57,965 nucleotides of DNA from Oscillospiraceae bacterium (lineage in GTDB: Bacteria; Bacillota; Clostridia; Oscillospirales; Acutalibacteraceae). Positions within the stretch are counted from its first letter, which is position 1; each line of letters starts with the position of its first letter. Below are positions 1 through 57,965 of this stretch, piece by piece. Position numbers and translations under genes: made by a program. The notes beneath the pieces are model-generated. The model worked only from the letters and a program-made list of their open reading frames with translations. It ran no database searches and was not told the DNA's origin. The stretch lies in assembly GCA_902789095.1 (NCBI GenBank), contig CADAMY010000001.1:1-57965 (forward strand), written 5' to 3'.

Positions 1-17
1 TCCGGCCGGAGGCACCA
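1..17 (+). tRNA. 3' end of a tRNA cut by the window edge (identity not determinable)
   Basis: Window opens with TCCGGCCGGAGGCACCA. This reads as T-arm plus acceptor 3' strand ending in CCA. It lies 6 nt upstream of the next tRNA, as in Firmicutes tRNA clusters. Confidence 0.45.
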
Positions 18-23
18 TAATAT

Positions 24-99
24 GCGGATGTAGCTCATCTGGTAGAGCGCCACCTTGCCAAGGTGGAGGTAGCGGGTTCGAGCCCCGTCATCCGCTCCA
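24..99 (+). tRNA. tRNA-Gly (anticodon GCC)
   Basis: Cloverleaf folded by hand. Acceptor GCGGATG/CATCCGC, D-arm GCTC..GAGC, anticodon stem CCACC/GGTGG with loop TTGCCAA (GCC), T-arm GCGGG-TTCGAGC-CCCGT, encoded CCA. Length 76 nt. Confidence 0.9.
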
Positions 100-102
100 A
101 AA

Positions 103-128
103 GCCACCCTATTCGGGTGGTTTTTTTA
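103..128 (+). terminator. Rho-independent terminator after the tRNA cluster
   Basis: Stem CCACCC/GGGTGG with 5-nt loop, followed by T7 (121-127). Confidence 0.8.
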
Positions 129-147
129 TTTAGAAGATTTTGAACTA

Positions 148-176
148 TTGACATATTTGAAGTTGAATTATATAAT
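148..176 (+). promoter_or_regulatory. Consensus sigma-A-type promoter for the CotH-family gene
   Basis: TTGACA (148-153), 17-nt spacer, TATAAT (171-176). Lies about 45 nt upstream of the GGAGG RBS and TTG start at 221. Confidence 0.6.
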
Positions 177-220
177 ATAATTGTTTAATTAATAATATCT
201 ATTTCCGAGGAGGTTTTAAT

Positions 221-3200
221 TTGAAGATATCAAAAAAATTAGTTGCATTAATTTTATCTTTGATCATGCTGGTTCCTTTTGCTTGTTTTACTGTTTTAGC
301 TGACGAAGATGTTTCTGTCACCTTCAGCTCATCTTTTTTTGAAGCGGGGGAAAAGAATGAGGTTATCGTTGAAGGATTTGATTCTGAGAGCCTCAGATAT
401 GTTTGGTATGTAGACGGTAAAGAAGTTATTAATTCTGATTCATATTATATTCCGTCAGATTTTGAGCTTGAATCTTATATCAGTGTTGATGTTTTTGACG
501 GCAATAAAAAGCTTGGTTCAGTCGGCAGTTATTTCAGCAGACTTCCTGTATGCTATATTGATACTGATGAAGCTGAGATAACAAAAGCCGGTTATATTGA
601 TGCAAATATGGTTATTCAGGGCAACTCTGAATATAATGATCCTAAACAGCTTTATGACGGTAAAATAGAAATCAAAGGAAGAGGAAATACTTCATGGTAC
701 GCTCCGAAAAAGCCGTATAAAATTAAGCTTGATTCAAAATCCAATTTGTTTAATATGGGCAAAAATAAACACTGGGTTTTGCTTGCAAATTATTATGATC
801 AGTCTTCTTTGCGCAATATGCTTTCTTATAATATGTCAGGAGAAATGGGTCTTAATTATCAGCAGTCTGTTTGGGTTAACGTTATTATGAACGGTAAATG
901 CATCGGCGTATATCAGTTATGTGAGCATGTAAGACTCGGTAAAGACAGAATTAATATCTTTGACTGGGAAAGTGCTGGCGAAGATGCTGCAAGCGCTATC
1001 GGCAAAGCTAACGGGCTTTCAAAAGCAGATATTTCTTCTCTTGAGGATCAGATGGTTGAAAATCTTTCTTGGGTTACGGATAATAAAGTAGTTTTCAATG
1101 AAACGGAATATACTGTTTCAGATTATTATGAAATTCCTGAAGCCAACGGCGGATTCCTTTATGAAGCGGATACGCACTATGATGAAGTATCAAAGTTTAC
1201 TACATCTAATGGATTGCTGATGAATATCGGCTCACCTGAGTTTCTGAATTCAAACAGCGAGATGTTTGATTATGCAAAATCATATTTTCAAGCTGTTGAA
1301 GACGCTGTATATTCAGATGATTTCTGTACTGAATATAACGGCGAAAAAGTAAGATATACAGATTTAATAGATCTTGATTCATTTGCAATCGGCTGGATCG
1401 TAAATGATCTTTTCGGCAATGTTGACTATCCGTATAAAAGCACTTATTATTATAAGGATTTAAACGGAAAGCTTTACTACGGTCCTGTTTGGGACATGGA
1501 TTACAGCGGTGATAATGCTACTGACGTTTCGTTCTGCGATTTCCGCAGTATTAAGGATACAAGACGCAGATTTATGTCTGAAATGACAGAGGATCCGGTT
1601 TTTGTAAAAAGAGCCAGAGAACTTTACTGGGAAATCCGCAGTACATATCTTTATGATTTGCTTAAAGAAGGCGGAATTTATGATAAGGACGTAAGCTATC
1701 TTAAAGAGGCTTTGAGAAAAAATGATATTATCTGGAATTATACTTATACTTCAGATGAGGATTCTGCCGCCTTTAAAAACTGGCTTAAACTTAAAGTTCA
1801 ATGGCTGGATGCTCAGTATATGAGCGATGATTCGCTTTATCAGGCTCTCCATCCTGAAAAATATACTGCCGGTCTTTTTGAATATGATGAAAATGAACCT
1901 GTTAAACTCGAAGTTACTTCGCTACCTTCAAAAACATATTACCTGCCGGGCGAAAAGCTTGATTTAACAGGCGTACAGCTTCTTGCTACGCTTCGTTCGG
2001 GAGAAACAAAGATCGTTGAGCCCGATTACTACGTCGTATCTATGAAGGGCTATAAAAGATTTGAAGCAACATTTGACGGAATAGCTGAGACTGAAGGAAA
2101 AAAGACTGTCGATTTATATTATAAAAACGTCAGAGCGTCATTTAATATAAATGTTTATTCTGATTCGGTTGATTCGGTGACTAACTTAATCAATGATCTT
2201 CCTGATGAGGTATCTGCTTCTGATTATAACGATATATATTTTGCAAGAAATGCTTTTAACAGATTGTCCGCTGTTGATCAGTCAAGAATCAAAAATTATG
2301 ATAAACTGGAAAATGCTGAAAAGAGCATAAATCTAATAATAGACAACATGCGTCAGAATGGCGAGTGCATTCTTAACGCTTATTATGACGGAGTTTTCCG
2401 TTTCGGCAGCACGAATGCAATTGTAGTTGAAACATTATATTCTCCTAAGACGAGAGCCATAGTTTTGCTTTACCCGACGGGATCAACAAGAACGATAAAT
2501 TCCGCTATGCCGAATGTTTCTGTTTACAATGACGGAACCGTTCAGACATGGGTTATTTATTGTGTTACAAGAGCAGATTATTATGATGTTTTTGCTAAAG
2601 GCGCTTCAAATATCAGTTACAGACTGAAATGTGCAGATTTTGAAAACGAATCCACACTTGTTAAAAGAATTGATTCTCCTTCGGTGATAACTCCTGAAAT
2701 CGAAAATGAGCAATACGTTTATCCGGCTTTTGCTGAATTCAGCGCAGTTACTTCAAAGAATGTTGAATCAATGAAAATCAGGTGCAATAATAAAGAATTT
2801 AACGGAACAGAAAATCTTTCGGGAGATAATAAAGTCTGGACGTTCTATGCTGCTTTAACCGATACGGGAGTTATAAACGTTCAGTATATTTACACATATC
2901 TCGGAAAAGAATATACATTCAGCGTTGAAGACGAATGTTTTCTCAGAGAACAGGTTAAAAAAGCTGATCCGAAAATTGTATCTGTAAGTATAGCTCAAGA
3001 GCCTTATAAGCTTGATTATTATTATCGCGCTAAAGTTAATACTGACGGATTAAAGCTTCTTTTGACTTATGATGACGGCTCGACAAAGATAGTTGAAGAA
3101 GGATTTACTTGTACTCCTGATAAATTCACCAAAACCGGTGATCAGACAGTAACTGTAAATTATATGGGCTATTCAGTTAAATACCAGGTTAAGGTTTCAT

Positions 3201-3256
3201 ATTCTTTTGTCCAGATGCTTATACGAATTTTCTTATTCGGCTGGATATGGTATTGA
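221..3256 (+). CDS. Secreted CotH kinase-family protein with C-terminal Ig-like repeats and a hydrophobic tail
   Basis: TTG start 7 nt after GGAGG. N-terminal signal peptide. CotH-type motifs RGNTSW..KKPYKIKL and NKHWVLLANYYDQSSLRN. C-terminal repeats resemble bacterial Ig-like modules (..TGDQTVTVNYMGYSVKYQVKV). Last ~17 aa are hydrophobic. Confidence 0.8.
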   Translation: MKISKKLVALILSLIMLVPFACFTVLADEDVSVTFSSSFFEAGEKNEVIVEGFDSESLRYVWYVDGKEVINSDSYYIPSDFELESYISVDVFDGNKKLGSVGSYFSRLPVCYIDTDEAEITKAGYIDANMVIQGNSEYNDPKQLYDGKIEIKGRGNTSWYAPKKPYKIKLDSKSNLFNMGKNKHWVLLANYYDQSSLRNMLSYNMSGEMGLNYQQSVWVNVIMNGKCIGVYQLCEHVRLGKDRINIFDWESAGEDAASAIGKANGLSKADISSLEDQMVENLSWVTDNKVVFNETEYTVSDYYEIPEANGGFLYEADTHYDEVSKFTTSNGLLMNIGSPEFLNSNSEMFDYAKSYFQAVEDAVYSDDFCTEYNGEKVRYTDLIDLDSFAIGWIVNDLFGNVDYPYKSTYYYKDLNGKLYYGPVWDMDYSGDNATDVSFCDFRSIKDTRRRFMSEMTEDPVFVKRARELYWEIRSTYLYDLLKEGGIYDKDVSYLKEALRKNDIIWNYTYTSDEDSAAFKNWLKLKVQWLDAQYMSDDSLYQALHPEKYTAGLFEYDENEPVKLEVTSLPSKTYYLPGEKLDLTGVQLLATLRSGETKIVEPDYYVVSMKGYKRFEATFDGIAETEGKKTVDLYYKNVRASFNINVYSDSVDSVTNLINDLPDEVSASDYNDIYFARNAFNRLSAVDQSRIKNYDKLENAEKSINLIIDNMRQNGECILNAYYDGVFRFGSTNAIVVETLYSPKTRAIVLLYPTGSTRTINSAMPNVSVYNDGTVQTWVIYCVTRADYYDVFAKGASNISYRLKCADFENESTLVKRIDSPSVITPEIENEQYVYPAFAEFSAVTSKNVESMKIRCNNKEFNGTENLSGDNKVWTFYAALTDTGVINVQYIYTYLGKEYTFSVEDECFLREQVKKADPKIVSVSIAQEPYKLDYYYRAKVNTDGLKLLLTYDDGSTKIVEEGFTCTPDKFTKTGDQTVTVNYMGYSVKYQVKVSYSFVQMLIRIFLFGWIWY

Positions 3257-3280
3257 TTTATAAATTATAAAGGATGAATA

Positions 3281-3316
3281 AAAACTGACATCGAATAAAT
3301 CGGTGTCAGTTTTTAA
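3281..3316. terminator. Bidirectional terminator between convergent genes
   Basis: Hairpin CTGACATCGA/TCGGTGTCAG with one G-U pair. A-run upstream and T-run downstream. Confidence 0.7.
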
Positions 3317-3350
3317 ATTATATATTCGTTTTTTATAATTGAAAATGAAT

Positions 3351-4427
3351 TTATTTAAGATTGCGTTCAAGGTGAACAAGAAAATCCTGAATATTTGTAA
3401 CTAATCCTTTAACGGATAATGAACCGCGATCATGAAGTTTATTGACGGCAAACTCAGAAATATCAACAGAATAAATATATACAGGGCGTATAATCCCGTT
3501 TGTCTCACAGAATGAAGGCGTCATATTGCCTGTAGCGATCGTGTGAAGCTGAGTTGCAAGACAAATTACAGTTGTTGCTTTTCTTGTATGCTCGCGCATT
3601 GCGTTCTGCGATTCATAAACGTTGCCGATAACTTCAGGCAGGGGACCGTCATCACGAATCGAACCGGCAAGAACAAACGGTTTATCGCATTCAAGCAGGG
3701 CATTCATAACTCCGGTGTGAAGATCATACTTCTCTAAAAATTTTTTGATCGAGCCTTCTTTGCGAACAAGATTTATCGTATGAAGGTGATGATAATGACC
3801 GTTTTCAATAAGCTTTTTGGTGTAAATATCCTGACCGAGACCTGTATGGAACAATGCAGCTTCGAGGTCGTGGGTTGCAAGCGCATTTCCTGCAAAGAGG
3901 CAGTCACAGTATCCTTTACGGATAAGGCTTGCCATTGCCTGCCTGCTGTCGTTATCAAAAACGCAGGCAGGACCGAGTACCCAGACGATATAACCGTTTT
4001 CACGATCATTGCGGAGAACTTCATACAACTGATCATAATCGCGTGAAAAAGACGTCTCGCGTGATTGCCCGGTTCTGAAAGCAAAAGACGATGAAGAAGA
4101 TTCATCAGGCTTTTCAAAGCAATCAGCGTGAACATATACTCCGCCCGTACCGTCGTCACTTCTGCCGACAACTACCTGATCGCCTTTCTTTATAAGTCTC
4201 GGTTCTGTAACAATCGGCATATCATCCCTAATTACAACAGCGCAGTCCATTCTGCTTTGATGAAGCATTTTCCATTGACCGTTTATTTTGAAAAACTCAG
4301 GATATATTGTCGTAGCGTAGAATTGCTCCGGCAGATATCCGTCACCGGCAGGCTCTGTTCTTACATCAGGCGCAGAGAGGAAAGGTTCGCAATTGAAATC
4401 CGGATTTTTGAATTTCGGAAAAATCAT
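3351..4427 (-). CDS. Conserved protein, tentatively TIGR00300 / LOR-SDH conserved-region family (ornithine cyclodeaminase-like)
   Basis: Long ORF. I prefer the ATG at 4427 (GAAGG 7 nt upstream) over the RBS-less TTG at 4472. The family call rests only on remembered resemblance of the GPACVF...GNALATHD...HYHHLHT region. Confidence 0.4.
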   Translation of the reverse strand: MIFPKFKNPDFNCEPFLSAPDVRTEPAGDGYLPEQFYATTIYPEFFKINGQWKMLHQSRMDCAVVIRDDMPIVTEPRLIKKGDQVVVGRSDDGTGGVYVHADCFEKPDESSSSSFAFRTGQSRETSFSRDYDQLYEVLRNDRENGYIVWVLGPACVFDNDSRQAMASLIRKGYCDCLFAGNALATHDLEAALFHTGLGQDIYTKKLIENGHYHHLHTINLVRKEGSIKKFLEKYDLHTGVMNALLECDKPFVLAGSIRDDGPLPEVIGNVYESQNAMREHTRKATTVICLATQLHTIATGNMTPSFCETNGIIRPVYIYSVDISEFAVNKLHDRGSLSVKGLVTNIQDFLVHLERNLK

Positions 4428-4568
4428 AGTTTGACCTTCTTTTGCTGTAAATTTGCGTTGGTTAAAAAGCAACAGGCAGGGAACACAAAGGAACTCTGCC
4501 CATTTTATTTTAAGGTAATGACGATGAATTATGCAGTAAAATCAAGTAAATAAAAATATATTTAACTT

Positions 4569-4597
4569 AAAAAGGCATTTGTTGTAAAACAAATGCC
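4569..4597 (-). terminator. Terminator downstream of tRNA-Ala
   Basis: Perfect 10-bp stem GGCATTTGTT/AACAAATGCC with 4-nt loop. T5 on the minus strand. Confidence 0.65.
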
Positions 4598-4600
4598 CTC

Positions 4601-4676
<76 letters not shown>

Positions 4677-4837
4677 GAATATCTTAATTTCAGGTAATCA
4701 AATAAAATATGACTTCCCTGAAGCACTTATATATTAACATATATATACAAAAAAATCAAGTGTTAAATAAAATAATTTTATTGTTGATAAATGTTATTTT
4801 ATATGCTAAAATAAGTTAAAATAATGGAGGTGGCATT

Positions 4838-5767
4838 ATGAGTAATATCAAAGAATATTCATTCAGTTCCGTATCCGGTTTGTCTGACATTTATGCAAGA
4901 GCATATTTACCGGAAAATAATGAAATCAAAGCAATTTTTCAGATAGCTCACGGTATGGCTGAACACGCTGACAGATACGATTGGTTTGCAGATAAACTTA
5001 CTCAGGCAGGATATGCTGTCTTTATCAACAATCATCTTGGTCATAAATTATCGGTCAAAGATGATTCTCAGCTTGGATTTTTCGGCGATAAGGATGGTTG
5101 GAAAAATCTTGTTGCAGATCAGAGAAAGCTGACTGAACTTGCAAGAAATGAATTTCCCGGTTTGCCGATAATTGCTTTCGGTCACAGCATGGGTTCTTTT
5201 ATATGCCGCGCATATACGGCTGAGTATCACGATGTTGACGCAGCAATTTACTGCGGTACCGGCGGTCCGAATCCAGCAGCCGCAGCCGGAATTACAATAG
5301 CAAATATTGTTGCCAAAATAAAAGGCAATATGCACAAAAGCAAACTTATTGATAAAATAGCTTTCGGATCATACAATAAACGCTGCCCGGGCAGAACACC
5401 TTTTGACTGGCTGACAAAAGATGAGAAAATTGTTGATAAATATGTCGCCGATCCTTACTGCGGATTCCTGTTTACTGCGTGCGGTTACAGAGATCTTTTC
5501 AGTTCACTAAATTTTGTATCTCAGAATGATTGGGCTGGCAAAGTTGAAAAAGATATGCCGATTTTTTTGATTGCAGGGCAGGAAGATCCGGTCGGAACTT
5601 ACGGCGAAGGCGTTAAAAAAGTATATGAAATGTTGAAAGATTCCGGTCATACTGACGTCCAGTTAAAGCTTTATCAGGGTGACAGGCACGAAATCCTGAA
5701 CGAACTTGACCGTGATATTGTAGCGGCTGATATAATTGCTTTTGCAGACAAAGCGTTAAACAAATAA
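4838..5767 (+). CDS. Alpha/beta hydrolase (lysophospholipase / monoacylglycerol lipase-like)
   Basis: GGAGGTGG RBS. Nucleophile elbow GHSMGS. Length and layout typical of the Hydrolase_4 family. Confidence 0.75.
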   Translation: MSNIKEYSFSSVSGLSDIYARAYLPENNEIKAIFQIAHGMAEHADRYDWFADKLTQAGYAVFINNHLGHKLSVKDDSQLGFFGDKDGWKNLVADQRKLTELARNEFPGLPIIAFGHSMGSFICRAYTAEYHDVDAAIYCGTGGPNPAAAAGITIANIVAKIKGNMHKSKLIDKIAFGSYNKRCPGRTPFDWLTKDEKIVDKYVADPYCGFLFTACGYRDLFSSLNFVSQNDWAGKVEKDMPIFLIAGQEDPVGTYGEGVKKVYEMLKDSGHTDVQLKLYQGDRHEILNELDRDIVAADIIAFADKALNK

Positions 5768-5781
5768 AGTAAAGAAAAATC

Positions 5782-5814
5782 AAGCTGTGCGATTCGATCA
5801 AGAATTGCACAGCT
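5782..5814. terminator. Hairpin between convergent genes
   Basis: 9-bp stem AAGCTGTGC/GCACAGCTT. It sits in the 51-nt gap between the stops at 5767 (+) and 5819 (-). Confidence 0.55.
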
Positions 5815-5818
5815 TAAA

Positions 5819-6907
5819 TTATTTATTCAATAAATAACCATTGATTTCATAATAGAAATTAATGTCTTTCTCAACAGGCTCCTCGGTCTCGGTAGCTTTA
5901 AGAACTTTTTGAGTTACTTCCCAGCTTTTGTTCCAGGATTCTGTTATTTCTTCGGAATGTTCTGACTTTACGTCGTAGTTTGAAACAATATAATCAGCAA
6001 AAACCGGAGTAAATTTTTCCTGACCGAAAACGTTAAGGTGACCGTAATGATAAAAATCTTTTGTAGGAATCAAATTAAGATTTTGTCTTTCTGATTCAAA
6101 ATCTTTATAATCGTAACCGTATGATAATACTTTATTTTTTATATTCTCATACACTTCCGGATTCTTATTATCTACACAATGCGGAAATCTTACAAATAAC
6201 ACGTTTTCAACATTATTATCTTTAAAAAATTCAAGTAGATCCGTTAAAGAATCGTCAGCAATTTTTCCGGGTTTAGGTGTGTATTTTTTGAGCTTATCGC
6301 TTTTTAAAACATTTTTTTTGTTAGCATAAGCTTTAGTCATAGTCTGGCCGAATAAAGCCATATAAATTCTGTTTCTCAAACAAACTAAAAATGATCTTAT
6401 ATATTTCCAGTTTTCATGATATTTAATAATCGGGAAATGAAATTCTGCCTGACTTTCTTGCGGAACCGTATCCTTTATAAGCTGTTTTCTGAGTTTATCA
6501 TTAGGCACACTGTCCAGAAAAGTGTGGGCTTTTGTCAAATCATTCTGATATTCATCGTCGCAGGTAAATCCGTTTATCTCAATAACATAAAGCTTAGGAT
6601 TCTGATGCGCCATTACTTCCTGTACTGCAGGTTTATAATGTGTTGCAAGCATTCCTGCATAACAAAGAGAATAACTTGTAAAACCACTGTGATTCCACGC
6701 TAGGGGAGAGCAGAAGCCGGTATATAATTCACTCGCCCCGATTAAAGCTACATCTAAAGAGTCTTCAGGCTCAAGAAAAAAACCTCCGATATGCATTATA
6801 TCTTTGCGGTCAGCTACTTTAAGGCAGAATGATGCAGCAGTAGTAAGAATACAAATAACTAAAATAAAACTTATAAATCTGATAAGATTTTTAATAGATT
6901 TTTTCAT
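5819..6907 (-). CDS. DltD-like membrane-anchored SGNH-type protein (last gene of the dlt-like operon)
   Basis: Start moved to the ATG at 6907 (AAGGAGAT RBS). N-terminal TM anchor. IGASELY resembles the DltD GSSEL serine motif. C-terminal FYHYGHLN histidine motif. Size (362 aa) close to DltD. Confidence 0.55.
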   Translation of the reverse strand: MKKSIKNLIRFISFILVICILTTAASFCLKVADRKDIMHIGGFFLEPEDSLDVALIGASELYTGFCSPLAWNHSGFTSYSLCYAGMLATHYKPAVQEVMAHQNPKLYVIEINGFTCDDEYQNDLTKAHTFLDSVPNDKLRKQLIKDTVPQESQAEFHFPIIKYHENWKYIRSFLVCLRNRIYMALFGQTMTKAYANKKNVLKSDKLKKYTPKPGKIADDSLTDLLEFFKDNNVENVLFVRFPHCVDNKNPEVYENIKNKVLSYGYDYKDFESERQNLNLIPTKDFYHYGHLNVFGQEKFTPVFADYIVSNYDVKSEHSEEITESWNKSWEVTQKVLKATETEEPVEKDINFYYEINGYLLNK

Positions 6908-6920
6908 TTTATCTCCTTTC

Positions 6921-8549
6921 TTAAAACTGCATATAAACAAAATCAGCAGGACTGACTCCCGGTCCGTATGTTCCGCAAATAATAATGCCCATAATCAGCA
7001 TAATATAAACTATCCATTGAACAGGTAATTTTTTTCGTGCAAGAATATCACGAACAGGTTCCTGTTTTTTCTCTTGAATTACGGAAATAATGAATATAAT
7101 GAATGCGCCGAAGAAAATCATCAGAATATCCTGAAGATCAAGAGAATGATCAGGAATGAGACTTTCTTTGGAAATCTTAAAAAAAGGTTTCAGATCTGCA
7201 AGATGAAAATCTGTTACACCTTTATACATCATATAAACCGCTGACTTGACGCTTTTTGAAATATCAAAGAAATAACCGACGAGAACAAAAATAAACGTTC
7301 TTGCCATAGCAAATATTTTATACGGAAGTTTGTTGACGTTAATTTTCAGCTTTTCAATTATTTTTTTGTCAACAGGCTGCATAAAGGAGGACAGCATTAT
7401 CACAAGACCGTTCCAAAGACCGAATGCTACATATCTCAACTCTGATCCGTGCCAGATTCCAATTACTACAAAAGTAATAAGTGATGCTATACTCGTTGGC
7501 AGAACTTTACCGAAGTTTTTGTTGACTTTTTTAAGGTTCTTACCCATTTTCAAAAACGGTTTTGAAAGAGAAATGGGGTAGAAAAGATAATTGCGAAGCC
7601 AGTCGCCCAAAGTAATATGCCAGCGATGCCAGTATTCAGTAAGAGTTTTTGAAAAATAAGGACGTCTGAAGTTTTCAGCCATAGTTATGCCGTAAATTTC
7701 TGCAACACCGCGGCACATATCAACACCGCCGGAAAAATCGGCATAAAGCTGTATAGCATAAACGATTCCTGCAAAAATAAATACAGAACCTTGATATTTG
7801 CCGAAATGTTCCGGAATATAGGTTACGATAGAAACGGCTCTGTCTGCAATAACAAGCTTTTTAAACATACCCCATAAAATCAGGATTCCGCCTCTTTTGA
7901 ATCTGTCATAGCTGAATTTATGAGTTTCAAAAAGCTGATGAGCAAGATCGCTGTAAATTGCGATCGGACCCTGAATGATCTGAGGGAAGAATGATAAGAA
8001 CAGCGAAAGCTTAGCAATATTACGTTCAGCGGTAACTTTCTTTCGGTAAATATCAATTATATAACCCATTGCCTGGAAGGTATAAAATGATATACCAAGC
8101 GGCAATACAAGCTTTAAAGCTGGCAAATTCGGATCAAGTCCGATACTTGAAAGCACCCTGTCTGCTTGTGCGAAAATAAATCCGAGATATTTCAGCAAAG
8201 CCAGTATGCCGAAGTTAAAAACAAGAGCTAAAGCTGTAACAAGTTTTTTCTTGTTTTGCATTGATGCCTTAAACTTTTTCTTTTCTTCTGCTGACCAGAT
8301 TCCTTTTTGCTCTTTAATCCTCAAAGAAGTCTGATCGTTTAATTTCTGCAGCTTCAAACCGCACAAATAAGTTGAAATTATAGTTAAAAATATATAGAAT
8401 GAATACTTATTGCAGGTATAAATATAGAAAAACAAGCTCGAAACGAGTAAAACAACCCATTGATATTGCTTTAATTTTTCAGGCAGTAAAAAGTAAATTA
8501 AACCGGTAATAGTAACCAGCAGTAAAAAACCAAATGAAATTAAAGTCAT
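6921..8549 (-). CDS. MBOAT family O-acyltransferase (DltB/AlgI-like)
   Basis: Polytopic membrane protein with the MBOAT histidine region EYWHRWHITLGDWLRNYLFYP. Confidence 0.85.
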   Translation of the reverse strand: MTLISFGFLLLVTITGLIYFLLPEKLKQYQWVVLLVSSLFFYIYTCNKYSFYIFLTIISTYLCGLKLQKLNDQTSLRIKEQKGIWSAEEKKKFKASMQNKKKLVTALALVFNFGILALLKYLGFIFAQADRVLSSIGLDPNLPALKLVLPLGISFYTFQAMGYIIDIYRKKVTAERNIAKLSLFLSFFPQIIQGPIAIYSDLAHQLFETHKFSYDRFKRGGILILWGMFKKLVIADRAVSIVTYIPEHFGKYQGSVFIFAGIVYAIQLYADFSGGVDMCRGVAEIYGITMAENFRRPYFSKTLTEYWHRWHITLGDWLRNYLFYPISLSKPFLKMGKNLKKVNKNFGKVLPTSIASLITFVVIGIWHGSELRYVAFGLWNGLVIMLSSFMQPVDKKIIEKLKINVNKLPYKIFAMARTFIFVLVGYFFDISKSVKSAVYMMYKGVTDFHLADLKPFFKISKESLIPDHSLDLQDILMIFFGAFIIFIISVIQEKKQEPVRDILARKKLPVQWIVYIMLIMGIIICGTYGPGVSPADFVYMQF

Positions 8550-8553
8550 ATAT

Positions 8554-9723
8554 TTAAAAATCCTCTGCAGTATTAATACTTGATGTTTCTTTAAAATCTC
8601 TGACGATTTTTGCTCCGTACCTTTCAGAATACAGAATTATTCTCGGTAAAGTGCGCGATAAAAACAGACCGATACCCTCAGTTACAGTATAAGCGCCGCA
8701 TCTGCCGAAGCAAAGAATATCGCCGATATTTAATTCGGGCAATTCAACCTTACGCACAATTATATCGGCGGTAGTACATAAACTGCCGCAAAGCGTATAC
8801 GATTCAGTAGTTTTTTTCGGATTTAAAACTTCAATCGGAGGAATCTGCATAGCCATTGTCTGACCATAGTATTTAAGATGATTCATACCTCCGTCACAGA
8901 TAACATAGTTTGTTCCGCCGGTAGATTTAATATCGGCAGCACTTGTAAGATATGTGCCGCAGGACGAAGCAATAAAACGTCCCATTTCTACTGTAAGATT
9001 ATATTTTTCTGCGAACTTTTTGAGTCTTTCACAGGTGAAAGTGAGAATTTCATTGTCTTTCTCTTCATACGGAGCATTAAAATATTCAGCAGCCATGCCG
9101 GGACCGTATTCAACGTGGGAGGCTCTGAATCCGTATTTTTCGCCGATATGATCTATAAAGCTTTCAAAAGCATCGATATCATTTTCAATAACAGACTGTT
9201 TCTTTTTCTGTGTACCTGTATAATAATGAAAACCGATAATATTGAGTCCCGGATATTTACTTATATCTGAAATTATTGATTCAATATCAGATTTATCCAT
9301 ACCAAACTGATTACCGTTGGAAAGCCTCAATATAGTATCAGGCTTCATATCGAGCTTCATAGCTGTTTCGTTGATTATTCTGATATGCTGCAAGCTTTCG
9401 GCAGTGATGATACCTACGTTATATCTGAGCGCTTCTTCAACGTCATCATAACCTTTATTGACACCGGAATAAATAATCATTTCCGGCGGAATCTTTTTAG
9501 TTTTACATATGCTGAGTTCGCCGGGGGAGCATACCTCAACTTTTGATACGCATTCCGGCAAATCTGCAAGTAAAAAAGGATTAGCTTTTATAGAAAAGCA
9601 TAACGGAATATTGCCCAGTCTGTTTTTAATTATTATTGCTTGAGAATGAAATTCATCAATATCAAAAATAAAAGATGGAGTCTGAGCAATATCTTTGATT
9701 GATTCAATTATTTTAGTATTCAT
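8554..9723 (-). CDS. PLP-dependent decarboxylase, Orn/DAP/Arg decarboxylase family (fold type III)
   Basis: PLP-lysine motif CFSIKANPF..., VCSPGEL, HVEYGPGMAAEY (glycine loop) and CGSLCTTADI (CESGD-type). 2-nt and 4-nt gaps to its neighbours. Confidence 0.8.
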   Translation of the reverse strand: MNTKIIESIKDIAQTPSFIFDIDEFHSQAIIIKNRLGNIPLCFSIKANPFLLADLPECVSKVEVCSPGELSICKTKKIPPEMIIYSGVNKGYDDVEEALRYNVGIITAESLQHIRIINETAMKLDMKPDTILRLSNGNQFGMDKSDIESIISDISKYPGLNIIGFHYYTGTQKKKQSVIENDIDAFESFIDHIGEKYGFRASHVEYGPGMAAEYFNAPYEEKDNEILTFTCERLKKFAEKYNLTVEMGRFIASSCGTYLTSAADIKSTGGTNYVICDGGMNHLKYYGQTMAMQIPPIEVLNPKKTTESYTLCGSLCTTADIIVRKVELPELNIGDILCFGRCGAYTVTEGIGLFLSRTLPRIILYSERYGAKIVRDFKETSSINTAEDF

Positions 9724-9725
9724 AA

Positions 9726-9959
9726 TTATTCGTCTTCCAGATGAGAATTGATAAGATCTATCATACCTTCAACAGAATTAAAGTTATCAGGAACAAGATC
9801 CTCGACTCTTAATTCAATGTCGAATGCATCGCTTAATTCGCCGACAAGCGAAACGATATCAAATGATTCAAGAATACCGTCGGTAATAAGCTGTTTTTCG
9901 TTCTCAAAGTCTACATCCGGTCTTAATTCTTCCAGGATTTCCATAATTTCTTCTCTCAT
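9726..9959 (-). CDS. D-alanyl-carrier-protein-like (DltC-like) carrier protein
   Basis: 77 aa, acidic. GILESFDIVSLV matches the DltC GxLDSmg phosphopantetheine-serine motif. Confidence 0.8.
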   Translation of the reverse strand: MREEIMEILEELRPDVDFENEKQLITDGILESFDIVSLVGELSDAFDIELRVEDLVPDNFNSVEGMIDLINSHLEDE

Positions 9960-9973
9960 TTTTTTACCCTCTC

Positions 9974-11473
9974 TTACATATTTTTTAATTTTATTATATC
10001 TGTTTTTCCGTTGGGAAGTTTCGGAATAGCATCCAGTTTAATCATTTTTCTCGGAATCATAAATCCGGGAAGCGATTTTCTCATTTCTATAGCAATTTCT
10101 TTTGCAGTAGCTTCACCTGAATAATAAAGGATTATCAATTCTTTATCTTTATTATATACAACGCAGCATTCATCTACGCCTGCCAGCGTCATAGCAGTTC
10201 CTTCGACTTCATCAAGTTCAACTCTGTGACCTAAGAATTTGATCTGACGGTCCATTCTGCCGTGAAATTCAAGTATTCCGTCTTCACGAAGCAAGCCTAT
10301 ATCACCGGTACGGTAAATCAATTCACGGTAAGACTTGTTTACAGGATTCTGAATAAAGGATTTTTCGGTTTTTTCATGATCGTTATAATAACCGAGCGCC
10401 AATGCAGGTCCGCTGACGCATATTTCGCCTTTTTCACCTACGGCAGCGTATTCGTTATTTTCATTAAGTATAAATACTTTATAATCTTTATAAGGGTATC
10501 CTATAGGTAAAACATCGTCTTCGTTAACTTTATTTTCAACAACATAGTATGTGCACGAAGCAGTAGCTTCTGTCGGACCATACTGATTTACAAATACAGT
10601 TTCAGGTAAATTTTCCTGCCAGATTTTCAGCACTTTACAGGACATTACTGAGCCTGAAAAGCAAACTTTTTTCAGGTATTCAGGTTTACCGTGATCAAAT
10701 GCGTTAAGAGCAACAGGAACAGTCAGCGCTGATACGCTCCAGCCGACGGATGAAACCTTCTTTTCAGTCATATAATCAAACAGTAAAGCAGGGGATGAAA
10801 ACATTGATTTCGGAATTATAACCGTAGAGCATCCGTGCTTTACAGGAAGATATATATCTCTTATTGCTGCAATATAATCAAGCGGAGACTGATTGCCTAA
10901 AATATCGCTGCTGTCAATTTTCAAAACATCAGAATATGCGTCAATGTAGCACATCAATGAGTGATGTGATGTAATTACTCCTTTAGGACGACCGGTTGAA
11001 CCTGAAGTGAAAATAATATACAGCGGATCCGATTCATTAGAAAATCTTCTGATGCAATCAAGCTTTTTCTGATCGATTTCATGCTGATTTATGTTTTCTA
11101 TAACTTCGGTGCTGCACGAAAAACTAATTCTATCCAGCATCTTTAGATTCTGACTGTCAGTTAGAATAAGTGCAGGATCAAGAGTTTCAATGATCTGATT
11201 GATTCTTGCAACAGGCAGCGTTCCGTCGATAGGTGCATAAAAATTCCCGCTGTAAACAACACCGAGAAAAGCGCAGGGAGTATAACAATGCCTGCCTGAA
11301 ATAACTGCAATCGGTTTATTTATAATGTTTCGTTCGGCAATAGCTGTGCCGATAGATTTGGCTGTACTTATAACCTGATCAAACGAAATGCTGTTTTCAG
11401 TATCGCTGAAAGCAGTTTTTTCGCCGTATTTCAAAACTGTATTTTCAAGCCATTCAAGAACGTTGATCTGCAT
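9974..11473 (-). CDS. Amino-acid adenylating enzyme, DltA-like carrier-protein ligase
   Basis: ANL motifs IFTSGSTGRPKGV, QYGPTEAT, YRTGD and PNGKTD. Length (499 aa) and overall collinearity match DltA. Confidence 0.85.
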   Translation of the reverse strand: MQINVLEWLENTVLKYGEKTAFSDTENSISFDQVISTAKSIGTAIAERNIINKPIAVISGRHCYTPCAFLGVVYSGNFYAPIDGTLPVARINQIIETLDPALILTDSQNLKMLDRISFSCSTEVIENINQHEIDQKKLDCIRRFSNESDPLYIIFTSGSTGRPKGVITSHHSLMCYIDAYSDVLKIDSSDILGNQSPLDYIAAIRDIYLPVKHGCSTVIIPKSMFSSPALLFDYMTEKKVSSVGWSVSALTVPVALNAFDHGKPEYLKKVCFSGSVMSCKVLKIWQENLPETVFVNQYGPTEATASCTYYVVENKVNEDDVLPIGYPYKDYKVFILNENNEYAAVGEKGEICVSGPALALGYYNDHEKTEKSFIQNPVNKSYRELIYRTGDIGLLREDGILEFHGRMDRQIKFLGHRVELDEVEGTAMTLAGVDECCVVYNKDKELIILYYSGEATAKEIAIEMRKSLPGFMIPRKMIKLDAIPKLPNGKTDIIKLKNM

Positions 11474-11536
11474 TTTTTACCTCGTGTAATTAATAAATAT
11501 ATTAAGTAATTTTGTTTATTAAATTATATCTAAAAT

Positions 11537-11565
11537 ATTATAATATAAGCAGTAAGAAAAATCAA
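11537..11565 (-). promoter_or_regulatory. Sigma-A-type promoter of the dlt-like operon
   Basis: Minus strand reads TTGATT, 17-nt spacer, TATAAT. About 60 nt upstream of the 11473 start. Confidence 0.5.
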
Positions 11566-11578
11566 TGTTTCTTAAGAA

Positions 11579-12274
11579 TTAAAAATTAATAATTATATGA
11601 TTTTCCTGTAAATCTTCAGGTATAAAGCCGTTTTCGGCACTAAGCAAGAAAGCGGAATGATTTTTATCTTCAAAATTGCTGAAAACAGTATATTCGCCGT
11701 CGCATATATAAACAGCAATATCATCATCTATTCCTATTCCGTCAAGCTCCTGCATTTTAATATCTTCAAGAAAAGAAGGCCAATATTCAAAATGCGGACA
11801 GAGAATATAGGGGATAAGATTCAATCCGTCAAGGAACATGTATCTTCCGTCAGGACCGCAGTCGTCATAACCTCTTCTGCACCAGCACATAGCACCGGAG
11901 CTTTGACCGGCGAGGACGGTACCGTTATTATATGCTTCAATCATATATTTATCGGCGTTTCTTTTTCTCCATGTTTCAAGCAGAAATTTAAGATTACCGC
12001 CATCGGCATATATTAGGTCAGCAGACAACAAAGTATCTTTTATAAATTCATCACTAATAGAATCATCTGTAAGATACAATGAAATGCATTCTTTAAAACC
12101 GTGTTTGAGAGCGTAATTCCTGACAGTTTGTTCGTCACCGCGGCTGTCAAAACTTGCAGTAGGCAGAAATACCATTTTGTTTTTAACAGAAACTATTGAA
12201 AAAAGATTGTCTATGATTTGATCTGAATCACTTTCAAAATGAATATTACCGCTTGCTAAAAATAATTTGCCCAT
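11579..12274 (-). CDS. Peptidase S51 family (dipeptidase E-like)
   Basis: GGNLKFLL and GQSSGAM motifs characteristic of S51 / type 1 glutamine-amidotransferase-like peptidases. Confidence 0.7.
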   Translation of the reverse strand: MGKLFLASGNIHFESDSDQIIDNLFSIVSVKNKMVFLPTASFDSRGDEQTVRNYALKHGFKECISLYLTDDSISDEFIKDTLLSADLIYADGGNLKFLLETWRKRNADKYMIEAYNNGTVLAGQSSGAMCWCRRGYDDCGPDGRYMFLDGLNLIPYILCPHFEYWPSFLEDIKMQELDGIGIDDDIAVYICDGEYTVFSNFEDKNHSAFLLSAENGFIPEDLQENHIIINF

Positions 12275-12388
12275 ATATTATCCTCAATTCTTGCTGTAAG
12301 CATTAAAATTATACTACTGAAATTACATTATGTCAATCAATTTTTTAATATATTTAAAAAAATAATTTGCACAAAATATTGTATATAC

Positions 12389-12417
12389 TTGAAAGTTTAA
12401 TAACTATATGTTAAAAT
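12389..12417 (+). promoter_or_regulatory. Candidate sigma-A promoter for glyA
   Basis: TTGAAA, 17-nt spacer, TAAAAT. About 28 nt before the GGAGGTG RBS. Confidence 0.4.
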
Positions 12418-12444
12418 AATTATAATTTTCGGAGGTGCATATAA

Positions 12445-13692
12445 ATGGATTTAAACTCACTAAAAGTATTTGATATTATAAATGATGAACAGAAAAGGCA
12501 GAAAAATTATATTGAGCTTATCGCAAGCGAAAATTTTGTATCTGAAAACGTTTTAAAGGCTGCCGGATCTGTGCTTACAAATAAATATGCAGAAGGTTAT
12601 CCCGAAAGGGAATCTGTTGAAAAATTTATTAAGGAGTTTCCTGATTACGTTCACAGCGGCAGCGTAGGCAGATATTACGGAGGATGCGAAAATATCGACA
12701 GGCTTGAGCTTTTTGCAAGATATATGTTTCAAAAGGTTTTTAATACGGATTATCACGTTAACGTTCAGCCGCACAGCGGATCATCAGCTAATCAGGCGGC
12801 ATATATGTCCGTTCTCGAATCAGGTGATACGATCCTTTCCATGAGTCTTGAAAACGGTGCTCATCTGACGCACGGATCGCCAGTAAATTTTTCAGGCAAA
12901 CAGTATAATATGGTGTTTTATAACGTTGATTCTGATGGATTTATTGATTATGACGATATTGAGCGCAAAATTAAAGAATATTCGCCGAAACTTGTGCTTG
13001 CTGGAGCTTCGGCATATTCGAGGATAATTGATTTTAAAAGAATCAGAGATATGATAGATTCTTGTGAAAATAAGCCATATTTTATGGTTGATATGGCTCA
13101 TATTGCAGGTCTTGTTGCTGCCGGGGATCATCCTTCGCCTTTTGGTTTAGCAGATATTATAACTACAACAACTCACAAAACGTTGAGAGGCGCAAGGGGC
13201 GGACTTATTTTCTGCATAAGAGAGCTTGCCAAAAAAGTTGACAGAGCGGTTTTTCCCGGCTGTCAGGGCGGGGGACTTCAGCATATCGTAGCTGCAAAAG
13301 CTGTTGCCGCCTGTGAAGCGCTCAGCGATGAATATAAAAATTATATCCATCAGGTAGTCAAAAATTCTCACGCTATGTGTGAGGAATTCAAAAAGCTCGG
13401 CTATGATATTGTTACCGGCGGAACCGACAATCATCTTTTTCTGATTGATTTTTCAAAAACGCATCCGCTAATTACCGGCAAAGAAATACAGAATCTGCTT
13501 GATGAACATGGAATAACGCTGAATAAAAACTGTGTTCCGAATGAAAAGAGAAGTCCGCAGGAAACCAGCGGTGTCAGAATAGGCACGGCGGCTATGACAA
13601 CGAAAGGCTTTAAAGAAAAGGACTTTATTGAAACAGCGGATAAAATCAATTTGATAATAAATGAATATTATAAAAATAAAATCGAGGGTTGA
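12445..13692 (+). CDS. glyA: Serine hydroxymethyltransferase (carries an unusual ~20-aa insertion)
   Basis: ELIASENF, TNKYAEGYP, RYYGGCE, VQPHSGS, TTTTHKTLRGARGG. Confidence 0.95.
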   Translation: MDLNSLKVFDIINDEQKRQKNYIELIASENFVSENVLKAAGSVLTNKYAEGYPERESVEKFIKEFPDYVHSGSVGRYYGGCENIDRLELFARYMFQKVFNTDYHVNVQPHSGSSANQAAYMSVLESGDTILSMSLENGAHLTHGSPVNFSGKQYNMVFYNVDSDGFIDYDDIERKIKEYSPKLVLAGASAYSRIIDFKRIRDMIDSCENKPYFMVDMAHIAGLVAAGDHPSPFGLADIITTTTHKTLRGARGGLIFCIRELAKKVDRAVFPGCQGGGLQHIVAAKAVAACEALSDEYKNYIHQVVKNSHAMCEEFKKLGYDIVTGGTDNHLFLIDFSKTHPLITGKEIQNLLDEHGITLNKNCVPNEKRSPQETSGVRIGTAAMTTKGFKEKDFIETADKINLIINEYYKNKIEG

Positions 13693-13696
13693 TTAT

Positions 13697-15961
13697 ATGA
13701 AATTATTTAAAACACTTATTTCAACGATTCTTATAATATCCTTGATTTCGGTTTTTATTTTTCCAGTAATTGCTATGGAACAAAAAGAAAACTACGGCTT
13801 ATATAATGTTTATACAGACAATATGCTTTTTAAACAGAATTCAGAAGGAATATTAGCAGGGAGAAGTAAAGCGGGAAGTATTGTTACGGCTGTTTTGTAC
13901 GATAAATCCAATAACATTGTTTTATCATCTAAGGCTCAGAGCGACAGAAGCTCTCGTTTCAGGATTTCTTTCAGGACTCCCGACGGCTCTTTTGAAAATT
14001 ATAAAATAGTGATTTATTCTGAAGATAACGTTATCGATTCAATCGCAGATATAGTTTTCGGCGAGCTTTGGCTTGCCGGAGGTCAGTCAAATATGATGTT
14101 TCCTCTTGGCGGGGCTGAAATTGGTGAAGATATGCAGGAAAAGAAAATTACCGGAAGCGAATGGATAAGATTCTTATCTACACCCGCTATTCCTGAGTAT
14201 AACGGCAGTTCGGATAATTGTCCGTTGTATCCACTTGAAGAAATAAAAGATTGTTTCTGGCATAAAGCAAATGATGAAAAGATTTACGGCAACTCGGCTG
14301 TCGGTTATTTCTTTGCTGAAAGCCTGCTAAAAAAGCTCAACGTGCCGATAGGCATTCTTGATTCAAATCTCGGAGGAAGCAGTATTGCCTCTTGGCTCTC
14401 AAGAGACGCTATTGATTCAGACAGCAGCGTTAAAAATGATCTATTAAATGCAGGCGAATATTTTGACGCTGAAAACTGGAGTGAGACAGGGCACGATCCT
14501 TATCGTGATATGACGGTTAATTTCAATAAAAAAATCTATCCTTTAAGAAATTTCAGATTATCGGGTATTATTTGGTATCAGGGTGAAACAGATTTCATTT
14601 ATCAATGGAGTGAAGAAAGATACGCCCGTTCACTTGCTCTTTTGCAGAAGTCATATTCGGATTTATTCAATAGCAGCGGTTCTTTACCATTGATTGTAAC
14701 TCAGTTAGCGCCGCATAGTTATGCAAGAATGCACGAATTAGCTGAATGGAACGCAGCATTATGTGAATTTCAGTCCGAATCGCCGCGATCAAGGGCTGTA
14801 ATTACTAATTATGACGTTGATCTTGATTATGATGAAAGCGTTGGTTCAATTCATCCATCTCATAAGTATGAAATAGGATGCAGATTTGCAGAAGCTGCCG
14901 ACAGAATGCTTTATAATAAAGAAAATAATTATACCGCAGCATACTATGAAAGCAGTCATACCGAGAATAACGATATAATTATTAAACTGAAAAACACAGG
15001 CAGCGGATTGGTTATCAATGGCAAAGATTGCATCGGATTTTCTATAAGTGACGAAAACGGAGTTTTCATTAAAGCAAAAGCTGAAATCATCAGCAAAGAC
15101 TGCGTCAGAGTCTATTCAGATAACATTAAAAATCCTGTTGCCGCAGCATACGCATATTGTGAAAATAATCATTATTCAAACCTATTCTCGACTGATGAAA
15201 ACGGTTTATATATGCCTGTTTCACCGTTTATTACCGATAAAGAAATATTAAACGTCAGTTGGGGAGGGAATGAATGGACTGATTGTGAATCTGATTCAAT
15301 ATGGCATCTCGGTAATGACGCAGCATATTATGATACTTGGAACAGCAGAAATGCAGATATTTCTTTTGATTCAGACAGCGCATTTTCCGGTGAGAGGGGA
15401 CTTCACGTTGTATCTGATAAAAAGATTTTTACATCGTTTTCCGTGAATCCGGTTTTATACAGAAAATATCATAATAAAAAGACGTCATTCGGCGAATGGA
15501 ACAATGACTGGAGCGATTACGCTTCTTTATCTTTTATGATAAAAAATAACGGAAAGAAAGATATTATTCTTAAACGTGCCGTTATTGACAATAAAGGCAT
15601 AGGCATTTTCAGCCCTGCAATAAACGGAACAACTTCTGTATCGCAAACAATTCCTGCTGACGACAGCTGGCATAAAATTACATTGAATTTAAACAGACTC
15701 TATCTTTTCTCAAATGAAGCTTCAGCTTACTATTCCAACAAAAAGATAGATAACGTAATTAACTTCATACTTGAATTTGACGGAAAAAATCCCGATATAA
15801 GTATTGATGATTTTAATTTTGATTCCGAGGAGTTTGATAAAGACGAAAGGGTTACGTTCAGCGCAGATTATAAAAATGTGAAAGGTATATTTACTTTATT
15901 TACTGCTCTTATTACCAATTTAATCGGTCTGTTTGTTAAACAATCATTTCCAAAAGTATAA
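13697..15961 (+). CDS. Sialate O-acetylesterase-family (SASA/SGNH) secreted protein with C-terminal extension and hydrophobic tail
   Basis: Start set to the ATG at 13697, after the glyA stop. Signal/anchor sequence. GELWLAGGQSNM and WYQGETD motifs. Confidence 0.7.
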   Translation: MKLFKTLISTILIISLISVFIFPVIAMEQKENYGLYNVYTDNMLFKQNSEGILAGRSKAGSIVTAVLYDKSNNIVLSSKAQSDRSSRFRISFRTPDGSFENYKIVIYSEDNVIDSIADIVFGELWLAGGQSNMMFPLGGAEIGEDMQEKKITGSEWIRFLSTPAIPEYNGSSDNCPLYPLEEIKDCFWHKANDEKIYGNSAVGYFFAESLLKKLNVPIGILDSNLGGSSIASWLSRDAIDSDSSVKNDLLNAGEYFDAENWSETGHDPYRDMTVNFNKKIYPLRNFRLSGIIWYQGETDFIYQWSEERYARSLALLQKSYSDLFNSSGSLPLIVTQLAPHSYARMHELAEWNAALCEFQSESPRSRAVITNYDVDLDYDESVGSIHPSHKYEIGCRFAEAADRMLYNKENNYTAAYYESSHTENNDIIIKLKNTGSGLVINGKDCIGFSISDENGVFIKAKAEIISKDCVRVYSDNIKNPVAAAYAYCENNHYSNLFSTDENGLYMPVSPFITDKEILNVSWGGNEWTDCESDSIWHLGNDAAYYDTWNSRNADISFDSDSAFSGERGLHVVSDKKIFTSFSVNPVLYRKYHNKKTSFGEWNNDWSDYASLSFMIKNNGKKDIILKRAVIDNKGIGIFSPAINGTTSVSQTIPADDSWHKITLNLNRLYLFSNEASAYYSNKKIDNVINFILEFDGKNPDISIDDFNFDSEEFDKDERVTFSADYKNVKGIFTLFTALITNLIGLFVKQSFPKV

Positions 15962-15990
15962 AAACCTTGCTGTAAAAGGCAAGGTTTTTG
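15961..15990 (+). terminator. Rho-independent terminator
   Basis: Stem AACCTTGC/GCAAGGTT followed by a T-run. Confidence 0.7.
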
Positions 15991-16046
15991 CATTTTATAA
16001 AGCTTGTCTGCATATTATTAAACAAATAATACAAAGGAGCTTTAAA

Positions 16047-16673
16047 ATGAAGACTAAGACATTAAATTTTCATCAGCTAAACAAAAGAATCAAACCAATT
16101 AAATCAGATTGGATAATTATTGTTCTGATTATATTATTTTTTGCAGGACTTATAATCGGTGCTTATATGATAAAAAACGGCGAAAACAATTTTACTTCCG
16201 GAATTGTAAAATCATATTCCTCATTTACTGATCTGTCAAACTCAAAATCATTCACAATTTTGTTTTTTAAACTTTTCAGTATAGGATCGGGTATAATTCT
16301 TCTTATGTATTTCACAGGACTCTGCGCTCTCGGAATACCGTTTGTCAGTCTTATCCCGTTTTCAGCAGGTCTGTTTATAGGGATTATTTCCGGCTTTTAC
16401 TATAAACACTATATGCTAAAAGGGTTAGGCTATTGTATGATTATAATATTTCCGTCAATGATTCTGTTCTGTGCTTCGATGCTCATAGCCTGCAAGGGGA
16501 GTATAAAAATGTCCCGCAATATGCTGAATCTGTTATCTATGAGGCATTCTCAGACGCAGGAATCATTTAAATCATACACGGTCAATTATCTTATACTTAT
16601 TTTAATTACAGCAATGAGTTGTCTTGTTTATACAGTGCTTACAAAATTATTCTCCGGCATCTTCGGTTTCTGA
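16047..16673 (+). CDS. spoIIM: Polytopic membrane protein, probably stage II sporulation protein M
   Basis: Start set to the ATG at 16047 (AAAGGAG RBS). About 5 TM segments and ~208 aa. Position beside a Xer recombinase recalls the spoIIM / xerD (ripX) neighbourhood as I recall it from Bacillus subtilis. The call is by architecture only. Confidence 0.45.
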   Translation: MKTKTLNFHQLNKRIKPIKSDWIIIVLIILFFAGLIIGAYMIKNGENNFTSGIVKSYSSFTDLSNSKSFTILFFKLFSIGSGIILLMYFTGLCALGIPFVSLIPFSAGLFIGIISGFYYKHYMLKGLGYCMIIIFPSMILFCASMLIACKGSIKMSRNMLNLLSMRHSQTQESFKSYTVNYLILILITAMSCLVYTVLTKLFSGIFGF

Positions 16674-17645
16674 TTTTGCTGATGGAATATTCAGAGGATT
16701 GTTTTCAACTGCAGCTCTAAGCTGTTCGTTTTGAATATGTGTATATATCTGAGTCGTTGCAAGGCTTTCGTGACCGAGCATTTCTTTTAACAGCATTACG
16801 TCTGTACCGCCGTGCTGATACATAAGAGTAGCGGCGGTATGCCTTAATTTATGGGTTGAAAGACCTTTTCCGCCGAGTCCTGATTTTTCAAGTAAAGTAT
16901 AAACAATGTGCTGCACAGTTTTAGGGCTTATTCTGTTTTTATTTCTCGAAATAAATAAGGCGTTTTTATTTTTTAACGAAATACCTTCAGTCGGTCTTAT
17001 TTTTAAATATTCGTTTATTGCATAAACACAGGTATCGTTAAGATAAATCATTCGCTGCTTATTTCCTTTACCGGTAACGATCATAGTTTTTTCTTTTAGG
17101 TTTATATCATTTAAATTTAAAGAAACCAGCTCGGATAAACGAAGACCGCAATTGAGAAAAAGGGTAATGATACAATAATCTCTTTGCCTGTTATTGCCGT
17201 CGATGTGCCTTAAAAGGTCAAGGCTTTCGTCAAGCGTAAGATATTTCGGTAAAGATTTTTTTAATTTAGGCGAATCAAGATGCTCCATAGGATCGGAATC
17301 AAGCCGTTTTTCAGTAAATGCAAGCCATTTATAAAAAGTTCTGATAGATGAAATCTTTCTTGATCGAGTATTTTCGTTGTTATTACGCTCATCTTTGCAG
17401 AATGAAAGGAACGCATAAACCGTATCGTCATTGGCTTTGAGAATAAGATTTTCGTCATAATCGCTAACAGGAATTTTTTCAAATTCTGTATCAGGGTAAT
17501 CATCCAAAATCATAAATCTTAAAAAAGAACGGATGTCGGATACGTATTCAAGCGCAGTCAGCTTCGATTTGTTTTTGACAGCGGATTGATAATTATAAAA
17601 TCTCTGAACGAGCTCAGGCATCTCTTTGATTTCTTCTTTTTTCAT
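16647..17645 (-). CDS. Tyrosine recombinase, XerC/XerD family
   Basis: HKLRHTAAT and LGHESLATTQIYTH catalytic motifs. N-terminal SAM-like core-binding domain. Confidence 0.85.
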   Translation of the reverse strand: MKKEEIKEMPELVQRFYNYQSAVKNKSKLTALEYVSDIRSFLRFMILDDYPDTEFEKIPVSDYDENLILKANDDTVYAFLSFCKDERNNNENTRSRKISSIRTFYKWLAFTEKRLDSDPMEHLDSPKLKKSLPKYLTLDESLDLLRHIDGNNRQRDYCIITLFLNCGLRLSELVSLNLNDINLKEKTMIVTGKGNKQRMIYLNDTCVYAINEYLKIRPTEGISLKNKNALFISRNKNRISPKTVQHIVYTLLEKSGLGGKGLSTHKLRHTAATLMYQHGGTDVMLLKEMLGHESLATTQIYTHIQNEQLRAAVENNPLNIPSAKSETEDAGE

Positions 17646-17692
17646 AACGTACCTCCGGGAAGCAGGGTAAATCTATTATATCACAGCGATAA

Positions 17693-17739
17693 TAAAAAAT
17701 CAACTCAATTATACAAAATCAATATTTTGTATAATTGAG
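17693..17739 (-). terminator. Terminator after the radA operon
   Basis: Perfect 16-bp AT-rich stem CTCAATTATACAAAAT/ATTTTGTATAATTGAG with 4-nt loop. T6 follows on the minus strand. Confidence 0.6.
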
Positions 17740-17792
17740 GGGATAGAAAATGATGAAAATATCTGTATTATACCTTAAAACTACGGATGAAC

Positions 17793-18542
17793 TCAAACTT
17801 CATAAGTCAGCGGAATAATACTGCCAACATCATATAAAGCCTTGTTTGTGATAATTTCTGCTTTAACGTTATATATAGACAGAAAGTCAATTATTTTATT
17901 ACAGTCACTATGATAGTTTATATCTCCGTTGAATAACAGAACGTTTTTATCAATGAGACCTGTGCATCCTCCGATAAATCCGTAATCGTATCCTTTTAAT
18001 TTTACCGAACCTTTACTGACTAATAAAGCGTCAAATCCGTTATCAACAGCGGCATTATAAATAGATGTATCATCAGTAATAAATGCGTTATCTGTTACCG
18101 GACATATTGCGCACTTGATATATCCCTGATTAACTTTTATTGGTTTTACGGAATTATTCAAGTAATAGTCAATTATTTTATTATCGGTTGTTTTTTCGTT
18201 ATAAAAAAAAGATTTTCCGAGAGCCAAAGTATTTAATCTGCAGTCAAACGGATATGGTGATCCTATTGTTTCATTATAAACATTAAACCCATACCCTATT
18301 GTTAAAAATTTAACAAAATTATCATACTGACTTTTATCCGCTGTTATCGTTTTATTATTAATATATAAAAGCATATCAGTATGATCTGATACAGGATTAT
18401 CAAGATTTTTTGAAGGAACAGTTATAATCGGCTGAATATTAAGCTGTTCCAGTTTTATTATAAGTTCTTTATCTTTTCCGCTGACAGCAGCGTGGCGAAC
18501 TTTTCCGCCGGGAAAAAATGGCTTTTCCAAAGGAGAAATCAC
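17793..18542 (-). CDS. Conserved hypothetical protein co-transcribed with radA (possibly amidinotransferase/GME-fold-like)
   Basis: 249-codon ORF with GTG start, 18 nt after the radA stop. Contains a GGCTG cysteine motif. No confident family assignment. Confidence 0.45.
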   Translation of the reverse strand: MISPLEKPFFPGGKVRHAAVSGKDKELIIKLEQLNIQPIITVPSKNLDNPVSDHTDMLLYINNKTITADKSQYDNFVKFLTIGYGFNVYNETIGSPYPFDCRLNTLALGKSFFYNEKTTDNKIIDYYLNNSVKPIKVNQGYIKCAICPVTDNAFITDDTSIYNAAVDNGFDALLVSKGSVKLKGYDYGFIGGCTGLIDKNVLLFNGDINYHSDCNKIIDFLSIYNVKAEIITNKALYDVGSIIPLTYEV

Positions 18543-18560
18543 ATAAATGCCCTCCCCTGC

Positions 18561-19934
18561 TTATAATGCGGCTTCGTAAGCAGCCCTGATAGTTCTTGCA
18601 GGAATTATCTGAATCTGATCTTTAAGATTCTTCATATTAAGATTTTTAAAATTGTGATATGGAATAATACATTTTGTAAATCCGAGTCTTGCGGCTTCTT
18701 TGACCCTTTGCTCACAGTTGCCGACGCCTCTGATTTCACCGCCGAGACCTATTTCTCCGAAAGCGATAACTTCTTCTTTGATAGGCTCGTCTTTTAAACT
18801 GGAAATAAGCGACAAAGCAACAGAAAGATCAGAAGCAGGCTCATCTACTTTAAGTCCGCCGGCTATGTTGATATAAGCGTCAGTATTTCCGAAAAAATAT
18901 CCGGCTCGTTTTTCAAGAACGGCAATAATCATAGCGAGCCTGTTATAGTCAAATCCGTTAGTCATTCTTCTCGGATTGCCGAAATTTGTTGACGTAACCA
19001 ACGCCTGAACTTCTGCAAGAATCGGTCTTGAGCCTTCCATAACACACATAACGCAGGATCCTGACGTATTTTTCGGTCTGCCGGAAATAAGTACGAGTGA
19101 CGGGTTTTCAACATCCGAAAGACCTGTATCCGTCATTTCAAAAACACCGATCTCGTTAGTTGAGCCGTACCTGTTTTTAACAGCGCGAAGTATTCTGTAA
19201 GACATATGACGTTCGCCTTCAAAATATAAAACAGCGTCAACAATATGTTCAAGCACCTTCGGACCTGCAATATTGCCGTCTTTATTGACGTGACCGACGA
19301 TTATAGACGGGATATTCAGCGCCTTAACAGTATTCATAAGCAGGTTTGTGCATTCTCTGACTTGAGTTACGCTGCCGGTTGAAGAAGAAAGGCTCTGTAT
19401 TCCAACCGTCTGAATCGAGTCGATGATAACAAGATTCGGCTTTTCCTGACGGATATATTCGCAGATACTTTCCATATCTGAATCACAGAGAATCTCAAGA
19501 TTATCGGTATTTACGTCAAGCCTATGCGCCCGAAGCTTGATCTGACCGGCAGATTCTTCACCTGATACATAAAGAATGTCAAGATTCTGACCAAGATACT
19601 GACATATTTGAAGCAGTATAGTTGATTTTCCTATGCCGGGGTCACCGCTGAGCAGTACAAGCGAGCCTTTTACAAGGCCTCCGCCCAACACACGGTCAAG
19701 TTCTTTTAGACCGGTTTTATATCTGATTTCCGTATCGGTTTCGATATTTTTCAATTTGTATGCCGTAAGCTTAACAGCCGCAGAGCCTGAGGAAGTTTTT
19801 GATACGTTTGACGGTCTTACAATTTCTTCTTCAAATGAGTTCCAGCTGCTGCATCCGGGGCATTGACCGTACCATTTTGCGCTTTCATATCCGCATTGAG
19901 AGCAGACAAATTTAGTTTTGCTTTTAAGAGCCAT
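18561..19934 (-). CDS. radA: DNA repair protein RadA (Sms)
   Basis: Zinc ribbon CSQCGY..CPGC, Walker A GDPGIGKST, KNRYG motif and Lon-like C-terminal domain. Start set to the ATG at 19934 (MALKSKTKF). Confidence 0.9.
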   Translation of the reverse strand: MALKSKTKFVCSQCGYESAKWYGQCPGCSSWNSFEEEIVRPSNVSKTSSGSAAVKLTAYKLKNIETDTEIRYKTGLKELDRVLGGGLVKGSLVLLSGDPGIGKSTILLQICQYLGQNLDILYVSGEESAGQIKLRAHRLDVNTDNLEILCDSDMESICEYIRQEKPNLVIIDSIQTVGIQSLSSSTGSVTQVRECTNLLMNTVKALNIPSIIVGHVNKDGNIAGPKVLEHIVDAVLYFEGERHMSYRILRAVKNRYGSTNEIGVFEMTDTGLSDVENPSLVLISGRPKNTSGSCVMCVMEGSRPILAEVQALVTSTNFGNPRRMTNGFDYNRLAMIIAVLEKRAGYFFGNTDAYINIAGGLKVDEPASDLSVALSLISSLKDEPIKEEVIAFGEIGLGGEIRGVGNCEQRVKEAARLGFTKCIIPYHNFKNLNMKNLKDQIQIIPARTIRAAYEAAL

Positions 19935-20664
19935 CAGTATCACTTTCCTTATAAAAATTTAAAATTCCGTCAGCAATTGACAAAGCTATTTTTTTCTGAT
20001 AATTGTCATCATGCAGCAGTGATAAATCATTTTTATTAGACATAAATCCGCATTCGACCATAATTGACGGCGACTTGGAATTATATAAAAGATAGATTTC
20101 CGTACCCGATTTTTTTATCTGTCTCATATTGTCGGGCTGAATATTCTGAGCAACCGAATCCTGAATTTTCTGAGCTAAAGCCTGACTCATAGGATTGTTT
20201 TTTGAATAAAAAACCTGAGTTCCGTGAACAGACATATCTGCAAAATGATTCTGATGAATGCTTACAAATATAGCGTCAGGGTTTTCATTTATGATTTTCA
20301 TTCTGTTATGTATATCAGATATTTTCTTTTGCCTTAATGTTGCGGAGTCATCGCTGTGGATCGAATCATCGTTTTCCCGCGTCATAATTACGTTGAATCC
20401 GTATAAACAAAGAAGTCTGTTTAATTTCTGAGCGATCTGAAGATTTATTTCTTTTTCAACGGAACCGTCAGATCCTGTTGTGCCGCCGTCGGCTCCGCCG
20501 TGACCTGCGTCAACTATTACAGTTCTAAAATTATAAATATTACCTGAAACGCCGGTAAAAGATTCATTTGTTTTAGCAGTATAAATAATCAGACTTAAGA
20601 TTAAAATAATAAACAGTAATATTATTATAACAGGTTTGTTTTTAATTATTTTAAAGCTTTTCAT
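19924..20664 (-). CDS. cwlD: N-acetylmuramoyl-L-alanine amidase, CwlD-like
   Basis: N-terminal TM segment. Amidase_3 motifs VIVDAGHGG.DGG and EKEINL. Confidence 0.7.
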   Translation of the reverse strand: MKSFKIIKNKPVIIILLFIILILSLIIYTAKTNESFTGVSGNIYNFRTVIVDAGHGGADGGTTGSDGSVEKEINLQIAQKLNRLLCLYGFNVIMTRENDDSIHSDDSATLRQKKISDIHNRMKIINENPDAIFVSIHQNHFADMSVHGTQVFYSKNNPMSQALAQKIQDSVAQNIQPDNMRQIKKSGTEIYLLYNSKSPSIMVECGFMSNKNDLSLLHDDNYQKKIALSIADGILNFYKESDTDGS

Positions 20665-20710
20665 AAACTAAGCACCCCCACATTAACTAATATGCAGGAA
20701 TGATTCTTCT

Positions 20711-21061
20711 ATGAAAAAAGAAATGATGATTTTTTACGGATTTATAATAGGACTTGTAAACTCATTTTTAGGCGCCTGCGGCGGAATAATATGCGTAATG
20801 ATTTTAAAAAAGCAAGGATTGGATCAGAAGCAGGCTCAGGCAAACGCAATAGCCGTAATGCTTCCTTTAAGTATTATAAGTTCCGTAATTTATATAAAAA
20901 ACAGTATTGTCGATGTGAATTCTGCATTGATTTTTATACCCGGAGGGATTGCAGGATCGCTGATCGGATCATATATTCTTCCAAAAGTTTCCGATAAAAA
21001 ACTGAAAAAGATATTTGCTGTATTTATTATCTGGGCAGGAATCAGGATGATAATAAAATGA
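20711..21061 (+). CDS. Half-size TSUP (TauE/SafE) family membrane protein, N-half
   Basis: 116 aa, about 4 TM. Glycine-rich GACGGI motif. Its stop overlaps the next start (ATGA). Confidence 0.6.
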   Translation: MKKEMMIFYGFIIGLVNSFLGACGGIICVMILKKQGLDQKQAQANAIAVMLPLSIISSVIYIKNSIVDVNSALIFIPGGIAGSLIGSYILPKVSDKKLKKIFAVFIIWAGIRMIIK

Positions 21062-21423
21062 CCGTTTATAATATAATCGCATCTGTTTTATCGGGATTTA
21101 TCGGATCAATGGGTATGGGCGGCGGAGGAATACTGATAATTTATTTAACAGCTATTCTCGATCTGCCGCAGTTATATTCACAGGGGATCAACCTGTTGAT
21201 TTTTATACCTACTGCCGTTACTGCAATAATCCGATATATTAAACTTAAAATAATTGATTTCAGCAAGGTTAAACAGTTTTATTATCTTATAATTCCCGGA
21301 GCATTGGCAGGATTTTATCTCACTCAGATTACAGATAAAAATATTTCCGGTAAAGTATTCGGAGTATTTCTTTTAATAACAGGCTTAATTGAATTGTTTA
21401 AAAAAGCAAAAAGCCATAATTAA
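21058..21423 (+). CDS. Half-size TSUP (TauE/SafE) family membrane protein, C-half
   Basis: 121 aa, about 4 TM. GMGGGGILIIY motif. Confidence 0.6.
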   Translation: MTVYNIIASVLSGFIGSMGMGGGGILIIYLTAILDLPQLYSQGINLLIFIPTAVTAIIRYIKLKIIDFSKVKQFYYLIIPGALAGFYLTQITDKNISGKVFGVFLLITGLIELFKKAKSHN

Positions 21424-21450
21424 AAATATTTTCAATTATGGCTTTAACAA

Positions 21451-21861
21451 TTATTTTCTTGAATCTATAAAAGACTGAAGGATAACGACAGCTGCAACTG
21501 CGTCAACGGTATTTTTACGTTTTTTTCCTCTTGTATTGGTGTCGTTTAGATATTTGTGAGCCGTGACGGTAGTCAGCCTTTCATCCCACATCATTGTCTC
21601 AATTTTGCATCTCTCTTTTATACTCTGAGCAAAGTCGATACACTTCTTCCCTCTCTCCCCTGTTGAGCCGTCCATATTTTTCGGAAGTCCAACTATTATA
21701 AGTTCAGGTTTGATCTCAGAAGAGAGAATCTGAATTCTGTCAATGATCTTAGGTACATACGACTCGTGGATGACTTCCACAGGCGAAGCAAGCATTTCAA
21801 ATTTATCGCAAACCGCAAGTCCGGTTCTTGCGTCACCGTAATCTACAGACATTATTATCAT
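21451..21861 (-). CDS. ruvX: Holliday junction resolvase-like RuvX (YqgF)
   Basis: MSVDYGDARTGLAVCD N-terminus. Typical ~135-aa length. The start could be 21852 instead. Confidence 0.85.
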   Translation of the reverse strand: MIIMSVDYGDARTGLAVCDKFEMLASPVEVIHESYVPKIIDRIQILSSEIKPELIIVGLPKNMDGSTGERGKKCIDFAQSIKERCKIETMMWDERLTTVTAHKYLNDTNTRGKKRKNTVDAVAAVVILQSFIDSRK

Positions 21862-21867
21862 ATTAAA

Positions 21868-24162
21868 TTACCCTGCCGCATTATTGCCTGTACCGCCGCC
21901 GTTACCGCCTGTTCCTGCTCCTGTTCCTCCGGCATTACCGCCGCCGGTTCCGCCTCCTGCTCCATTACCTGTACCTGTACCGATCCCGTTGCCTGTGCCG
22001 GTTCCTGTTCCGGTACCTGCACCGTCAGAAGCTTTTGTTGATGATACTGCTGAAGCATGACCGCCGCAGTATCCTGGTAAATGACCTTCCTTATAATAAC
22101 CAACGTTTGAAGATCCTGTTGAATAAGAAGCAAGCTTGCCGCAGATCGGACAATAATATTTCTTAACAACATTACCGTTGAACTCAAATTCTTTAGCAGG
22201 TAAGTTCTTATGGATACGATTCATTACTTCTTTGAAAATATCACCTGCAGGGTTTGTGCTTGCATTGATTCTCTGCGGTTTATCATAACCGTACCATACC
22301 GCTGAGAAATAATAAGGTGAGCCGCCTGCAAACCATCTGTCCTTATAATCGTCGGTGGTACCGGTTTTAGCAAACGTATCAAATCTGTTGAGCTTGTATC
22401 CGTAACCTGTACCGATAGTCTGCGTAACAACGGTTTTCATCATTTCTCTCATGATATCCGCTGTTTCTGCAGAGAAAACTCTTTCGCCGGTGTTATTGGT
22501 GTTGTCAAGAATTACATCGCCGTTTGAATCGGTAACTTTATAATAAGAATAAGGTTTATAATAAAGACCGCCGTTGCCGATAGAGCAGAATGCTGCTGTT
22601 AAATCAAGTGAAGTTACACCGTGATTAAATGCGCCGATCGCAAGACGCTGAAGCGAGTTATCCGCACCGTCGTCAAGAGTTGATATTCCGAGTTTTTCTG
22701 TCAGATATTCATATGAAGTTTTGACACCGATCATATCCTGAATTATTCTTGCAGGAACGGTATTAAGGCTTCGCGCAAGTGCATTCTGAGCAGTAACCCT
22801 GCCGCCGCTGCCGTAATTGCCGCTGTAGTTTTTGGGCCAAGGTCTTCCCTGTATCGTAGTGCAGGATTTATCAAGTATCAGTGATGAATAGGTTATATCA
22901 TCAGATTCAAGCGCAGGAGCATAAGCGCTCAGAGGTTTGATTGATGATCCGGGAGGTCTCGGGGAGTCGGTAGCCCTGTTAAGTCCTCTGGCTTCTTCTT
23001 TAACGCCTGCCTGACCGACTATGCCAAGCACTCTGCCTTCATAATCCATTATAGTCATAGCAGCCTGAGCGTTCTTCTTATCATAAAAAGCTACCTTATT
23101 TTCAAATACATATTCAAGCGTATCCTGAACGTCAAGATCAACAGCGGTATATATCTGAAGTCCGCCGCCGTAAATCTGGCCTGAAGCTTCGGATCTTGAA
23201 CAATTCTGGCTTTCCATAAGGTCGTTTATAACCTGTTTGATAACAAAGTCAACGTAAAAGCCCTGAATCTCTTCTTTTTCTTCTTCTTCTTTCTCATTCT
23301 TATTAGTATCGGATTTATGATCTTTTTTATACTCTTCCGAATTGGTCAGAACGAGCTTGTAATTCATTGCTTCATCCATTTCAGCCTGAGTTATATAGCC
23401 GCTTTCAAGCATACATTCAAGGCAGTACTGGAATCTTTTTCTGTTGTTTTCATAGTGCGAAATCGGGTCAAGCGAATAAGGATTTCTTGTAGTTGCGGCG
23501 ATAGTTGCGATTTCAGCAAGATTAAGATCTTTTAATTCTTTGCCGAAATATGTTTCAGCCGCAGTCTGAATACCGTAAGCGCCTTTGCCGAGGTAAATAG
23601 TGTTAAGATAAGCTTCAAGGATTACGTCCTTTGCGTTGTATCCTTCTTTTGCATAAGCTCGTTCAATATTGAGTGCAGTAAGAATTTCATGGTATTTACG
23701 AACGTAGGTAACTTCGTTTTTACCGGTAATATTCTTAATAAGCTGCTGAGTTATGGTCGATCCGCCCTGACTGTTGTTCTTAACAAGCACACCGAATGTT
23801 CTGCGCCAGTTTACGCCGTTATGATTATAAAATGTTTTATCTTCCATAGCGACAAACGCCTGCTGAATCTTTTCAGGAACATTTTCCAGGTCTACCCAGA
23901 CACGGTTTTCTGTTCCGTGCAGACGCGTCAGCTCAATAGTTTCGCCTTCGGAGTTGTTGGCATAAAGGAAAGTTGTCTGATTAAGGCTGCTTTTTATGCT
24001 TGAAAGGGTGATCTGAGCATCTCCGTTAATAACAGAGAGCGCATTTATTCCGACAAATCCGACAACTATAACGATGGTAAAAAGTATAGTCGCAAGAATC
24101 GAAATAAAAACAGCACCGACATTAGAAACAGCATTCTTTTTCTTTTGCTTTTTAGATGCCAT
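21868..24162 (-). CDS. Class A penicillin-binding protein (transglycosylase + transpeptidase) with Gly/Thr/Asn-rich tail
   Basis: EDKTFYNHNGVNW, GGSTITQQL, SSIKP (SxxK), SLN and KTGTT. Start set to the ATG at 24162 (AAGGAGGATG RBS). Confidence 0.9.
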   Translation of the reverse strand: MASKKQKKKNAVSNVGAVFISILATILFTIVIVVGFVGINALSVINGDAQITLSSIKSSLNQTTFLYANNSEGETIELTRLHGTENRVWVDLENVPEKIQQAFVAMEDKTFYNHNGVNWRRTFGVLVKNNSQGGSTITQQLIKNITGKNEVTYVRKYHEILTALNIERAYAKEGYNAKDVILEAYLNTIYLGKGAYGIQTAAETYFGKELKDLNLAEIATIAATTRNPYSLDPISHYENNRKRFQYCLECMLESGYITQAEMDEAMNYKLVLTNSEEYKKDHKSDTNKNEKEEEEKEEIQGFYVDFVIKQVINDLMESQNCSRSEASGQIYGGGLQIYTAVDLDVQDTLEYVFENKVAFYDKKNAQAAMTIMDYEGRVLGIVGQAGVKEEARGLNRATDSPRPPGSSIKPLSAYAPALESDDITYSSLILDKSCTTIQGRPWPKNYSGNYGSGGRVTAQNALARSLNTVPARIIQDMIGVKTSYEYLTEKLGISTLDDGADNSLQRLAIGAFNHGVTSLDLTAAFCSIGNGGLYYKPYSYYKVTDSNGDVILDNTNNTGERVFSAETADIMREMMKTVVTQTIGTGYGYKLNRFDTFAKTGTTDDYKDRWFAGGSPYYFSAVWYGYDKPQRINASTNPAGDIFKEVMNRIHKNLPAKEFEFNGNVVKKYYCPICGKLASYSTGSSNVGYYKEGHLPGYCGGHASAVSSTKASDGAGTGTGTGTGNGIGTGTGNGAGGGTGGGNAGGTGAGTGGNGGGTGNNAAG
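21871..22032 (-). repeat. Low-complexity GC-rich tract encoding a ~54-aa G/T/N tail of the PBP
   Basis: Encodes ...GAGTGTGTGTGNGIGTGTGNGAGGGTGGGNAGGTGAGTGGNGGGTGNNAAG. Made of imperfect GGN/ACN codon repeats. Confidence 0.6.
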
Positions 24163-24179
24163 TAAATTTACATCCTCCT

Positions 24180-25418
24180 TTATGTTAATATAGCTTTGCG
24201 AAGCAGCGCTCCGCATTCTACGGGTATATCGCTTTCAAATGAGAATTTCATCATAGGATGAGGGGCATTCTCTATTGTTTCTCCGTTTTCGTTTTTAAGA
24301 TTTTTAACGGTTATTTTATAAGGTTCTTTGCCTTTCGGCATAACTTCGAGTTCATCGTTTTCAAAGAAACGGTTGCGCTGGAAGCCGTAAACTGTGCCGT
24401 TTTCATATCCTGTTACTTCAGCGGCTACGTTCCATTCACGTTTGTATCCGCCGTCATAAAAAATCTGAGCGTCATCAAGCGGAGAAGTATAATAAAAACC
24501 GGTGCAGTATTCTCTGTAGCTGACTTTGCATACTTCCTGACGTATCCAGTCTGACAATTTATAATCATCTGTCTCGTTACATAAGTATTCGTCAATAGCG
24601 GCTCTGTAAGCGTTGGTAATTACCGAAGTATAATATGCGGATTTTGCTCTGCCTTCAATTTTAAAGCTGGTAATTCCGGCTTTAATGAGTTCGGGAATAT
24701 GCTCTATCATACACATATCACGGGAATTCATAAGATAAGTGCCCTTGCCGTCTTCCATGATCGGAAAATAATCTCCCGGTCTTGTCTGCTCAACTAAAGC
24801 GTAATTCCATCTGCAAGGCTGAGCACAGTCTCCTCTGTTGGCGTCTCTGCCTGTAAGATAATTTGAAATAAGGCATCTGCCTGAAAAAGACATACACATA
24901 GCGCCGTGAACAAAGCACTCGATATCCATATCTGAAGGAATTTTTGCTCTGAGTTCGCTTATATCTTCAAGTGATAATTCGCGAGCAGTAACTATTCTTT
25001 TAGCTCCGAGCTCATAATAAGCTCTTGCGGTTTCATAATTAGTTATACCGGCCTGAGTGGAAATATGAATTTCCATATCTGGAACGTGTTTTTTTGCAAG
25101 CATCATTGTTCCGAGATCGGATATTATCAGCGCATCAACACCGCATTTTTCAGCATTTTTCAAAAACTCCGGAAGTCTTGAAAGCTCGTTGTTTCTCGGA
25201 ACGGTATTACAGGTAAGATATACATTAACGTTCTTTTTATGAGCATCTTCACAAGCTGAGGTCAGCTCTTCAAAAGTAAAATTTGAAGGAGCCGCTCTCA
25301 TTCCGAATTCTGCTCCGCCGACATAAACGGCGTCGGCTCCGTAATATAAAGCTTTGTCAAATCTTTCACGGTCGCCTGCCGGAGCAAGAAGTTCCGGAGC
25401 TTTAATAAATTCTTTCAT
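24180..25418 (-). CDS. Peptidase U32 family protein
   Basis: U32 signature ECFVHGAMCMSFSGRCLIS..DANRGDCAQPCRW. Start set to the ATG at 25418 (MKEFIKAPELLAP), 1 nt after the mltG stop. Confidence 0.85.
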   Translation of the reverse strand: MKEFIKAPELLAPAGDRERFDKALYYGADAVYVGGAEFGMRAAPSNFTFEELTSACEDAHKKNVNVYLTCNTVPRNNELSRLPEFLKNAEKCGVDALIISDLGTMMLAKKHVPDMEIHISTQAGITNYETARAYYELGAKRIVTARELSLEDISELRAKIPSDMDIECFVHGAMCMSFSGRCLISNYLTGRDANRGDCAQPCRWNYALVEQTRPGDYFPIMEDGKGTYLMNSRDMCMIEHIPELIKAGITSFKIEGRAKSAYYTSVITNAYRAAIDEYLCNETDDYKLSDWIRQEVCKVSYREYCTGFYYTSPLDDAQIFYDGGYKREWNVAAEVTGYENGTVYGFQRNRFFENDELEVMPKGKEPYKITVKNLKNENGETIENAPHPMMKFSFESDIPVECGALLRKAILT

Positions 25419-25419
25419 A

Positions 25420-26778
25420 TCAGTTTCCGCCTGCTTTGATTGCCTGAACCTGATTGGCTTCATGTTCTTTCTGATTTTTAGCAAGATAAATTTTACCCTT
25501 GCTGTCATGAAGGAAGAAATAGTAATTTGATTCTTCAGGATACAACGCGGCTTCAATAGCGTCATCACCGGGGTTGCAGATTGGTCCGGGAGGAAGTCCT
25601 TTGATCGCTGAAGTATCATAGTAGCTCATATATTCGTTTCCTTTTGCAAGACCGACTACTTTGGTGACGTAATTCGAAATGTAAACGGATGTAGAATCAC
25701 AGCCGAGAGTCGGATATGTTACGGAATTTTTAAGTCGGTTATGGATTACGGAAGAAACAATTTTCATCTGGTCTGTGTCAGCCGCTTCCTTCTGAATAAT
25801 TGATGCGATCGTAATGATTTCTTCCATAGTGTAACCTAATTTTTCAGCGCGTTTCTGATATTCATCAGTCCAATGATTGCTGAAAGTTGACAAAAACTTT
25901 CTGATAACGTAGTTAGCATCAGCATTGAGATAGAAATCATAGGTATCAGGGAAAAGATATCCTTCAAAATTCTGATATTTCTTTTCAGATTTTACTACAT
26001 TATTTACAAAATCAAACTCAAAGTCTACTTTATTGAGCGCGGAGTAAAGCTTATCTGTACTGCATACCTCGTATTTATTAAGTTTTTCAAACATCTGAGT
26101 AATTGTCCAGCCTTCCGGAAAGCTGAGCTTAATGGTGTCAGCCGTCTGAGGAGCAGCCATACATTTAAGGAGCATACCTTCAACGCCCATTGATCTGTCA
26201 AAAGTATAAACGCCGCTGAGGTATTTGTATTTTTTAGTGTTGTCAAGATTTCTGAATTGAGCAAAAAGTTTGCAGAGATACTTTCTTTTAACAAGTCCCG
26301 CATCAGCTAAAAGATCAATTATCTGATCATAAGTCGCATTTTCGGGAATCTGAACTTCAATATCATCTTTTGAAGTGCTGATAGCGAGAATATCATTGAT
26401 AGCAGAAATTGAAATGTATGAAGCAGTCGAAGTAAAAATAAGTATAAGCGCAAAAAGCACAACGGCGAATTTACTGCCGACTGATCTTTTTTTCTTTTTT
26501 TTCTGAGAAGCAGGTTTAGCGGGAGCTGACTCCTTTGCTGCTTCATACTTTTTGCTGCCGTAACTTGTATTAGCAGCTCTTTTACCCTTATAATTTGAAA
26601 AATAAACAGATGCGCTGTCTGATGATGAATCATTTTTGGAAGAAGAATAGTCAAGCTCGTCATCATCAATATGGACAACAAATTTCTGTTTTTTCGGTTT
26701 TTCAGGTTTTTCTTCTGACGTCAGTTTCAATAAATCATCAATATTTTTATCCTGATAATTAGATTTATTATCATCCAT
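25420..26778 (-). CDS. mltG: Endolytic murein transglycosylase MltG (YceG-like)
   Basis: Low-complexity N-terminus, a single TM segment, and a YceG domain with ASIIQKEA. Confidence 0.85.
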   Translation of the reverse strand: MDDNKSNYQDKNIDDLLKLTSEEKPEKPKKQKFVVHIDDDELDYSSSKNDSSSDSASVYFSNYKGKRAANTSYGSKKYEAAKESAPAKPASQKKKKKRSVGSKFAVVLFALILIFTSTASYISISAINDILAISTSKDDIEVQIPENATYDQIIDLLADAGLVKRKYLCKLFAQFRNLDNTKKYKYLSGVYTFDRSMGVEGMLLKCMAAPQTADTIKLSFPEGWTITQMFEKLNKYEVCSTDKLYSALNKVDFEFDFVNNVVKSEKKYQNFEGYLFPDTYDFYLNADANYVIRKFLSTFSNHWTDEYQKRAEKLGYTMEEIITIASIIQKEAADTDQMKIVSSVIHNRLKNSVTYPTLGCDSTSVYISNYVTKVVGLAKGNEYMSYYDTSAIKGLPPGPICNPGDDAIEAALYPEESNYYFFLHDSKGKIYLAKNQKEHEANQVQAIKAGGN

Positions 26779-26802
26779 AATTCTTCCTCCTTACTTTAAA
26801 AT

Positions 26803-27348
26803 TTATATTGAACATTGCAGCGAACTTTTTAGTTTATTTACATAATCGCTGCTCCTGAATTTTTTTACGATCTCCAATCCGAATTTAACGGCGCTGCCCA
26901 TTCCCTTAGCAGTTATTATGTTGTCGTCTGTAACAACAAATTCATCCGAAATAACTGCTCCTTCAAGTTCGTCTTCAAATCCCGGGAAACATACAGCGTT
27001 TTTATTTTTCAGCATACCTTTATGACCGAGTATTGAAGGAGCGGCGCAGATTGCGCAGATCTGTTTGTTATTCAAAAAGCAGTAGTCAAGAAATTTATTA
27101 ACTGTTTCATTCTGCTCAAGATTAACAGTACCCGGCATACCGCCCGGCAGCAAAATACCGTCAATATCGTCAGCAAGATTTATTTCGCTTTCGTCCATAT
27201 CGCAGAAGACGGGAATATTATGTGATCCGCAGACGATTTTAGAACCGATACCGACTGTAGCGATTTCAATTTCCGCTCTTCTGATTACGTCAATGGCGGC
27301 AATAGCCTCTACTTCTTCAAATCCTTTAGCAAGAAAAGCATAAATCAT
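26803..27348 (-). CDS. DJ-1/PfpI family protein
   Basis: Start set to the ATG at 27348. Nucleophile-elbow cysteine AICAAPSIL. Confidence 0.8.
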   Translation of the reverse strand: MIYAFLAKGFEEVEAIAAIDVIRRAEIEIATVGIGSKIVCGSHNIPVFCDMDESEINLADDIDGILLPGGMPGTVNLEQNETVNKFLDYCFLNNKQICAICAAPSILGHKGMLKNKNAVCFPGFEDELEGAVISDEFVVTDDNIITAKGMGSAVKFGLEIVKKFRSSDYVNKLKSSLQCSI

Positions 27349-27426
27349 ATAATAACCTCTGTATAGTAAATTCACAATATTATACTACAATTTTTTAAAA
27401 ATGTAAATACAAAACGGAATTAAAAG

Positions 27427-28095
27427 TTAAAAATCAAGCAAATTTTCAATGATTTCATATATTTCAGAGCTGATTGATTCAATTGAACGAGGATTTTCAC
27501 CGTCTGAACAGTCAATAAGATACCATCCGAGCTTAGCGGAAGCATGTTTTGCGGCAACTCTGCATTTGTTGAGATACGAAATATTTTTTTCGTGAATATC
27601 TTTTTTATTCTCATCGCCGTTGTATCTGCCCGTCATCATTTTCTGAGAAATTTCAACCGGCATATCAAGATAAATTACGGCATCCGGCTCCGGCACACCG
27701 ATTTTTTTGTATTCAAAATCGCTGAGCCATTCAAAAAAAGAGTCCCATTCTTCTTCAGGCAGCTTGGTAGCCTGATGATATGCGTTTGAAGCAGTATAAC
27801 GGTCAGCTAAAATCAATACGCCGTTGTCATAATCTTCTTTCCATTTTGTTTTATAATTTGCGAATCTGTCAACAGTATAAAACGCTGAAGCGGCATAAGC
27901 GTTGACATCATCGGGATTTTTGCCGAATTCACCGTTGAGATACATTTTAACTACTGCGCTTGAATCACTTTCATAATCAGGTAATTTGATTTGTTTGAAA
28001 GTAATATTTTTTTCATTGAGTCTGTCGATCAGTCTTTCTATCTGAGTGGATTTTCCGCTGCCGTCAAGACCCTCGATTACTATCAGTTTTCCCAT
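27427..28095 (-). CDS. tmk: Thymidylate kinase-family protein
   Basis: P-loop IEGLDGSGKSTQ and LADRY motif. Confidence 0.75.
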   Translation of the reverse strand: MGKLIVIEGLDGSGKSTQIERLIDRLNEKNITFKQIKLPDYESDSSAVVKMYLNGEFGKNPDDVNAYAASAFYTVDRFANYKTKWKEDYDNGVLILADRYTASNAYHQATKLPEEEWDSFFEWLSDFEYKKIGVPEPDAVIYLDMPVEISQKMMTGRYNGDENKKDIHEKNISYLNKCRVAAKHASAKLGWYLIDCSDGENPRSIESISSEIYEIIENLLDF

Positions 28096-28150
28096 ATTTT
28101 TCCCCCGTTCTGTTATAAAACAGAGCAGCGGTTTTCCCGCCGCTCACAGA

Positions 28151-29797
28151 TCAACCGAATATTTTTTTGTACCAAGGTACTTTTTCTTCTTCGACTATTT
28201 CACTTTCGGGAACTGTATCTTCAAAGCCCTTTGAAATACTCGGAGTCATATAAATAAATGCAACGTTAGTGCTTGCAGACGAAGAAGCATCGGTAAATAT
28301 TTTATATCCTTTGCCTACTTCAAGCCATGCTTCGCTGAGCGCTACAAACTCATCTGTATCGTCAACAACAATACCGTAATCCGCAAGATTAAGGTCAGAA
28401 TTTGCGAGTATTCTTGAAATATTGGTGATCGCGTCAACATTTTTGTCAGACATCATTGAGCCGAGGGAATTGATAAGTCCTCTGTTCTTTTCGATTTCGC
28501 TCTGAAGCTCGTTGATGGTCTTTACCGTTTCGTCAAGATTGTCAAGCGATCTCTGAATTTCCGGATCATTCATAAGCGCTGAGAGCTGATTTATAACAGG
28601 CTGAGCTTTCTGCAGATCGTCGGCTATTTCACCGATATTCATAAGACTCTTCAAAAATTCGGAATTTGTAACAGTTGCTATTGAATTTTTAAGACGGTCA
28701 TCATTAAGATCGTCAAGCAGCTTTTTAAGGGTATTGATGTTCTCAGTCGTAAGAGTTGTTGTAAGAGCGTTCAGAAGCTTCTGATTGCTGTCGTATACTT
28801 TAACAGCGTTATTTATAACGCCCGAAAGCTCGTTGATGTTTGCACTGTTTGATGTAAGCGTATTCATCATCTGATTGATATCGATGCTGTTGAGCGTATT
28901 CATAAGGCTTTTAAGAACCTTGAGTGCGCTCTGAAGACTATCGACCTGACCGGAAGCGTCAAAGTCAAAGTCAAGAGATGCTATCGGAATAGCGGCAAAA
29001 TAGATGTTTTCCATTTCAAATGATGACGTTTTTGTTGTAACGCTGGCTGTATTGGTAAGTTCAATATTGCCGAAGCCCTTAAGATCGTTTGATGAAATAT
29101 TAAGACTTTCACTAACACCGGGAAGACTGTGAATCATAACAAGTTCGTTTGTACCGTCGCCGATAGCGCGTCCGTTTTTGACCTTGACAGCCGAAAAAGT
29201 TTTTTCAGGCAGAACAAGACCGCCAAGCATAAGAACCGGAAGATACATCTTCTTTGTCTGACCGCTGACCTTTACAGCTTTTGAATAATTGTTTTTGAAA
29301 GTAAATTCAATCCTTACTTCTCCTGCCTGACCTGCAATGTCCTCTGCAGACATTTCAGCGCCGTTGAGGAAATATCTTATTCCGATTTCAACAGGAAGCT
29401 TTTTATTGGTAGGAGCCGTATAATAAAGATCGGTGGAATCCAGATTCCAAAGAATTTCTTTATTGTCATTCTGATTCGATATAGGCATAGAGTCGCCTTT
29501 TACGTTCTGGATTTTATCAAGTTCAAGATCAGTTCTGTCATATACTCTGACGTTGGGCACATCGGTATGAAGCCAGTCTGTAACGGTTTCCTGAGTTACT
29601 TGACCTTTACTGTTTAAGTTAACATAAACTGTTTCGGTTTTAGTAACGTTTTCTGCGGTTTTATCGTATAAAACAGTCTGTCCGTTATCCTTTACGGGCT
29701 CCTCTGTTTCTTTCTGAGCGCAACCGGCAAATCCTGCGGCAAGGCTCAGACAAAGGCATAAAGAAACAGCAGACTTAGCGATTTTAGAAGCTTTCAT
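28151..29797 (-). other. Possible internal translation start of a lipoprotein within the MMPL ORF
   Basis: AAGGGGAG SD 8 nt upstream of an in-frame ATG at 29797, followed by MKASKIAKSAVSLCLCLSLAAGFAGC (lipobox LAAGFAGC). Confidence 0.4.
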
Positions 29798-31948
29798 TTT
29801 TTTATCTCCCCTTTTTTTATCAGAAGGCTTTCTCCATCCGATCGATGTTTTGTTGATTACTCCTTCAAAGCACAAAAGAACAGGTGTAAGGAAGCAGATT
29901 ATTACTACTGCGCTGATTATAGCGCCTCTTGCAAGCAGTACGCACATTCCTTTTACAAGCTCGAGACTGCACACAAATATTACTCCCAGTGTTGACAGGC
30001 AGAAAATCAATGCGCTTTGGAAAATGGATTTACTTGCGGCTTTTGCGGCTATCGACATAGCTTCATGCTTTTCATGACCGCGCTGCAGCTCTTCCTTGAA
30101 TCTGCAGGAAAGAAGTATTGCGTAGTCAACAGTTGCTCCGAGCTGAACACAGCTTATAACGATCGGCGAAATAAAGCATATCTCGGTGCCCATAATTGTT
30201 GAAAGAGAAATGTTTATGAAAATTGCAAGCTCGATTGAAGCAACGAGCAGAAGCGGCAGGAAACCCGACTGCAAAACAAAAGCGATCAGAATAAAAATAG
30301 CGGAAATACTGACAATGCTTGTCCTCTGGAAATCGGCGTTTGCTATATCGACAAGTTCGTCATAAAGTATATTTTCGCCCGAAATACAGCCCTTCGGATC
30401 ATAGGATTTAATAATTGTATTAAGTTCGGTTTTTTGTTTGGTGAGCAGATTTTCCCCTTCGGAATTTCTCGAGCCGAGATCATATTCCGACATCAGCGCC
30501 ATAAGTCTGTATCCGCCTTTTTCGCATATGCTTTTTATCGAATCCGGCAGTATGTTTTCGCTTATTCCTGCGCCGACAAATTTATTGAGCGCGATAACGT
30601 TTGTAACACCGCCGACGTTTTCAAATTCACCGATCATAGATGAAACTTCGCCGGAAGGAATCGAATCACTGACAATTACAAAGTGGATCGACGCCATATT
30701 GAATTTTTCCTGCATTTTAACAGTTGCAATTCTCGAATCGCAGTCGTCAGGCATCTTTCCGTTGAGGTCAGTATAAGTTGAAACGTTTGCCTGAAGAATA
30801 TACATCGGAATAAACAGCAGGAAGAATATCGCTGTCATAACCTTTTTATGTTTAATTACAAAATCAACTAATTTGTCAAATTTCGGAACAAATCGTTTAT
30901 GTTCATGAGCAAAAATCACTTTATAGAATTTCAAAAGAAACGCCGGCATAATTATCAGAACGGAAGCCAGACCGAAAATAATACCTTTTGCCATTATCAG
31001 TCCCATTTCAAGACCTAAAGTAAGGCTCATGAAGCAAAGTGAAATAAACCCGAAAAACGTTGTTGATGCTCCGCCTATAAGTGAATTGAACGAATAGGCG
31101 ATACTTTTTGCCATTGCTTTTCTGACGTTTGAGGTCTTTGTGCATTCCTCTTCAAATCTGTCAAGCAAAATGATCGAGTAATCAATCGTTACCGCAAGCT
31201 GAAGAATGGCGGCGATACTCTGCGTAAGATATGAAATATCGCCAAAGAAGAAATTGGTTCCCATATTATAAATTACCGCGCATCCAAGCGTTAAAAGAAC
31301 AACTCCGGGAATGAGCCACTGCTTCGTCGCAAGTGTCAGAACAAGATAAGCAAGTCCTATCGCAACGGCAATATAAATATACATTTCCTGATTGATAAGC
31401 GCTTTAGTATCGCTCATAACTGCAGAAAGACCGAAAACAAAACAATGCTCTTTATCAAGAACTTCTTTAACGGCGTTGACTTTAGCAATGGAATCGTAAG
31501 TTCCGCCGTCGTCATGGTCGTACTGTATGAGCATAAGAGTAGCTTTTTCATCGGCGGAATAAAGCATCTCTTTTACAGCGTCGGGATACATCGACTGAGG
31601 TATGCTGATATCCGCAACAGAGCCCGCCCAGATACATTGCTCAACGCCCTCAACGTCAAGAATCTTATCCCGCAGTCTGTTGATCTGCTTAGGGCTTAAA
31701 TCCTCAATAACAACGAATGAAGTTGATGAAGCGTCAAAAACGTTGTCAATAACTTCATTGAGTCCGAAAATTGCGTTAGTTTCGTTAATATCGGCGCTCG
31801 CTTCTTTCTGTTCCGGCAAAAGCGACAGAATATCGTAATTAACTCCGGTACAGAAATAACCCACTGCGCTCGGAATTACAAGAGCAGCAGCAATTATAAG
31901 TATTAAAGAAGGATGCTTAACAACCCATTTTGATAATTTTTTTATCAT
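28151..31948 (-). CDS. MMPL/RND-superfamily transporter fused in frame to a lipoprotein-like coiled-coil domain
   Basis: Start set to the ATG at 31948 (GAGGTGG RBS). Two 6-TM bundles with MMPL-type motifs (AILQLAVTIDYSIILL; VQLGATVDYAILL). From residue ~718 of this model, counted from 31948 (726 of the 1273-aa track ORF that starts at 31972), a complete lipoprotein signal appears, followed by ~520 aa with heptad-like L/N/S repeats. Confidence 0.8.
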   Translation of the reverse strand: MIKKLSKWVVKHPSLILIIAAALVIPSAVGYFCTGVNYDILSLLPEQKEASADINETNAIFGLNEVIDNVFDASSTSFVVIEDLSPKQINRLRDKILDVEGVEQCIWAGSVADISIPQSMYPDAVKEMLYSADEKATLMLIQYDHDDGGTYDSIAKVNAVKEVLDKEHCFVFGLSAVMSDTKALINQEMYIYIAVAIGLAYLVLTLATKQWLIPGVVLLTLGCAVIYNMGTNFFFGDISYLTQSIAAILQLAVTIDYSIILLDRFEEECTKTSNVRKAMAKSIAYSFNSLIGGASTTFFGFISLCFMSLTLGLEMGLIMAKGIIFGLASVLIIMPAFLLKFYKVIFAHEHKRFVPKFDKLVDFVIKHKKVMTAIFFLLFIPMYILQANVSTYTDLNGKMPDDCDSRIATVKMQEKFNMASIHFVIVSDSIPSGEVSSMIGEFENVGGVTNVIALNKFVGAGISENILPDSIKSICEKGGYRLMALMSEYDLGSRNSEGENLLTKQKTELNTIIKSYDPKGCISGENILYDELVDIANADFQRTSIVSISAIFILIAFVLQSGFLPLLLVASIELAIFINISLSTIMGTEICFISPIVISCVQLGATVDYAILLSCRFKEELQRGHEKHEAMSIAAKAASKSIFQSALIFCLSTLGVIFVCSLELVKGMCVLLARGAIISAVVIICFLTPVLLCFEGVINKTSIGWRKPSDKKRGDKKMKASKIAKSAVSLCLCLSLAAGFAGCAQKETEEPVKDNGQTVLYDKTAENVTKTETVYVNLNSKGQVTQETVTDWLHTDVPNVRVYDRTDLELDKIQNVKGDSMPISNQNDNKEILWNLDSTDLYYTAPTNKKLPVEIGIRYFLNGAEMSAEDIAGQAGEVRIEFTFKNNYSKAVKVSGQTKKMYLPVLMLGGLVLPEKTFSAVKVKNGRAIGDGTNELVMIHSLPGVSESLNISSNDLKGFGNIELTNTASVTTKTSSFEMENIYFAAIPIASLDFDFDASGQVDSLQSALKVLKSLMNTLNSIDINQMMNTLTSNSANINELSGVINNAVKVYDSNQKLLNALTTTLTTENINTLKKLLDDLNDDRLKNSIATVTNSEFLKSLMNIGEIADDLQKAQPVINQLSALMNDPEIQRSLDNLDETVKTINELQSEIEKNRGLINSLGSMMSDKNVDAITNISRILANSDLNLADYGIVVDDTDEFVALSEAWLEVGKGYKIFTDASSSASTNVAFIYMTPSISKGFEDTVPESEIVEEEKVPWYKKIFG

Positions 31949-32018
31949 AGTCCACCTCATAAGTATGATCAACGCTTATTATATCATAAACTGATATAAA
32001 AGTAAATCGAAATAATTA

Positions 32019-32468
32019 TTAAGATTTACTGAAAATTCTGTTAATTACGGCAATTAAAAATCCGAAAAGAATTATTCCGAAAAATATACCGCAAAAATCA
32101 ATATATACATCATAAATTCTGCAGGCGCGTTCCGGAACGAAAAACTGATGGATTTCATCGCTTACACTGTAAACGAATGAAAAATAACCGCCGGCAATCC
32201 CGGCTGATCTTATTCCGGAAAACGTAAATCCGCTTGTGAAACAAAACCCGAGTGCGCAGTATTCGGTGAAATGCGCAAACTTGCGGAACATATTGTGTGA
32301 AATAAAATCAAAGCCGGTCAGTCTTAAAAATAATTCGTAAAATCCTGTGCTTCTCGCTGCTGATTCCTCACCGCTCTGATAAGACAGCAGAAAAATCATA
32401 ATCATAATAAAGACACAGAAAATAAAAGAAACTATGCTCAGCGGCAGATTCTTTTTTGTTTTCATCAT
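32019..32468 (-). CDS. VanZ family membrane protein
   Basis: 4 TM, ~149 aa. KFAHFTEYCALGF motif. Confidence 0.7.
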   Translation of the reverse strand: MMKTKKNLPLSIVSFIFCVFIMIMIFLLSYQSGEESAARSTGFYELFLRLTGFDFISHNMFRKFAHFTEYCALGFCFTSGFTFSGIRSAGIAGGYFSFVYSVSDEIHQFFVPERACRIYDVYIDFCGIFFGIILFGFLIAVINRIFSKS

Positions 32469-34093
32469 TTGATTCCTCTCAGAGTAAAATCAATAACTCT
32501 GTTGTTTTCACTGCAGAAAACGCCTTCAAGCTCATTCAGATAGCCGAAGCTCGTTTTTGCTTTGTATACAGGATAAAAAACACCGTTTGAAATAAGAGTA
32601 TTTTCAGCTTCGATCATTTTTTTATAATAAGAATCGCCTGAAGCATTTTTTACGCAGTAATCAATGATATCCTGATAATCTTTATCAGAGTAGCTCCAGA
32701 TGTTTCTGTCGTTTTCTTCACAGAAATACTTTAAGAAAACCAGAGGATCAGAGCTGTCAGCTTCAATGAAGTTAAAAGCGATCTGATAAGATTTATCGGA
32801 AAGCGTTTTATCAAGATCTTCCTTTGATACTGCTGATGCGCTGACACTCATTGAAAGACCGAATATCTTTTCCCAGTTCTGCAGAATTCTGATCACATCG
32901 GTACGGTACTCTTCAGGGCATACAACGCTCAAAGAAATATTGACGCTGTCAAGTTCTTCAAGCGCTTTTTCATAGTATTCAACAGCTTTATTTTTATCAG
33001 GCTTCGGGACAATAGCAGTTCCGGCCGTTTCTCTGAATGATTTATCGCCGAATCTGCAGGAATCGGGAATTATACCTCCGGCAATATTATTTTCTGATGT
33101 GCCAAGAACACTCAGATCTGTTGCCGTTACAAGAGCTTTTCTTAAATTATCATTAGAAATCAGCGGATCGGCGCAGTTAAAAGAGAACCCGTAGGTGCGG
33201 TTATAAATATCAAAGAATGAACTTTCTTTATTATTTTCAACTTTTGACAGTCCGGAATCTGTCAAAGATACAACATTATAATCGCCCTGCCTGAATTTTG
33301 ATAGATACAGATCCTCGTCAGTATTTATATAAAGGTAAATCGCATTTGTTTTTACGGCAGCGTCCCCTTTATATACTTCGCTTTTAAAAAGGGTCAGCGA
33401 GCTGTCGGAAGCCCATTTGCCGATGTAGAACGGACCGTTGAATAAAGTATATTTCAGTTCAAGACCGTATTTTGCTTTTGTCGCTTCAAAAAATTCACGG
33501 CAGCACGGCATACACATTGGCATAGTAAGTATTCTTAAAAAGTCATCGTTTTTTCTGTTTAGAGTGATTTTAATTGTATAATCGTCAACTGCCTGGACTC
33601 CCAGTTTCTTTTCATTAAGCTGCCCGGCATTCAGCTTTTCGGCTCCGTTAATACAGTAAAGAAGATATGCGTATTCAGCTTTTGTTTCAGCTCTGAGTGC
33701 GCGGGTTATTCCGAATACAAAATCGTCTGCTTTGACTCTGTTGTCAAAAGTTTCAAGGCAGTCCTCACCGAGAAAAACCTTATGCGCTTTGAGCATCTGC
33801 CATTTTGCGTCCTGCCTTAAATTAAAAGTATATGTCATTCCGTCATCGGAAACGCTCCAGCTTTCTGCTGCTCCCGGCTGAATCTTTCCGTCGCCGTCAA
33901 GCCTTACCAGGCCTTCCATACAGTTTTTAGCAACAATTAAGGCAGTGTCGTTTTCCGCGATCTGCGGGTCAACGCATTCGGGGTCAGCGGAAATCGGATA
34001 TATTATATTCAATTCTTCATCGTGTGAACACGCTGAAAATGTAAGCGCGGCAATCACAACGCATAACAGAATACTAACTATTTTTTTGATCAT
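32465..34093 (-). CDS. ABC transporter substrate-binding lipoprotein, family 5 (peptide/nickel type), orphan
   Basis: Lipobox LTFSAC. SBP_bac_5-like length and layout. No permease or ATPase genes adjacent. Confidence 0.75.
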   Translation of the reverse strand: MIKKIVSILLCVVIAALTFSACSHDEELNIIYPISADPECVDPQIAENDTALIVAKNCMEGLVRLDGDGKIQPGAAESWSVSDDGMTYTFNLRQDAKWQMLKAHKVFLGEDCLETFDNRVKADDFVFGITRALRAETKAEYAYLLYCINGAEKLNAGQLNEKKLGVQAVDDYTIKITLNRKNDDFLRILTMPMCMPCCREFFEATKAKYGLELKYTLFNGPFYIGKWASDSSLTLFKSEVYKGDAAVKTNAIYLYINTDEDLYLSKFRQGDYNVVSLTDSGLSKVENNKESSFFDIYNRTYGFSFNCADPLISNDNLRKALVTATDLSVLGTSENNIAGGIIPDSCRFGDKSFRETAGTAIVPKPDKNKAVEYYEKALEELDSVNISLSVVCPEEYRTDVIRILQNWEKIFGLSMSVSASAVSKEDLDKTLSDKSYQIAFNFIEADSSDPLVFLKYFCEENDRNIWSYSDKDYQDIIDYCVKNASGDSYYKKMIEAENTLISNGVFYPVYKAKTSFGYLNELEGVFCSENNRVIDFTLRGIK

Positions 34094-34231
34094 ATAATTA
34101 CCCTCAGTATATTATTTCATTTATTATAGCAAATATTTACAAAAAAATCTACACAAATTTTAATGATAAATATATACAAATTATATTAAAAATATGTTAT
34201 AATCAATTTATGATTATGTGGAGGACTGTAA

Positions 34232-35557
34232 ATGGACATCGGAATTTATATCATCGGTATAATTTTAATTGTTTTATCAATAATTATAATTATTTTGCTG
34301 ATAAAATCAAAGAACAATTCAAACGACGAAAAACTCACTGAAATAAAGCTTCAGAACTCAATTCTTTCTGAAAACATCAGCTCGGAATTTGAAATCAGCA
34401 GAAGAGACAACGCTTCCGTTCAGCATCGCATAAGCGATGAGCTTAATAAGAATTATATCAACACTGCCGAACAGCTTTCAAAAATGAAAAGCTCAAATTA
34501 CGAAAACATTATAAAGCTTAACGAAAGCATCTCTTCTTCTCTTTCAAAAATCAATGAAACTAACGTTATTCAGAATGAGAAACAGACCGAGAAAATCGAA
34601 CAGGCAATTTCAAGAATGCAGGAAAGCAACGAGAAAAAGCTTGAACAGATGAGAGCGACGGTTGATGAAAAGCTCAATGAAACGCTCAACACAAGACTTG
34701 ATTCTTCATTTAAAACTGTTTCTCAGCAGCTTGAAAACGTATATAAATCTCTTGGTGAAATGAAAGAGCTTTCAACCGGCGTTACAAATAACGTAACTAC
34801 ATTAAACCGAGTTCTGACAAACGTCAAGGCAAGAGGAACATGGGCGGAAGTTCAGCTTGAAGGAATACTGAATCAGACGATTCCTAATATGTTCGTCAAA
34901 AATTTTGCGCCGAATCCTTCTTCTAACACAAGAGTTGAATTTGCCGTTAAGATTTACAGCGGCAGCGGCCAGACGGAATCTTATCTGCCAATAGATTCAA
35001 AATTCCCGATGGAAGATTATGTAAGGCTCTGCGATGCGGCTGATACGGCAGACGCGGACCTGCTCAAATCCGCCAGAAAAGCGCTGGAAGACAGGATAAT
35101 AGCCGAAGCTAAAGATATCAGCAAATACATAAATATTCCCGTAACAACACCTTTTGCAATCATGTACCTTGCTACTGAAGGACTTTATGCCGAAATAGCG
35201 TCTTCAAGGACAGGAGTTGCTGAAAAAATACAGTCGGATTACAACGTAATGATAGCCGGTCCCACAACTATAACGGCGCTGCTGAACTCTCTTGCGCTCG
35301 GGTTTAAGGCAGTTGCCATCAATGAAAAAGCAAATGAAGTGCGGGAGCTGCTCGCTGTAACAAAAGCGCAGTATGATAAATTCGGCGTCGTACTTGAAAA
35401 AGCCGGCAAAAAGATCGAAGAAGCAGGCAGAACCATTGAAGACGCTCGAAAAAGAAACAGCATTATACGCAAAAAACTTAAAAATATTGATGAAATAAAC
35501 GCACCGGAATCAGACTCGTATTTAGGTCTTGAAGAGGGCGAAACGGAGGAAATATAA
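34232..35557 (+). CDS. rmuC: DNA recombination protein RmuC
   Basis: N-terminal TM, long coiled coil, RmuC nuclease-like domain (PIDSKFPMEDY). Confidence 0.85.
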   Translation: MDIGIYIIGIILIVLSIIIIILLIKSKNNSNDEKLTEIKLQNSILSENISSEFEISRRDNASVQHRISDELNKNYINTAEQLSKMKSSNYENIIKLNESISSSLSKINETNVIQNEKQTEKIEQAISRMQESNEKKLEQMRATVDEKLNETLNTRLDSSFKTVSQQLENVYKSLGEMKELSTGVTNNVTTLNRVLTNVKARGTWAEVQLEGILNQTIPNMFVKNFAPNPSSNTRVEFAVKIYSGSGQTESYLPIDSKFPMEDYVRLCDAADTADADLLKSARKALEDRIIAEAKDISKYINIPVTTPFAIMYLATEGLYAEIASSRTGVAEKIQSDYNVMIAGPTTITALLNSLALGFKAVAINEKANEVRELLAVTKAQYDKFGVVLEKAGKKIEEAGRTIEDARKRNSIIRKKLKNIDEINAPESDSYLGLEEGETEEI

Positions 35558-37989
35558 TGAAACATGCTGAACTCATTTCAAAGATGACACTTGAAGAAAA
35601 AGCAAAGCTTTGTTCAGGCGAAGATTTCTGGCATCTGAAATCAGTTAAGAGATTAGGCCTTGATCCGATAATGGTCTGCGACGGACCTCACGGACTTCGC
35701 AAACAGAACGCCGAAAACGAAAAAATCGGAATCGGAAACAGCTATCCCGCAACCTGTTTTCCGACTGCAGTCACTACCGCCTGCTCGTGGGACAGAGAAC
35801 TTATTAAAAAGATGGGCGAAACGCTCGCCGAAGAATGTATCCAGGAAGGAGTATCCGTTCTTTTAGGTCCAGGCGTAAATATGAAGCGTTCCCCTCTGTG
35901 CGGCAGAAATTTTGAATACTTTTCTGAAGATCCTTATCTTGCAGGAGAAATGGCGGCATCGTTCATAAACGGCGTTCAATCAAAAGGCATAGGTACTTCG
36001 CTTAAGCATTTTGCCGTTAACTCGCAGGAAACAAACAGAATGACCGGCAACAGCATCGTTGATGAGAGAGCGCTTCGTGAAATATACCTTGCAGCTTTTG
36101 AAAGAGCCGTAAAAAAAGGTCAGCCCGCTACCGTTATGAGCGCGTATAATAAGCTAAACGGCACTTACTGCTCAGAAAACGAAACGCTGCTTACCTCGAT
36201 TTTAAGAGACGAATGGGGTTTTGAAGGCGCAGTAGTAAGCGACTGGGGCGCAATCAATGACAGAGTACAGGGTCTTATCGCAGGCAACGATTTAGAGATG
36301 CCCGGTTCCGGCGGATTTAACGATAAAAAAATAATAGACGCTGTTAAAAACGGATATCTTGATGAATCGCTGCTTGATAAATCTGTTGACAGAATCATTG
36401 AAATTATTCTTAAAGCAGCTAAAATCAATAAAAAACCTTATTTTGTTGAAGAACATCACGAGCTTGCAAAAAAAGTTGCGGAATCTTCGATCGTACTGCT
36501 TAAAAATCATGATAATATTCTTCCTCTTACCGATAAGAATATGAAAATTGCCGTTATCGGTGAAATGGCAAAGGATCCGAGATATCAAGGCGCAGGCAGT
36601 TCGCTTGTTAATCCTACTAAATTGACCAACGCTTTTGACTGTCTTGAAAACCTCGGATATAATATCAGATATTCAAAAGGCTACGATAAAGTTTCAAATC
36701 CGAAGCAGGAAAACAATCTTATCGAAAATGCAGTTGAAACCGCTAAAGATGCCGACGTTGTTCTGCTTTTCATCGGCCTTACGGAGGAGTATGAGTCGGA
36801 AGGATTCGACAGAAAGAACATGAAAATTCCCGCCGTTCATTCCGCTCTTGTTGAAGATATTTACGCTGTAAATAAAAATATCGTCGTTATTCTTTCAGGC
36901 GGCTCCCCTGTTGAAATCCCGTGGTATCCGAGAGTTAAAGGAATTGTAAATACTTATCTTGCAGGTCAGGCAGGAGCCGAAGCGCTGACTGAGATTCTCA
37001 CGGGTAAAGTCAATCCCAGCGGCAAACTCGCAGAAACGTATCCGAGAAAGCTCAGAGATAATCCTACTTATAAAAATTACGCAATTGCTTCCGAAAAAGA
37101 CTGCCTGTATAAAGAGAGCATTTTCATCGGATACAGATATTATGATAAAACAAATAAAAAAGTCAGATTCCCCTTCGGATTCGGCTTGTCGTATACTGAT
37201 TTTGAATATTCAAAAATCAAAGTAAACAAAAAATCTTTTTCAAAAGATGATGAAGTAAAGGTTACGTTTACCGTTAAAAATACCGGTTCTTTTGCCGGAG
37301 CAGAGACGGCTCAGCTTTACGTTGCAAAAGAAGAATCAGCAATTTTCAGAGCGCCGAAGGAATTAAAAGGCTTTGAAAAAATCTATCTTGAACCTAATGA
37401 AAAGAAAACAGTTACAATTACTTTAAATAACAGGGATTTCTCTTTCTATAATACTGCAGTTTCTGACTGGTGCGTTGAAAACGGCGAATATAAAATCCTT
37501 GTCGGCTCCTCTTCTGCCGATATCCAGCTTACGGCAAAAGTTACCGCAGAAAAATTTGATAATTCCGTAATGCCTGATTATTCCGGACTTGATTCTTATT
37601 TTTCTGATAAACTGTCAGATATTTCAGACGAAGAGTTTGAAAAGCTTTATGGCGCTACCCTGCCTTTGAGTGAAACAAAAGAAAAGAGCGATCTTAATAC
37701 TACGCTGTTTGATAAATCAGATAAAGGCATCGCAAAAGTTGTTTGCAAAGCTGTTGACAAGATAACCGAAAACAGCAAAGACGTAAACGCCGGAATGATC
37801 GCAAACGCCATTGTTCAGACTCCGATACGCAATTTCATAACCATGAGCAACGGACTTTTTTCCGAAGAAATGGCTGAAGGTCTTATAAATATACTTGACG
37901 GCGACGATGCCCTTAAAGGAGCCGGCAAAATCGCAAAAGGCGTTCCGAATGCATTGCTCAATCTTAAAAAACTTTTAAAGTCAATATAA
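35557..37989 (+). CDS. Glycoside hydrolase family 3 beta-glucosidase
   Basis: GFEGAVVSDWGA nucleophile region, GH3 C-terminal domain and Fn3-like domain. ATGA overlap with rmuC. Confidence 0.9.
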   Translation: MKHAELISKMTLEEKAKLCSGEDFWHLKSVKRLGLDPIMVCDGPHGLRKQNAENEKIGIGNSYPATCFPTAVTTACSWDRELIKKMGETLAEECIQEGVSVLLGPGVNMKRSPLCGRNFEYFSEDPYLAGEMAASFINGVQSKGIGTSLKHFAVNSQETNRMTGNSIVDERALREIYLAAFERAVKKGQPATVMSAYNKLNGTYCSENETLLTSILRDEWGFEGAVVSDWGAINDRVQGLIAGNDLEMPGSGGFNDKKIIDAVKNGYLDESLLDKSVDRIIEIILKAAKINKKPYFVEEHHELAKKVAESSIVLLKNHDNILPLTDKNMKIAVIGEMAKDPRYQGAGSSLVNPTKLTNAFDCLENLGYNIRYSKGYDKVSNPKQENNLIENAVETAKDADVVLLFIGLTEEYESEGFDRKNMKIPAVHSALVEDIYAVNKNIVVILSGGSPVEIPWYPRVKGIVNTYLAGQAGAEALTEILTGKVNPSGKLAETYPRKLRDNPTYKNYAIASEKDCLYKESIFIGYRYYDKTNKKVRFPFGFGLSYTDFEYSKIKVNKKSFSKDDEVKVTFTVKNTGSFAGAETAQLYVAKEESAIFRAPKELKGFEKIYLEPNEKKTVTITLNNRDFSFYNTAVSDWCVENGEYKILVGSSSADIQLTAKVTAEKFDNSVMPDYSGLDSYFSDKLSDISDEEFEKLYGATLPLSETKEKSDLNTTLFDKSDKGIAKVVCKAVDKITENSKDVNAGMIANAIVQTPIRNFITMSNGLFSEEMAEGLINILDGDDALKGAGKIAKGVPNALLNLKKLLKSI

Positions 37990-38036
37990 ACAAACAAAAG
38001 GTTTTGAAAGTAAGCAGTAATTAATAAAGTGATAAT

Positions 38037-38165
38037 ATGACATATGTAATATCTGACCTGCACGCTTAGCCGATCAAAAGAATTAAAATCCTGCTGGATA
38101 AAGCGGGTTTCGGCAATGAACCCGTTCTCTTGCGACTCGACGATTATAAACAATTCAAATTATAA
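38037..38165 (+). pseudogene. Remnant of a metallophosphoesterase (Ser/Thr phosphatase-type) gene
   Basis: Reads MTYVISDLHA-TAG-PIKRIKILLDKAGFGNEPVLLRLDDYKQFKL-stop. The N-terminal DxH motif and the ..LLDKAGF.. spacing match calcineurin-like phosphoesterases. There is an in-frame stop at 38067, the GD motif is degraded, and the remnant stops after 42 codons. Confidence 0.5.
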
Positions 38166-38184
38166 CAGATACACACGAAGCTTA

Positions 38185-38237
38185 AATGCACCCCTGCCAG
38201 ACAATGCGGAATAAAGTCTGACAGGTGTGCATTTTTC
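38185..38237 (+). terminator. Long imperfect hairpin with T-run
   Basis: 18-bp arms AATGCACCCCTGCCAGAC / GTCTGACAGGTGTGCATT with 2 mismatches, followed by T5. Confidence 0.5.
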
Positions 38238-38451
38238 ATTCCAAAAGGAATGATGAGTACGACACTATTTTTCAAGCTTTGGCAGAACACTTAAAAAGAG
38301 TAACGAGTACAAATCAACCCATATGTGTGTTCCGCTACCTTATTATAATAAAAAAACAATTAATTATTGTAAAATAATAATATAATAACATATTAAAATC
38401 AGGATAATTGTTGTATTTTTAACAAACTTTTTTACTTCTTCTCGCTTATTG

Positions 38452-38480
38452 TTGCATTTTCAATATTTATGTGATATAAT
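38452..38480 (+). promoter_or_regulatory. Strong sigma-A-type promoter of the ligase/C-domain/carrier operon
   Basis: TTGCAT, 17-nt spacer, TATAAT with an extended TG (TGATATAAT). The RBS AAGGTG and ATG at 38511 follow. Confidence 0.6.
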
Positions 38481-38510
38481 AGAAAAGATAAAATTATTAT
38501 AAGGTGTTTT

Positions 38511-40058
38511 ATGAGTAATTTAAATTTTCCGTCAGTTAAAGAGCTTCTTTCAGCCCAATCAGAACGATTGGGCAATAAGACTTTTTTAAAATACATCAGG
38601 AACGGCGAAATCTGCGAGAAGTCATTTAACACGGTTTACAGCGATACTCTTTCGTTCTGCAGAATGATCAGGCATAAATTCGGCAAAAAGACTAACATTG
38701 CGCTTATTGGTCAGACGGGATATGAATATATAATCAGCCTTCTCGGCATTCTTACGAGCGGATGCTCTGTTGTCCCCTTTTCACCTGAAATCAACGTTGC
38801 CGAAATCAAAGAGCTCTTTGATGACGCGGACATTGAAGCTGTTGTTTTTGATTCAAATTTTGCAAAGAAAGCAGAAATATTAAAGGCTGCTTGTCCGTCA
38901 GTCAAACTTTTTCTGAATGTCAGCCGTTCAGATGATTTTAAGGATATAATGAGAATATATTCCGAATCTTCTAAATATTCATCCTTGTCTGATCAGGACG
39001 TTGATAAAGACGAATGCGCCGCAATTATTTATACTTCGGGCACTACGGGAATCAGAAAAGGCGTTATGCTTTCGACCAATTCGCTCGTCGGAAATATTAT
39101 GTATAAAGACTTCTGCACTGATATTTTCCGTGAGAATGACGTTATAATGTCTGTTCTGCCGATGTATCATATTTACTGCTTTACAGGCGATATTATCAAG
39201 AATCTTAAAGACGGACTGCAGGTATGTTTAAACGGCAGTATGCGCGAGATTACAAAAAACCTTAAAATTTTTAAGCCCCGCATCATGAGAGTCGTGCCTA
39301 TGATTGCCGAAACTCTGCTTCGCAGAATGAAATTATACAGAGCTAAGCATCCGGACTTTTCTTATGAAGAAGCGGCTCATCACGTTTTCGGCGAAAATAT
39401 AAAGTATTTGATTTCAGGAGGAGCATATCTTAATTCCGCCCTTGTTGATGAATATGCAAAGTACGGTATTTTACTTCGCCAGGGATACGGTATGACGGAA
39501 GCTGGATGCAGAATTTCAGTTCCCGACGAAGGCGTTGATCCCTCATCAGTCGGCAGAATCATTGATATTTGCGAAGTCAGGACTCAGGACGATGAAATCC
39601 AGGTCAAAACTCCTACGAGAATGATCGGATATTACAATATGCCTGAAGAAACCGAGAAGATTTTTACTCCCGACGGATGGCTTAAAACCGGAGATCTGGG
39701 ATACGTTACTGAAGATCGGCAGCTATTTATTACCGGCAGAGTTAAAAATCTTATAATTCTTTCAAGCGGAGAAAATGTCTCGCCCGAAGCGATTGAGAAA
39801 AAATTTGCCGGATGCGAAATCATTAAAGAAGTAATGGTTTATGCTGAAAATAATATGATTGCCGCAGAGTTTTATCCTGACTATGAATATGCTCAAAATC
39901 ACGGAATTCAAGATATAAACAGCAGAATCGGGGAAATCACCGACGCATTGAACTCTAAAGCTAAATCATCGCATTTCATTTCAAAAATTATAATCAGACA
40001 AATTCCTTTTGAAAAAACAGGAAGCGGTAAAATTAAAAGGAAGGAAAATACAATCTGA
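38511..40058 (+). CDS. ANL-superfamily acyl-AMP/acyl-CoA ligase (fatty-acid ligase-like)
   Basis: IYTSGTTGIRKGVMLS, GYGMTE, TGDLGY, GKIKRKE. Confidence 0.85.
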   Translation: MSNLNFPSVKELLSAQSERLGNKTFLKYIRNGEICEKSFNTVYSDTLSFCRMIRHKFGKKTNIALIGQTGYEYIISLLGILTSGCSVVPFSPEINVAEIKELFDDADIEAVVFDSNFAKKAEILKAACPSVKLFLNVSRSDDFKDIMRIYSESSKYSSLSDQDVDKDECAAIIYTSGTTGIRKGVMLSTNSLVGNIMYKDFCTDIFRENDVIMSVLPMYHIYCFTGDIIKNLKDGLQVCLNGSMREITKNLKIFKPRIMRVVPMIAETLLRRMKLYRAKHPDFSYEEAAHHVFGENIKYLISGGAYLNSALVDEYAKYGILLRQGYGMTEAGCRISVPDEGVDPSSVGRIIDICEVRTQDDEIQVKTPTRMIGYYNMPEETEKIFTPDGWLKTGDLGYVTEDRQLFITGRVKNLIILSSGENVSPEAIEKKFAGCEIIKEVMVYAENNMIAAEFYPDYEYAQNHGIQDINSRIGEITDALNSKAKSSHFISKIIIRQIPFEKTGSGKIKRKENTI

Positions 40059-40077
40059 TAATAGAAGGAGATTTATT

Positions 40078-41463
40078 ATGAAAAAGATTGATTCACAGGT
40101 TTATGATCTTATCCCACCGCAGGAAATGATTCAGTTTATGCTGAAATATAGTTTTTTTCATAAGCAGGTCACTCAGATTCCCGAATCCATAATTGTTGAC
40201 AAAAAGATTGATTTTGATATTATGACGAAAGCTCTTAATATCGTGATCGAACGAAATGACTGTATGCGACTTCGTTTTTTTAAAAAAAGCGGAAAAATCA
40301 AGCAGTATTTTCTTGATAAATTTGAAGTTAATAACATTCCTGTTCTTCATTTTTCTTCAGTTGATGAACAAATGAAGGTGCTTACTGCCGACGCTCAGAC
40401 TCCTATAAAAGTTTTTAAAGACGAAACGTTCAGAATTAAATTTTTCACGACTTCCGACAACAGATACGGCATTTATCTTTGCGTTCATCATCTTGTTATG
40501 GATAATGCGGCCTGCCTTGTATTTTTTAACGATTTACTGGCAATTTATGATCATCTTAAAGACGGCAAACCGATGCCAAAGCCTCTCGGTAAATATGAAG
40601 ACAGGATCATAAAAGAGCTTGAGTATATCAGCGATAAATCAAACCTTGAAAAAGAAGAAAAAGCTTATACAGAATATATAACCAAAAACGGAGATCCGAT
40701 GTATCTCGGCGTTGAAGGTCCGAAATTCCTTGAAGCGGAAAGAAAGAAAAAGAAGGATCCAACGATTATGGCTCCTTCGCTTTTTGATCCGATTCACGAT
40801 AAGGCTGAGTTTACCAAAAAAGCTCTGCCTGAAGAAGAAGGAAAAAAAGTTATTGAATTTATGGATAAATACGGCGTCAGCGGCGAATGTCTGATTCAGC
40901 TTGCGATGAGACTGTATCTTTCAAAAATAAACGGCGGATATCTTGATACATATTTTATCACACTTTGCCCGAGAAGAAGGACGTTATCCGAAAAACGTTC
41001 AGGCGGAACGGTTACAGCTCCCCTGCCGTGGCGTCTTACTCTTAAAGAAGATACTACTTTTATGCAGGCTCTTGAGCAGATGGCGGAAATTCAGGTTTGG
41101 GCGTTCAGACATATGAATTATCCTTACCTTGAATACCGTGAGCTTCAGAGAAAGTTATTCAATTATCCTGCGGCGGCGGGATCTTCGACTATGATGTTTT
41201 CATGGTTCCCGCTTGAAGAGAACACGATGAACAACTGGAACTATGAGTTTGTCGGTTACGGAATCGGAAGATACGTTATGGTGCTTTATACCTTCGCAAT
41301 GAAGGATGTTAAACATAATACGATCAAAATCACATATCAGCACAGAACTAAGTTTGTAAGCGTTGAGGATATTGATAAGTTCCATGCCGGAACAGAGAAA
41401 GTTCTGAAAATTTGTGTTGAAAACCCGGATCTGACTGTAAAACAGATCCTTGAAAAGATATGA
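40078..41463 (+). CDS. Free-standing NRPS-type condensation (C) domain protein
   Basis: Start set to the ATG at 40078 (GAAGGAG RBS). HHxxxD active-site motif as VHHLVMDNAA. About 461 aa, the size of one C domain. Confidence 0.75.
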   Translation: MKKIDSQVYDLIPPQEMIQFMLKYSFFHKQVTQIPESIIVDKKIDFDIMTKALNIVIERNDCMRLRFFKKSGKIKQYFLDKFEVNNIPVLHFSSVDEQMKVLTADAQTPIKVFKDETFRIKFFTTSDNRYGIYLCVHHLVMDNAACLVFFNDLLAIYDHLKDGKPMPKPLGKYEDRIIKELEYISDKSNLEKEEKAYTEYITKNGDPMYLGVEGPKFLEAERKKKKDPTIMAPSLFDPIHDKAEFTKKALPEEEGKKVIEFMDKYGVSGECLIQLAMRLYLSKINGGYLDTYFITLCPRRRTLSEKRSGGTVTAPLPWRLTLKEDTTFMQALEQMAEIQVWAFRHMNYPYLEYRELQRKLFNYPAAAGSSTMMFSWFPLEENTMNNWNYEFVGYGIGRYVMVLYTFAMKDVKHNTIKITYQHRTKFVSVEDIDKFHAGTEKVLKICVENPDLTVKQILEKI

Positions 41464-41475
41464 GGAGGATATAAA

Positions 41476-41697
41476 ATGCTTGAAAAAGTTAAGGAAATAC
41501 TCGGTGAATTTATAGATATAGATCCCGATACAATAACACCGGAAAGTAATCTCAGGACTGATATCGGTCTTAATTCGCTTGACTGTGTAAGCCTTGCGGA
41601 AGAGCTTGAGAACGAATACAATATTGAAATTCCGAATTCAGAGCTTTCAAAATTCAAAACAATCGGCGACGTAATCAGTTACATTAAATCAAACTGA
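41476..41697 (+). CDS. Acyl/peptidyl carrier protein
   Basis: 73 aa, acidic. GLNSLD phosphopantetheine-serine motif. Confidence 0.8.
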   Translation: MLEKVKEILGEFIDIDPDTITPESNLRTDIGLNSLDCVSLAEELENEYNIEIPNSELSKFKTIGDVISYIKSN

Positions 41698-41712
41698 ACA
41701 TTATATATAAAG

Positions 41713-41745
41713 AAACCGACGGTCTGCTGACCGCCGGTTTTTGTT
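41713..41745. terminator. Bidirectional terminator
   Basis: AACCGACGG/CCGCCGGTT stem with one mismatch, flanked by an A-run and a T-run. Lies between convergent genes. Confidence 0.65.
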
Positions 41746-41758
41746 TGTATAACCAGAA

Positions 41759-43609
41759 TTAATAAAGTTCCTCAAGTACGTCGATAAAGCTGTTCATCAT
41801 AGTTGAGCCGGCTCTCTGACCTGTTGTGAGAAGCATATCGTTAAGGAATCCGTCGGGATTCTCTTTATAGAAGAAGAGAGTGCCGAGCAGAGATTTCGGA
41901 GTGCAGATGTCAGGATACATATATCCGAGAGCGTCGTTTGTAATTCCGTAAAGAAGAACGTTTTTATCTTCGTCGCCTGTGTATTCGCGAACAAGATTTT
42001 CAAGTGTGTCATATCCCCATGTTTCGCCTGTCCATGAAGTTTTGCCGTTCCAAAGTGCAGTTCCGTCATAATTAGGATCAGTACCGTAAACAAGCGAAGG
42101 TGATAATTCGCCGGGGGCTGTGAATATTGCAACGTCGTTTCCGATTTCAATGTAGTTTACTTCAACAACTGCGCCATAACCGGACTCTGAGTCCTTCATT
42201 TTAACAACGTTTTCACCGAGCAGACCGGAAATGCTTCCTAAGCCGAGCAGACCGTTGTCAAGAGGAAGAAGGTGCTGAGAATTTTTAACATTGAGTACGG
42301 GAGCAACTTCAACAGCGCTGTCAACACCGTCAAGAATAACGTGAGCGAGTTTATAACCTTCTTTAAGGTCGTTTTCAAGGTATGATTCAAGCGGATCATA
42401 ATATTTATCCGCATATTTCTGACCGTATCTTTCAGCCCACTGATCTTTTGTAAGAGCGTATTTATTCATCCACGCTTCTGCGTCTTTCTGAAGCTGGCTG
42501 TTTTCGTCACATTCAACGCCGGGAGAGCTGATTGAAGCCTGAGCACTCTGAGTAAATACGATGTTGTATCCTTCATCTTTGAGAGCCATTGCCATATGAT
42601 AAGGATAGTCAGCGCACATCATGTGAGTCGAATCTGCATCTGTATATCCTGTCGGATGAGCCGCGATATTGCTGAGGATCGTTTTCTGACCGTTGTTTCC
42701 TTCAAAAAGGAAGCAGGAGAAAGTATTTTTGTTTTTTACTCCGCTGTTGTTCTTGTCGTGAGTATAGTCAACTTTTTCTGTTTCAAAGAAGCTGAGTTTA
42801 CCGTCGGACATATTTTTGTATGCAGCTTTTGCGCAGTTGAAAGCGCTTTCATTCAGGGATTCCTGCATCTCTTTGCCCAAAATTCTTCTGTTATCAAATA
42901 CTTTAAAGAATACATTGGCAAGTTTAAGAAGAATCATATGTATAGCCATACCCTGGGTATCAAGTGCGCCGTGACAATGAGTAGCGCTGATGTTGAAGGT
43001 AAGAATATCATCTTTAACTACGCCGTAAGAAGAAAGAGCTTTGAGAGCTTCTTCGCGCATTGTTTTAACTGAACCTGCTGTGATGCCGACGCCGTCAACG
43101 CTGACAAAGATTATCATATCGTCAATGCCGTTGTTGTTGGAGTCACTGCCGTTTGAAAGGATAATCATATTCATAAACTGGTCGGTATAGATTTTGTTGA
43201 CCCAACCCTGATATCCGCCTGTAACTCTTGATGGGCGAGTAAGACAGTAGCCGTTAGGATCAGGCTGATTATCGGCGTTGATTCGCCACTGCTCGGGAAT
43301 GACGCTGTCTTTTGCAAAGCCGCCGGACCATCCGTCGCCTCTGACCTGACCGTCGGTGCCGTTAAAATAAATGTCGTTCTGTTCAATGAACTCATCGAAT
43401 TCAACAACGTCTTTCATAGCGGAAAGATGTTCAACCGTACCGAAAATTACATCATGAAGGATTCCGAAAAATCCGTCAACAACGTGAGCGAAAAGACTGT
43501 ACGGCTCGCCTGCATTCTCGCCGTCAGCAGCGTAGCTGACAGTTGAAAGTGAAAATACCATAGCAAGCGCAAGAATAATTGCCGTTAATTTTCTGAATTT
43601 GTTTTTCAT
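41759..43609 (-). CDS. Secreted neutral/alkaline ceramidase-like amidohydrolase (tentative)
   Basis: Signal peptide. GGFAKDSVIP...IIFVSVDGVGI...NISATHCHGALD follows the ceramidase N-terminal domain pattern (..SATHTHsgP..). Confidence 0.45.
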   Translation of the reverse strand: MKNKFRKLTAIILALAMVFSLSTVSYAADGENAGEPYSLFAHVVDGFFGILHDVIFGTVEHLSAMKDVVEFDEFIEQNDIYFNGTDGQVRGDGWSGGFAKDSVIPEQWRINADNQPDPNGYCLTRPSRVTGGYQGWVNKIYTDQFMNMIILSNGSDSNNNGIDDMIIFVSVDGVGITAGSVKTMREEALKALSSYGVVKDDILTFNISATHCHGALDTQGMAIHMILLKLANVFFKVFDNRRILGKEMQESLNESAFNCAKAAYKNMSDGKLSFFETEKVDYTHDKNNSGVKNKNTFSCFLFEGNNGQKTILSNIAAHPTGYTDADSTHMMCADYPYHMAMALKDEGYNIVFTQSAQASISSPGVECDENSQLQKDAEAWMNKYALTKDQWAERYGQKYADKYYDPLESYLENDLKEGYKLAHVILDGVDSAVEVAPVLNVKNSQHLLPLDNGLLGLGSISGLLGENVVKMKDSESGYGAVVEVNYIEIGNDVAIFTAPGELSPSLVYGTDPNYDGTALWNGKTSWTGETWGYDTLENLVREYTGDEDKNVLLYGITNDALGYMYPDICTPKSLLGTLFFYKENPDGFLNDMLLTTGQRAGSTMMNSFIDVLEELY

Positions 43610-43694
43610 AAAAAGACCTCCTGTCCTTTATACTATACCACTTAAAAAGAATATTTGCAACATGGGCTTTTAAAATTTTAAATTATAAAGGAGT

Positions 43695-44789
43695 TTAAGA
43701 AACCGTAATTTTTCTGATCATGGATTTTGCAAGGCAGTTGCCGTCTTCTTCTCCTCCGCAGCAGTATGCTAGAAGGAAAGAATTTCGGTCAATAAAATAA
43801 ACGGAAGGATAGCAGAATCCATAAACGGGATCGTTTTCAATAACAGCATAATCTGAAAAATCAATGCCGTTTTCACTAACAGCCATTACGAGAGGATTTC
43901 TGCCTGCATGGATCCATCTTTTTTCATTGTAAAGCCTGCCGTTATAGTTAGGTATCGGGTTCCAGAAAGCAAAATATATCCCTGAATAAGGATTTCTTTT
44001 TATCAGCATCGGAGATTCAGGAGAAGTGAATCGAGACGCGTTCGGCTCTGACCAGCCTGAATCAGCAGAGTAAAACGATTCATACTGAAACGCTCTGTCC
44101 GTTCTGAAATATGCGTAAAATCTTTTATCCGGCAATTCTATAATGCCCGGCTCCTGAAAACCTGTTTCGGAATATCCGGGATTCTGCATTGAAAAAACAG
44201 GCGAAAAACTCCTCCGGTTCTTTGCATTTGCGTCACATTTAATTATAAAACTTTCAGCAAAATAAATATTTTCATCATTATCGGCTTTTTTAATAATTCT
44301 GTGCCTTGCCGCAGGAACATAAAGATTACCGGTACTGTCTTTGAGAACACGGGCGTTATTGACAACATAATAATATTCGGGATTTCTTTCAATCACAATT
44401 TCAGGCGAAGCGAAAATAAGCTTTTTTTCGTCAATACATCTTCTCATTACGTATTCAGACTGAGCGCCGTATTTGCAAAGATAAAAGATGCACAGAGTCT
44501 CATCATCAAGTCTTATAAAAGAAACGCTCATTATATTCTGAATTTCGTGTTCTTCGGCAGAAATCAAAAAACCGGGAAGATGCTTAAAGCTTTGTCCGTT
44601 ATTCGAAGAAATCATTGCGGCGATACTGCATGGAGCGTCATCGTCTTCGCTGCTGCCGGTATAATGAGAATAAGCATATAGAATCCTGCCGTCAGAAAGA
44701 CGGATAAAATCACCCTCGCTGTTTCTGGGATTATTGTTTTTTCTGCCCAGTACGGCGATAATTTCGGTTTTGATTTTCGGAGTGTTCAT
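43695..44789 (-). CDS. BNR/Asp-box beta-propeller protein, sialidase-like
   Basis: NSEGDFIRLSDGRILYAY plus degenerate Asp-boxes (SSNNGQSF, SADSGWSEP). No signal peptide. Confidence 0.5.
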   Translation of the reverse strand: MNTPKIKTEIIAVLGRKNNNPRNSEGDFIRLSDGRILYAYSHYTGSSEDDDAPCSIAAMISSNNGQSFKHLPGFLISAEEHEIQNIMSVSFIRLDDETLCIFYLCKYGAQSEYVMRRCIDEKKLIFASPEIVIERNPEYYYVVNNARVLKDSTGNLYVPAARHRIIKKADNDENIYFAESFIIKCDANAKNRRSFSPVFSMQNPGYSETGFQEPGIIELPDKRFYAYFRTDRAFQYESFYSADSGWSEPNASRFTSPESPMLIKRNPYSGIYFAFWNPIPNYNGRLYNEKRWIHAGRNPLVMAVSENGIDFSDYAVIENDPVYGFCYPSVYFIDRNSFLLAYCCGGEEDGNCLAKSMIRKITVS

Positions 44790-44804
44790 ATCATTCTCCT
44801 GCTT

Positions 44805-44841
44805 TAAAAATAACGCCTTCGATATTAAAAATACCGAAGGC
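44805..44841 (-). terminator. Terminator of eno
   Basis: Stem GCCTTCG/CGAAGGC with a T-run on the minus strand. Confidence 0.6.
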
Positions 44842-44859
44842 TGAAATTCAATTAATCAA

Positions 44860-46164
<1,305 letters not shown>

Positions 46165-46263
46165 CTACTCCTTTTGTAGTTAAATTTTACTATAAAATTA
46201 TATCACATAACTTGTTTTTGTCAATACAACTTGTTAATAAATTATCATATAATAGTGTAAAAT

Positions 46264-46305
46264 AAAAAAATAAAAGCGGTATGACCTGAGCCATACCGTT
46301 TTTTA
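46264..46305 (-). terminator. Terminator of the 61-aa ORF
   Basis: Stem CGGTATG/CATACCG, flanked by T-runs on both strands. Confidence 0.65.
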
Positions 46306-46491
46306 TTAGCCAATCATAGCTGCGATGCCGGAAATGAAATCTTTAAGAGTTTCAAGAGTTGTTTTGAAAGTTTCGATATCGAAATTATCAATAACAAGTT
46401 TAACTGATGTGAGAACTTCTTCCCAATTGATAGCTCCGAAATAAGCAATGATGGAATTTGCCAATTCCTGTAATGTTGTTAAAAGTGACAT
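46306..46491 (-). CDS. Small acidic helical protein, unknown function
   Basis: 61 codons. GGGGAG RBS 7 nt upstream of the ATG. Has its own near-consensus promoter and terminator. Confidence 0.55.
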   Translation of the reverse strand: MSLLTTLQELANSIIAYFGAINWEEVLTSVKLVIDNFDIETFKTTLETLKDFISGIAAMIG

Positions 46492-46524
46492 ATTTTACTC
46501 CCCTTTTATAATATTATTAATGTT

Positions 46525-46552
46525 ATTATATCATTAATTTTTATAAAATCAA
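46525..46552 (-). promoter_or_regulatory. Promoter of the 61-aa ORF
   Basis: Minus strand reads TTGATT, 16-nt spacer, TGATATAAT (extended -10). Confidence 0.5.
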
Positions 46553-46569
46553 TAGTTTTTTAAAAATTA

Positions 46570-46598
46570 TTGAAAAAGGTTTACTTATATGTTATATT
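46570..46598 (+). promoter_or_regulatory. Candidate promoter for the sugar-phosphate isomerase-like gene
   Basis: TTGAAA, 17-nt spacer, TATATT. Confidence 0.4.
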
Positions 46599-46613
46599 AA
46601 GTCAGGTGATTTT

Positions 46614-47477
46614 ATGAAAAAAAGTGATTTATTATGTATCAATCTTGATCTTAACAGGTTTGATGATTATTCTGTTGAAAAGAAAATCGAGATCATAAAA
46701 GCTTCCGGTTTCAACGGCTTGTTTTATGATAAGGAAAAACAGTCTGATAAAAGCATTTCAGAGAAAATTGCCGGACTTTGTTCCAAAAACGATCTTATTT
46801 TTCAGTCGATTCACGCTCCTTTTTACGGAATGGACGATATTTGGCATGACGATTCGGGCGAAATATCTGCGATAATGGAAAAAGACCTGATCGATTCCAT
46901 TGACGAATGCAAATCTAACGGCGTAACGATAGTCATTATGCACGCAATTATCGGAATGGATAACTGCACTCCGACAGATCTGGGTATCAGACGGCTTGAA
47001 AGAATTATTGATCACGCTGTTAAAAATGATGTAACTATCGCATTTGAAAATACCGAAGGCGAAGTTTATCTTAAAAGAATATTTGATAATTTCGGCGAAA
47101 TCGAAAACGTCGGTTTCTGTTTCGATTCCGGTCATGAAATGTGCTACAACTATTCCCGTGATTTGCTTAAAGAATACGGAAAGTATCTTGTCAGCACTCA
47201 TCTTAACGATAATCTCGGAATGACGGATATCGGCAATATGACTTTTCTTGACGACAGTCATCTTCTGCCTTTTGACGGAATCCGCGACTGGGAAAAGACG
47301 GCGCGCAGTCTTCATAAATGCAATTACGACGGAATTCTCACTTTTGAGGTTATCCCTCAGAGCAAACCGGGACGTACTGCCAACGATATTTATAAAGATA
47401 TGACTTTTGAAGAATATACATATCTGGCATTTGACCGAGCCGACAGATTCAGGCAATTATTTAATAACACAAAATAA
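46614..47477 (+). CDS. Xylose isomerase-like TIM-barrel protein (sugar phosphate isomerase/epimerase, AP_endonuc_2 family)
   Basis: IAFENTEG, SGHE and THLNDN metal-ligand motifs. Confidence 0.7.
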   Translation: MKKSDLLCINLDLNRFDDYSVEKKIEIIKASGFNGLFYDKEKQSDKSISEKIAGLCSKNDLIFQSIHAPFYGMDDIWHDDSGEISAIMEKDLIDSIDECKSNGVTIVIMHAIIGMDNCTPTDLGIRRLERIIDHAVKNDVTIAFENTEGEVYLKRIFDNFGEIENVGFCFDSGHEMCYNYSRDLLKEYGKYLVSTHLNDNLGMTDIGNMTFLDDSHLLPFDGIRDWEKTARSLHKCNYDGILTFEVIPQSKPGRTANDIYKDMTFEEYTYLAFDRADRFRQLFNNTK

Positions 47478-47496
47478 ATTTAATATTTCAATCTTT

Positions 47497-47530
47497 AACG
47501 GGCAATAATTAAGTTGTCCGTTATTTTTTT
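47497..47530 (+). terminator. Rho-independent terminator
   Basis: AACGGGCAA/TTGTCCGTT stem with one G-U pair, followed by a T-run. Confidence 0.6.
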
Positions 47531-47554
47531 GTACATAAAATCTGAGGTGATAAT

Positions 47555-48319
47555 GTGCAATACAATAAGGTTGAAATATGCGGAATAAATACGAACAACA
47601 TTAAAGTTCTCAGCGAAAAGGAAAAAACGGAGCTTTTAGTTAAAGCGCATAACGGCGACAAAGCGGCAAGAGAAAAACTGATAAACAGCAATCTGCGCCT
47701 TGTTCTGAGCGTTATTCAGAGATTTACAAACCGAGGCGAAAATCCCGACGATCTTTTTCAGGTTGGCTGTATCGGACTGATAAAAGCTATTGATAACTTT
47801 GATCTTTCACACGAAGTGAGATTTTCAACTTACGCTGTGCCTATGATCATAGGCGAACTCAGAAGATACCTGAGGGACAACAATTCCGTTCGTGTCAGCA
47901 GGTCGTTAAGGGATACGGCATATAAAGCAATTCAGGTTAAAGAAAAGCTTTCAAACGAGCTGATGCGTGAGCCGACGGCTGAGGAAATCGCCGAGAATCT
48001 CGGAATATCAAAGCAGCAGGTTGTGCTCGCTCTTGAGGCGATAGTCGAGCCTGTGTCATTATACGAGCCTGTTTATAATGAAGGCGGCGACGCAATTTAC
48101 GTTTTAGATCAGATCGGCGATAACTCGTCGGCTGAGAGCTGGATTGACGAAATACTGATAAAACAGGCAATAGAGGAGCTCAGCGACAGAGAAAAAAATA
48201 TACTGAAAATGAGATTCATCATAGGAAAGACACAGACGGAAGTCGCAAAAGAAATCGGTATTTCACAAGCGCAGGTTTCACGACTTGAAAAAGGCGCGCT
48301 CAAAAAAATCAAGAGCTAA
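47555..48319 (+). CDS. sigG: Sporulation sigma factor SigG
   Basis: GTG start after GAGGTGA. NKVEICG..., AREKLINSNLRLVLSVIQRF.NRGE..DDLFQVGCIGLIKAIDNFDLSH.V.FSTYAVPMIIGE.RRYLRDNN is near-identical to the B. subtilis SigG sequence as I recall it. Confidence 0.9.
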   Translation: MQYNKVEICGINTNNIKVLSEKEKTELLVKAHNGDKAAREKLINSNLRLVLSVIQRFTNRGENPDDLFQVGCIGLIKAIDNFDLSHEVRFSTYAVPMIIGELRRYLRDNNSVRVSRSLRDTAYKAIQVKEKLSNELMREPTAEEIAENLGISKQQVVLALEAIVEPVSLYEPVYNEGGDAIYVLDQIGDNSSAESWIDEILIKQAIEELSDREKNILKMRFIIGKTQTEVAKEIGISQAQVSRLEKGALKKIKS

Positions 48320-48332
48320 GGCAGATAACTAA

Positions 48333-48354
48333 ACAGCTCTGAAAAAATCAGAGC
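48333..48354. repeat. Copy 1 of an identical 22-nt hairpin element
   Basis: ACAGCTCTGAAAAAATCAGAGC (stem GCTCTGA/TCAGAGC), 14 nt after the sigG stop. Confidence 0.8.
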
Positions 48355-48602
48355 CTTAAGACTGTCGATAAAGTCGCAAGAACATTTGCAATGGAAGAAG
48401 AATTTTACAAAACAAGATAATAAATGTTAAAACATATAGAAAACAGGAACACTTAAATATGATTTAATTATAATTATATTGCAAATTAGCCGCCTTTTCT
48501 CCCTCTCGCAGTATCTTTATACAGCGACGGTCGAAAATGCGGCTTCTTGCATACTTTCTCGAAGTCTTCCAGTTTGTCGAAAAATACTTTTTCGACAAAC
48601 TG

Positions 48603-48624
48603 ACAGCTCTGAAAAAATCAGAGC
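48603..48624. repeat. Copy 2 of the identical 22-nt hairpin element
   Basis: Same 22-mer 270 bp downstream. Here the stem extends to ACAGCTCTGA/TCAGAGCTGT. Confidence 0.8.
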
Positions 48625-48632
48625 TGTTTATG

Positions 48633-48788
48633 TTAAATATCAAGAAGAATTTCGAATGCGTCATCTATGATTTTTTCATAATCCGGGTCGTTTGTTTCAT
48701 CTATCGGCTCACTCAAAGACTCGGCAAGATATTGCGATGAATTTAATGAAAATTTTACTGAATTTATTTCAGGTTTGAGATAAATCAA
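48633..48788 (-). CDS. Candidate 51-aa acidic protein, not in the ORF track (TTG start)
   Basis: GGAGGT, 5-nt spacer, TTG, located 12 nt after the stop of the BspA-like gene. Translates MIYLKPEINSVKFSLNSSQYLAESLSEPIDETNDPDYEKIIDDAFEILLDI. Followed by hairpin copy 2. Confidence 0.3.
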   Translation of the reverse strand: MIYLKPEINSVKFSLNSSQYLAESLSEPIDETNDPDYEKIIDDAFEILLDI

Positions 48789-48800
48789 ATTTTTACCTCC

Positions 48801-51800
48801 TCATATAAACATAATTGATCTTATTGCAGCTGTAAATTTAAGAATTGCATTAAGAATCATTGAAATAATATCTGCAATTATTTCGTTTTTATCAGGATTA
48901 TCATTTGTTATCATATCATCCTGTCCGATTGCCTGAACAGAATTATAGCTGACGTTATCCGTCATTATTATTTCATCAACCGAATCTGATGATGAATTAC
49001 TGATATCAAAACGTTTAATTTTACCATAATGATATTCACCGCTGCCGTCAATAATATAAGGTCTTGACCATATAGTATCACATGGGATTTTTGCTTTGAT
49101 TTCAAGGATGCCTGTCAATGAATTGGCGGATTTTACAGCATTAAATTTGTAAATTTCATCCGATTCGGCAAAAGCATTCAAATAATCTTCCGTACTGTAT
49201 TCGGGATTGCCTGTCATAATTATTCCGTGTCCGCGCAAATCTTCTGTTGTGCTTACACTGTGTTCCGCAATCACAGTAATAGAATCATCAGCATCTTTTT
49301 TAACATCTATCATTCTGCCGGCGAATAAAGCTTTTTGTCTTTCGGTCTGATAAACAGAGGGATTTGTATAAACCGGTGTAAACTGCTCTTCTCTGACATT
49401 ATAGAAAGTATATGTTCTGTAAGTGCTTACAATTTCGCCGTTACAATCAATCCAGTAAGTAAAGAAATCGCCGCTGCTGTTTTTTTTCGGAGCTGTGATT
49501 GTTGCAAGACAATACGGCGCAGAATTATCGGCTTTTTTGTAGGTAACCGTACAATCATTCGGAACTGTAACCGTGTACTTACTTAAGCCGTAACCGCATT
49601 CACATATTCCGAAAGAATCGAATATATGCGGCTCTGATGCGAACTGAGCAGTATATTCAGTATCAGCCGCCGCTTTGCCGATTGACGGCGACCATCCGCT
49701 GAATGTGTAATGATTGTCTGAGTCAGCATGTTTTACAGGAAATGCACCTGTGTAGGCAGGCATCGCTCCGTGTTCAACCGAAGATACCTGCAAAACCTCA
49801 TCACCGTTTATAAAAGTGATCGTATATTCTTTTAATTTAAGTGAACTAATGGCTCTATTAATATTTTCTGCCATTTTGTCAACATCCGATTGTCTGCCAA
49901 CGTATAAATTTCTTATAACAGAATCAATAGCAGTTTCAAGTAATGAAACACTTTCGTCGGTATAAACCGTAAGGTCTTCCGGAATATCATCGAGCGCCTT
50001 ATCAACTTCAGTATAATCTGCCTTTTCTTCGCTTTCGTATCCGCACGTTGAACAAATACCGTTGTAATCAAAGGAATGGTTCTGCTTTTCACCTTTATAA
50101 TTACAATCTGAGCATTCCTGCCAATGCTGTGAAGCGTCATAATTGTATATAAAATTATGCAGTTCTTCCCTGTGTAAAAGATTCCCGTTTTCATCAAGAT
50201 AAAACGATGTATTGTCCTCACTGAGCGTAATCGTAAAAGGATTGCTGCCGCTTGACCTGTTGGTGTGAATACGGTTGAGCATATCAAGCTGAAGACCGTC
50301 AATCGATGTGAGAGTTGACGGCAGAACTACTCCCGAACAGTTAGCCAGAAGATTGTCAACAGTTGCTGAGCCGTCAGCCCACATAGCGTCGCCGTCCCAG
50401 ACTTTTACGCCTTCGGGAATATTCATTACCTTGCTGTATCTTGCGGGAATAGCTGAAACGTGAGTCAAATCTTTTGAATAAACGATTCCGTCAACGCTCG
50501 AATAATTCGGATTAGTCGGTTTAACTTCGTAATCTGTAATTCCGGTATAGCAGTAAATCGCTATTGAAAGATTTGAGCCTGCATTGAGATTGCCGGTATC
50601 GTCATAAACTATATATCTATCATCATAAAGCGGAACGTACTTGATTATATACGTGTCCGGCAGAACTACGGTATGGATATTATAGTTTCTTGAAAAGCTC
50701 AGTTCGCCGAAAAATTCAACGCCGTCGGGAATTTCAAATACTCCGTTTTCAAAAGGCTTGTTTCTCGGAACAGCGAGCATCTCTTTGCCGTCAGCGGAAT
50801 AAAGAATACCGTCAACAGTTTTATAATTTGTATTTCCTTCGGCTACGATAAATTCGGTAAAATCATTTGTGGCAAAGTCATAAAAAGTATGAGCGTATCC
50901 TATCTTTTTGACTCCGGCGGGAACGGTAAACGTAGATCCGGCGTATCTTACGGCATGATTCATAAATCCGGCGCTGATAAGACCGAGATTATCGGGAACA
51001 ATAATCTGCTGAGCTTTGCAGTTCTGGAAGCACCAGCCGTTTGTTTTGATCTGATCAAGGTCCCAGCGGCTCATATCTATTACGACCTGAGTCGAAGCGC
51101 TAAGAGCGTTTGCAACGTTGTTGAAAGCATAGGACATATCTTCAAGCGAAGAAGTGTTCCAGTCAGACAGCCCCGTAATCGTCGAAAGATGATTGCATCC
51201 GCTGAAAATTCCCCTGATAGATGTAACTGACGATGTATCAAACGAAGATAAATCAAGCGTTTTTATTCCTGTGCAGTTATAGAACATAAAGCTTAAATCG
51301 GTTGCTTTTTCTGTGTTCAGGTTATCAAGTCCTGTAATTGAAGTGAGCGAAGTGCAGTTATAAACAAAACCTCTGAAAGCTTCGGAATTAGAGGTATCGT
51401 AATTTGAAACGTCAATTGTTTTCAATGAGCTGCAGCCGTAAAACATATAGCTGAAATCAGTAATGTTTGAAGTATTGAAATTTTCAACTCCGTTAATGGC
51501 TGTAAGAGCCGAACAATAACAGAAAAGACTGCGGAAAGTAGTGGTGTTACCGGTTGTGAAAGCGGAAAGATCAAGAGTTTTCAGCGAACTGCAGTAGTAA
51601 AAAACAAAGTTCATTTCGGTAACGTTTGAAGTATTCCAGGTATCAAGCCCGGTTATACTCGTCAGAGTGGAACAATAATAAAACATACTGCGTATAGTTG
51701 CGGCGTTTTCAGTTACAAAGCCGGTTACGTCAAGCGATTTAATATTGCCGCATTTATAAAACATATAGCTGAAATCGGTTATTTCAGATGTATCGACGCC

Positions 51801-52154
51801 TGTTAAATCAACCGAATTAAGAGACGTACATTCTCTGAAAAGCGCTTTCATGGAATTATTAAGGAAAGTGACGCCATCGCATATTTTTACATATTTAATA
51901 CTTACGTTTTTAATAAATACAGTCATACTGTCAAGCACGGTTGTATAGCTTTGACCGTCAATTTCATATTCTGCCGCAACAGTGACGGAATCGGAAGAGC
52001 CATTATATTTGCCTAAAATAACAGAATTATTTTCTTCGTCAATAGTAAAAGCAAAATCTTCCGGCGCAGTGAATTCATCTGCCGCAATTGCAGATATAGG
52101 AATAAGGGTGATAATAAGTATTGCAGTCATAATAATAGAAATAACACGTTTCAT
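48801..52154 (-). CDS. BspA-type leucine-rich-repeat surface protein (DUF285 + LRR_5 repeats)
   Basis: Signal peptide. About 9 tandem units of the ..LD.S.FDTSNVT.M..MFY.C..L.. type. LRR_5-like segment (GILYSADGKEMLAVP...FEIPDGVEFFGELSF). Hydrophobic C-terminal tail. Confidence 0.85.
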   Translation of the reverse strand: MKRVISIIMTAILIITLIPISAIAADEFTAPEDFAFTIDEENNSVILGKYNGSSDSVTVAAEYEIDGQSYTTVLDSMTVFIKNVSIKYVKICDGVTFLNNSMKALFRECTSLNSVDLTGVDTSEITDFSYMFYKCGNIKSLDVTGFVTENAATIRSMFYYCSTLTSITGLDTWNTSNVTEMNFVFYYCSSLKTLDLSAFTTGNTTTFRSLFCYCSALTAINGVENFNTSNITDFSYMFYGCSSLKTIDVSNYDTSNSEAFRGFVYNCTSLTSITGLDNLNTEKATDLSFMFYNCTGIKTLDLSSFDTSSVTSIRGIFSGCNHLSTITGLSDWNTSSLEDMSYAFNNVANALSASTQVVIDMSRWDLDQIKTNGWCFQNCKAQQIIVPDNLGLISAGFMNHAVRYAGSTFTVPAGVKKIGYAHTFYDFATNDFTEFIVAEGNTNYKTVDGILYSADGKEMLAVPRNKPFENGVFEIPDGVEFFGELSFSRNYNIHTVVLPDTYIIKYVPLYDDRYIVYDDTGNLNAGSNLSIAIYCYTGITDYEVKPTNPNYSSVDGIVYSKDLTHVSAIPARYSKVMNIPEGVKVWDGDAMWADGSATVDNLLANCSGVVLPSTLTSIDGLQLDMLNRIHTNRSSGSNPFTITLSEDNTSFYLDENGNLLHREELHNFIYNYDASQHWQECSDCNYKGEKQNHSFDYNGICSTCGYESEEKADYTEVDKALDDIPEDLTVYTDESVSLLETAIDSVIRNLYVGRQSDVDKMAENINRAISSLKLKEYTITFINGDEVLQVSSVEHGAMPAYTGAFPVKHADSDNHYTFSGWSPSIGKAAADTEYTAQFASEPHIFDSFGICECGYGLSKYTVTVPNDCTVTYKKADNSAPYCLATITAPKKNSSGDFFTYWIDCNGEIVSTYRTYTFYNVREEQFTPVYTNPSVYQTERQKALFAGRMIDVKKDADDSITVIAEHSVSTTEDLRGHGIIMTGNPEYSTEDYLNAFAESDEIYKFNAVKSANSLTGILEIKAKIPCDTIWSRPYIIDGSGEYHYGKIKRFDISNSSSDSVDEIIMTDNVSYNSVQAIGQDDMITNDNPDKNEIIADIISMILNAILKFTAAIRSIMFI

Positions 52155-52208
52155 TATATTCCTCTGCCTTTCAGTATTTTAATTGATTAAATTATAATTC
52201 ATATTAAC

Positions 52209-52253
52209 AAAAAAATCAATAATCATTACTGTGATTCAGTAAATAATTATTGA
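52209..52253 (-). terminator. Terminator of the dehydratase-like operon
   Basis: Outer stem TCAATAAT/ATTATTGA and inner stem TTACTG/CAGTAA. T7 on the minus strand. Confidence 0.6.
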
Positions 52254-52264
52254 TTTGATTGAGT

Positions 52265-53524
52265 TTAATTCTGATTCTCTCTTGCTACGGCAAGCATCAG
52301 CTTTATTCTGTTTTCCTGATTTACTTTTGTTGCGCCCGGGTCGTAGTCAATAGAAACTATATTTGCGTTCGGAGCTGCTTCCTTGACTTTTCTTACCATT
52401 CCTTTGCCTGAAATATGATTCGGCAGACAGCCGAAAGGCTGAGTGCAGATAATATTTTCATATCCGTGATGAGCAAGCTCGAGCATTTCTGCGGTAAGGA
52501 ACCAGCCCTCGCCCATTTTGCATCCGAATCCGATTACCGGCTCGCATAAGTCTCTTACATCGTCGTGATACATAGGAGCCGTAAAATCACTGTTCTGTTC
52601 AACTGCTTCTATAAGTATTTTTTCAATGGTTTTGATATATGACTTAACAAGGTCGTATGCTTTAAGCTCTATATATGAGCCGCCGTAAAGCTTGTAATCC
52701 TGTCTTGTGTCTTCAATACAGTAAAGCAGGAAACCCATAAGTCCGGGGACCATAACTTCACAGCCCTGGGAAACAAGAAATTCTTCAAGATCGTTATTTG
52801 CAAGCGGAGAATATTTTACGAATATCTCCCCTACCACGCCTACTTTAACTGCGTCGAATCTTTTGATCGGTATATTTGCAAACGAAAGAACTATTTCTTT
52901 CATCTTCTTTTTCATAGCGCCGTTAGTAAGGCTTCTGTTCTTTTCAAAATCGTCGCAGAGTTCATTTACCCATTTGTCAAGCAGGGCTCTGCTGTCGCCT
53001 TTATTTATCTCATATGTTCTTACCTGCTCATCAAGAAGCATTAAAAGATCACCGTATGAAACAGCGCCGAGAGCTTTAGGAATCATATCAAGAGTCAGCT
53101 TGAATCCGCTGTTTTTTTCAAGCCCGGCAACGTTTAAAGAAATGATCGGAATATGACCGTAACCTGCTTTTATAAAAGCTTTTCTCATAAGATTAAGATA
53201 ATTTGATGCACGGCAGCCGCCGCCTGTCTGAGTGATAAGGACGGCTACTTTATTAAGATCATACTTGCCGCTGTCAAGAGCGTTGATGAACTGACCTATA
53301 ACGAGAAGTGCGGGATAGCAGGTGTCGTTATGAACGTATTTCAGTCCTGCGTCAACAACAGCTCTGCCGGAATTCGTAAGATGCTCAAGTTTATAACCCG
53401 CCTGTCCGAAAATTTTGCACAGGAATTTAAAGTGAACGGGAAGCATGTCCGGTACAAGAATCGTATGAGTTTTTTTCATTTCGGGAGTAAATTCCACTCT
53501 GTGAATTATATGTTTTTCATCCAT
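52265..53524 (-). CDS. 2-hydroxyacyl-CoA dehydratase-family / activase-related (DUF2229-like) protein
   Basis: THTILVPDMLPVHF..., GLKYVHNDTCYPALLVIGQ and QTGGGCRASNY resemble the C-terminal modules of clostridial CoA-enzyme activase proteins. Confidence 0.65.
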   Translation of the reverse strand: MDEKHIIHRVEFTPEMKKTHTILVPDMLPVHFKFLCKIFGQAGYKLEHLTNSGRAVVDAGLKYVHNDTCYPALLVIGQFINALDSGKYDLNKVAVLITQTGGGCRASNYLNLMRKAFIKAGYGHIPIISLNVAGLEKNSGFKLTLDMIPKALGAVSYGDLLMLLDEQVRTYEINKGDSRALLDKWVNELCDDFEKNRSLTNGAMKKKMKEIVLSFANIPIKRFDAVKVGVVGEIFVKYSPLANNDLEEFLVSQGCEVMVPGLMGFLLYCIEDTRQDYKLYGGSYIELKAYDLVKSYIKTIEKILIEAVEQNSDFTAPMYHDDVRDLCEPVIGFGCKMGEGWFLTAEMLELAHHGYENIICTQPFGCLPNHISGKGMVRKVKEAAPNANIVSIDYDPGATKVNQENRIKLMLAVARENQN

Positions 53525-53525
53525 T

Positions 53526-54164
53526 TTATTTATCCTCCTTTACGCTTTTCTGCATATCCAGAGCCGAGAAAAGACTGCGAAGTCTGATTTTAACTGCGCC
53601 GAGATTTGATACTTCATCAATTTTAATCTGAGTGTAAATTTTACCGTGGCTCTCAAGAATTGAACGAACTTCGTCAGTTGTAATAGCGTCAACACCGCAG
53701 CCGAAAGATACCATCTGAACAAGATTCATTTCAGGGTGATCAACTACATAAGAAGCGGCTGAGTAAAGTCTTGCGTGGTAAGTCCATTGATTAAGTACGT
53801 TTACCTTGATTTTATCTGCAAGGTGACATATTGAATCTTCAGAAATTACAACTGCTCCGCAATCGCAAATAAGCTGATCGATACCGTGATTGATTTCAGG
53901 GTCAAGGTGGTAAGGTCTGCCGCACAGAACAATTATAGGGATATCGTCCTTATGAGCTGTGTCAATATAGTCCGCCGCTTTTTTGCGAATAGAATCAAGA
54001 TATGAATTATATCCTTTATACGCTTTATCGACTGCGATTAAAAATTCATTTTTCTGAATATCCGGGAAATATTTGAGCATCGTCTGGTAAAACTTCTTTT
54101 CAAAAGCCTTTCTGTCTCCGTTTTTTGCATCGTTAACTATATTGATAAGGTCACTTTTCTTCAT
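53526..54164 (-). CDS. Activase-related / HgdB-like protein, apparently 5'-truncated
   Basis: IPIIVLCGRPYHLDPEINHG...SFGCGVDA match the C-terminal half of the module. The usual N-terminal ~120 aa (GIPRAL.. region) is absent. 1-nt gap to the next gene. Confidence 0.55.
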   Translation of the reverse strand: MKKSDLINIVNDAKNGDRKAFEKKFYQTMLKYFPDIQKNEFLIAVDKAYKGYNSYLDSIRKKAADYIDTAHKDDIPIIVLCGRPYHLDPEINHGIDQLICDCGAVVISEDSICHLADKIKVNVLNQWTYHARLYSAASYVVDHPEMNLVQMVSFGCGVDAITTDEVRSILESHGKIYTQIKIDEVSNLGAVKIRLRSLFSALDMQKSVKEDK

Positions 54165-54297
54165 TCAGGATTCCTTCTTTCGTTAAAATATCTCCGATCT
54201 TTTTCTTAGCCGCATTTTTTTCTTCCTCCGACAGTGCGGCTTCAGCCTGCATCATTGCAAGCACCTGTCGGATCACCTCATCTAACTGATATTCCAT
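54151..54297 (-). CDS. Possible 48-aa helical micro-protein (weak)
   Basis: ATG ORF MEYQLDEVIRQVLAMMQAEAALSEEEKNAAKKKIGDILTKEGILNEEK overlaps the next start by 14 nt. The only SD (AGGAGG) is 14 nt upstream and lies at the predicted transcription start. Confidence 0.2.
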   Translation of the reverse strand: MEYQLDEVIRQVLAMMQAEAALSEEEKNAAKKKIGDILTKEGILNEEK

Positions 54298-54319
54298 ATC
54301 AAAGTTTCATTCCTCCTGT

Positions 54320-54348
54320 ATTATACCACTTTTTCATCCGTTTGTCAT
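54320..54348 (-). promoter_or_regulatory. Sigma-A-type promoter of the dehydratase-like operon
   Basis: Minus strand reads ATGACA, 17-nt spacer, TGGTATAAT (extended -10). Confidence 0.5.
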
Positions 54349-54459
54349 CTGCTTTCTGAAAATTAGACGTAGTAAGTTGGGTTTGGTTATAAACTTTTTT
54401 CTCCGTCTGTTTTTCTGTTTTCTGATAGTTAGACGAAGCAAGTTCGGTTTGGTTATAAA
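54337..54459. repeat. Two tandem copies of a 57-58-bp unit (period 65-66 bp, ~80% identity)
   Basis: TCCGT(T/C)TGT...CTG(C/T)TTTCTGA(A/T)A(A/G)TTAGACG(T/A)AG(T/C)AAGTT(G/C)GGTTTGGTTATAAA, aligned by hand. Copy 1 overlaps the -35 element. Confidence 0.8.
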
Positions 54460-54530
54460 AAATTTTCAGCAGATTTTAAATATCAACTCACCTGACACCC
54501 TTTACGTAAATCACAGAGTGACAAAGATTT

Positions 54531-54561
54531 GACCCCATATCCTTAGAATGGATATGGGGTC
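54531..54561 (-). terminator. Hairpin downstream of the GyrI-like gene
   Basis: Perfect 12-bp stem GACCCCATATCC/GGATATGGGGTC with 7-nt loop. The U-tract is weak. Confidence 0.5.
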
Positions 54562-54602
54562 ATTAAACAAGCTTGCACTGATATTATCGATCAAAAAGCG
54601 TT

Positions 54603-55064
54603 TTACAGAGAATTATAGTTTGTTCCTATATATACTTCAAAAACACAGTCAGAACCAAATGTATCACCGTTTCTGATCACTACATAATAAGCGTTTGTTA
54701 TAGGCTCAAAATTATTTTTCCGTATATATTCTTTTAGGGCTGCTTCTGTTCTGGAAATATCCGATATACTGCCCTCATGCCTTGTCATCACAGCATTTAT
54801 CAAGCGGAAGATAAGCTTTGAACCGTAGTTCTCCGAAGGCTTTATCTCGCCCTTTACAGGTATATATATCTCAGCGGACTGTGTTTCATCGGAGATGTTG
54901 TTTTCCTTGAATGTAAATATAAATTTACCCGCTGCTGCAAGCCCCAGCGCCGAAAGATTATCATGGATATGCTCTATCACTTTCAGTATATCCGCCTTTT
55001 TTATGTTTGCGGAATAGGTTATAAGATTTTCAGCATATATATTTAAATGTGGTATATATTGCAA
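54603..55064 (-). CDS. GyrI-like / effector-binding-domain small protein
   Basis: About 153 aa. I prefer the TTG at 55064 (AGGTGGGG 8 nt upstream) over the GTG at 55073. The alternating beta/alpha pattern and size are typical of GyrI-like (SbmC / BmrR C-terminal) domains. Family call is tentative. Confidence 0.55.
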   Translation of the reverse strand: MQYIPHLNIYAENLITYSANIKKADILKVIEHIHDNLSALGLAAAGKFIFTFKENNISDETQSAEIYIPVKGEIKPSENYGSKLIFRLINAVMTRHEGSISDISRTEAALKEYIRKNNFEPITNAYYVVIRNGDTFGSDCVFEVYIGTNYNSL

Positions 55065-55134
55065 TTGTTTCACCCCACCTGTATCTAATTGAAATTTAGC
55101 TATTATAAAGCTGCTAATATTTCTTCTTGTAGAT

Positions 55135-55206
55135 ATTATATCATTAAATATATGATGCTGTCTACGATAATCGAGTGAACGGTATAAAAATTTAAGTGAA
55201 CGGTAT
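55135..55206 (-). promoter_or_regulatory. LytTR-type direct-repeat box plus extended -10
   Basis: Minus strand reads ATACCGTTCACT, 9 nt, ATACCGTTCACT (plus-strand 55195-55206 and 55174-55185; 21-bp period), then 33 nt, then TGATATAAT (55135-55143). The core ACCGTTCAC fits the LytTR consensus [TA][AC][CA]GTTN[AG][TG] at all but the last position. Confidence 0.6.
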
Positions 55207-56505
55207 CTATATCTCTTCCGATCTCAGCACCAGATTGAGATCCAGTGTAAACTGCTTATCGTCCGCCGACAGATCAGCCTCACCGTCATATTTTTGGACA
55301 ACGCGAAGGATATTCGATACACCGAAACCGTGGTGATCCTTATCGCTTTTTGAAGTTGCTATTGTCTTGTTGCTTTTTATTTCCACTGTCTCAAAGATAG
55401 GATTGGTAATAGTAAAGAAGAAATAGCCTTGCTTGAAATCCGCATTAACTTTTATCTCCTTCGGCTTCTCTGAGGTATCCTTGCCGCAGGCTTCGATGGC
55501 ATTGTCTATGGCGTTTGCCATTATTATACACAGGTCAACATTGCTTATTCCTGCGGTGGGCACCATGCCTGAAAAAACTATCTTTGTGTTTACCGTTGCT
55601 GCTCTGTCGTTTTTATCATTCATAAGAGCATCAATAATTATATTGCCTGTATTGTACTGCTTTTTCTCAACAGATGAAAGCGCTTCTATATCGTCTATAT
55701 ATTCCATCGCCTTATTTTTTTCTTCTGCATCAATCAGACTTCTGAGACAGATCAAATGATTTTTAAAATCATGACGGAAGCTTCTGAATTCACCGTAAAT
55801 GGTATTTATCTTTTCATAGTACTTTATCTCGTTTTCCACCTGTTTTGAAAGCATATCGATCGTTGTCCTTTTCTCGGCTTCGGATATACTTATCTTTATT
55901 ATTGAAACTGCAAATACTATCAGTCCCGCCATGGAAGGCAGTATATATCTTTTGTAATACAGCTCATGGTCGGGTTGGTTTTCTCCCATGACGAATATCG
56001 CCGCTATAAATAAAAGCAATATTACATCTATATAAAGCTTTTTAGGCAAAGATCTGACGATCTGCCGAAGCATGATCTCGATTTTTTTTCTTTTTATGTA
56101 AATGAGTATCGATGCCAGAACAATTACCTCTGCAGAAAATGCAGCAAGATTACAAAGCTCATAATTTTTGATAAATGCCATACTAAGATTCAAACATATC
56201 TGCGGCGGCCATAGCGACAGCAGGAAAATATACAGTACTCTCTTGCTGAATTCCTCAAATAACACACTGTATGCCCCTAAACGTCCGAAAAAATAAATGC
56301 CTTGTAACAGCTGGCTCAATTCCTTAGGACAGAAATCAGGTTTGTTCATGATTATAGGTGCAGGAAGCAGAGTGAGTATCAGCAGAAAATAACCTACATT
56401 TCTGATACGTGATGATTTGAAATCACATACCGTTCTTGCAAGCTTTACAAAAATAAGCTGTTCCAGGATATTTACAAGCAGCACCAGATAAGAAATTATC
56501 GTCAT
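55207..56505 (-). CDS. AgrC/ComD-class (HPK10-like) membrane sensor histidine kinase
   Basis: About 6 N-terminal TM segments. H-box FRHDFKNHL. C-terminal GHKL ATPase. Start set to the ATG at 56505 (AAGGAG 8 nt upstream). Confidence 0.85.
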   Translation of the reverse strand: MTIISYLVLLVNILEQLIFVKLARTVCDFKSSRIRNVGYFLLILTLLPAPIIMNKPDFCPKELSQLLQGIYFFGRLGAYSVLFEEFSKRVLYIFLLSLWPPQICLNLSMAFIKNYELCNLAAFSAEVIVLASILIYIKRKKIEIMLRQIVRSLPKKLYIDVILLLFIAAIFVMGENQPDHELYYKRYILPSMAGLIVFAVSIIKISISEAEKRTTIDMLSKQVENEIKYYEKINTIYGEFRSFRHDFKNHLICLRSLIDAEEKNKAMEYIDDIEALSSVEKKQYNTGNIIIDALMNDKNDRAATVNTKIVFSGMVPTAGISNVDLCIIMANAIDNAIEACGKDTSEKPKEIKVNADFKQGYFFFTITNPIFETVEIKSNKTIATSKSDKDHHGFGVSNILRVVQKYDGEADLSADDKQFTLDLNLVLRSEEI

Positions 56506-56507
56506 TT

Positions 56508-57221
56508 TCAGCACTCCTTCCGGAAATTATATCTCTTGATATAGCCGGTAAAAGCTTTTTTAAACGGAGTGAGCTTTAATCTGCTTATAAGTGCTCTTTC
56601 TTTATTATCAAAAAGGATATCAGTAGATGTATGAGAAACGATATGTCTGAATCCTGCCAGATATGTCCTGTGACAGCGGAAGAATTTATCCTCGGGAAGC
56701 ATATTTTCAATTTCCGATAATGTCTTCTTGTAAAGGACAGTACCCTCATTCGTCCTGATATTGCAGTACTTATCAGCTGCTTCTATATAAATGATATCAT
56801 TGATATTCAGCTTTTTATTCTCCTCATCGGTCTTTATGAGAAGGAAATTTGATTCGTCATTATCTGCAAGATATGAATCAAGCGCAGATGCCAGCTTATC
56901 GTCATCTATCGGCTTTACTAAGAACCTGTATGCATTGACTTCAAAGGTATCAAAAACAATATCGGGAAAGCTGGTCAGGAATATTATAGCTGTTTCGGTA
57001 TTTTTCTTTCTGATCTGCCTTGCGGTCTCAAGACCGTCAATCTCCGCCATCTGATAATCCATAAAAATAATGTCATACTCATTCTGACTGCCGATAAGAT
57101 CTAATCCGTTGGTAAAATCATTGTAGATCATTATAAGATTTCTTTTCTGTGCATAACTTTCAAGATGTTTTTTCAGTTCGGTGTGTATGACCATCTGGTC
57201 GTCACAAATCGCGATTTTCAT
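56508..57221 (-). CDS. LytTR-family response regulator
   Basis: REC domain (MKIAICDDQ..., DIIFMDYQM). C-terminal LytTR domain (FFRCHRTYLAGFRHI). Confidence 0.9.
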   Translation of the reverse strand: MKIAICDDQMVIHTELKKHLESYAQKRNLIMIYNDFTNGLDLIGSQNEYDIIFMDYQMAEIDGLETARQIRKKNTETAIIFLTSFPDIVFDTFEVNAYRFLVKPIDDDKLASALDSYLADNDESNFLLIKTDEENKKLNINDIIYIEAADKYCNIRTNEGTVLYKKTLSEIENMLPEDKFFRCHRTYLAGFRHIVSHTSTDILFDNKERALISRLKLTPFKKAFTGYIKRYNFRKEC

Positions 57222-57383
57222 GTGGTTCTCCTCTCCTTAACTACAAATATATTTTTCGATTTTAAACGACATCAGGAATTGCATTTTGAGAACTGGCAAA
57301 AGCTCTGTATATACTTTTACGCAGTTCGCAAATAAGCAATTTCAATGTCGTTTACTATACGATTCTACACAAAGTACAGATCA

Positions 57384-57454
57384 ATGCATTTTACTCCGTA
57401 TTTTATACCATTTACTCCAAAAATATATCGCAACTGCAAAAAGTATATTATAAT
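57384..57454 (+). promoter_or_regulatory. Second, degenerate LytTR-type box plus -10, divergent from the response regulator gene
   Basis: ATGCATTTTACT (57384-57395; 8/12 to the perfect box) and ATACCATTTACT (57405-57416; 10/12), 21 bp apart. 32 nt downstream is TATAAT (57449-57454). Confidence 0.5.
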
Positions 57455-57516
57455 AAGACCATCGAAACAAGAGAAACAACAAAACTAAAAAAAAGAACAA
57501 AAAAGGAGGCTTAAAA

Positions 57517-57555
57517 ATGCAGGACTGGTTTGATTTTTGGGGTTGGTTCTTATAA
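57517..57555 (+). CDS. 12-codon micro-ORF encoding MQDWFDFWGWFL
   Basis: AAGGAGG (57503-57509), 7-nt spacer, ATG. Stop is TAA. Lies between the LytTR-box promoter and a strong terminator. Confidence 0.35.
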   Translation: MQDWFDFWGWFL

Positions 57556-57666
57556 TTAATAAGTGTTAAAAAAACAGAGTAAACTTTAAAATTATAATCC
57601 AATTCATTATATCATAAATTAGTTGTTATGTCAATTACATAACCAAAAAGAGTTTATGATAAAAAG

Positions 57667-57718
57667 AGCTTACCGCAGGTTTTGTCTTACAAGACAGGAT
57701 CTGCGGTAAGCTTTTTTC
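57667..57718 (+). terminator. Rho-independent terminator of the micro-ORF transcript (also usable on the minus strand)
   Basis: 12-bp stem AGCTTACCGCAG/CTGCGGTAAGCT with an inner TGTCTT/AAGACA stem, followed by T6. Confidence 0.7.
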
Positions 57719-57790
57719 AGATATGATATTGTAAAAATATGACTAACCCTTTACGCGCTGTTTAGTCCGGTATATCCGCGGAATAACCAT

Positions 57791-57835
57791 AAAAAAGCAA
57801 TGCCCCCGAAGTGTTTTAAAACGCTTCGGGGGCAT
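57791..57835 (-). terminator. Terminator for a gene entering from the right window edge
   Basis: 12-bp stem ATGCCCCCGAAG/CTTCGGGGGCAT with T-runs on both strands. Confidence 0.55.
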
Positions 57836-57965
57836 CATTTTTAACGTGTATTTTTTTAAGGGTAGTTTTTTTCAACTGACTAAATCACTTCAATACAGTG
57901 TTTACCATCTGGGTTTATAATTCTTGAAAGTAGGAATATTGTTATCTCCGTTTCTTTCATCACCG

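What the first reader, a model, noticed from the sequence alone, without database searches (positions are those of the whole stretch)
5819..11565. dlt-like five-gene operon with an embedded Orn/DAP-type PLP decarboxylase
One promoter (11537-11565) and one terminator (5782-5814) bracket five genes:
- a DltA-like adenylating ligase;
- a DltC-like carrier protein;
- a fold-type-III decarboxylase;
- an AlgI/DltB-like MBOAT (542 aa, longer than typical DltB);
- a DltD-like anchored protein.
Intergenic gaps are 14, 2, 4 and 13 nt, so the decarboxylase is integral to the operon rather than a neighbour. Canonical dlt (dltABCD) has no such enzyme. Carrier-tethered decarboxylation has a precedent as I recall it: in butirosin biosynthesis, BtrK (same decarboxylase family) acts on glutamyl-S-BtrI. 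One hypothesis is that a dicarboxylic or diamino acid is loaded, decarboxylated on the carrier, and then esterified to an envelope polymer by the MBOAT/DltD pair. That would be a non-D-alanine cell-surface modification. Alternatively, the decarboxylase supplies the free substrate for the ligase.
Basis: partly seen in the sequence, partly recalled or inferred. Interest (0 to 1): 0.7.

Follow-up and report, generated by a model that had tools for sequence, protein, structure and literature searches.

The report
Dlt-like envelope acylation operon with decarboxylase
A five-gene operon, conserved across hundreds of gut and rumen Clostridia species, joins the machinery that normally puts D-alanine on the cell surface to an enzyme that decarboxylates an amino acid while it hangs on a carrier protein, so these bacteria probably decorate their envelope with a different, so far undescribed, amino-acyl group.

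Summary
Five minus-strand genes (9974-11473, 9726-9959, 8554-9723, 6921-8549, 5819-6907) are separated by 14, 2, 4 and 13 nt. They encode an NRPS-type adenylating ligase, a DltC-like carrier, a fold-type-III PLP decarboxylase, a DltB-like MBOAT, and a membrane-anchored SGNH protein whose closest solved fold is DltD.

- **Conservation:** ligase and decarboxylase are adjacent in all 57 fully flanked species-representative loci. The window's flanking genes are not conserved.
- **Not D-alanylation:** the ligase code is IARGCSQASK, against DLMVLCTVAK in a true DltA. It lacks the alpha-amine-binding Asp235 and has Arg at 239, which suggests an acidic amino acid held by its side-chain carboxyl.
- **Not lysA:** the decarboxylase's closest solved relative, by sequence and by fold, is BtrK, which acts on carrier-bound glutamate.
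- **Long MBOAT explained:** it ends in FVYMQF, the FxYxxF "acyl-shuttle" motif of DltX and PatA, fused on two extra transmembrane segments.

Best reading: load Glu or Asp, decarboxylate it on the carrier to an omega-aminoacyl thioester (GABA or beta-alanyl), then export it via MBOAT Tyr539 and SGNH Ser59 onto an envelope polymer. Substrate and acceptor are inferred, not shown. I found no prior description. New variant of known kinds.

The parts
11537..11565 (-). Promoter-like site TTGATT-17-TATAAT, in the 105-nt gap between the upstream peptidase S51 gene and the ligase gene.
   Evidence: (10 of 12 consensus matches) and sequence. The count of such sites in the region is not above the shuffled expectation, so it is supported by position only.
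9974..11473 (-). Adenylating ligase, 499 aa, NRPS A-domain/DltA-like. Residues at the specificity positions are Asp199 (=233), Ile201 (=235), Arg205 (=239), Gly, Cys, Ser, Gln, Ala, Ser and Lys, in GrsA numbering.
   Evidence: Pfam AMP-binding 181 bits. Against the NCBIfam DltA models it scores 288 and 273 bits, below the cut-offs of 476 and 560. PDB: NRPS A domains score above DltA, which reaches about 190 bits. Code IARGCSQASK is invariant in 54 sequences whose overall identity falls to 46%. The HMMER alignment to LgrA places Ile at 235 and Arg at 239 as well.
9726..9959 (-). Stand-alone carrier protein, 77 aa, DltC-like. The predicted phosphopantetheine serine is Ser32 (codon 9864-9866).
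   Evidence: NCBIfam DltC 35.8 bits, below the cut-off of 68. Best PDB matches are DltC 8jf2_F and 6bug_A, with Ser32 aligned to the DltC Ser. G-I-L-[ED]-S-F is conserved in relatives.
8554..9723 (-). Fold-type-III PLP decarboxylase, 389 aa, BtrK-like. Key residues: Lys46 (PLP), His166/Tyr168, Glu246, Arg249, Asp277, Cys316, Tyr345. Family signature YYGQTMAM at 285-292.
   Evidence: Pfam Orn_Arg_deC_N and Orn_DAP_Arg_deC. lysA scores 152 bits against a cut-off of 298; TIGR03099 scores 159 against 478. The best PDB sequence match is BtrK, E 1e-30. The best fold match is BtrK, E 4e-28, TM 0.81.
6921..8549 (-). MBOAT acyltransferase, 542 aa, DltB-like core. His311 and His367 align with DltB His289 and His336. 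It has two extra C-terminal hydrophobic segments at 469-494 and 506-532.
   Evidence: Pfam MBOAT. NCBIfam DltB 137.6 bits, below the cut-off of 375. The only PDB sequence matches are DltB 6bug and 8jem, 84 bits. Hydropathy. The roles of the DltB histidines are in PMC11035591.
6924..6941 (-). Codons for the C-terminal hexapeptide F537-V-Y539-M-Q-F542 of the MBOAT. This is an FxYxxF 'acyl-shuttle' motif, with Tyr539 as the predicted acyl acceptor.
   Evidence: Sequence. Every full-length (>450 aa) MBOAT listed from the 86 related loci ends x-[IVML]-Y-x-x-[FY]; FVYMQF occurs 28 times. The motif and its role in DltX and PatA are described in PMC12148441. The DltX motif FLYFGF is in PMC11035591.
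5819..6907 (-). Membrane-anchored SGNH/DltD-like transferase, 362 aa. It has an N-terminal transmembrane helix (about residues 3-33). Invariant residues: G57-A-S59-E60, Asp284, His290, Asn292.
   Evidence: No Pfam, NCBIfam or PDB sequence match. AlphaFold pLDDT 92.8. Foldseek top matches are DltD 6pfx, 3bma, 7dxm and 6o93 (E 2e-4 to 3e-3, prob 0.96-1.0, TM about 0.36), followed by SGNH hydrolases. Invariant columns. The family has 2796 50%-identity clusters at E<=1e-30.
5782..5815 (.). Palindromic 14-bp-stem hairpin between convergent genes. On the minus strand it is followed by GATTTTTCTTT. Likely a bidirectional intrinsic terminator.

Best explanation
This is a carrier-protein-dependent MBOAT-SGNH system that acylates the cell envelope, a relative of the Dlt D-alanylation pathway. 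Its cargo is made on the carrier by decarboxylation.

Proposed steps:
1. The ligase adenylates an acidic amino acid, most likely L-glutamate or L-aspartate, at its side-chain carboxyl. It then thioesterifies the amino acid to the phosphopantetheine arm on Ser32 of the carrier.
2. The BtrK-like PLP decarboxylase removes the free alpha-carboxyl of the tethered amino acid. This leaves an omega-aminoacyl thioester: 4-aminobutyryl from Glu, or beta-alanyl from Asp.
3. The MBOAT, with His367 as catalytic base, takes the acyl group from the carrier at the cytoplasmic face. It transfers it to Tyr539 of its own extracytoplasmic C-terminal FVYMQF motif.
4. The anchored SGNH/DltD-like protein takes the acyl group on Ser59 and esterifies a hydroxyl of an envelope glycopolymer, such as a teichoic acid or another secondary wall polymer. 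The polymer gains a primary amine.

Shown here:
- gene content, order and conservation;
- family and fold assignments;
- presence of the catalytic and motif residues;
- absence of the D-Ala code and of the LysA signature.

Inferred:
- the identity and regiochemistry of the substrate;
- that decarboxylation happens on the carrier;
- the Tyr and Ser acyl intermediates;
- the acceptor polymer.
For: **Synteny.** All 57 species-representative loci with at least 4 kb on each side have ligase and decarboxylase together. 56 also have the carrier, 42 an MBOAT and 34 a detectable fifth-protein relative. Gene orders are permuted, for example P5-LIG-ACP-DEC-MBOAT and P5-MBOAT-LIG-ACP-DEC. The window's flanking genes never recur.

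**Ligase.** The ten-residue code IARGCSQASK is invariant while overall ligase identity falls to 46%. Asp235 is replaced by Ile, Arg sits at 239 and Asp at 233. A sister clade keeps Asp235 and has Lys239 (independent HMMER alignment). A true DltA reads DLMVLCTVAK.

**Decarboxylase.** The catalytic residues are present. BtrK-type motifs are shared and the LysA signature is absent. BtrK is the top solved match by sequence and by fold.

**Precedents.** VinN/VinL/VinO and BolO/BolC/BolN load Asp or 3-methyl-Asp through the beta-carboxyl onto a free-standing ACP and decarboxylate it there. The free product is not an intermediate (PMC11284099; PMC7756342).

**MBOAT.** The DltB His289 and His336 equivalents are present. 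The FxYxxF shuttle motif sits on two extra transmembrane segments.

**Fifth protein.** It has an SGNH fold closest to DltD, an N-terminal anchor, and an invariant Ser in G-A-S-E.
Against: - No biochemical datum exists for any member of this cassette.
The motif anchors (FD, GxE/S, YGPTE, GK) and an independent HMMER alignment agree, but this is not a structural superposition.
- The charge argument for Arg239 is indirect. Arg239 could instead pair with the neighbouring Asp233 or Asp240.
- BtrK outranks the DAP decarboxylases only narrowly: 110 against 101 bits, and E 4e-28 against 5e-27.
- The DltD fold match has a low TM-score (0.36) and E-values of only 2e-4 to 3e-3.
- Glu and Asp cannot be told apart, nor can either be distinguished from alpha-aminoadipate.
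- About a quarter of complete loci lack an MBOAT nearby. These use GNAT-like, Antibiotic_NAT-like or WcbI neighbours instead. The ligase-carrier-decarboxylase trio is therefore a portable module, and the acceptor may differ between organisms.
Confidence: 0.6

Rival explanations
1. The decarboxylase acts on a free amino acid (Glu to GABA, Asp to beta-Ala, or meso-DAP to Lys). The ligase then loads that product onto the carrier for export.
For: Fold-type-III decarboxylases normally act on free substrates (PDB matches). Operon membership alone does not give the order of steps.
Against: - The ligase pocket carries Arg (or Lys in the sister clade) at position 239 and no new acidic residue at the code positions. 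That is the wrong charge for an omega-amine or lysine side chain.
- The closest solved relative is the carrier-dependent BtrK.
- In the Vin and Bol systems the free decarboxylated acid is not accepted.
- The carrier and decarboxylase genes are 2 nt apart and co-occur in 56 of 57 loci.
Confidence: 0.12
2. meso-Diaminopimelate is loaded by one alpha-carboxyl. Its free end is decarboxylated on the carrier to give lysyl-S-carrier, so the envelope is lysylated.
For: DAP decarboxylases score nearly as well as BtrK. DAP has a second alpha-amino-acid end that a LysA-like enzyme could attack. Loss of LysA's residues for binding the distal carboxylate would be expected if that end were a thioester.
Against: Loading DAP by an alpha-carboxyl should need the alpha-amine-binding Asp235, which is Ile in all 54 members of this clade. 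The cation at 239 sits where the gamma-carboxylate of Glu binds in Glu-activating domains (own knowledge of Stachelhaus codes), which is probably too shallow for a seven-carbon substrate. This reading cannot be excluded for the sister clade, which keeps Asp235.
Confidence: 0.1
3. The acyl group is not destined for an envelope glycopolymer. It goes to a lipid, a protein or a secreted small molecule, and the cassette is a natural-product-like pathway.
For: The trio ligase-carrier-decarboxylase is best known from antibiotic and siderophore pathways. Some related loci combine it with extra ligases, carriers and GNAT-like enzymes.
Against: In the window and in 42 of 57 complete loci, the partners are an MBOAT with a shuttle motif and, in 34, a detectable anchored SGNH protein. 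Every characterised bacterial pair of this kind acylates an envelope polymer (PMC12148441). There is no PKS, NRPS module or tailoring gene in the operon. MBOAT-less variants sit among glycosyltransferases, YfhO and WcbI, which is polysaccharide context.
Confidence: 0.08
4. The decarboxylase homologue catalyses another PLP reaction on the tethered or free substrate, such as racemisation or epimerisation, and the cargo keeps its carboxyl group.
For: There is a weak Pfam match to Ala_racemase_N (26.8 bits), because the two families share a TIM-barrel fold. The His that stacks on PLP in LysA and ODC is Tyr168 here.
Against: The C-terminal beta-sheet domain of the decarboxylases is present (62 bits). 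The decarboxylase residues are conserved: Lys46, Glu246, Arg249, Asp277, Cys316 and the G-A-Y motif. The Tyr substitution is shared with BtrK, which is a proven decarboxylase.
Confidence: 0.05
5. This is an ordinary dlt D-alanylation operon that happens to sit next to a lysA-like gene.
For: All four Dlt roles have their best named matches in DltA, DltB, DltC and DltD.
Against: - All four proteins score far below the equivalog cut-offs.
- The ligase code differs from a true DltA at nine of ten positions.
- The decarboxylase is embedded in the cluster in more than 50 species.
- The shuttle motif is fused to the MBOAT rather than carried on a DltX microprotein.
- A Pseudobutyrivibrio locus carries a true DltA/DltC as well as the cassette's ligase, carrier and decarboxylase.
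Confidence: 0.02

Closest known systems
Dlt pathway (DltX-DltA-DltB-DltC-DltD), which D-alanylates teichoic acids in Bacillota
   Same: - Both have an adenylating ligase that loads a small carrier protein.
- Both have an MBOAT with the two conserved histidines that takes the acyl group from the carrier.
- Both use a tyrosine-containing FxYxxF shuttle motif.
- Both have an anchored SGNH transferase with a DltD-like fold.
- The predicted outcome is also the same: an amine-bearing ester on an envelope polymer.
   Different: - The ligase specificity code is not the D-Ala code.
- An extra, integral PLP decarboxylase is present.
- There is no DltX microprotein; the shuttle motif is fused to the MBOAT on two additional transmembrane segments.
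- All four proteins fall far below the Dlt equivalog cut-offs.
- The fifth protein is not recognised by any DltD sequence model.
MBOAT-SGNH O-acetylation pairs with a fused shuttle motif (PatA/PatB for peptidoglycan; AlgI with AlgJ/AlgX; cellulose and secondary wall polysaccharide systems)
   Same: The MBOAT has two extra C-terminal transmembrane helices and ends in the FxYxxF hexapeptide. Compare NgPatA FIYANF with FVYMQF here. It has a separate SGNH partner (PMC12148441).
   Different: Those systems are described as lacking a carrier protein and using acetyl-CoA. This one has a dedicated ligase and carrier, like Dlt. It is therefore a hybrid of the two published architectures.
VinN/VinL/VinO (vicenistatin) and BolO/BolC/BolN (bolagladin)
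   Same: An ANL/A-domain-type ligase loads an acidic amino acid through its side-chain carboxyl onto a free-standing ACP. A PLP decarboxylase (BolN is BtrK-like) then removes the alpha-carboxyl on the carrier, giving a beta-aminoacyl thioester.
   Different: - Those products feed PKS or NRPS assembly lines in Actinomycetes and Burkholderia; here the partners are an MBOAT and an SGNH protein.
- VinN keeps the amine-binding Asp (Asp230) and binds the alpha-carboxylate with Ser299/Arg331. This ligase has Ile at 235 and its cation at 239.
- VinN ranks below DltA among PDB matches of the window ligase: it is not among the 60 best.
BtrI/BtrJ/BtrK (butirosin side chain)
   Same: BtrK decarboxylates gamma-L-glutamyl-S-BtrI. 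It is the closest solved relative of the window decarboxylase by sequence (E 1e-30) and by fold (TM 0.81), and shares H-x-Y-T-G-T-Q and C-T.
   Different: Identity is only about 24%. BtrJ is an ATP-grasp ligase, not an adenylating enzyme (own knowledge). The product goes to an aminoglycoside through cytoplasmic enzymes.
Exosortase-A-associated ligase/decarboxylase pair (NCBIfam TIGR03098 / TIGR03099)
   Same: This is a catalogued pairing of an AMP-forming ligase with a fold-type-III decarboxylase in exopolysaccharide loci. TIGR03099 is the best-scoring NCBIfam model for the window decarboxylase (159 bits).
   Different: Scores are far below the cut-offs: 159 against 478, and 178 against 592. 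That pair belongs to Gram-negative PEP-CTERM systems and has no known function (own knowledge of the model descriptions). No MBOAT/SGNH link is described for it.
AlmE/AlmF/AlmG (glycine addition to Vibrio cholerae lipid A)
   Same: This is a Dlt-like ligase and carrier re-purposed for a non-D-Ala amino acid on an envelope molecule. AlmE (4oxi) is among the PDB matches of the ligase.
   Different: There is no decarboxylase. The transferase is a cytoplasmic-face lipid A acyltransferase, not an MBOAT/SGNH pair (own knowledge).

Membership tests
Dlt D-alanylation pathway | The ligase is a DltA equivalog (NCBIfam TIGR01734 cut-off 559.85; NF003417 cut-off 476). | tested here: not met
   It scores 273.1 and 287.9 bits. 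A true DltA from L056 scores 551 and 584 bits.
Dlt D-alanylation pathway | The ligase carries the D-Ala specificity residues, including Cys at the position equivalent to GrsA 301. | tested here: not met
   The window code is IARGCSQASK; the true DltA code is DLMVLCTVAK. The positions were mapped with a GrsA fragment recalled from memory and cross-checked with the HMMER alignment.
Dlt D-alanylation pathway | There is a DltC-type carrier with a phosphopantetheinylated Ser. | tested here: inconclusive
   The DltC model gives 35.8 bits against a cut-off of 68. However, the best PDB matches are DltC and Ser32 aligns with the DltC Ser.
Dlt D-alanylation pathway | There is a DltB MBOAT with His289/His336 (TIGR04091 cut-off 375). 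| tested here: inconclusive
   The score is 137.6 bits, below the cut-off. Both histidines are conserved, as His311 and His367.
Dlt D-alanylation pathway | There is a separate DltX microprotein carrying the FxYxxF motif. | tested here: not met
   There is no small ORF of this kind in the operon. [quoted passage not shown]
Dlt D-alanylation pathway | There is a DltD: an anchored SGNH-like transferase with a catalytic Ser. | tested here: inconclusive
   There is no DltD sequence match. The predicted fold is closest to DltD structures (prob 0.96-1.0, TM about 0.36). An N-terminal anchor and an invariant G-A-S59-E are present.
MBOAT-SGNH acyl-shuttle systems (PatA/PatB type) | The MBOAT has a C-terminal FxYxxF hexapeptide on two additional transmembrane helices. 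| tested here: met
   The protein ends in FVYMQF, preceded by hydrophobic segments at 469-494 and 506-532. The motif is conserved in all cassette-linked MBOATs. The definition comes from PMC12148441.
MBOAT-SGNH acyl-shuttle systems (PatA/PatB type) | There is a separate extracytoplasmic SGNH partner. | tested here: met
   The fifth protein has an SGNH/DltD-like predicted fold with an N-terminal anchor. It is adjacent, or within 6 kb, in 34 of 57 complete loci.
MBOAT-SGNH acyl-shuttle systems (PatA/PatB type) | The acyl donor is an acyl-CoA, with no carrier protein. | not testable with these tools
   Gene content argues for a carrier-bound donor: ligase and carrier are in the same operon. Donor use needs an assay.
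Carrier-tethered amino-acid decarboxylation cassettes (Btr, Vin, Bol) | There is a fold-type-III PLP decarboxylase of the BtrK type with catalytic Lys and Cys. | tested here: met
   BtrK is the best solved match by sequence and by fold. Lys46, Cys316 and the BtrK-type motifs are present.
Carrier-tethered amino-acid decarboxylation cassettes (Btr, Vin, Bol) | A free-standing carrier and a dedicated ligase are encoded next to the decarboxylase. | tested here: met
   The gaps are 14 and 2 nt. 56 of 57 complete loci have the carrier, and 57 of 57 have the ligase.
Carrier-tethered amino-acid decarboxylation cassettes (Btr, Vin, Bol) | The ligase activates the side-chain carboxyl of an acidic amino acid. 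| tested here: inconclusive
   Asp235 is absent and Arg239 is present, which is consistent with this feature. The VinN recognition residues Ser299/Arg331 could not be aligned because no VinN sequence was available.
Carrier-tethered amino-acid decarboxylation cassettes (Btr, Vin, Bol) | The decarboxylase acts on the acyl-carrier, not on the free acid. | not testable with these tools
   This needs intact-protein MS of the loaded carrier with and without the decarboxylase.
Diaminopimelate decarboxylase (LysA) | The protein scores at or above the TIGR01048 cut-off (297.9) and has the LysA motifs H-x-H-I-G-S-Q and C-E-S. | tested here: not met
   It scores 152.5 bits. The motifs are replaced by H-Y-Y-T-G-T-Q and C-T. 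The Arg/Tyr pair seen in true LysA (D-N-I-R-V-P-L-Y) is absent. A true lysA (423.5 bits) lies beside the cassette in L036.
Exosortase-A-associated ligase/decarboxylase (TIGR03098/TIGR03099) | Both proteins score at or above the model cut-offs (592.35 and 478.45). | tested here: not met
   They score 177.8 and 159.4 bits.

The most novel reading that the evidence does not exclude
Hundreds of gut and rumen Clostridia species esterify an envelope glycopolymer with an omega-amino acid (4-aminobutyrate or beta-alanine) instead of, or in addition to, D-alanine. The omega-amino acid is made in situ by decarboxylating side-chain-tethered Glu or Asp on a carrier protein. This would be three things at once:
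- a new chemical class of cell-surface modification;
- the first case of natural-product-style on-carrier decarboxylation feeding an MBOAT-SGNH export route;
- the first carrier-dependent MBOAT with a fused acyl-shuttle motif.
Probability: 0.5. Interest if true: 0.8.

Novelty: new variant of a known kind. Interest (0 to 1): 0.72.

Why it matters
D-alanyl esters on teichoic acids set surface charge, resistance to cationic antimicrobial peptides, autolysis and recognition by the host immune system. The Dlt pathway is a drug target for these reasons.

If this cassette installs a different amine-bearing ester, a major group of commensals carries an unrecognised surface chemistry. That group includes relatives of Ruminococcus, Agathobacter, Lachnospira and Pseudobutyrivibrio, and at least 584 species-level genomes hold a relative of the decarboxylase. 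Such a chemistry could affect host-microbe interaction and phage or peptide susceptibility.

Mechanistically, the cassette bridges two published MBOAT-SGNH architectures: carrier plus DltX, and acyl-CoA plus fused motif. It also shows the on-carrier decarboxylation logic of antibiotic pathways being used in primary envelope biology.

It gives the large unannotated SGNH family of the fifth protein a testable role. That family has about 2800 clusters at 50% identity.

Cultured carriers exist, so the prediction can be tested directly. Examples are Pseudobutyrivibrio sp. OR37, Lachnospiraceae AD3010 and AC3007, Anaerobium acetethylicum, Lachnospira intestinalis and Agathobacter sp.

Tried and rejected
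- **Sequence match of the fifth protein to known families.** Pfam, NCBIfam and a profile search of PDB sequences found nothing meaningful. Only the fold search linked it to DltD.
- **Bridging the fifth protein to DltD through remote homologues.** The profile search returned 9824 relatives, but the 150 listed are all close, so no bridge was obtained.
- **Substrate hints from leader RNAs.** No T-box or riboswitch lies next to the cassette in the window or in 8 diverse loci.
- **Substrate hints from flanking genes.** The upstream peptidase S51, which could in principle supply Asp, and SHMT, the SASA esterase, the hydrolase and the ArgZ-like gene never recur beside the cassette. I treat them as unrelated.
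- **My first manual reading of the ligase A4 motif.** It put Asp at 235 (code D-Y-A...). Both MAFFT and HMMER shift this by two residues, so I dropped it.
- **VinN residue mapping.** The VinN paper (PMC4223343) and the Schultz et al. 2023 paper (PMC10664464) are not held, and VinN is not among the alignments shown. The comparison with VinN therefore rests on one sentence in PMC7756342.
- **The aminoadipate code.** From memory, the ACV-synthetase aminoadipate code is EPRNIVEFVK, with no Asp at 235 and Arg at 239. That would be a direct precedent. A literature search for the string found nothing, so I use it only as an unverified lead.
- **Literature searches.** Later searches found no paper linking BtrK/VinO-type decarboxylases with DltB, MBOAT or teichoic acids.
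- **Source names.** The look-up for the five proteins returned none.

Full report
**1. What is in the sequence**

Window positions 5819-11473 carry five ORFs on the minus strand:

| Gene | Coordinates | Length |
|---|---|---|
| Ligase | 9974-11473 | 499 aa |
| Carrier | 9726-9959 | 77 aa |
| Decarboxylase | 8554-9723 | 389 aa |
| MBOAT | 6921-8549 | 542 aa |
| Fifth protein | 5819-6907 | 362 aa |

- The fifth protein is counted from the ATG that follows an AAAGGAGA ribosome-binding site. The longer TTG start at 6940 would overlap the MBOAT gene.
- A TTGATT-17-TATAAT site lies at 11565-11537, in the 105-nt gap after the upstream peptidase S51 gene.
- A 14-bp hairpin at 5782-5815 is followed on the minus strand by a T-rich run.
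- Promoter-like hexamers are no more common here than in shuffled sequence (33 against 28.3). The promoter is therefore plausible by position, not proven.
- The hairpin lies between convergent genes and can terminate both.

**2. What the five proteins are**

*Ligase.*
- It has the AMP-binding and AMP-binding_C domains.
- Its best NCBIfam matches are the generic amino-acid adenylation domain (303 bits) and DltA (288 and 273 bits). The DltA scores are far below the cut-offs of 476 and 560.
- Among solved structures, NRPS A domains come first and DltA follows at about 190 bits.

*Carrier.*
- It matches DltC weakly (35.8 bits, cut-off 68).
- DltC is its best PDB match, and Ser32 aligns with the DltC phosphopantetheine serine.

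*Decarboxylase.*
- It has both domains of the Orn/DAP/Arg decarboxylase family.
- It scores 152 bits on the lysA equivalog (cut-off 298). It scores 159 bits on the exosortase-A-associated decarboxylase model TIGR03099 (cut-off 478).

*MBOAT.*
- DltB is its only named relative: 137.6 bits in NCBIfam against a cut-off of 375, and 84 bits against PDB entries 6bug and 8jem.
- His311 and His367 align with DltB His289 and the invariant active-site His336 (residue roles from PMC11035591).

*Fifth protein.*
- It matches no Pfam, NCBIfam or PDB sequence.
- An AlphaFold model built from 32 homologues is confident (pLDDT 92.8, pTM 0.90).
- Its best PDB fold matches are four DltD structures: 6pfx, 3bma, 7dxm and 6o93. 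They have E 2e-4 to 3e-3 and probability 0.96-1.0, but TM-scores of only about 0.36. Generic SGNH/GDSL hydrolases follow.
- It has one N-terminal hydrophobic helix.
- Its invariant residues are G57-A-S59-E60, Asp284, His290 and Asn292. This is the pattern expected for an anchored SGNH transferase with a serine nucleophile.
- Its family is large and unannotated: 2796 clusters at 50% identity score E<=1e-30.

**3. The cluster is a conserved unit**

- The decarboxylase has 5786 database relatives at E<=1e-10.
- A scan of one genome per species found at least 584 loci encoding a relative.
- The best 80 loci come almost entirely from Clostridia: Ruminococcus, Lachnospiraceae, Acutalibacteraceae, Agathobacter, Lachnospira, Pseudobutyrivibrio and Butyrivibrio. 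A few are Erysipelotrichales.

I called ORFs in all loci and searched them with the five window proteins. Among the 57 loci with at least 4 kb on both sides of the decarboxylase gene:

| Feature present | Loci |
|---|---|
| Ligase | 57 |
| Carrier | 56 |
| MBOAT on the same strand within 6 kb | 42 |
| Detectable relative of the fifth protein | 34 |

- Gene order is permuted between lineages. Observed orders include LIG-ACP-DEC-MBOAT-P5, P5-LIG-ACP-DEC-MBOAT, P5-MBOAT-LIG-ACP-DEC and, in a more distant clade, LIG-DEC-ACP-MBOAT-P5. Permutation with retention is the signature of functional coupling.
- None of the window's flanking genes recurs next to the cassette in any locus.
- Metagenomic contigs with decarboxylases 62% and 52% identical show the same five genes.

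**4. It is not D-alanylation**

I aligned 78 cassette ligases with two true DltA proteins and a GrsA fragment, then read the ten Stachelhaus positions.
- The true DltA proteins come from Pseudobutyrivibrio loci L056 and L066. The L056 protein was checked and scores 584 bits, above the subfamily cut-off.
Its anchors (FD, L-I-T-A-G, N-A-Y-G-P-T-E, T-T-I-C, G-K) are standard.

| Group | Code |
|---|---|
| True DltA | DLMVLCTVAK |
| Window ligase and 53 others | IARGCSQASK |
| Sister clade (25 sequences, LIG-DEC-ACP order) | D-V-K-[IVT]-[LMI]-S-[LVI]-C-N-K |

- The window-clade code does not vary even though overall ligase identity falls to 46%.
- In the window clade, the Asp that binds the alpha-amino group in alpha-amino-acid-activating domains (position 235) is Ile. 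An invariant Asp sits two residues earlier (233), and Arg occupies position 239 at the floor of the pocket.
- HMMER's independent alignments to both LgrA A domains place the same residues at 235 and 239.
- A missing alpha-amine anchor plus a cation deep in the pocket is what one expects if the enzyme activates a carboxyl that has no adjacent amine, on a substrate that carries another carboxylate. That describes the side-chain carboxyl of Glu, Asp or aminoadipate.
- From my own knowledge of specificity codes, Lys239 is typical of Glu-activating domains. From memory, the delta-carboxyl-activating aminoadipate domain of ACV synthetase has Arg239 and no Asp235. I could not verify that code in the literature held.

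**5. The decarboxylase is BtrK-like, not LysA**

I aligned it with BtrK and with a true LysA. The LysA comes from L036, scores 423.5 bits on the lysA model, and lies 2 kb from that genome's cassette.

Residues the window enzyme keeps:
- the PLP lysine (S-I-K46-A-N);
- E246-x-G-R249;
- D277-G-G;
- the catalytic Cys316;
- G-A-Y345.

Features it shares with BtrK:
- H-x-Y-T-G-T-Q, where LysA has H-x-H-I-G-S-Q;
- C-T, where LysA has C-E-S.

It also lacks two things found in LysA:
- The Arg/Tyr pair (D-N-I-R-V-P-L-Y in the true LysA). To my knowledge this pair binds the distal carboxylate of DAP.
- A 15-residue loop.

BtrK is annotated in the PDB as L-glutamyl-[BtrI acyl-carrier protein] decarboxylase. 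It is the top solved match by sequence (E 1e-30, 110 bits, against 101 bits for the best DAP decarboxylase). It is also the top match by predicted fold (E 4e-28, TM 0.81; model pLDDT 78). The margins are small, so this is supporting evidence rather than decisive evidence.

**6. Precedents for the first half of the pathway**

- In vicenistatin biosynthesis, the adenylation enzyme VinN loads 3-methylaspartate, but not the decarboxylated acid, onto the free-standing ACP VinL. The PLP enzyme VinO then decarboxylates it on the carrier (PMC11284099).
- In bolagladin biosynthesis, BolO/BolC/BolN are proposed to do the same with aspartate. BolN is BtrK-like. Feeding beta-alanine does not rescue a bolN mutant (PMC7756342).
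- That paper calls loading of aspartate onto a stand-alone ACP followed by decarboxylation 'a well-established mechanism' for starter-unit supply.
- The trio ligase-carrier-decarboxylase is thus a known module. Here it sits in a cell-envelope operon.

**7. The second half, and why the MBOAT is long**

- The MBOAT ends in F537-V-Y539-M-Q-F542. Two hydrophobic segments precede this (469-494 and 506-532), and both lie beyond the part that aligns with DltB.
- Every full-length (>450 aa) MBOAT found in the 86 related loci ends in x-[IVML]-Y-x-x-[FY]. FVYMQF occurs 28 times.
- This is the 'acyl shuttle' motif FxYxxF.
  - In Dlt it sits at the C-terminus of the microprotein DltX. DltB transfers D-Ala from DltC to its tyrosine, and DltD then takes it on its serine.
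  - In PatA and other MBOATs the motif is fused to the enzyme on two additional transmembrane helices. PatA auto-acetylates the tyrosine and PatB uses it as donor (PMC12148441; DltX motif FLYFGF in PMC11035591).
- The same paper states that the fused-motif systems lack a carrier protein because they use acyl-CoA.
- The window operon is therefore a hybrid that is not described there. It is carrier-dependent like Dlt, with a fused shuttle like PatA and no DltX gene.

**8. Most likely mechanism**

1. The ligase loads Glu or Asp, through the side-chain carboxyl, onto Ser32 of the carrier.
2. The decarboxylase removes the alpha-carboxyl on the carrier. The product is 4-aminobutyryl- or beta-alanyl-S-carrier.
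3. The MBOAT moves the acyl group to Tyr539 at the outer face of the membrane.
4. The anchored SGNH protein moves it, through Ser59, to a hydroxyl of an envelope glycopolymer.

- The result would be a flexible primary amine on the surface, functionally analogous to a D-alanyl ester.
- Making the omega-amino acid on the carrier avoids any need for a free pool of GABA or beta-alanine.
- I put about 0.6 on this chain as a whole. Confidence is higher for the export half and for 'not D-Ala, not lysA'. It is lower for the regiochemistry.
- I cannot choose between Glu and Asp.

**9. Rivals**

- *Free-substrate supply by the decarboxylase (0.12).* This fits poorly with a cationic ligase pocket and with the precedents.
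- *Tethered meso-DAP giving lysyl-carrier (0.10).* This is disfavoured for this clade because Asp235 is absent. It is not excluded for the sister clade.
- *A non-polymer destination (0.08).* This is unlikely given the MBOAT/SGNH pair and the polysaccharide-type neighbours of the MBOAT-less variants.
- *A different PLP reaction (0.05).*
- *A plain dlt operon (0.02).* This is rejected at the sequence level.

**10. Variants seen elsewhere**

- About a quarter of complete loci have the trio without an MBOAT.
- In Pseudobutyrivibrio (L056, L066) the trio lies among a GT2, a hexapeptide acyltransferase, a YfhO-family membrane protein, a true DltA/DltC pair without DltB or DltD, an Antibiotic_NAT-like protein and a GT4.
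- In L084, and by gene pattern also L062 and L070, it sits with extra ligases and carriers. In L084, the one annotated, it is also next to GNAT-like proteins and a WcbI-family protein.
- The trio therefore looks like a portable cargo-making module that is plugged into different transferases.
- Many Ruminococcus-type loci also carry a second MBOAT (544 aa, ending PIYA[ND]F) with a 318-aa relative of the fifth protein, directly upstream. The window does not.

**11. Novelty**

- Both halves belong to known kinds: MBOAT-SGNH envelope acylation, and on-carrier decarboxylation.
- In the literature I could search, I found no description of their combination. The same holds for a carrier-dependent MBOAT with a fused shuttle, and for an omega-aminoacyl envelope ester made this way.
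- The search is limited to open-access full text. The key Dlt mechanism paper was not readable, and its genomic survey might mention such operons.
- I rate this a new variant of a known kind, with interest 0.72.

Noticed in passing
window 38511-41697 (+): There is a second carrier-based gene set in the window. It comprises an AMP-binding ligase (515 aa, 38511-40058), a stand-alone condensation-domain protein (484 aa, 40009-41463) and a 73-aa carrier with a G-L-N-S-L-D motif (41476-41697). It looks like a minimal NRPS-like acylation unit.
   Followed up: partly
L001-L003, L007-L014, L016 (e.g. L009 3547-6147); divergently placed in L004-L006, L017: Ruminococcus-type relatives carry a second MBOAT (543-544 aa) next to the cassette. 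Its C-terminus is P-[IM]-Y-A-[ND]-F. It is paired with a 316-330-aa distant relative of the fifth protein. This is presumably a separate acylation system, perhaps using acyl-CoA. It is absent from the window.
   Followed up: partly
L056 4335-16387 and L066 (Pseudobutyrivibrio): The ligase-carrier-decarboxylase trio occurs here without any MBOAT. It is embedded among GT2, a hexapeptide acyltransferase, YfhO, a true DltA and DltC pair that lacks DltB and DltD, an Antibiotic_NAT-like protein and GT4. A canonical-looking DltA/DltC with no DltB/DltD beside it is odd in itself.
   Followed up: partly
L084 5335-16650; L062; L070: Sister-clade loci carry two or three ligases and up to three carrier genes. 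L084, the one I annotated, also has 283-aa GNAT-like proteins and a WcbI-family protein. This suggests multi-step acyl or dipeptidyl assembly on carriers for a polysaccharide modification.
   Followed up: partly
window 11579-12274 (-): A peptidase family S51 gene lies directly upstream on the same strand, 105 nt from the ligase gene. S51 is the family of aspartyl dipeptidase and cyanophycinase. It could release Asp, but it is not found near the cassette in any of the 86 related loci.
   Followed up: yes
window 13661-15961 (+): A 766-aa protein has an N-terminal hydrophobic segment and a SASA (sialate O-acetylesterase-type, SGNH) domain, about 2 kb from the operon. It is a possible envelope-ester hydrolase, but it is not conserved next to the cassette.
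   Followed up: partly
window 221-3256 (+): A 1011-aa secreted or anchored protein has a CotH kinase-like domain and Big_3 repeats. Weak relatives appear only in L060.
   Followed up: no
L023 10976-13347: Two tandem copies of the fifth-protein gene (369 and 400 aa) follow the MBOAT in one Lachnospiraceae locus.
   Followed up: no
L018 11950-12121 (+): A cobalamin riboswitch (84.8 bits) lies just downstream of the cassette in one Lachnospiraceae locus. It probably belongs to the next gene.
   Followed up: no

Follow-up and report, generated by a model that had tools for sequence, protein, structure and literature searches.

Background

A promoter that lacks a -35 hexamer and is preceded by direct repeats at a 21-bp period is the hallmark of autoinduction of the AgrA/ComE/PlnC type. 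The closest described systems differ chiefly in how the signal is made. The agr propeptide, AgrD, has some 40-50 residues and contains a ring-forming Cys or Ser; the linear, unmodified pheromones of ComCDE, BlpRH/BlpC and PlnABCD carry a GG leader of 15-25 residues that is cut, with export, by a C39-peptidase ABC transporter; and in SHP/Rgg and ComS(XIP)/ComR, precursors of 15-35 residues are cut to their C-terminal 7-9 residues. Many of the AgrC/LytTR pairs found in the Clostridia are orphans without a known signal, and peptide signalling is essentially uncharacterised in the fibre-degrading R. albus and R. flavefaciens and in human-gut Ruminococcus. Recent reviews go no further than AI-2 and agr gene counts of a generic kind.

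We report the analysis of a locus from a Ruminococcus albus genome, lying in a window of 57,965 nucleotides, by which we mean the whole stretch of DNA that was analysed. The unit at its centre, whose 12-codon gene is not annotated, looks like a LytTR-box-driven, peptide-coding mini-gene, and we consider it probable, from comparison with related loci, that its product is an autoinducing peptide without a leader, to which an AgrC-like kinase responds. A preliminary description of this DNA had not recognised the arrangement as any described system. We likewise found no published description of the module, which is weak evidence given the thin coverage of subscription journals in the literature that was searched.

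Organisation of the locus

Every element named in the preliminary description is present, with small corrections of coordinates only, and none of the elements of the micro-ORF unit looks like chance. The features, with their positions in the window and their strand, are as follows.

57384..57418, plus strand: LytTR-type direct repeat pair with a 21-bp period, the predicted site for the adjacent response regulator
57384-57395, plus strand: box 1, ATGCATTTTACT, an 8/12 match to ATACCGTTCACT
57405-57416, plus strand: box 2, ATACCATTTACT, a 10/12 match to ATACCGTTCACT
57389-57397 and 57410-57418, plus strand: conserved 9-bp cores TTTTACTCC and ATTTACTCC, 21-bp period
57449-57454, plus strand: TATAAT, -10 hexamer of the peptide promoter, predicted transcription start near 57461
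57505-57509, plus strand: Shine-Dalgarno sequence GGAGG, 7 nt before the ATG
57517..57555, plus strand: micro-ORF of 12 codons and stop, product MQDWFDFWGWFL, the proposed leaderless pheromone
57606..57634, minus strand: sigma-70 promoter TTGACA-17-TGnTATAAT (12/12 plus TG), predicted transcription start near 57598
57625-57643: 7-bp hairpin, overlapping the -35 hexamer of the minus-strand promoter 57634..57606
57667..57718, plus strand: intrinsic terminator at the 3' end of the peptide transcript, a 20-bp stem (57667-57712) and a T-run, dG -34.8 kcal/mol
56508..57221, minus strand: response regulator with receiver and LytTR domains (PF00072, 1.1e-17; PF04397, 7.9e-21)
55207..56514, minus strand: AgrC/ComD-type histidine kinase, catalytic half with SPOB_a and HATPase_c_5 (PF14501, 3.3e-23)
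55174..55206, minus strand: two perfect ATACCGTTCACT repeats with a 21-bp period, abutting the stop codon of the kinase
55164..55135, minus strand: TAGACA-18-TGnTATAAT, promoter of the DUF5085 gene, following the ATACCGTTCACT repeat pair
54603..55073, minus strand: DUF5085/GyrI-like protein, 156 aa, cytoplasmic, the second conserved box target
54562..54530, minus strand: terminator of the DUF5085 gene

The two boxes thus lie 21 bp apart with the degrees of match first described, and the TATAAT downstream of the second box, the consensus Shine-Dalgarno sequence at 7 nt from the ATG, the Trp-rich ORF of 12 codons and the strong terminator behind it are all present. The perfect repeat described on the far side of the operon was found as AGTGAACGGTAT at 55174-55185 and 55195-55206. 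The 7-bp hairpin is also real, but it coincides with the -35 hexamer of a consensus promoter on the opposite strand.

The peptide promoter has no -35 hexamer, the corresponding position being occupied by ATATCG, and it is missing from the sigma-70 -35/-10 predictions, which fits dependence on an activator. Within the 58-kb window the exact pattern TTYACT-N15-TTYACT occurs at only two sites, one on the micro-ORF side and one on the DUF5085 side. Strict box pairs number 45 in 1.69 Mb of related loci (both strands summed), nearly all of them preceding either a micro-ORF or a DUF5085 gene. In these loci some 36 promoters have the repeat pair upstream of the micro-ORF, and the interval between box end and TATAAT is, with hardly an exception, 31 nt. 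The regulator carries a LytTR domain and the 21-bp-period repeats are kept at this fixed geometry; the contact between regulator and boxes is predicted. The micro-ORF transcript is predicted to be about 258 nt long, running from about 57461 to 57718, and its terminator also reads as a minus-strand terminator that lies upstream of the promoter at 57606..57634. A micro-ORF followed by a terminator with dG <= -13 was found in about 20 loci.

The response regulator/kinase operon and its predicted promoter

The kinase had been described as a protein with six transmembrane segments; it is indeed a membrane kinase, although its N-terminal part of about 205 residues, the hypervariable sensor, holds 6-7 hydrophobic segments, the C-terminal part being the catalytic half. 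Against the NCBIfam AgrC equivalog it scores 29 bits where the cut-off is 500, and it is therefore a kinase of the AgrC type and not an orthologue.

The operon is probably driven by the promoter at 57606..57634 on the minus strand, which lies beyond the micro-ORF. The leader so predicted, of about 377 nt, is antisense to the micro-ORF, its Shine-Dalgarno sequence, its promoter and the boxes, and the predicted peptide transcript and operon leader are convergent and complementary over about 137 nt. Of 30 loci, 18 have an equivalent minus-strand promoter that matches at 11/12 or better, where 3.2% would be expected, and in about 27 of 31 the best or only good sigma-70 promoter on the regulator strand is found beyond the micro-ORF, pointing back through it. 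A promoter between the start of the regulator gene and the boxes was sought and none was found in most loci; in one of them (L008) only some 40 nt separate the regulator ATG from the boxes, so that there is no space for another regulator promoter there. The preliminary description had likened the locus to the divergent agr P2/P3 pair, and this likeness is not supported, since a probable regulator promoter that reads back through the micro-ORF makes the geometry convergent and overlapping.

Two further candidate mechanisms were rejected. The peptide mRNA does not appear to free the ribosome-binding site of the regulator, as the anti-Shine-Dalgarno segment (the complement of the peptide Shine-Dalgarno sequence) does not pair with the Shine-Dalgarno sequence of the regulator. 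Leader-peptide attenuation of a downstream gene in R. albus was dismissed because the strong terminator ends the transcript and the gene that follows has the opposite orientation.

The micro-ORF and its peptide family

Related loci with the same unit number about 45; they come from Ruminococcus, Oscillospiraceae and Lachnospiraceae and represent more than 40 rumen and gut species. Their common layout is of boxes, 31 nt, TATAAT, a Shine-Dalgarno sequence (strong in every related locus), an ORF of 7-24 codons and usually a terminator, and this architecture persists as the identity of the regulators falls from 100% to about 35%. There are 35 distinct peptides, with lengths of 7-24 residues (median 11-12); they are rich in W, F, G and D (W 16%, F 15%) and have a net charge of 0 to -2, and many contain FG or GxxG motifs. 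ORFs of only 7 codons encode MFGWWDW, MWDWLFG and MWEWWFK, and these lengths are comparable to those of the mature AIP, XIP and SHP signals. The first of these, together with MQYWFDLWGWNF and MLDWFDWWGW, is among the peptides non-cognate to the module of the window. No peptide family was matched in an NCBIfam search with a doubled copy of the peptide. The earlier statement that there is no AgrD-type peptide holds for the family as a whole: with no Cys and no conserved Ser in any of the 35 short peptides, a (thio)lactone ring is impossible.

Tandem arrays of two or three peptide genes are present in loci L034 and L019, and plasmid pRUMAL03 of R. albus 7, whose RefSeq annotation omits both of its micro-ORFs, carries an orphan second box-driven micro-ORF (MWLWPWLP); another peptide assigned to R. 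albus 7 is MQDWFDWWGW. Such arrays and orphan copies are commoner for effectors such as the PSMs than for signals.

DUF5085 and other box-driven genes

The preliminary description missed DUF5085 as a conserved box-driven partner, as well as the boxes that precede genes of secreted cell-wall hydrolases. The DUF5085 gene was found in 32 loci, box pairs stand before it in most of the related loci, and it follows the micro-ORF by 14-60 nt in loci L070, L048-50 and L059. The protein of the window scores 31.4 bits against PF16895, for which the gathering cut-off is 30; 14 of its 26 relatives match DUF5085 (best 7e-11) and seven the GyrI-like domain. Sequence searches of the PDB gave non-significant matches only, the best relevant one being the GyrI-like domain of EcmrR (E=0.16). 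The known members of the DUF5085 family are immunity proteins that work in the cytoplasm and bind to hydrophobic parts of toxins that depolarise membranes; two of them, TipE and ExiB, act in the cytoplasm of the producer on hydrophobic glycine-zipper toxins, which they neutralise (PMC10434224, PMC12744356). That the family is known only in this capacity hints that the peptide may act inside the cell or as a toxin. DUF5085 as a specific receptor of the peptide was rejected, its divergence not tracking the peptide when the kinase sensor is controlled.

Other genes seem to share the boxes. A secreted Glucosaminidase gene is box-driven in locus L013, a box-like promoter precedes the neighbouring B_lectin/Peptidase_M15 cell-wall hydrolase gene in R. 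albus, and the huazacin RiPP (sactipeptide) cluster adjoins the module on pRUMAL03 of R. albus 7; together, and by analogy, these may be said to resemble the antagonism regulons that quorum sensing controls in the Blp and Pln systems. BceAB-like ABC_tran and FtsX genes lie downstream in the group of loci encoding MGGFWDFIFGR, the MGG of which we infer to be too short for the leader of a C39 substrate.

The only families common to many of the 38 related loci are the kinase, the regulator, DUF5085 and ABC ATPases (11 of 38), the ABC genes being ABC_tran with FtsX or ABC_membrane with ABC_tran, without C39. A Pfam check of all large ORFs of the window bears out the statement that AgrB, an ABC exporter and an Rgg/RRNPP receptor are absent, there being no match to AgrB, ABC_tran, Peptidase_C39 or an Rgg/RRNPP protein, nor to LXG, WXG100 or EssC domains, and no T7SS genes.

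Selection on the peptide and covariation with the kinase sensor

Synonymous and nonsynonymous changes had been proposed as the means of deciding whether peptide or RNA is conserved, and the answer favours the peptide. Between loci that share a peptide, changes in the ORF are synonymous alone, or nearly so (synonymous:nonsynonymous 2:0 for the window and L012, 3:0 for L010 and L011, 2:0 for the copies in L034 and 5:1 for L015 and L031), while identity in the flanks of such pairs reaches only 53-87%. Where the peptides differ, most changes are nonsynonymous (1:6 for L012 and L007; 2:7 for L036 and L038). The comparison shows, in silico, a pattern of purifying selection on the putative peptide.

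The peptide also appears, on the same kind of evidence, to covary specifically with the membrane sensor domain of the kinase. Partial Mantel tests of peptide against sensor gave r=0.43 (p=2e-4) given the regulator and r=0.28 (p=2e-4) given the catalytic half of the kinase, these p-values being approximate because the sequences are related and the peptides short; given the sensor, neither the catalytic half nor the regulator was significantly related to the peptide. The covariation persists when DUF5085 is controlled as well, and with control for the sensor DUF5085 itself does not covary with the peptide (r=-0.03). The loci L036 (peptide MLDFIINFFR) and L038 (MFDFIKIIFG) illustrate the pattern: the boxes and regulator are 97-100% identical in DNA (the regulator 100%) and the catalytic half of the kinase 96%, whereas identity falls to 51-63% in the sensor and 49-78% in the peptide gene, so that two separate variable islands stand on either side of a conserved regulator gene. 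L010 and L011, which share the peptide MFGWWDW, are 78% identical in the sensor, 79% in the catalytic half and 80% in the regulator. An extracellular ligand and a modulator acting inside the membrane of its own producer would fit this covariation alike.

Proposed mechanism and alternative explanations

We propose a self-inducing module of four parts: the LytTR response regulator, the AgrC-like polytopic histidine kinase, the micro-ORF and the DUF5085 gene. The micro-ORF would give rise to an aromatic-rich peptide of 12 residues with no leader, no Cys and no dedicated gene for processing or export. This peptide, possibly still N-formylated, would exit the cell, perhaps by a housekeeping transporter or by direct partitioning through the membrane, and bind to the kinase at its membrane sensor domain. 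Once phosphorylated, the regulator would bind the two 9-bp repeats and activate the -35-less promoters of DUF5085 and, in positive feedback, of the micro-ORF; the neighbouring B_lectin/Peptidase_M15 gene is a further probable target in R. albus. Transcription of the regulator and kinase genes would come from the strong constitutive promoter that lies beyond the micro-ORF and faces it, and the convergent overlap may set a threshold or switch-like behaviour by transcriptional interference or antisense pairing. Counting against a pheromone is the lack of a signal sequence, leader or conserved exporter.

The preliminary description had left three options side by side, and among them sensor covariation and synonymous-only change favour the unprocessed hydrophobic signal sensed by the kinase. 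It is very improbable that the RNA is the functional product and the ORF incidental or secondary, whether the RNA worked in the manner of RNAIII or simply paired as antisense with the regulator/kinase leader. The predicted transcripts do overlap in about 27 of 31 loci, and the 206-nt body of the RNA has a modestly stronger fold than shuffled controls (z=-2.69), but the operon leader has no special fold (z=-0.97) and a search of 54000-57965 against Rfam at E<=1 gave nothing except a chance match to a plant miRNA. The ORF, with its strong Shine-Dalgarno sequence in all loci, changes only synonymously within peptide types and is retained where there is no overlap with the regulator leader, in the distal tandem copies of L034, L019 and L022 and the units of L036, L038 and L032. 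The likeness to RNAIII is not supported either: conservation of the 3' UTR is confined to R. albus, and several loci have only 0-16 nt between stop codon and terminator. A membrane-active effector or toxin, a tiny PSM or leaderless bacteriocin, seems quite unlikely, DUF5085 being in that case a cytoplasmic immunity protein or chaperone and the kinase sensing something else, or sensing the toxin only to induce immunity. In its favour may be cited the action of TipE and ExiB, the boxes before DUF5085 in most loci and its place close behind the micro-ORF in some, the multi-copy peptide arrays, the BceAB-like genes of the MGGFWDFIFGR group and the FG or GxxG motifs. Yet peptides as short as 7 residues that are neutral or anionic are unlike known membrane-lytic peptides, DUF5085 fails to covary with the peptide when the sensor is controlled and keeps an identity of 89-93% where the peptide switches and the kinase sensor changes, and the window has no T7SS, LXG or WXG genes.

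Next in probability to the pheromone comes a cell-autonomous modulator, which we still regard as unlikely. Like MgrB or SafA on PhoQ, a peptide induced by the regulator would enter the producer's membrane from the cytoplasmic side and tune the kinase there, without acting between cells. The absence of export and processing genes, the very hydrophobic, aromatic-rich peptide, its predicted induction by the same regulator, its covariation with the transmembrane domain of the kinase and the predicted co-induction of DUF5085, a cytoplasmic protein that binds hydrophobic ligands, would all suit it. Against this, the changes in peptide and sensor between near-identical loci, such as L036 and L038 with their identical regulators, are abrupt and mosaic, which is the socially selected pattern of pherotypes in agr and comC and has no obvious cause in a private loop. 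Peptides of 7-12 residues are too short to span a membrane, unlike the known small-protein modulators of kinases, and a positive-feedback promoter and tandem gene amplification suit the production of a signal.

If the pheromone reading is right, a membrane kinase can be served by a ribosomal peptide without leader, protease or dedicated exporter. More tentatively, and with a little less than an even chance in our estimation, the modules may constitute a widespread and unrecognised class of quorum sensing in Ruminococcus of the rumen and human gut and in its relatives. A pheromone made at its final size of 7-14 residues, without leader, modification or dedicated exporter, would then act on an AgrC-like kinase with agr-like pherotypes, its gene would lie antisense within the 5' leader of the receptor operon as a built-in convergent-promoter switch, and the GyrI-like DUF5085 would be a cytoplasmic buffer or guard for the peptide. 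On that view few functional genes would be smaller than the micro-ORFs, and few bacterial signals encoded by a gene smaller than their products. The module offers a concrete candidate signal for orphan AgrC/LytTR pairs, encoded by a gene below the size that annotation pipelines consider. Unmodified peptides of 7-14 residues can be purchased, which makes testing cheap, and the peptide types are ready pherotype groups for studies of strain competition, with box-driven secreted hydrolases and a sactipeptide neighbour at hand. A signal gene nested antisense in the leader of its receptor would also be a new natural case for the study of convergent-promoter switches.

Comparison with known systems

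TipE of S. gallolyticus and ExiA/ExiB of S. aureus share with the module a small cytoplasmic DUF5085/GyrI-like protein from a family that binds hydrophobic peptide segments. Theirs are T7SSb/LXG toxin loci in which large glycine-zipper toxins are neutralised, whereas here the gene is a LytTR-box target within a two-component module, with no T7SS nearby and no covariation with the micro-peptide. The PSMs, which are AgrA-controlled and formylated, resemble the present peptides in direct control by a LytTR regulator, which is predicted here, in the lack of leader and processing and in their tandem copies; they differ in being amphipathic helices of 20-44 residues, toxins or surfactants that need the Pmt exporter and are not kinase ligands, while the peptides described here have mostly 7-14 residues and covary with the sensor, and the window has no Pmt-like ABC genes. 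With prgQ/prgX of the Enterococcus plasmid pCF10 the module shares a pheromone switch of two facing promoters with overlapping, complementary transcripts, although PrgX is an RRNPP repressor and the overlap here would be of a peptide mRNA with the 5' leader of a two-component operon, with a presumed effect.

The likeness to SHP/Rgg and ComS(XIP)/ComR extends to very small, unannotated genes, hydrophobic aromatic peptides with an acidic residue, positive feedback and a peptide gene beside the receptor gene, often convergent or overlapping with it; type II XIP even carries a D-W-W motif. A dedicated exporter is missing in both, SHP and XIP leaving the cell by the housekeeping PptAB transporter. 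Their receptors are cytoplasmic RRNPP proteins reached through Opp import, whereas the receptor proposed here is a membrane kinase and the gene encodes the peptide at its final size. ComCDE, BlpRH/BlpC and PlnABCD, to judge from the sequence analysis, have in common with the module a linear unmodified pheromone, an HPK10 kinase and LytTR regulator, direct repeats as the means of autoinduction, regulons of antagonism and immunity and the diversification of pherotypes; the difference is that the whole ORF has here 7-24 codons and that a C39-peptidase transporter is not conserved.

From agr, finally, the module departs in having neither AgrB nor an AgrD-type propeptide, in placing the peptide gene outside the receptor operon and antisense within its leader, in variable islands that are split by the conserved regulator gene and not contiguous, and in having no conserved RNA effector. 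In agr the LytTR regulator acts on direct repeats that are paired across a spacer of some 12 bp. Both systems have a repeat pair with a 21-bp period before a promoter beside the receptor operon, autoinduced in agr and predicted to be so here, a polytopic HPK10-type kinase with HATPase_c_5, a LytTR regulator and a hypervariable signal (here the putative one) and sensor that switch jointly into specificity groups.

Elements of the unit

The preliminary description had placed two LytTR-type boxes, a TATAAT, an A-rich leader, an SD, a 12-codon ORF, a hairpin and a terminator within 57384-57718, and all of these are present. Together with the genes for the response regulator (RR), the AgrC-like kinase (HK) and a DUF5085 protein, they are arranged as follows.

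57384-57395 and 57405-57416: box pair of the micro-ORF, two 12-mers 21 bp apart, matching the perfect ATACCGTTCACT repeats at 8/12 and 10/12 positions
57449-57454: -10 element TATAAT, without a -35
Between TATAAT and GGAGG: A-rich leader
57505-57509: GGAGG (SD)
57517-57555, plus strand: micro-ORF, 12 codons, product MQDWFDFWGWFL
57634..57606, minus strand: perfect sigma-70 promoter, TTGACA-17-TGnTATAAT, from a promoter scan
57625-57643: 7-bp hairpin, overlapping the -35 of the minus-strand promoter
57667-57712: terminator with a 20-bp stem
57221..56508, minus strand: regulator, receiver/LytTR
56514..55207, minus strand: kinase, 6-7 hydrophobic segments followed by SPOB_a and HATPase_c_5
55174-55206: perfect ATACCGTTCACT repeats, upstream of the DUF5085 gene
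55073..54603, minus strand: DUF5085 protein, 156 aa, downstream of the perfect repeats

Within the 58-kb window the exact pattern TTYACT-N15-TTYACT is confined to two sites, the micro-ORF boxes and the perfect repeats. For practical purposes a chance origin of the unit can be dismissed. When all large ORFs of the window were scanned with Pfam, no AgrB, ABC exporter, C39 peptidase or Rgg/RRNPP protein was found, which upholds the earlier claim that AgrB, ABC exporter and Rgg/RRNPP are lacking.

Conservation of the micro-ORF and its promoter

The regulator is 100% identical to proteins of GCA_000526775.1, GCA_000586615.1 and many rumen metagenomes, the closest named genomes being Ruminococcus albus KH2T6 and AR67. 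Six near-identical loci (99% identical) are uninformative, their ORF difference being one synonymous TTC>TTT. For a wider comparison set, kinase homologues were collected and 80 loci fetched from species-representative genomes (handles beginning with L). Nearly all loci whose regulator is at least 55% identical carry an SD-preceded micro-ORF 145-430 nt upstream of the regulator and on the opposite strand, and such an ORF is likewise present in a further clade with regulators 35-45% identical. The 35 distinct peptides are 7-24 aa long (median 11-12) and consist of 16% W, 15% F and 12% G; 30 contain an acidic residue, net charge runs from 0 to -2 and Cys is absent from all 35. Examples are MQYWFDLWGWNF, MLEWFDWWLW, MLDWFDWWGW, MFGWWDW, MWEWWFK, MTWSTIIDFLFG, MWDWLFG, MGGFWDFIFGR, MGDFLDWLFGGRK, MWDWIFGIFG, MDLWGWLFG, MFDFIKIIFG, MWREIMDILNKIFG and MWQYIWQIIFG.

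The promoter geometry is rigid across loci: two [GA]TT[TC]ACTC repeats at a 21-bp period are followed, 31 nt past the second repeat, by a -10 without a -35. The ATG lies 70-117 nt beyond the boxes, and in about 20 loci a terminator of dG <= -13 kcal/mol follows the ORF. Just past the -10 and predicted start, at window positions 57461-57480 and the equivalent site in about 20 loci, stands a motif, CA(N)CGAAAC(R)(R)(A)AAC, that recurs between clades in which the rest of the leader cannot be aligned. It may represent start-site context or a stability element, or serve as a signal within the antisense RR/HK leader. Tandem arrays of two or three complete units (boxes, -10, SD, ORF and terminator), with the peptide MGGFWDFIFGR, occur in L034 (3600-4250), L019 (3740-4030), L022 (3970-4290) and L025. 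The regulator-proximal copy of L022 looks decayed (ATG>TTG, W>L, D>N), and the two copies of L025 differ in the last residue.

Comparison of synonymous (S) with nonsynonymous (N) change in related loci, a check proposed at the outset, indicates that the peptide is conserved as coding sequence within peptide types. Between loci with the same peptide the ORF changes are synonymous only (window versus L012, 2S:0N; L010 versus L011, 3S:0N with a stop-codon change included; internal copies of L034, 2S:0N), apart from 5S:1N in L015 versus L031, which is listed among these pairs, and the 60-nt flanks are merely 53-87% identical. Between loci with different peptides the changes are mainly nonsynonymous (L012 versus L007, 1S:6N; L036 versus L038, 2S:7N; L008 versus L009, 0S:4N). 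The same alternation of purifying and diversifying change is seen in agrD and comC.

Covariation of the peptide with the kinase sensor

With the window as reference, the N-terminal membrane domain of the kinase, its sensor, diverges much faster than the catalytic half or the regulator. In partial Mantel tests on pairwise distances among 30 loci, peptide distance correlated with sensor distance given either the regulator (r=0.43, p=2e-4) or the catalytic half (r=0.28, p=2e-4); given the sensor, its correlations with the catalytic half (r=0.06) and the regulator (r=-0.10) were not significant. The clearest case is the pair L036 and L038: from the boxes to the end of the regulator gene their DNA shows 97-100% identity, and in the catalytic half of the kinase 96%, against 51-63% in the sensor and 49-78% in the peptide gene. 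One recombination tract cannot account for these two variable islands, which lie apart, one on each side of the conserved regulator gene. Conversely, L010 and L011 have MFGWWDW in common, and their sensor, catalytic half and regulator are uniformly 78-80% identical. The covariation bears the signature of a putative ligand-receptor pair diversifying into pherotypes, without proving an extracellular action of the peptide.

The predicted promoter of the RR/HK operon

The perfect minus-strand promoter at 57634..57606 lies downstream of the micro-ORF and is directed toward the regulator. Of 30 loci, 18 have a comparable promoter (11/12 or better, mostly with TG) no more than 260 nt past the micro-ORF nearest the regulator, against a background expectation of 3.2%, and in about 27 of 31 loci the promoter beyond the micro-ORF is the best or only sigma-70-like one on the regulator strand within 700 nt. 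In L008 merely some 40 nt separate the regulator ATG from the boxes, leaving no room for a promoter between them. We conclude that the RR/HK mRNA is predicted to start near 57598, with a leader of about 377 nt that would be antisense to the micro-ORF and to its SD, promoter and boxes.

The predicted peptide and RR/HK transcripts overlap by about 137 nt, so the arrangement is convergent and overlapping, like that of the prgQ/prgX transcripts of pCF10, rather than divergent in the manner of agr P2/P3. The agr-like geometry first proposed is therefore not supported, as the predicted RR/HK promoter lies beyond the micro-ORF and reads back through it. Transcription from a strong constitutive RR/HK promoter over a weak, activator-dependent one should repress the basal expression of the peptide; once induction has occurred, collisions and pairing of the RNAs could in turn act back on the level of the receptor. 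L036/L038, L032, L037 and L025 are exceptions to the convergent overlap, and the distal tandem copies in L034, L019 and L022 fall outside it; the overlap is thus frequent for the peptide gene but not required.

DUF5085 and other box-linked genes

Strict box pairs are infrequent, at 45 over 1.69 Mb with both strands summed, and almost all precede a micro-ORF or a DUF5085 gene. DUF5085 was found by HMM in 32 loci; of 26 relatives 14 match Pfam DUF5085 and 7 match GyrI-like, and in the distant clade the gene follows the micro-ORF within 14-60 nt. The DUF5085 immunity proteins TipE and ExiA/B, which are cytoplasmic and GyrI-like, bind T7SS membrane toxins through the toxins' hydrophobic glycine-zipper part (PMC10434224, PMC12744356). 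Across peptide switches DUF5085 keeps 89-93% identity, and no covariation with the peptide was found once the sensor was controlled for; if DUF5085 binds the peptide, this would be without sequence specificity, and otherwise it would simply be an output of the system.

Further genes that are box-driven or adjacent differ from locus to locus: R. flavefaciens 007c has one for a secreted Glucosaminidase, L010 one for a secreted protein, L039 and L041 one for a 66-aa membrane protein, and the MGGFWDFIFGR group an aminotransferase gene followed by ABC_tran and FtsX genes. R. albus makes a lectin-like bacteriocin, albusin B. Just past the window end, a box-like promoter with the 31-nt geometry precedes an R. 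albus B_lectin/Peptidase_M15_3 gene, which is probably a regulon member, judging by this shared LytTR-promoter geometry. The gene (339 aa, minus strand; L001 8130-9319) runs off the window end (57743-57965 onward), with its stop near 57880 and a bidirectional terminator at 57800-57835; upstream of it in L001, an R. albus locus, are ACCATTCACTCC, a weaker box 21 bp on and TATACT exactly 31 nt further. The R. albus 7 plasmid pRUMAL03 (L087, NC_014826.1) carries the whole module adjoining a huazacin-type radical-SAM RiPP cluster, with an unannotated MQDWFDWWGW micro-ORF and a second, orphan box-driven micro-ORF, MWLWPWLP (sites 5800-6060 and 9036-9152). The latter has no kinase of its own, and some 480 nt separate it from a downstream group of two huazacin-family RiPP genes, two radical-SAM genes and an ABC transporter.

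Neighbouring loci

In R. albus genomes a second pair of LytTR regulator and GHKL kinase genes (L001 17471-20714; regulator 37% identical) is found some 7 kb downstream of the module. Behind this pair comes a radical-SAM gene or, depending on the strain, an ABC gene, and the locus may likewise be one for peptide signalling or a RiPP. Collinearity of the window with the other R. albus loci, at 99% identity, is restricted to the part from 54096 rightwards. To the left, other strains have a 679-aa gene with a sigma-70 domain and the window two DUF2229 (CoA-activase-like) ORFs (52265-54164), one overlapped at the junction by a 48-aa ORF (54151-54297). Two imperfect direct repeats of about 65 bp lie at 54340-54460, and the junction (54096-54460) looks like a strain-specific rearrangement at the module edge.

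Elsewhere in the window, adjacent 116- and 121-aa ORFs (20711-21423) each match half of the TauE/SafE sulfite-exporter model in swapped order, C-terminal half first; a transporter gene may have been split or permuted here. At 38511-41463 a 515-aa AMP-binding enzyme precedes a free-standing Condensation-domain protein of 484 aa, and the two form a minimal NRPS-like pair, other NRPS modules being absent nearby. In the regions 32465-34093 and 28151-31972, an orphan family-5 solute-binding protein gene (OppA-like, SBP_bac_5), without adjacent permease or ATPase genes, adjoins VanZ and a 1273-aa MMPL-family transporter; nothing connects it with the peptide module.

Discussion

Among the options raised for the unit in the preliminary description, the peptide signal is favoured, mainly because the peptide/sensor covariation has a ligand-receptor signature; the RNAIII analogy is not supported. 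A leaderless autoinducing peptide sensed by the AgrC-like kinase is the best explanation and, in our judgement, a probable one. Such a peptide would drive positive feedback on its own gene and would induce DUF5085 and the variable antagonism genes. Weighing against it are the lack of an evident export route and DUF5085 itself, whose presence hints that the peptide may have a cytoplasmic or toxic aspect. An MgrB-like, cell-autonomous modulator of the kinase would act from within the cell, and covariation with the sensor is silent on that point; we consider it unlikely. Slightly less likely again is a small membrane-active effector with DUF5085 as its immunity protein, a role known for TipE and ExiA/B, set against a DUF5085 that does not covary with the peptide. 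That the RNA alone is functional is very improbable beside the coding conservation of the micro-ORF.

The system is widespread in ecologically important bacteria and invisible to annotation; it is unusually minimal and can be tested at once with synthetic peptides. No description of such a system was found in the literature searched, which took in few subscription journals, and neither of two recent reviews on rumen signalling mentions one; within that coverage the view that the arrangement matches no described system holds.

The module has its kinase and regulator types, repeat geometry, predicted autoinduction and putative pherotypes in common with agr and ComCDE/Blp/Pln, and its accessory genes recall the regulons for antagonism and immunity in Blp/Pln-type systems. 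It differs from agr in having neither AgrB nor an AgrD-like propeptide with Cys, and from ComCDE/Blp/Pln in having neither a GG leader nor a C39 transporter. The peptides look like mature XIP/SHP signals, but both an RRNPP receptor and a precursor requiring processing are absent; with the PSMs they share leaderless translation and predicted control by a LytTR regulator, but they are far too short. Since the defining features of agr, ComCDE/Blp/Pln, XIP/SHP and the PSMs are thus absent, we class the module as a putative new form of peptide/HPK10/LytTR quorum sensing, outside every named family.
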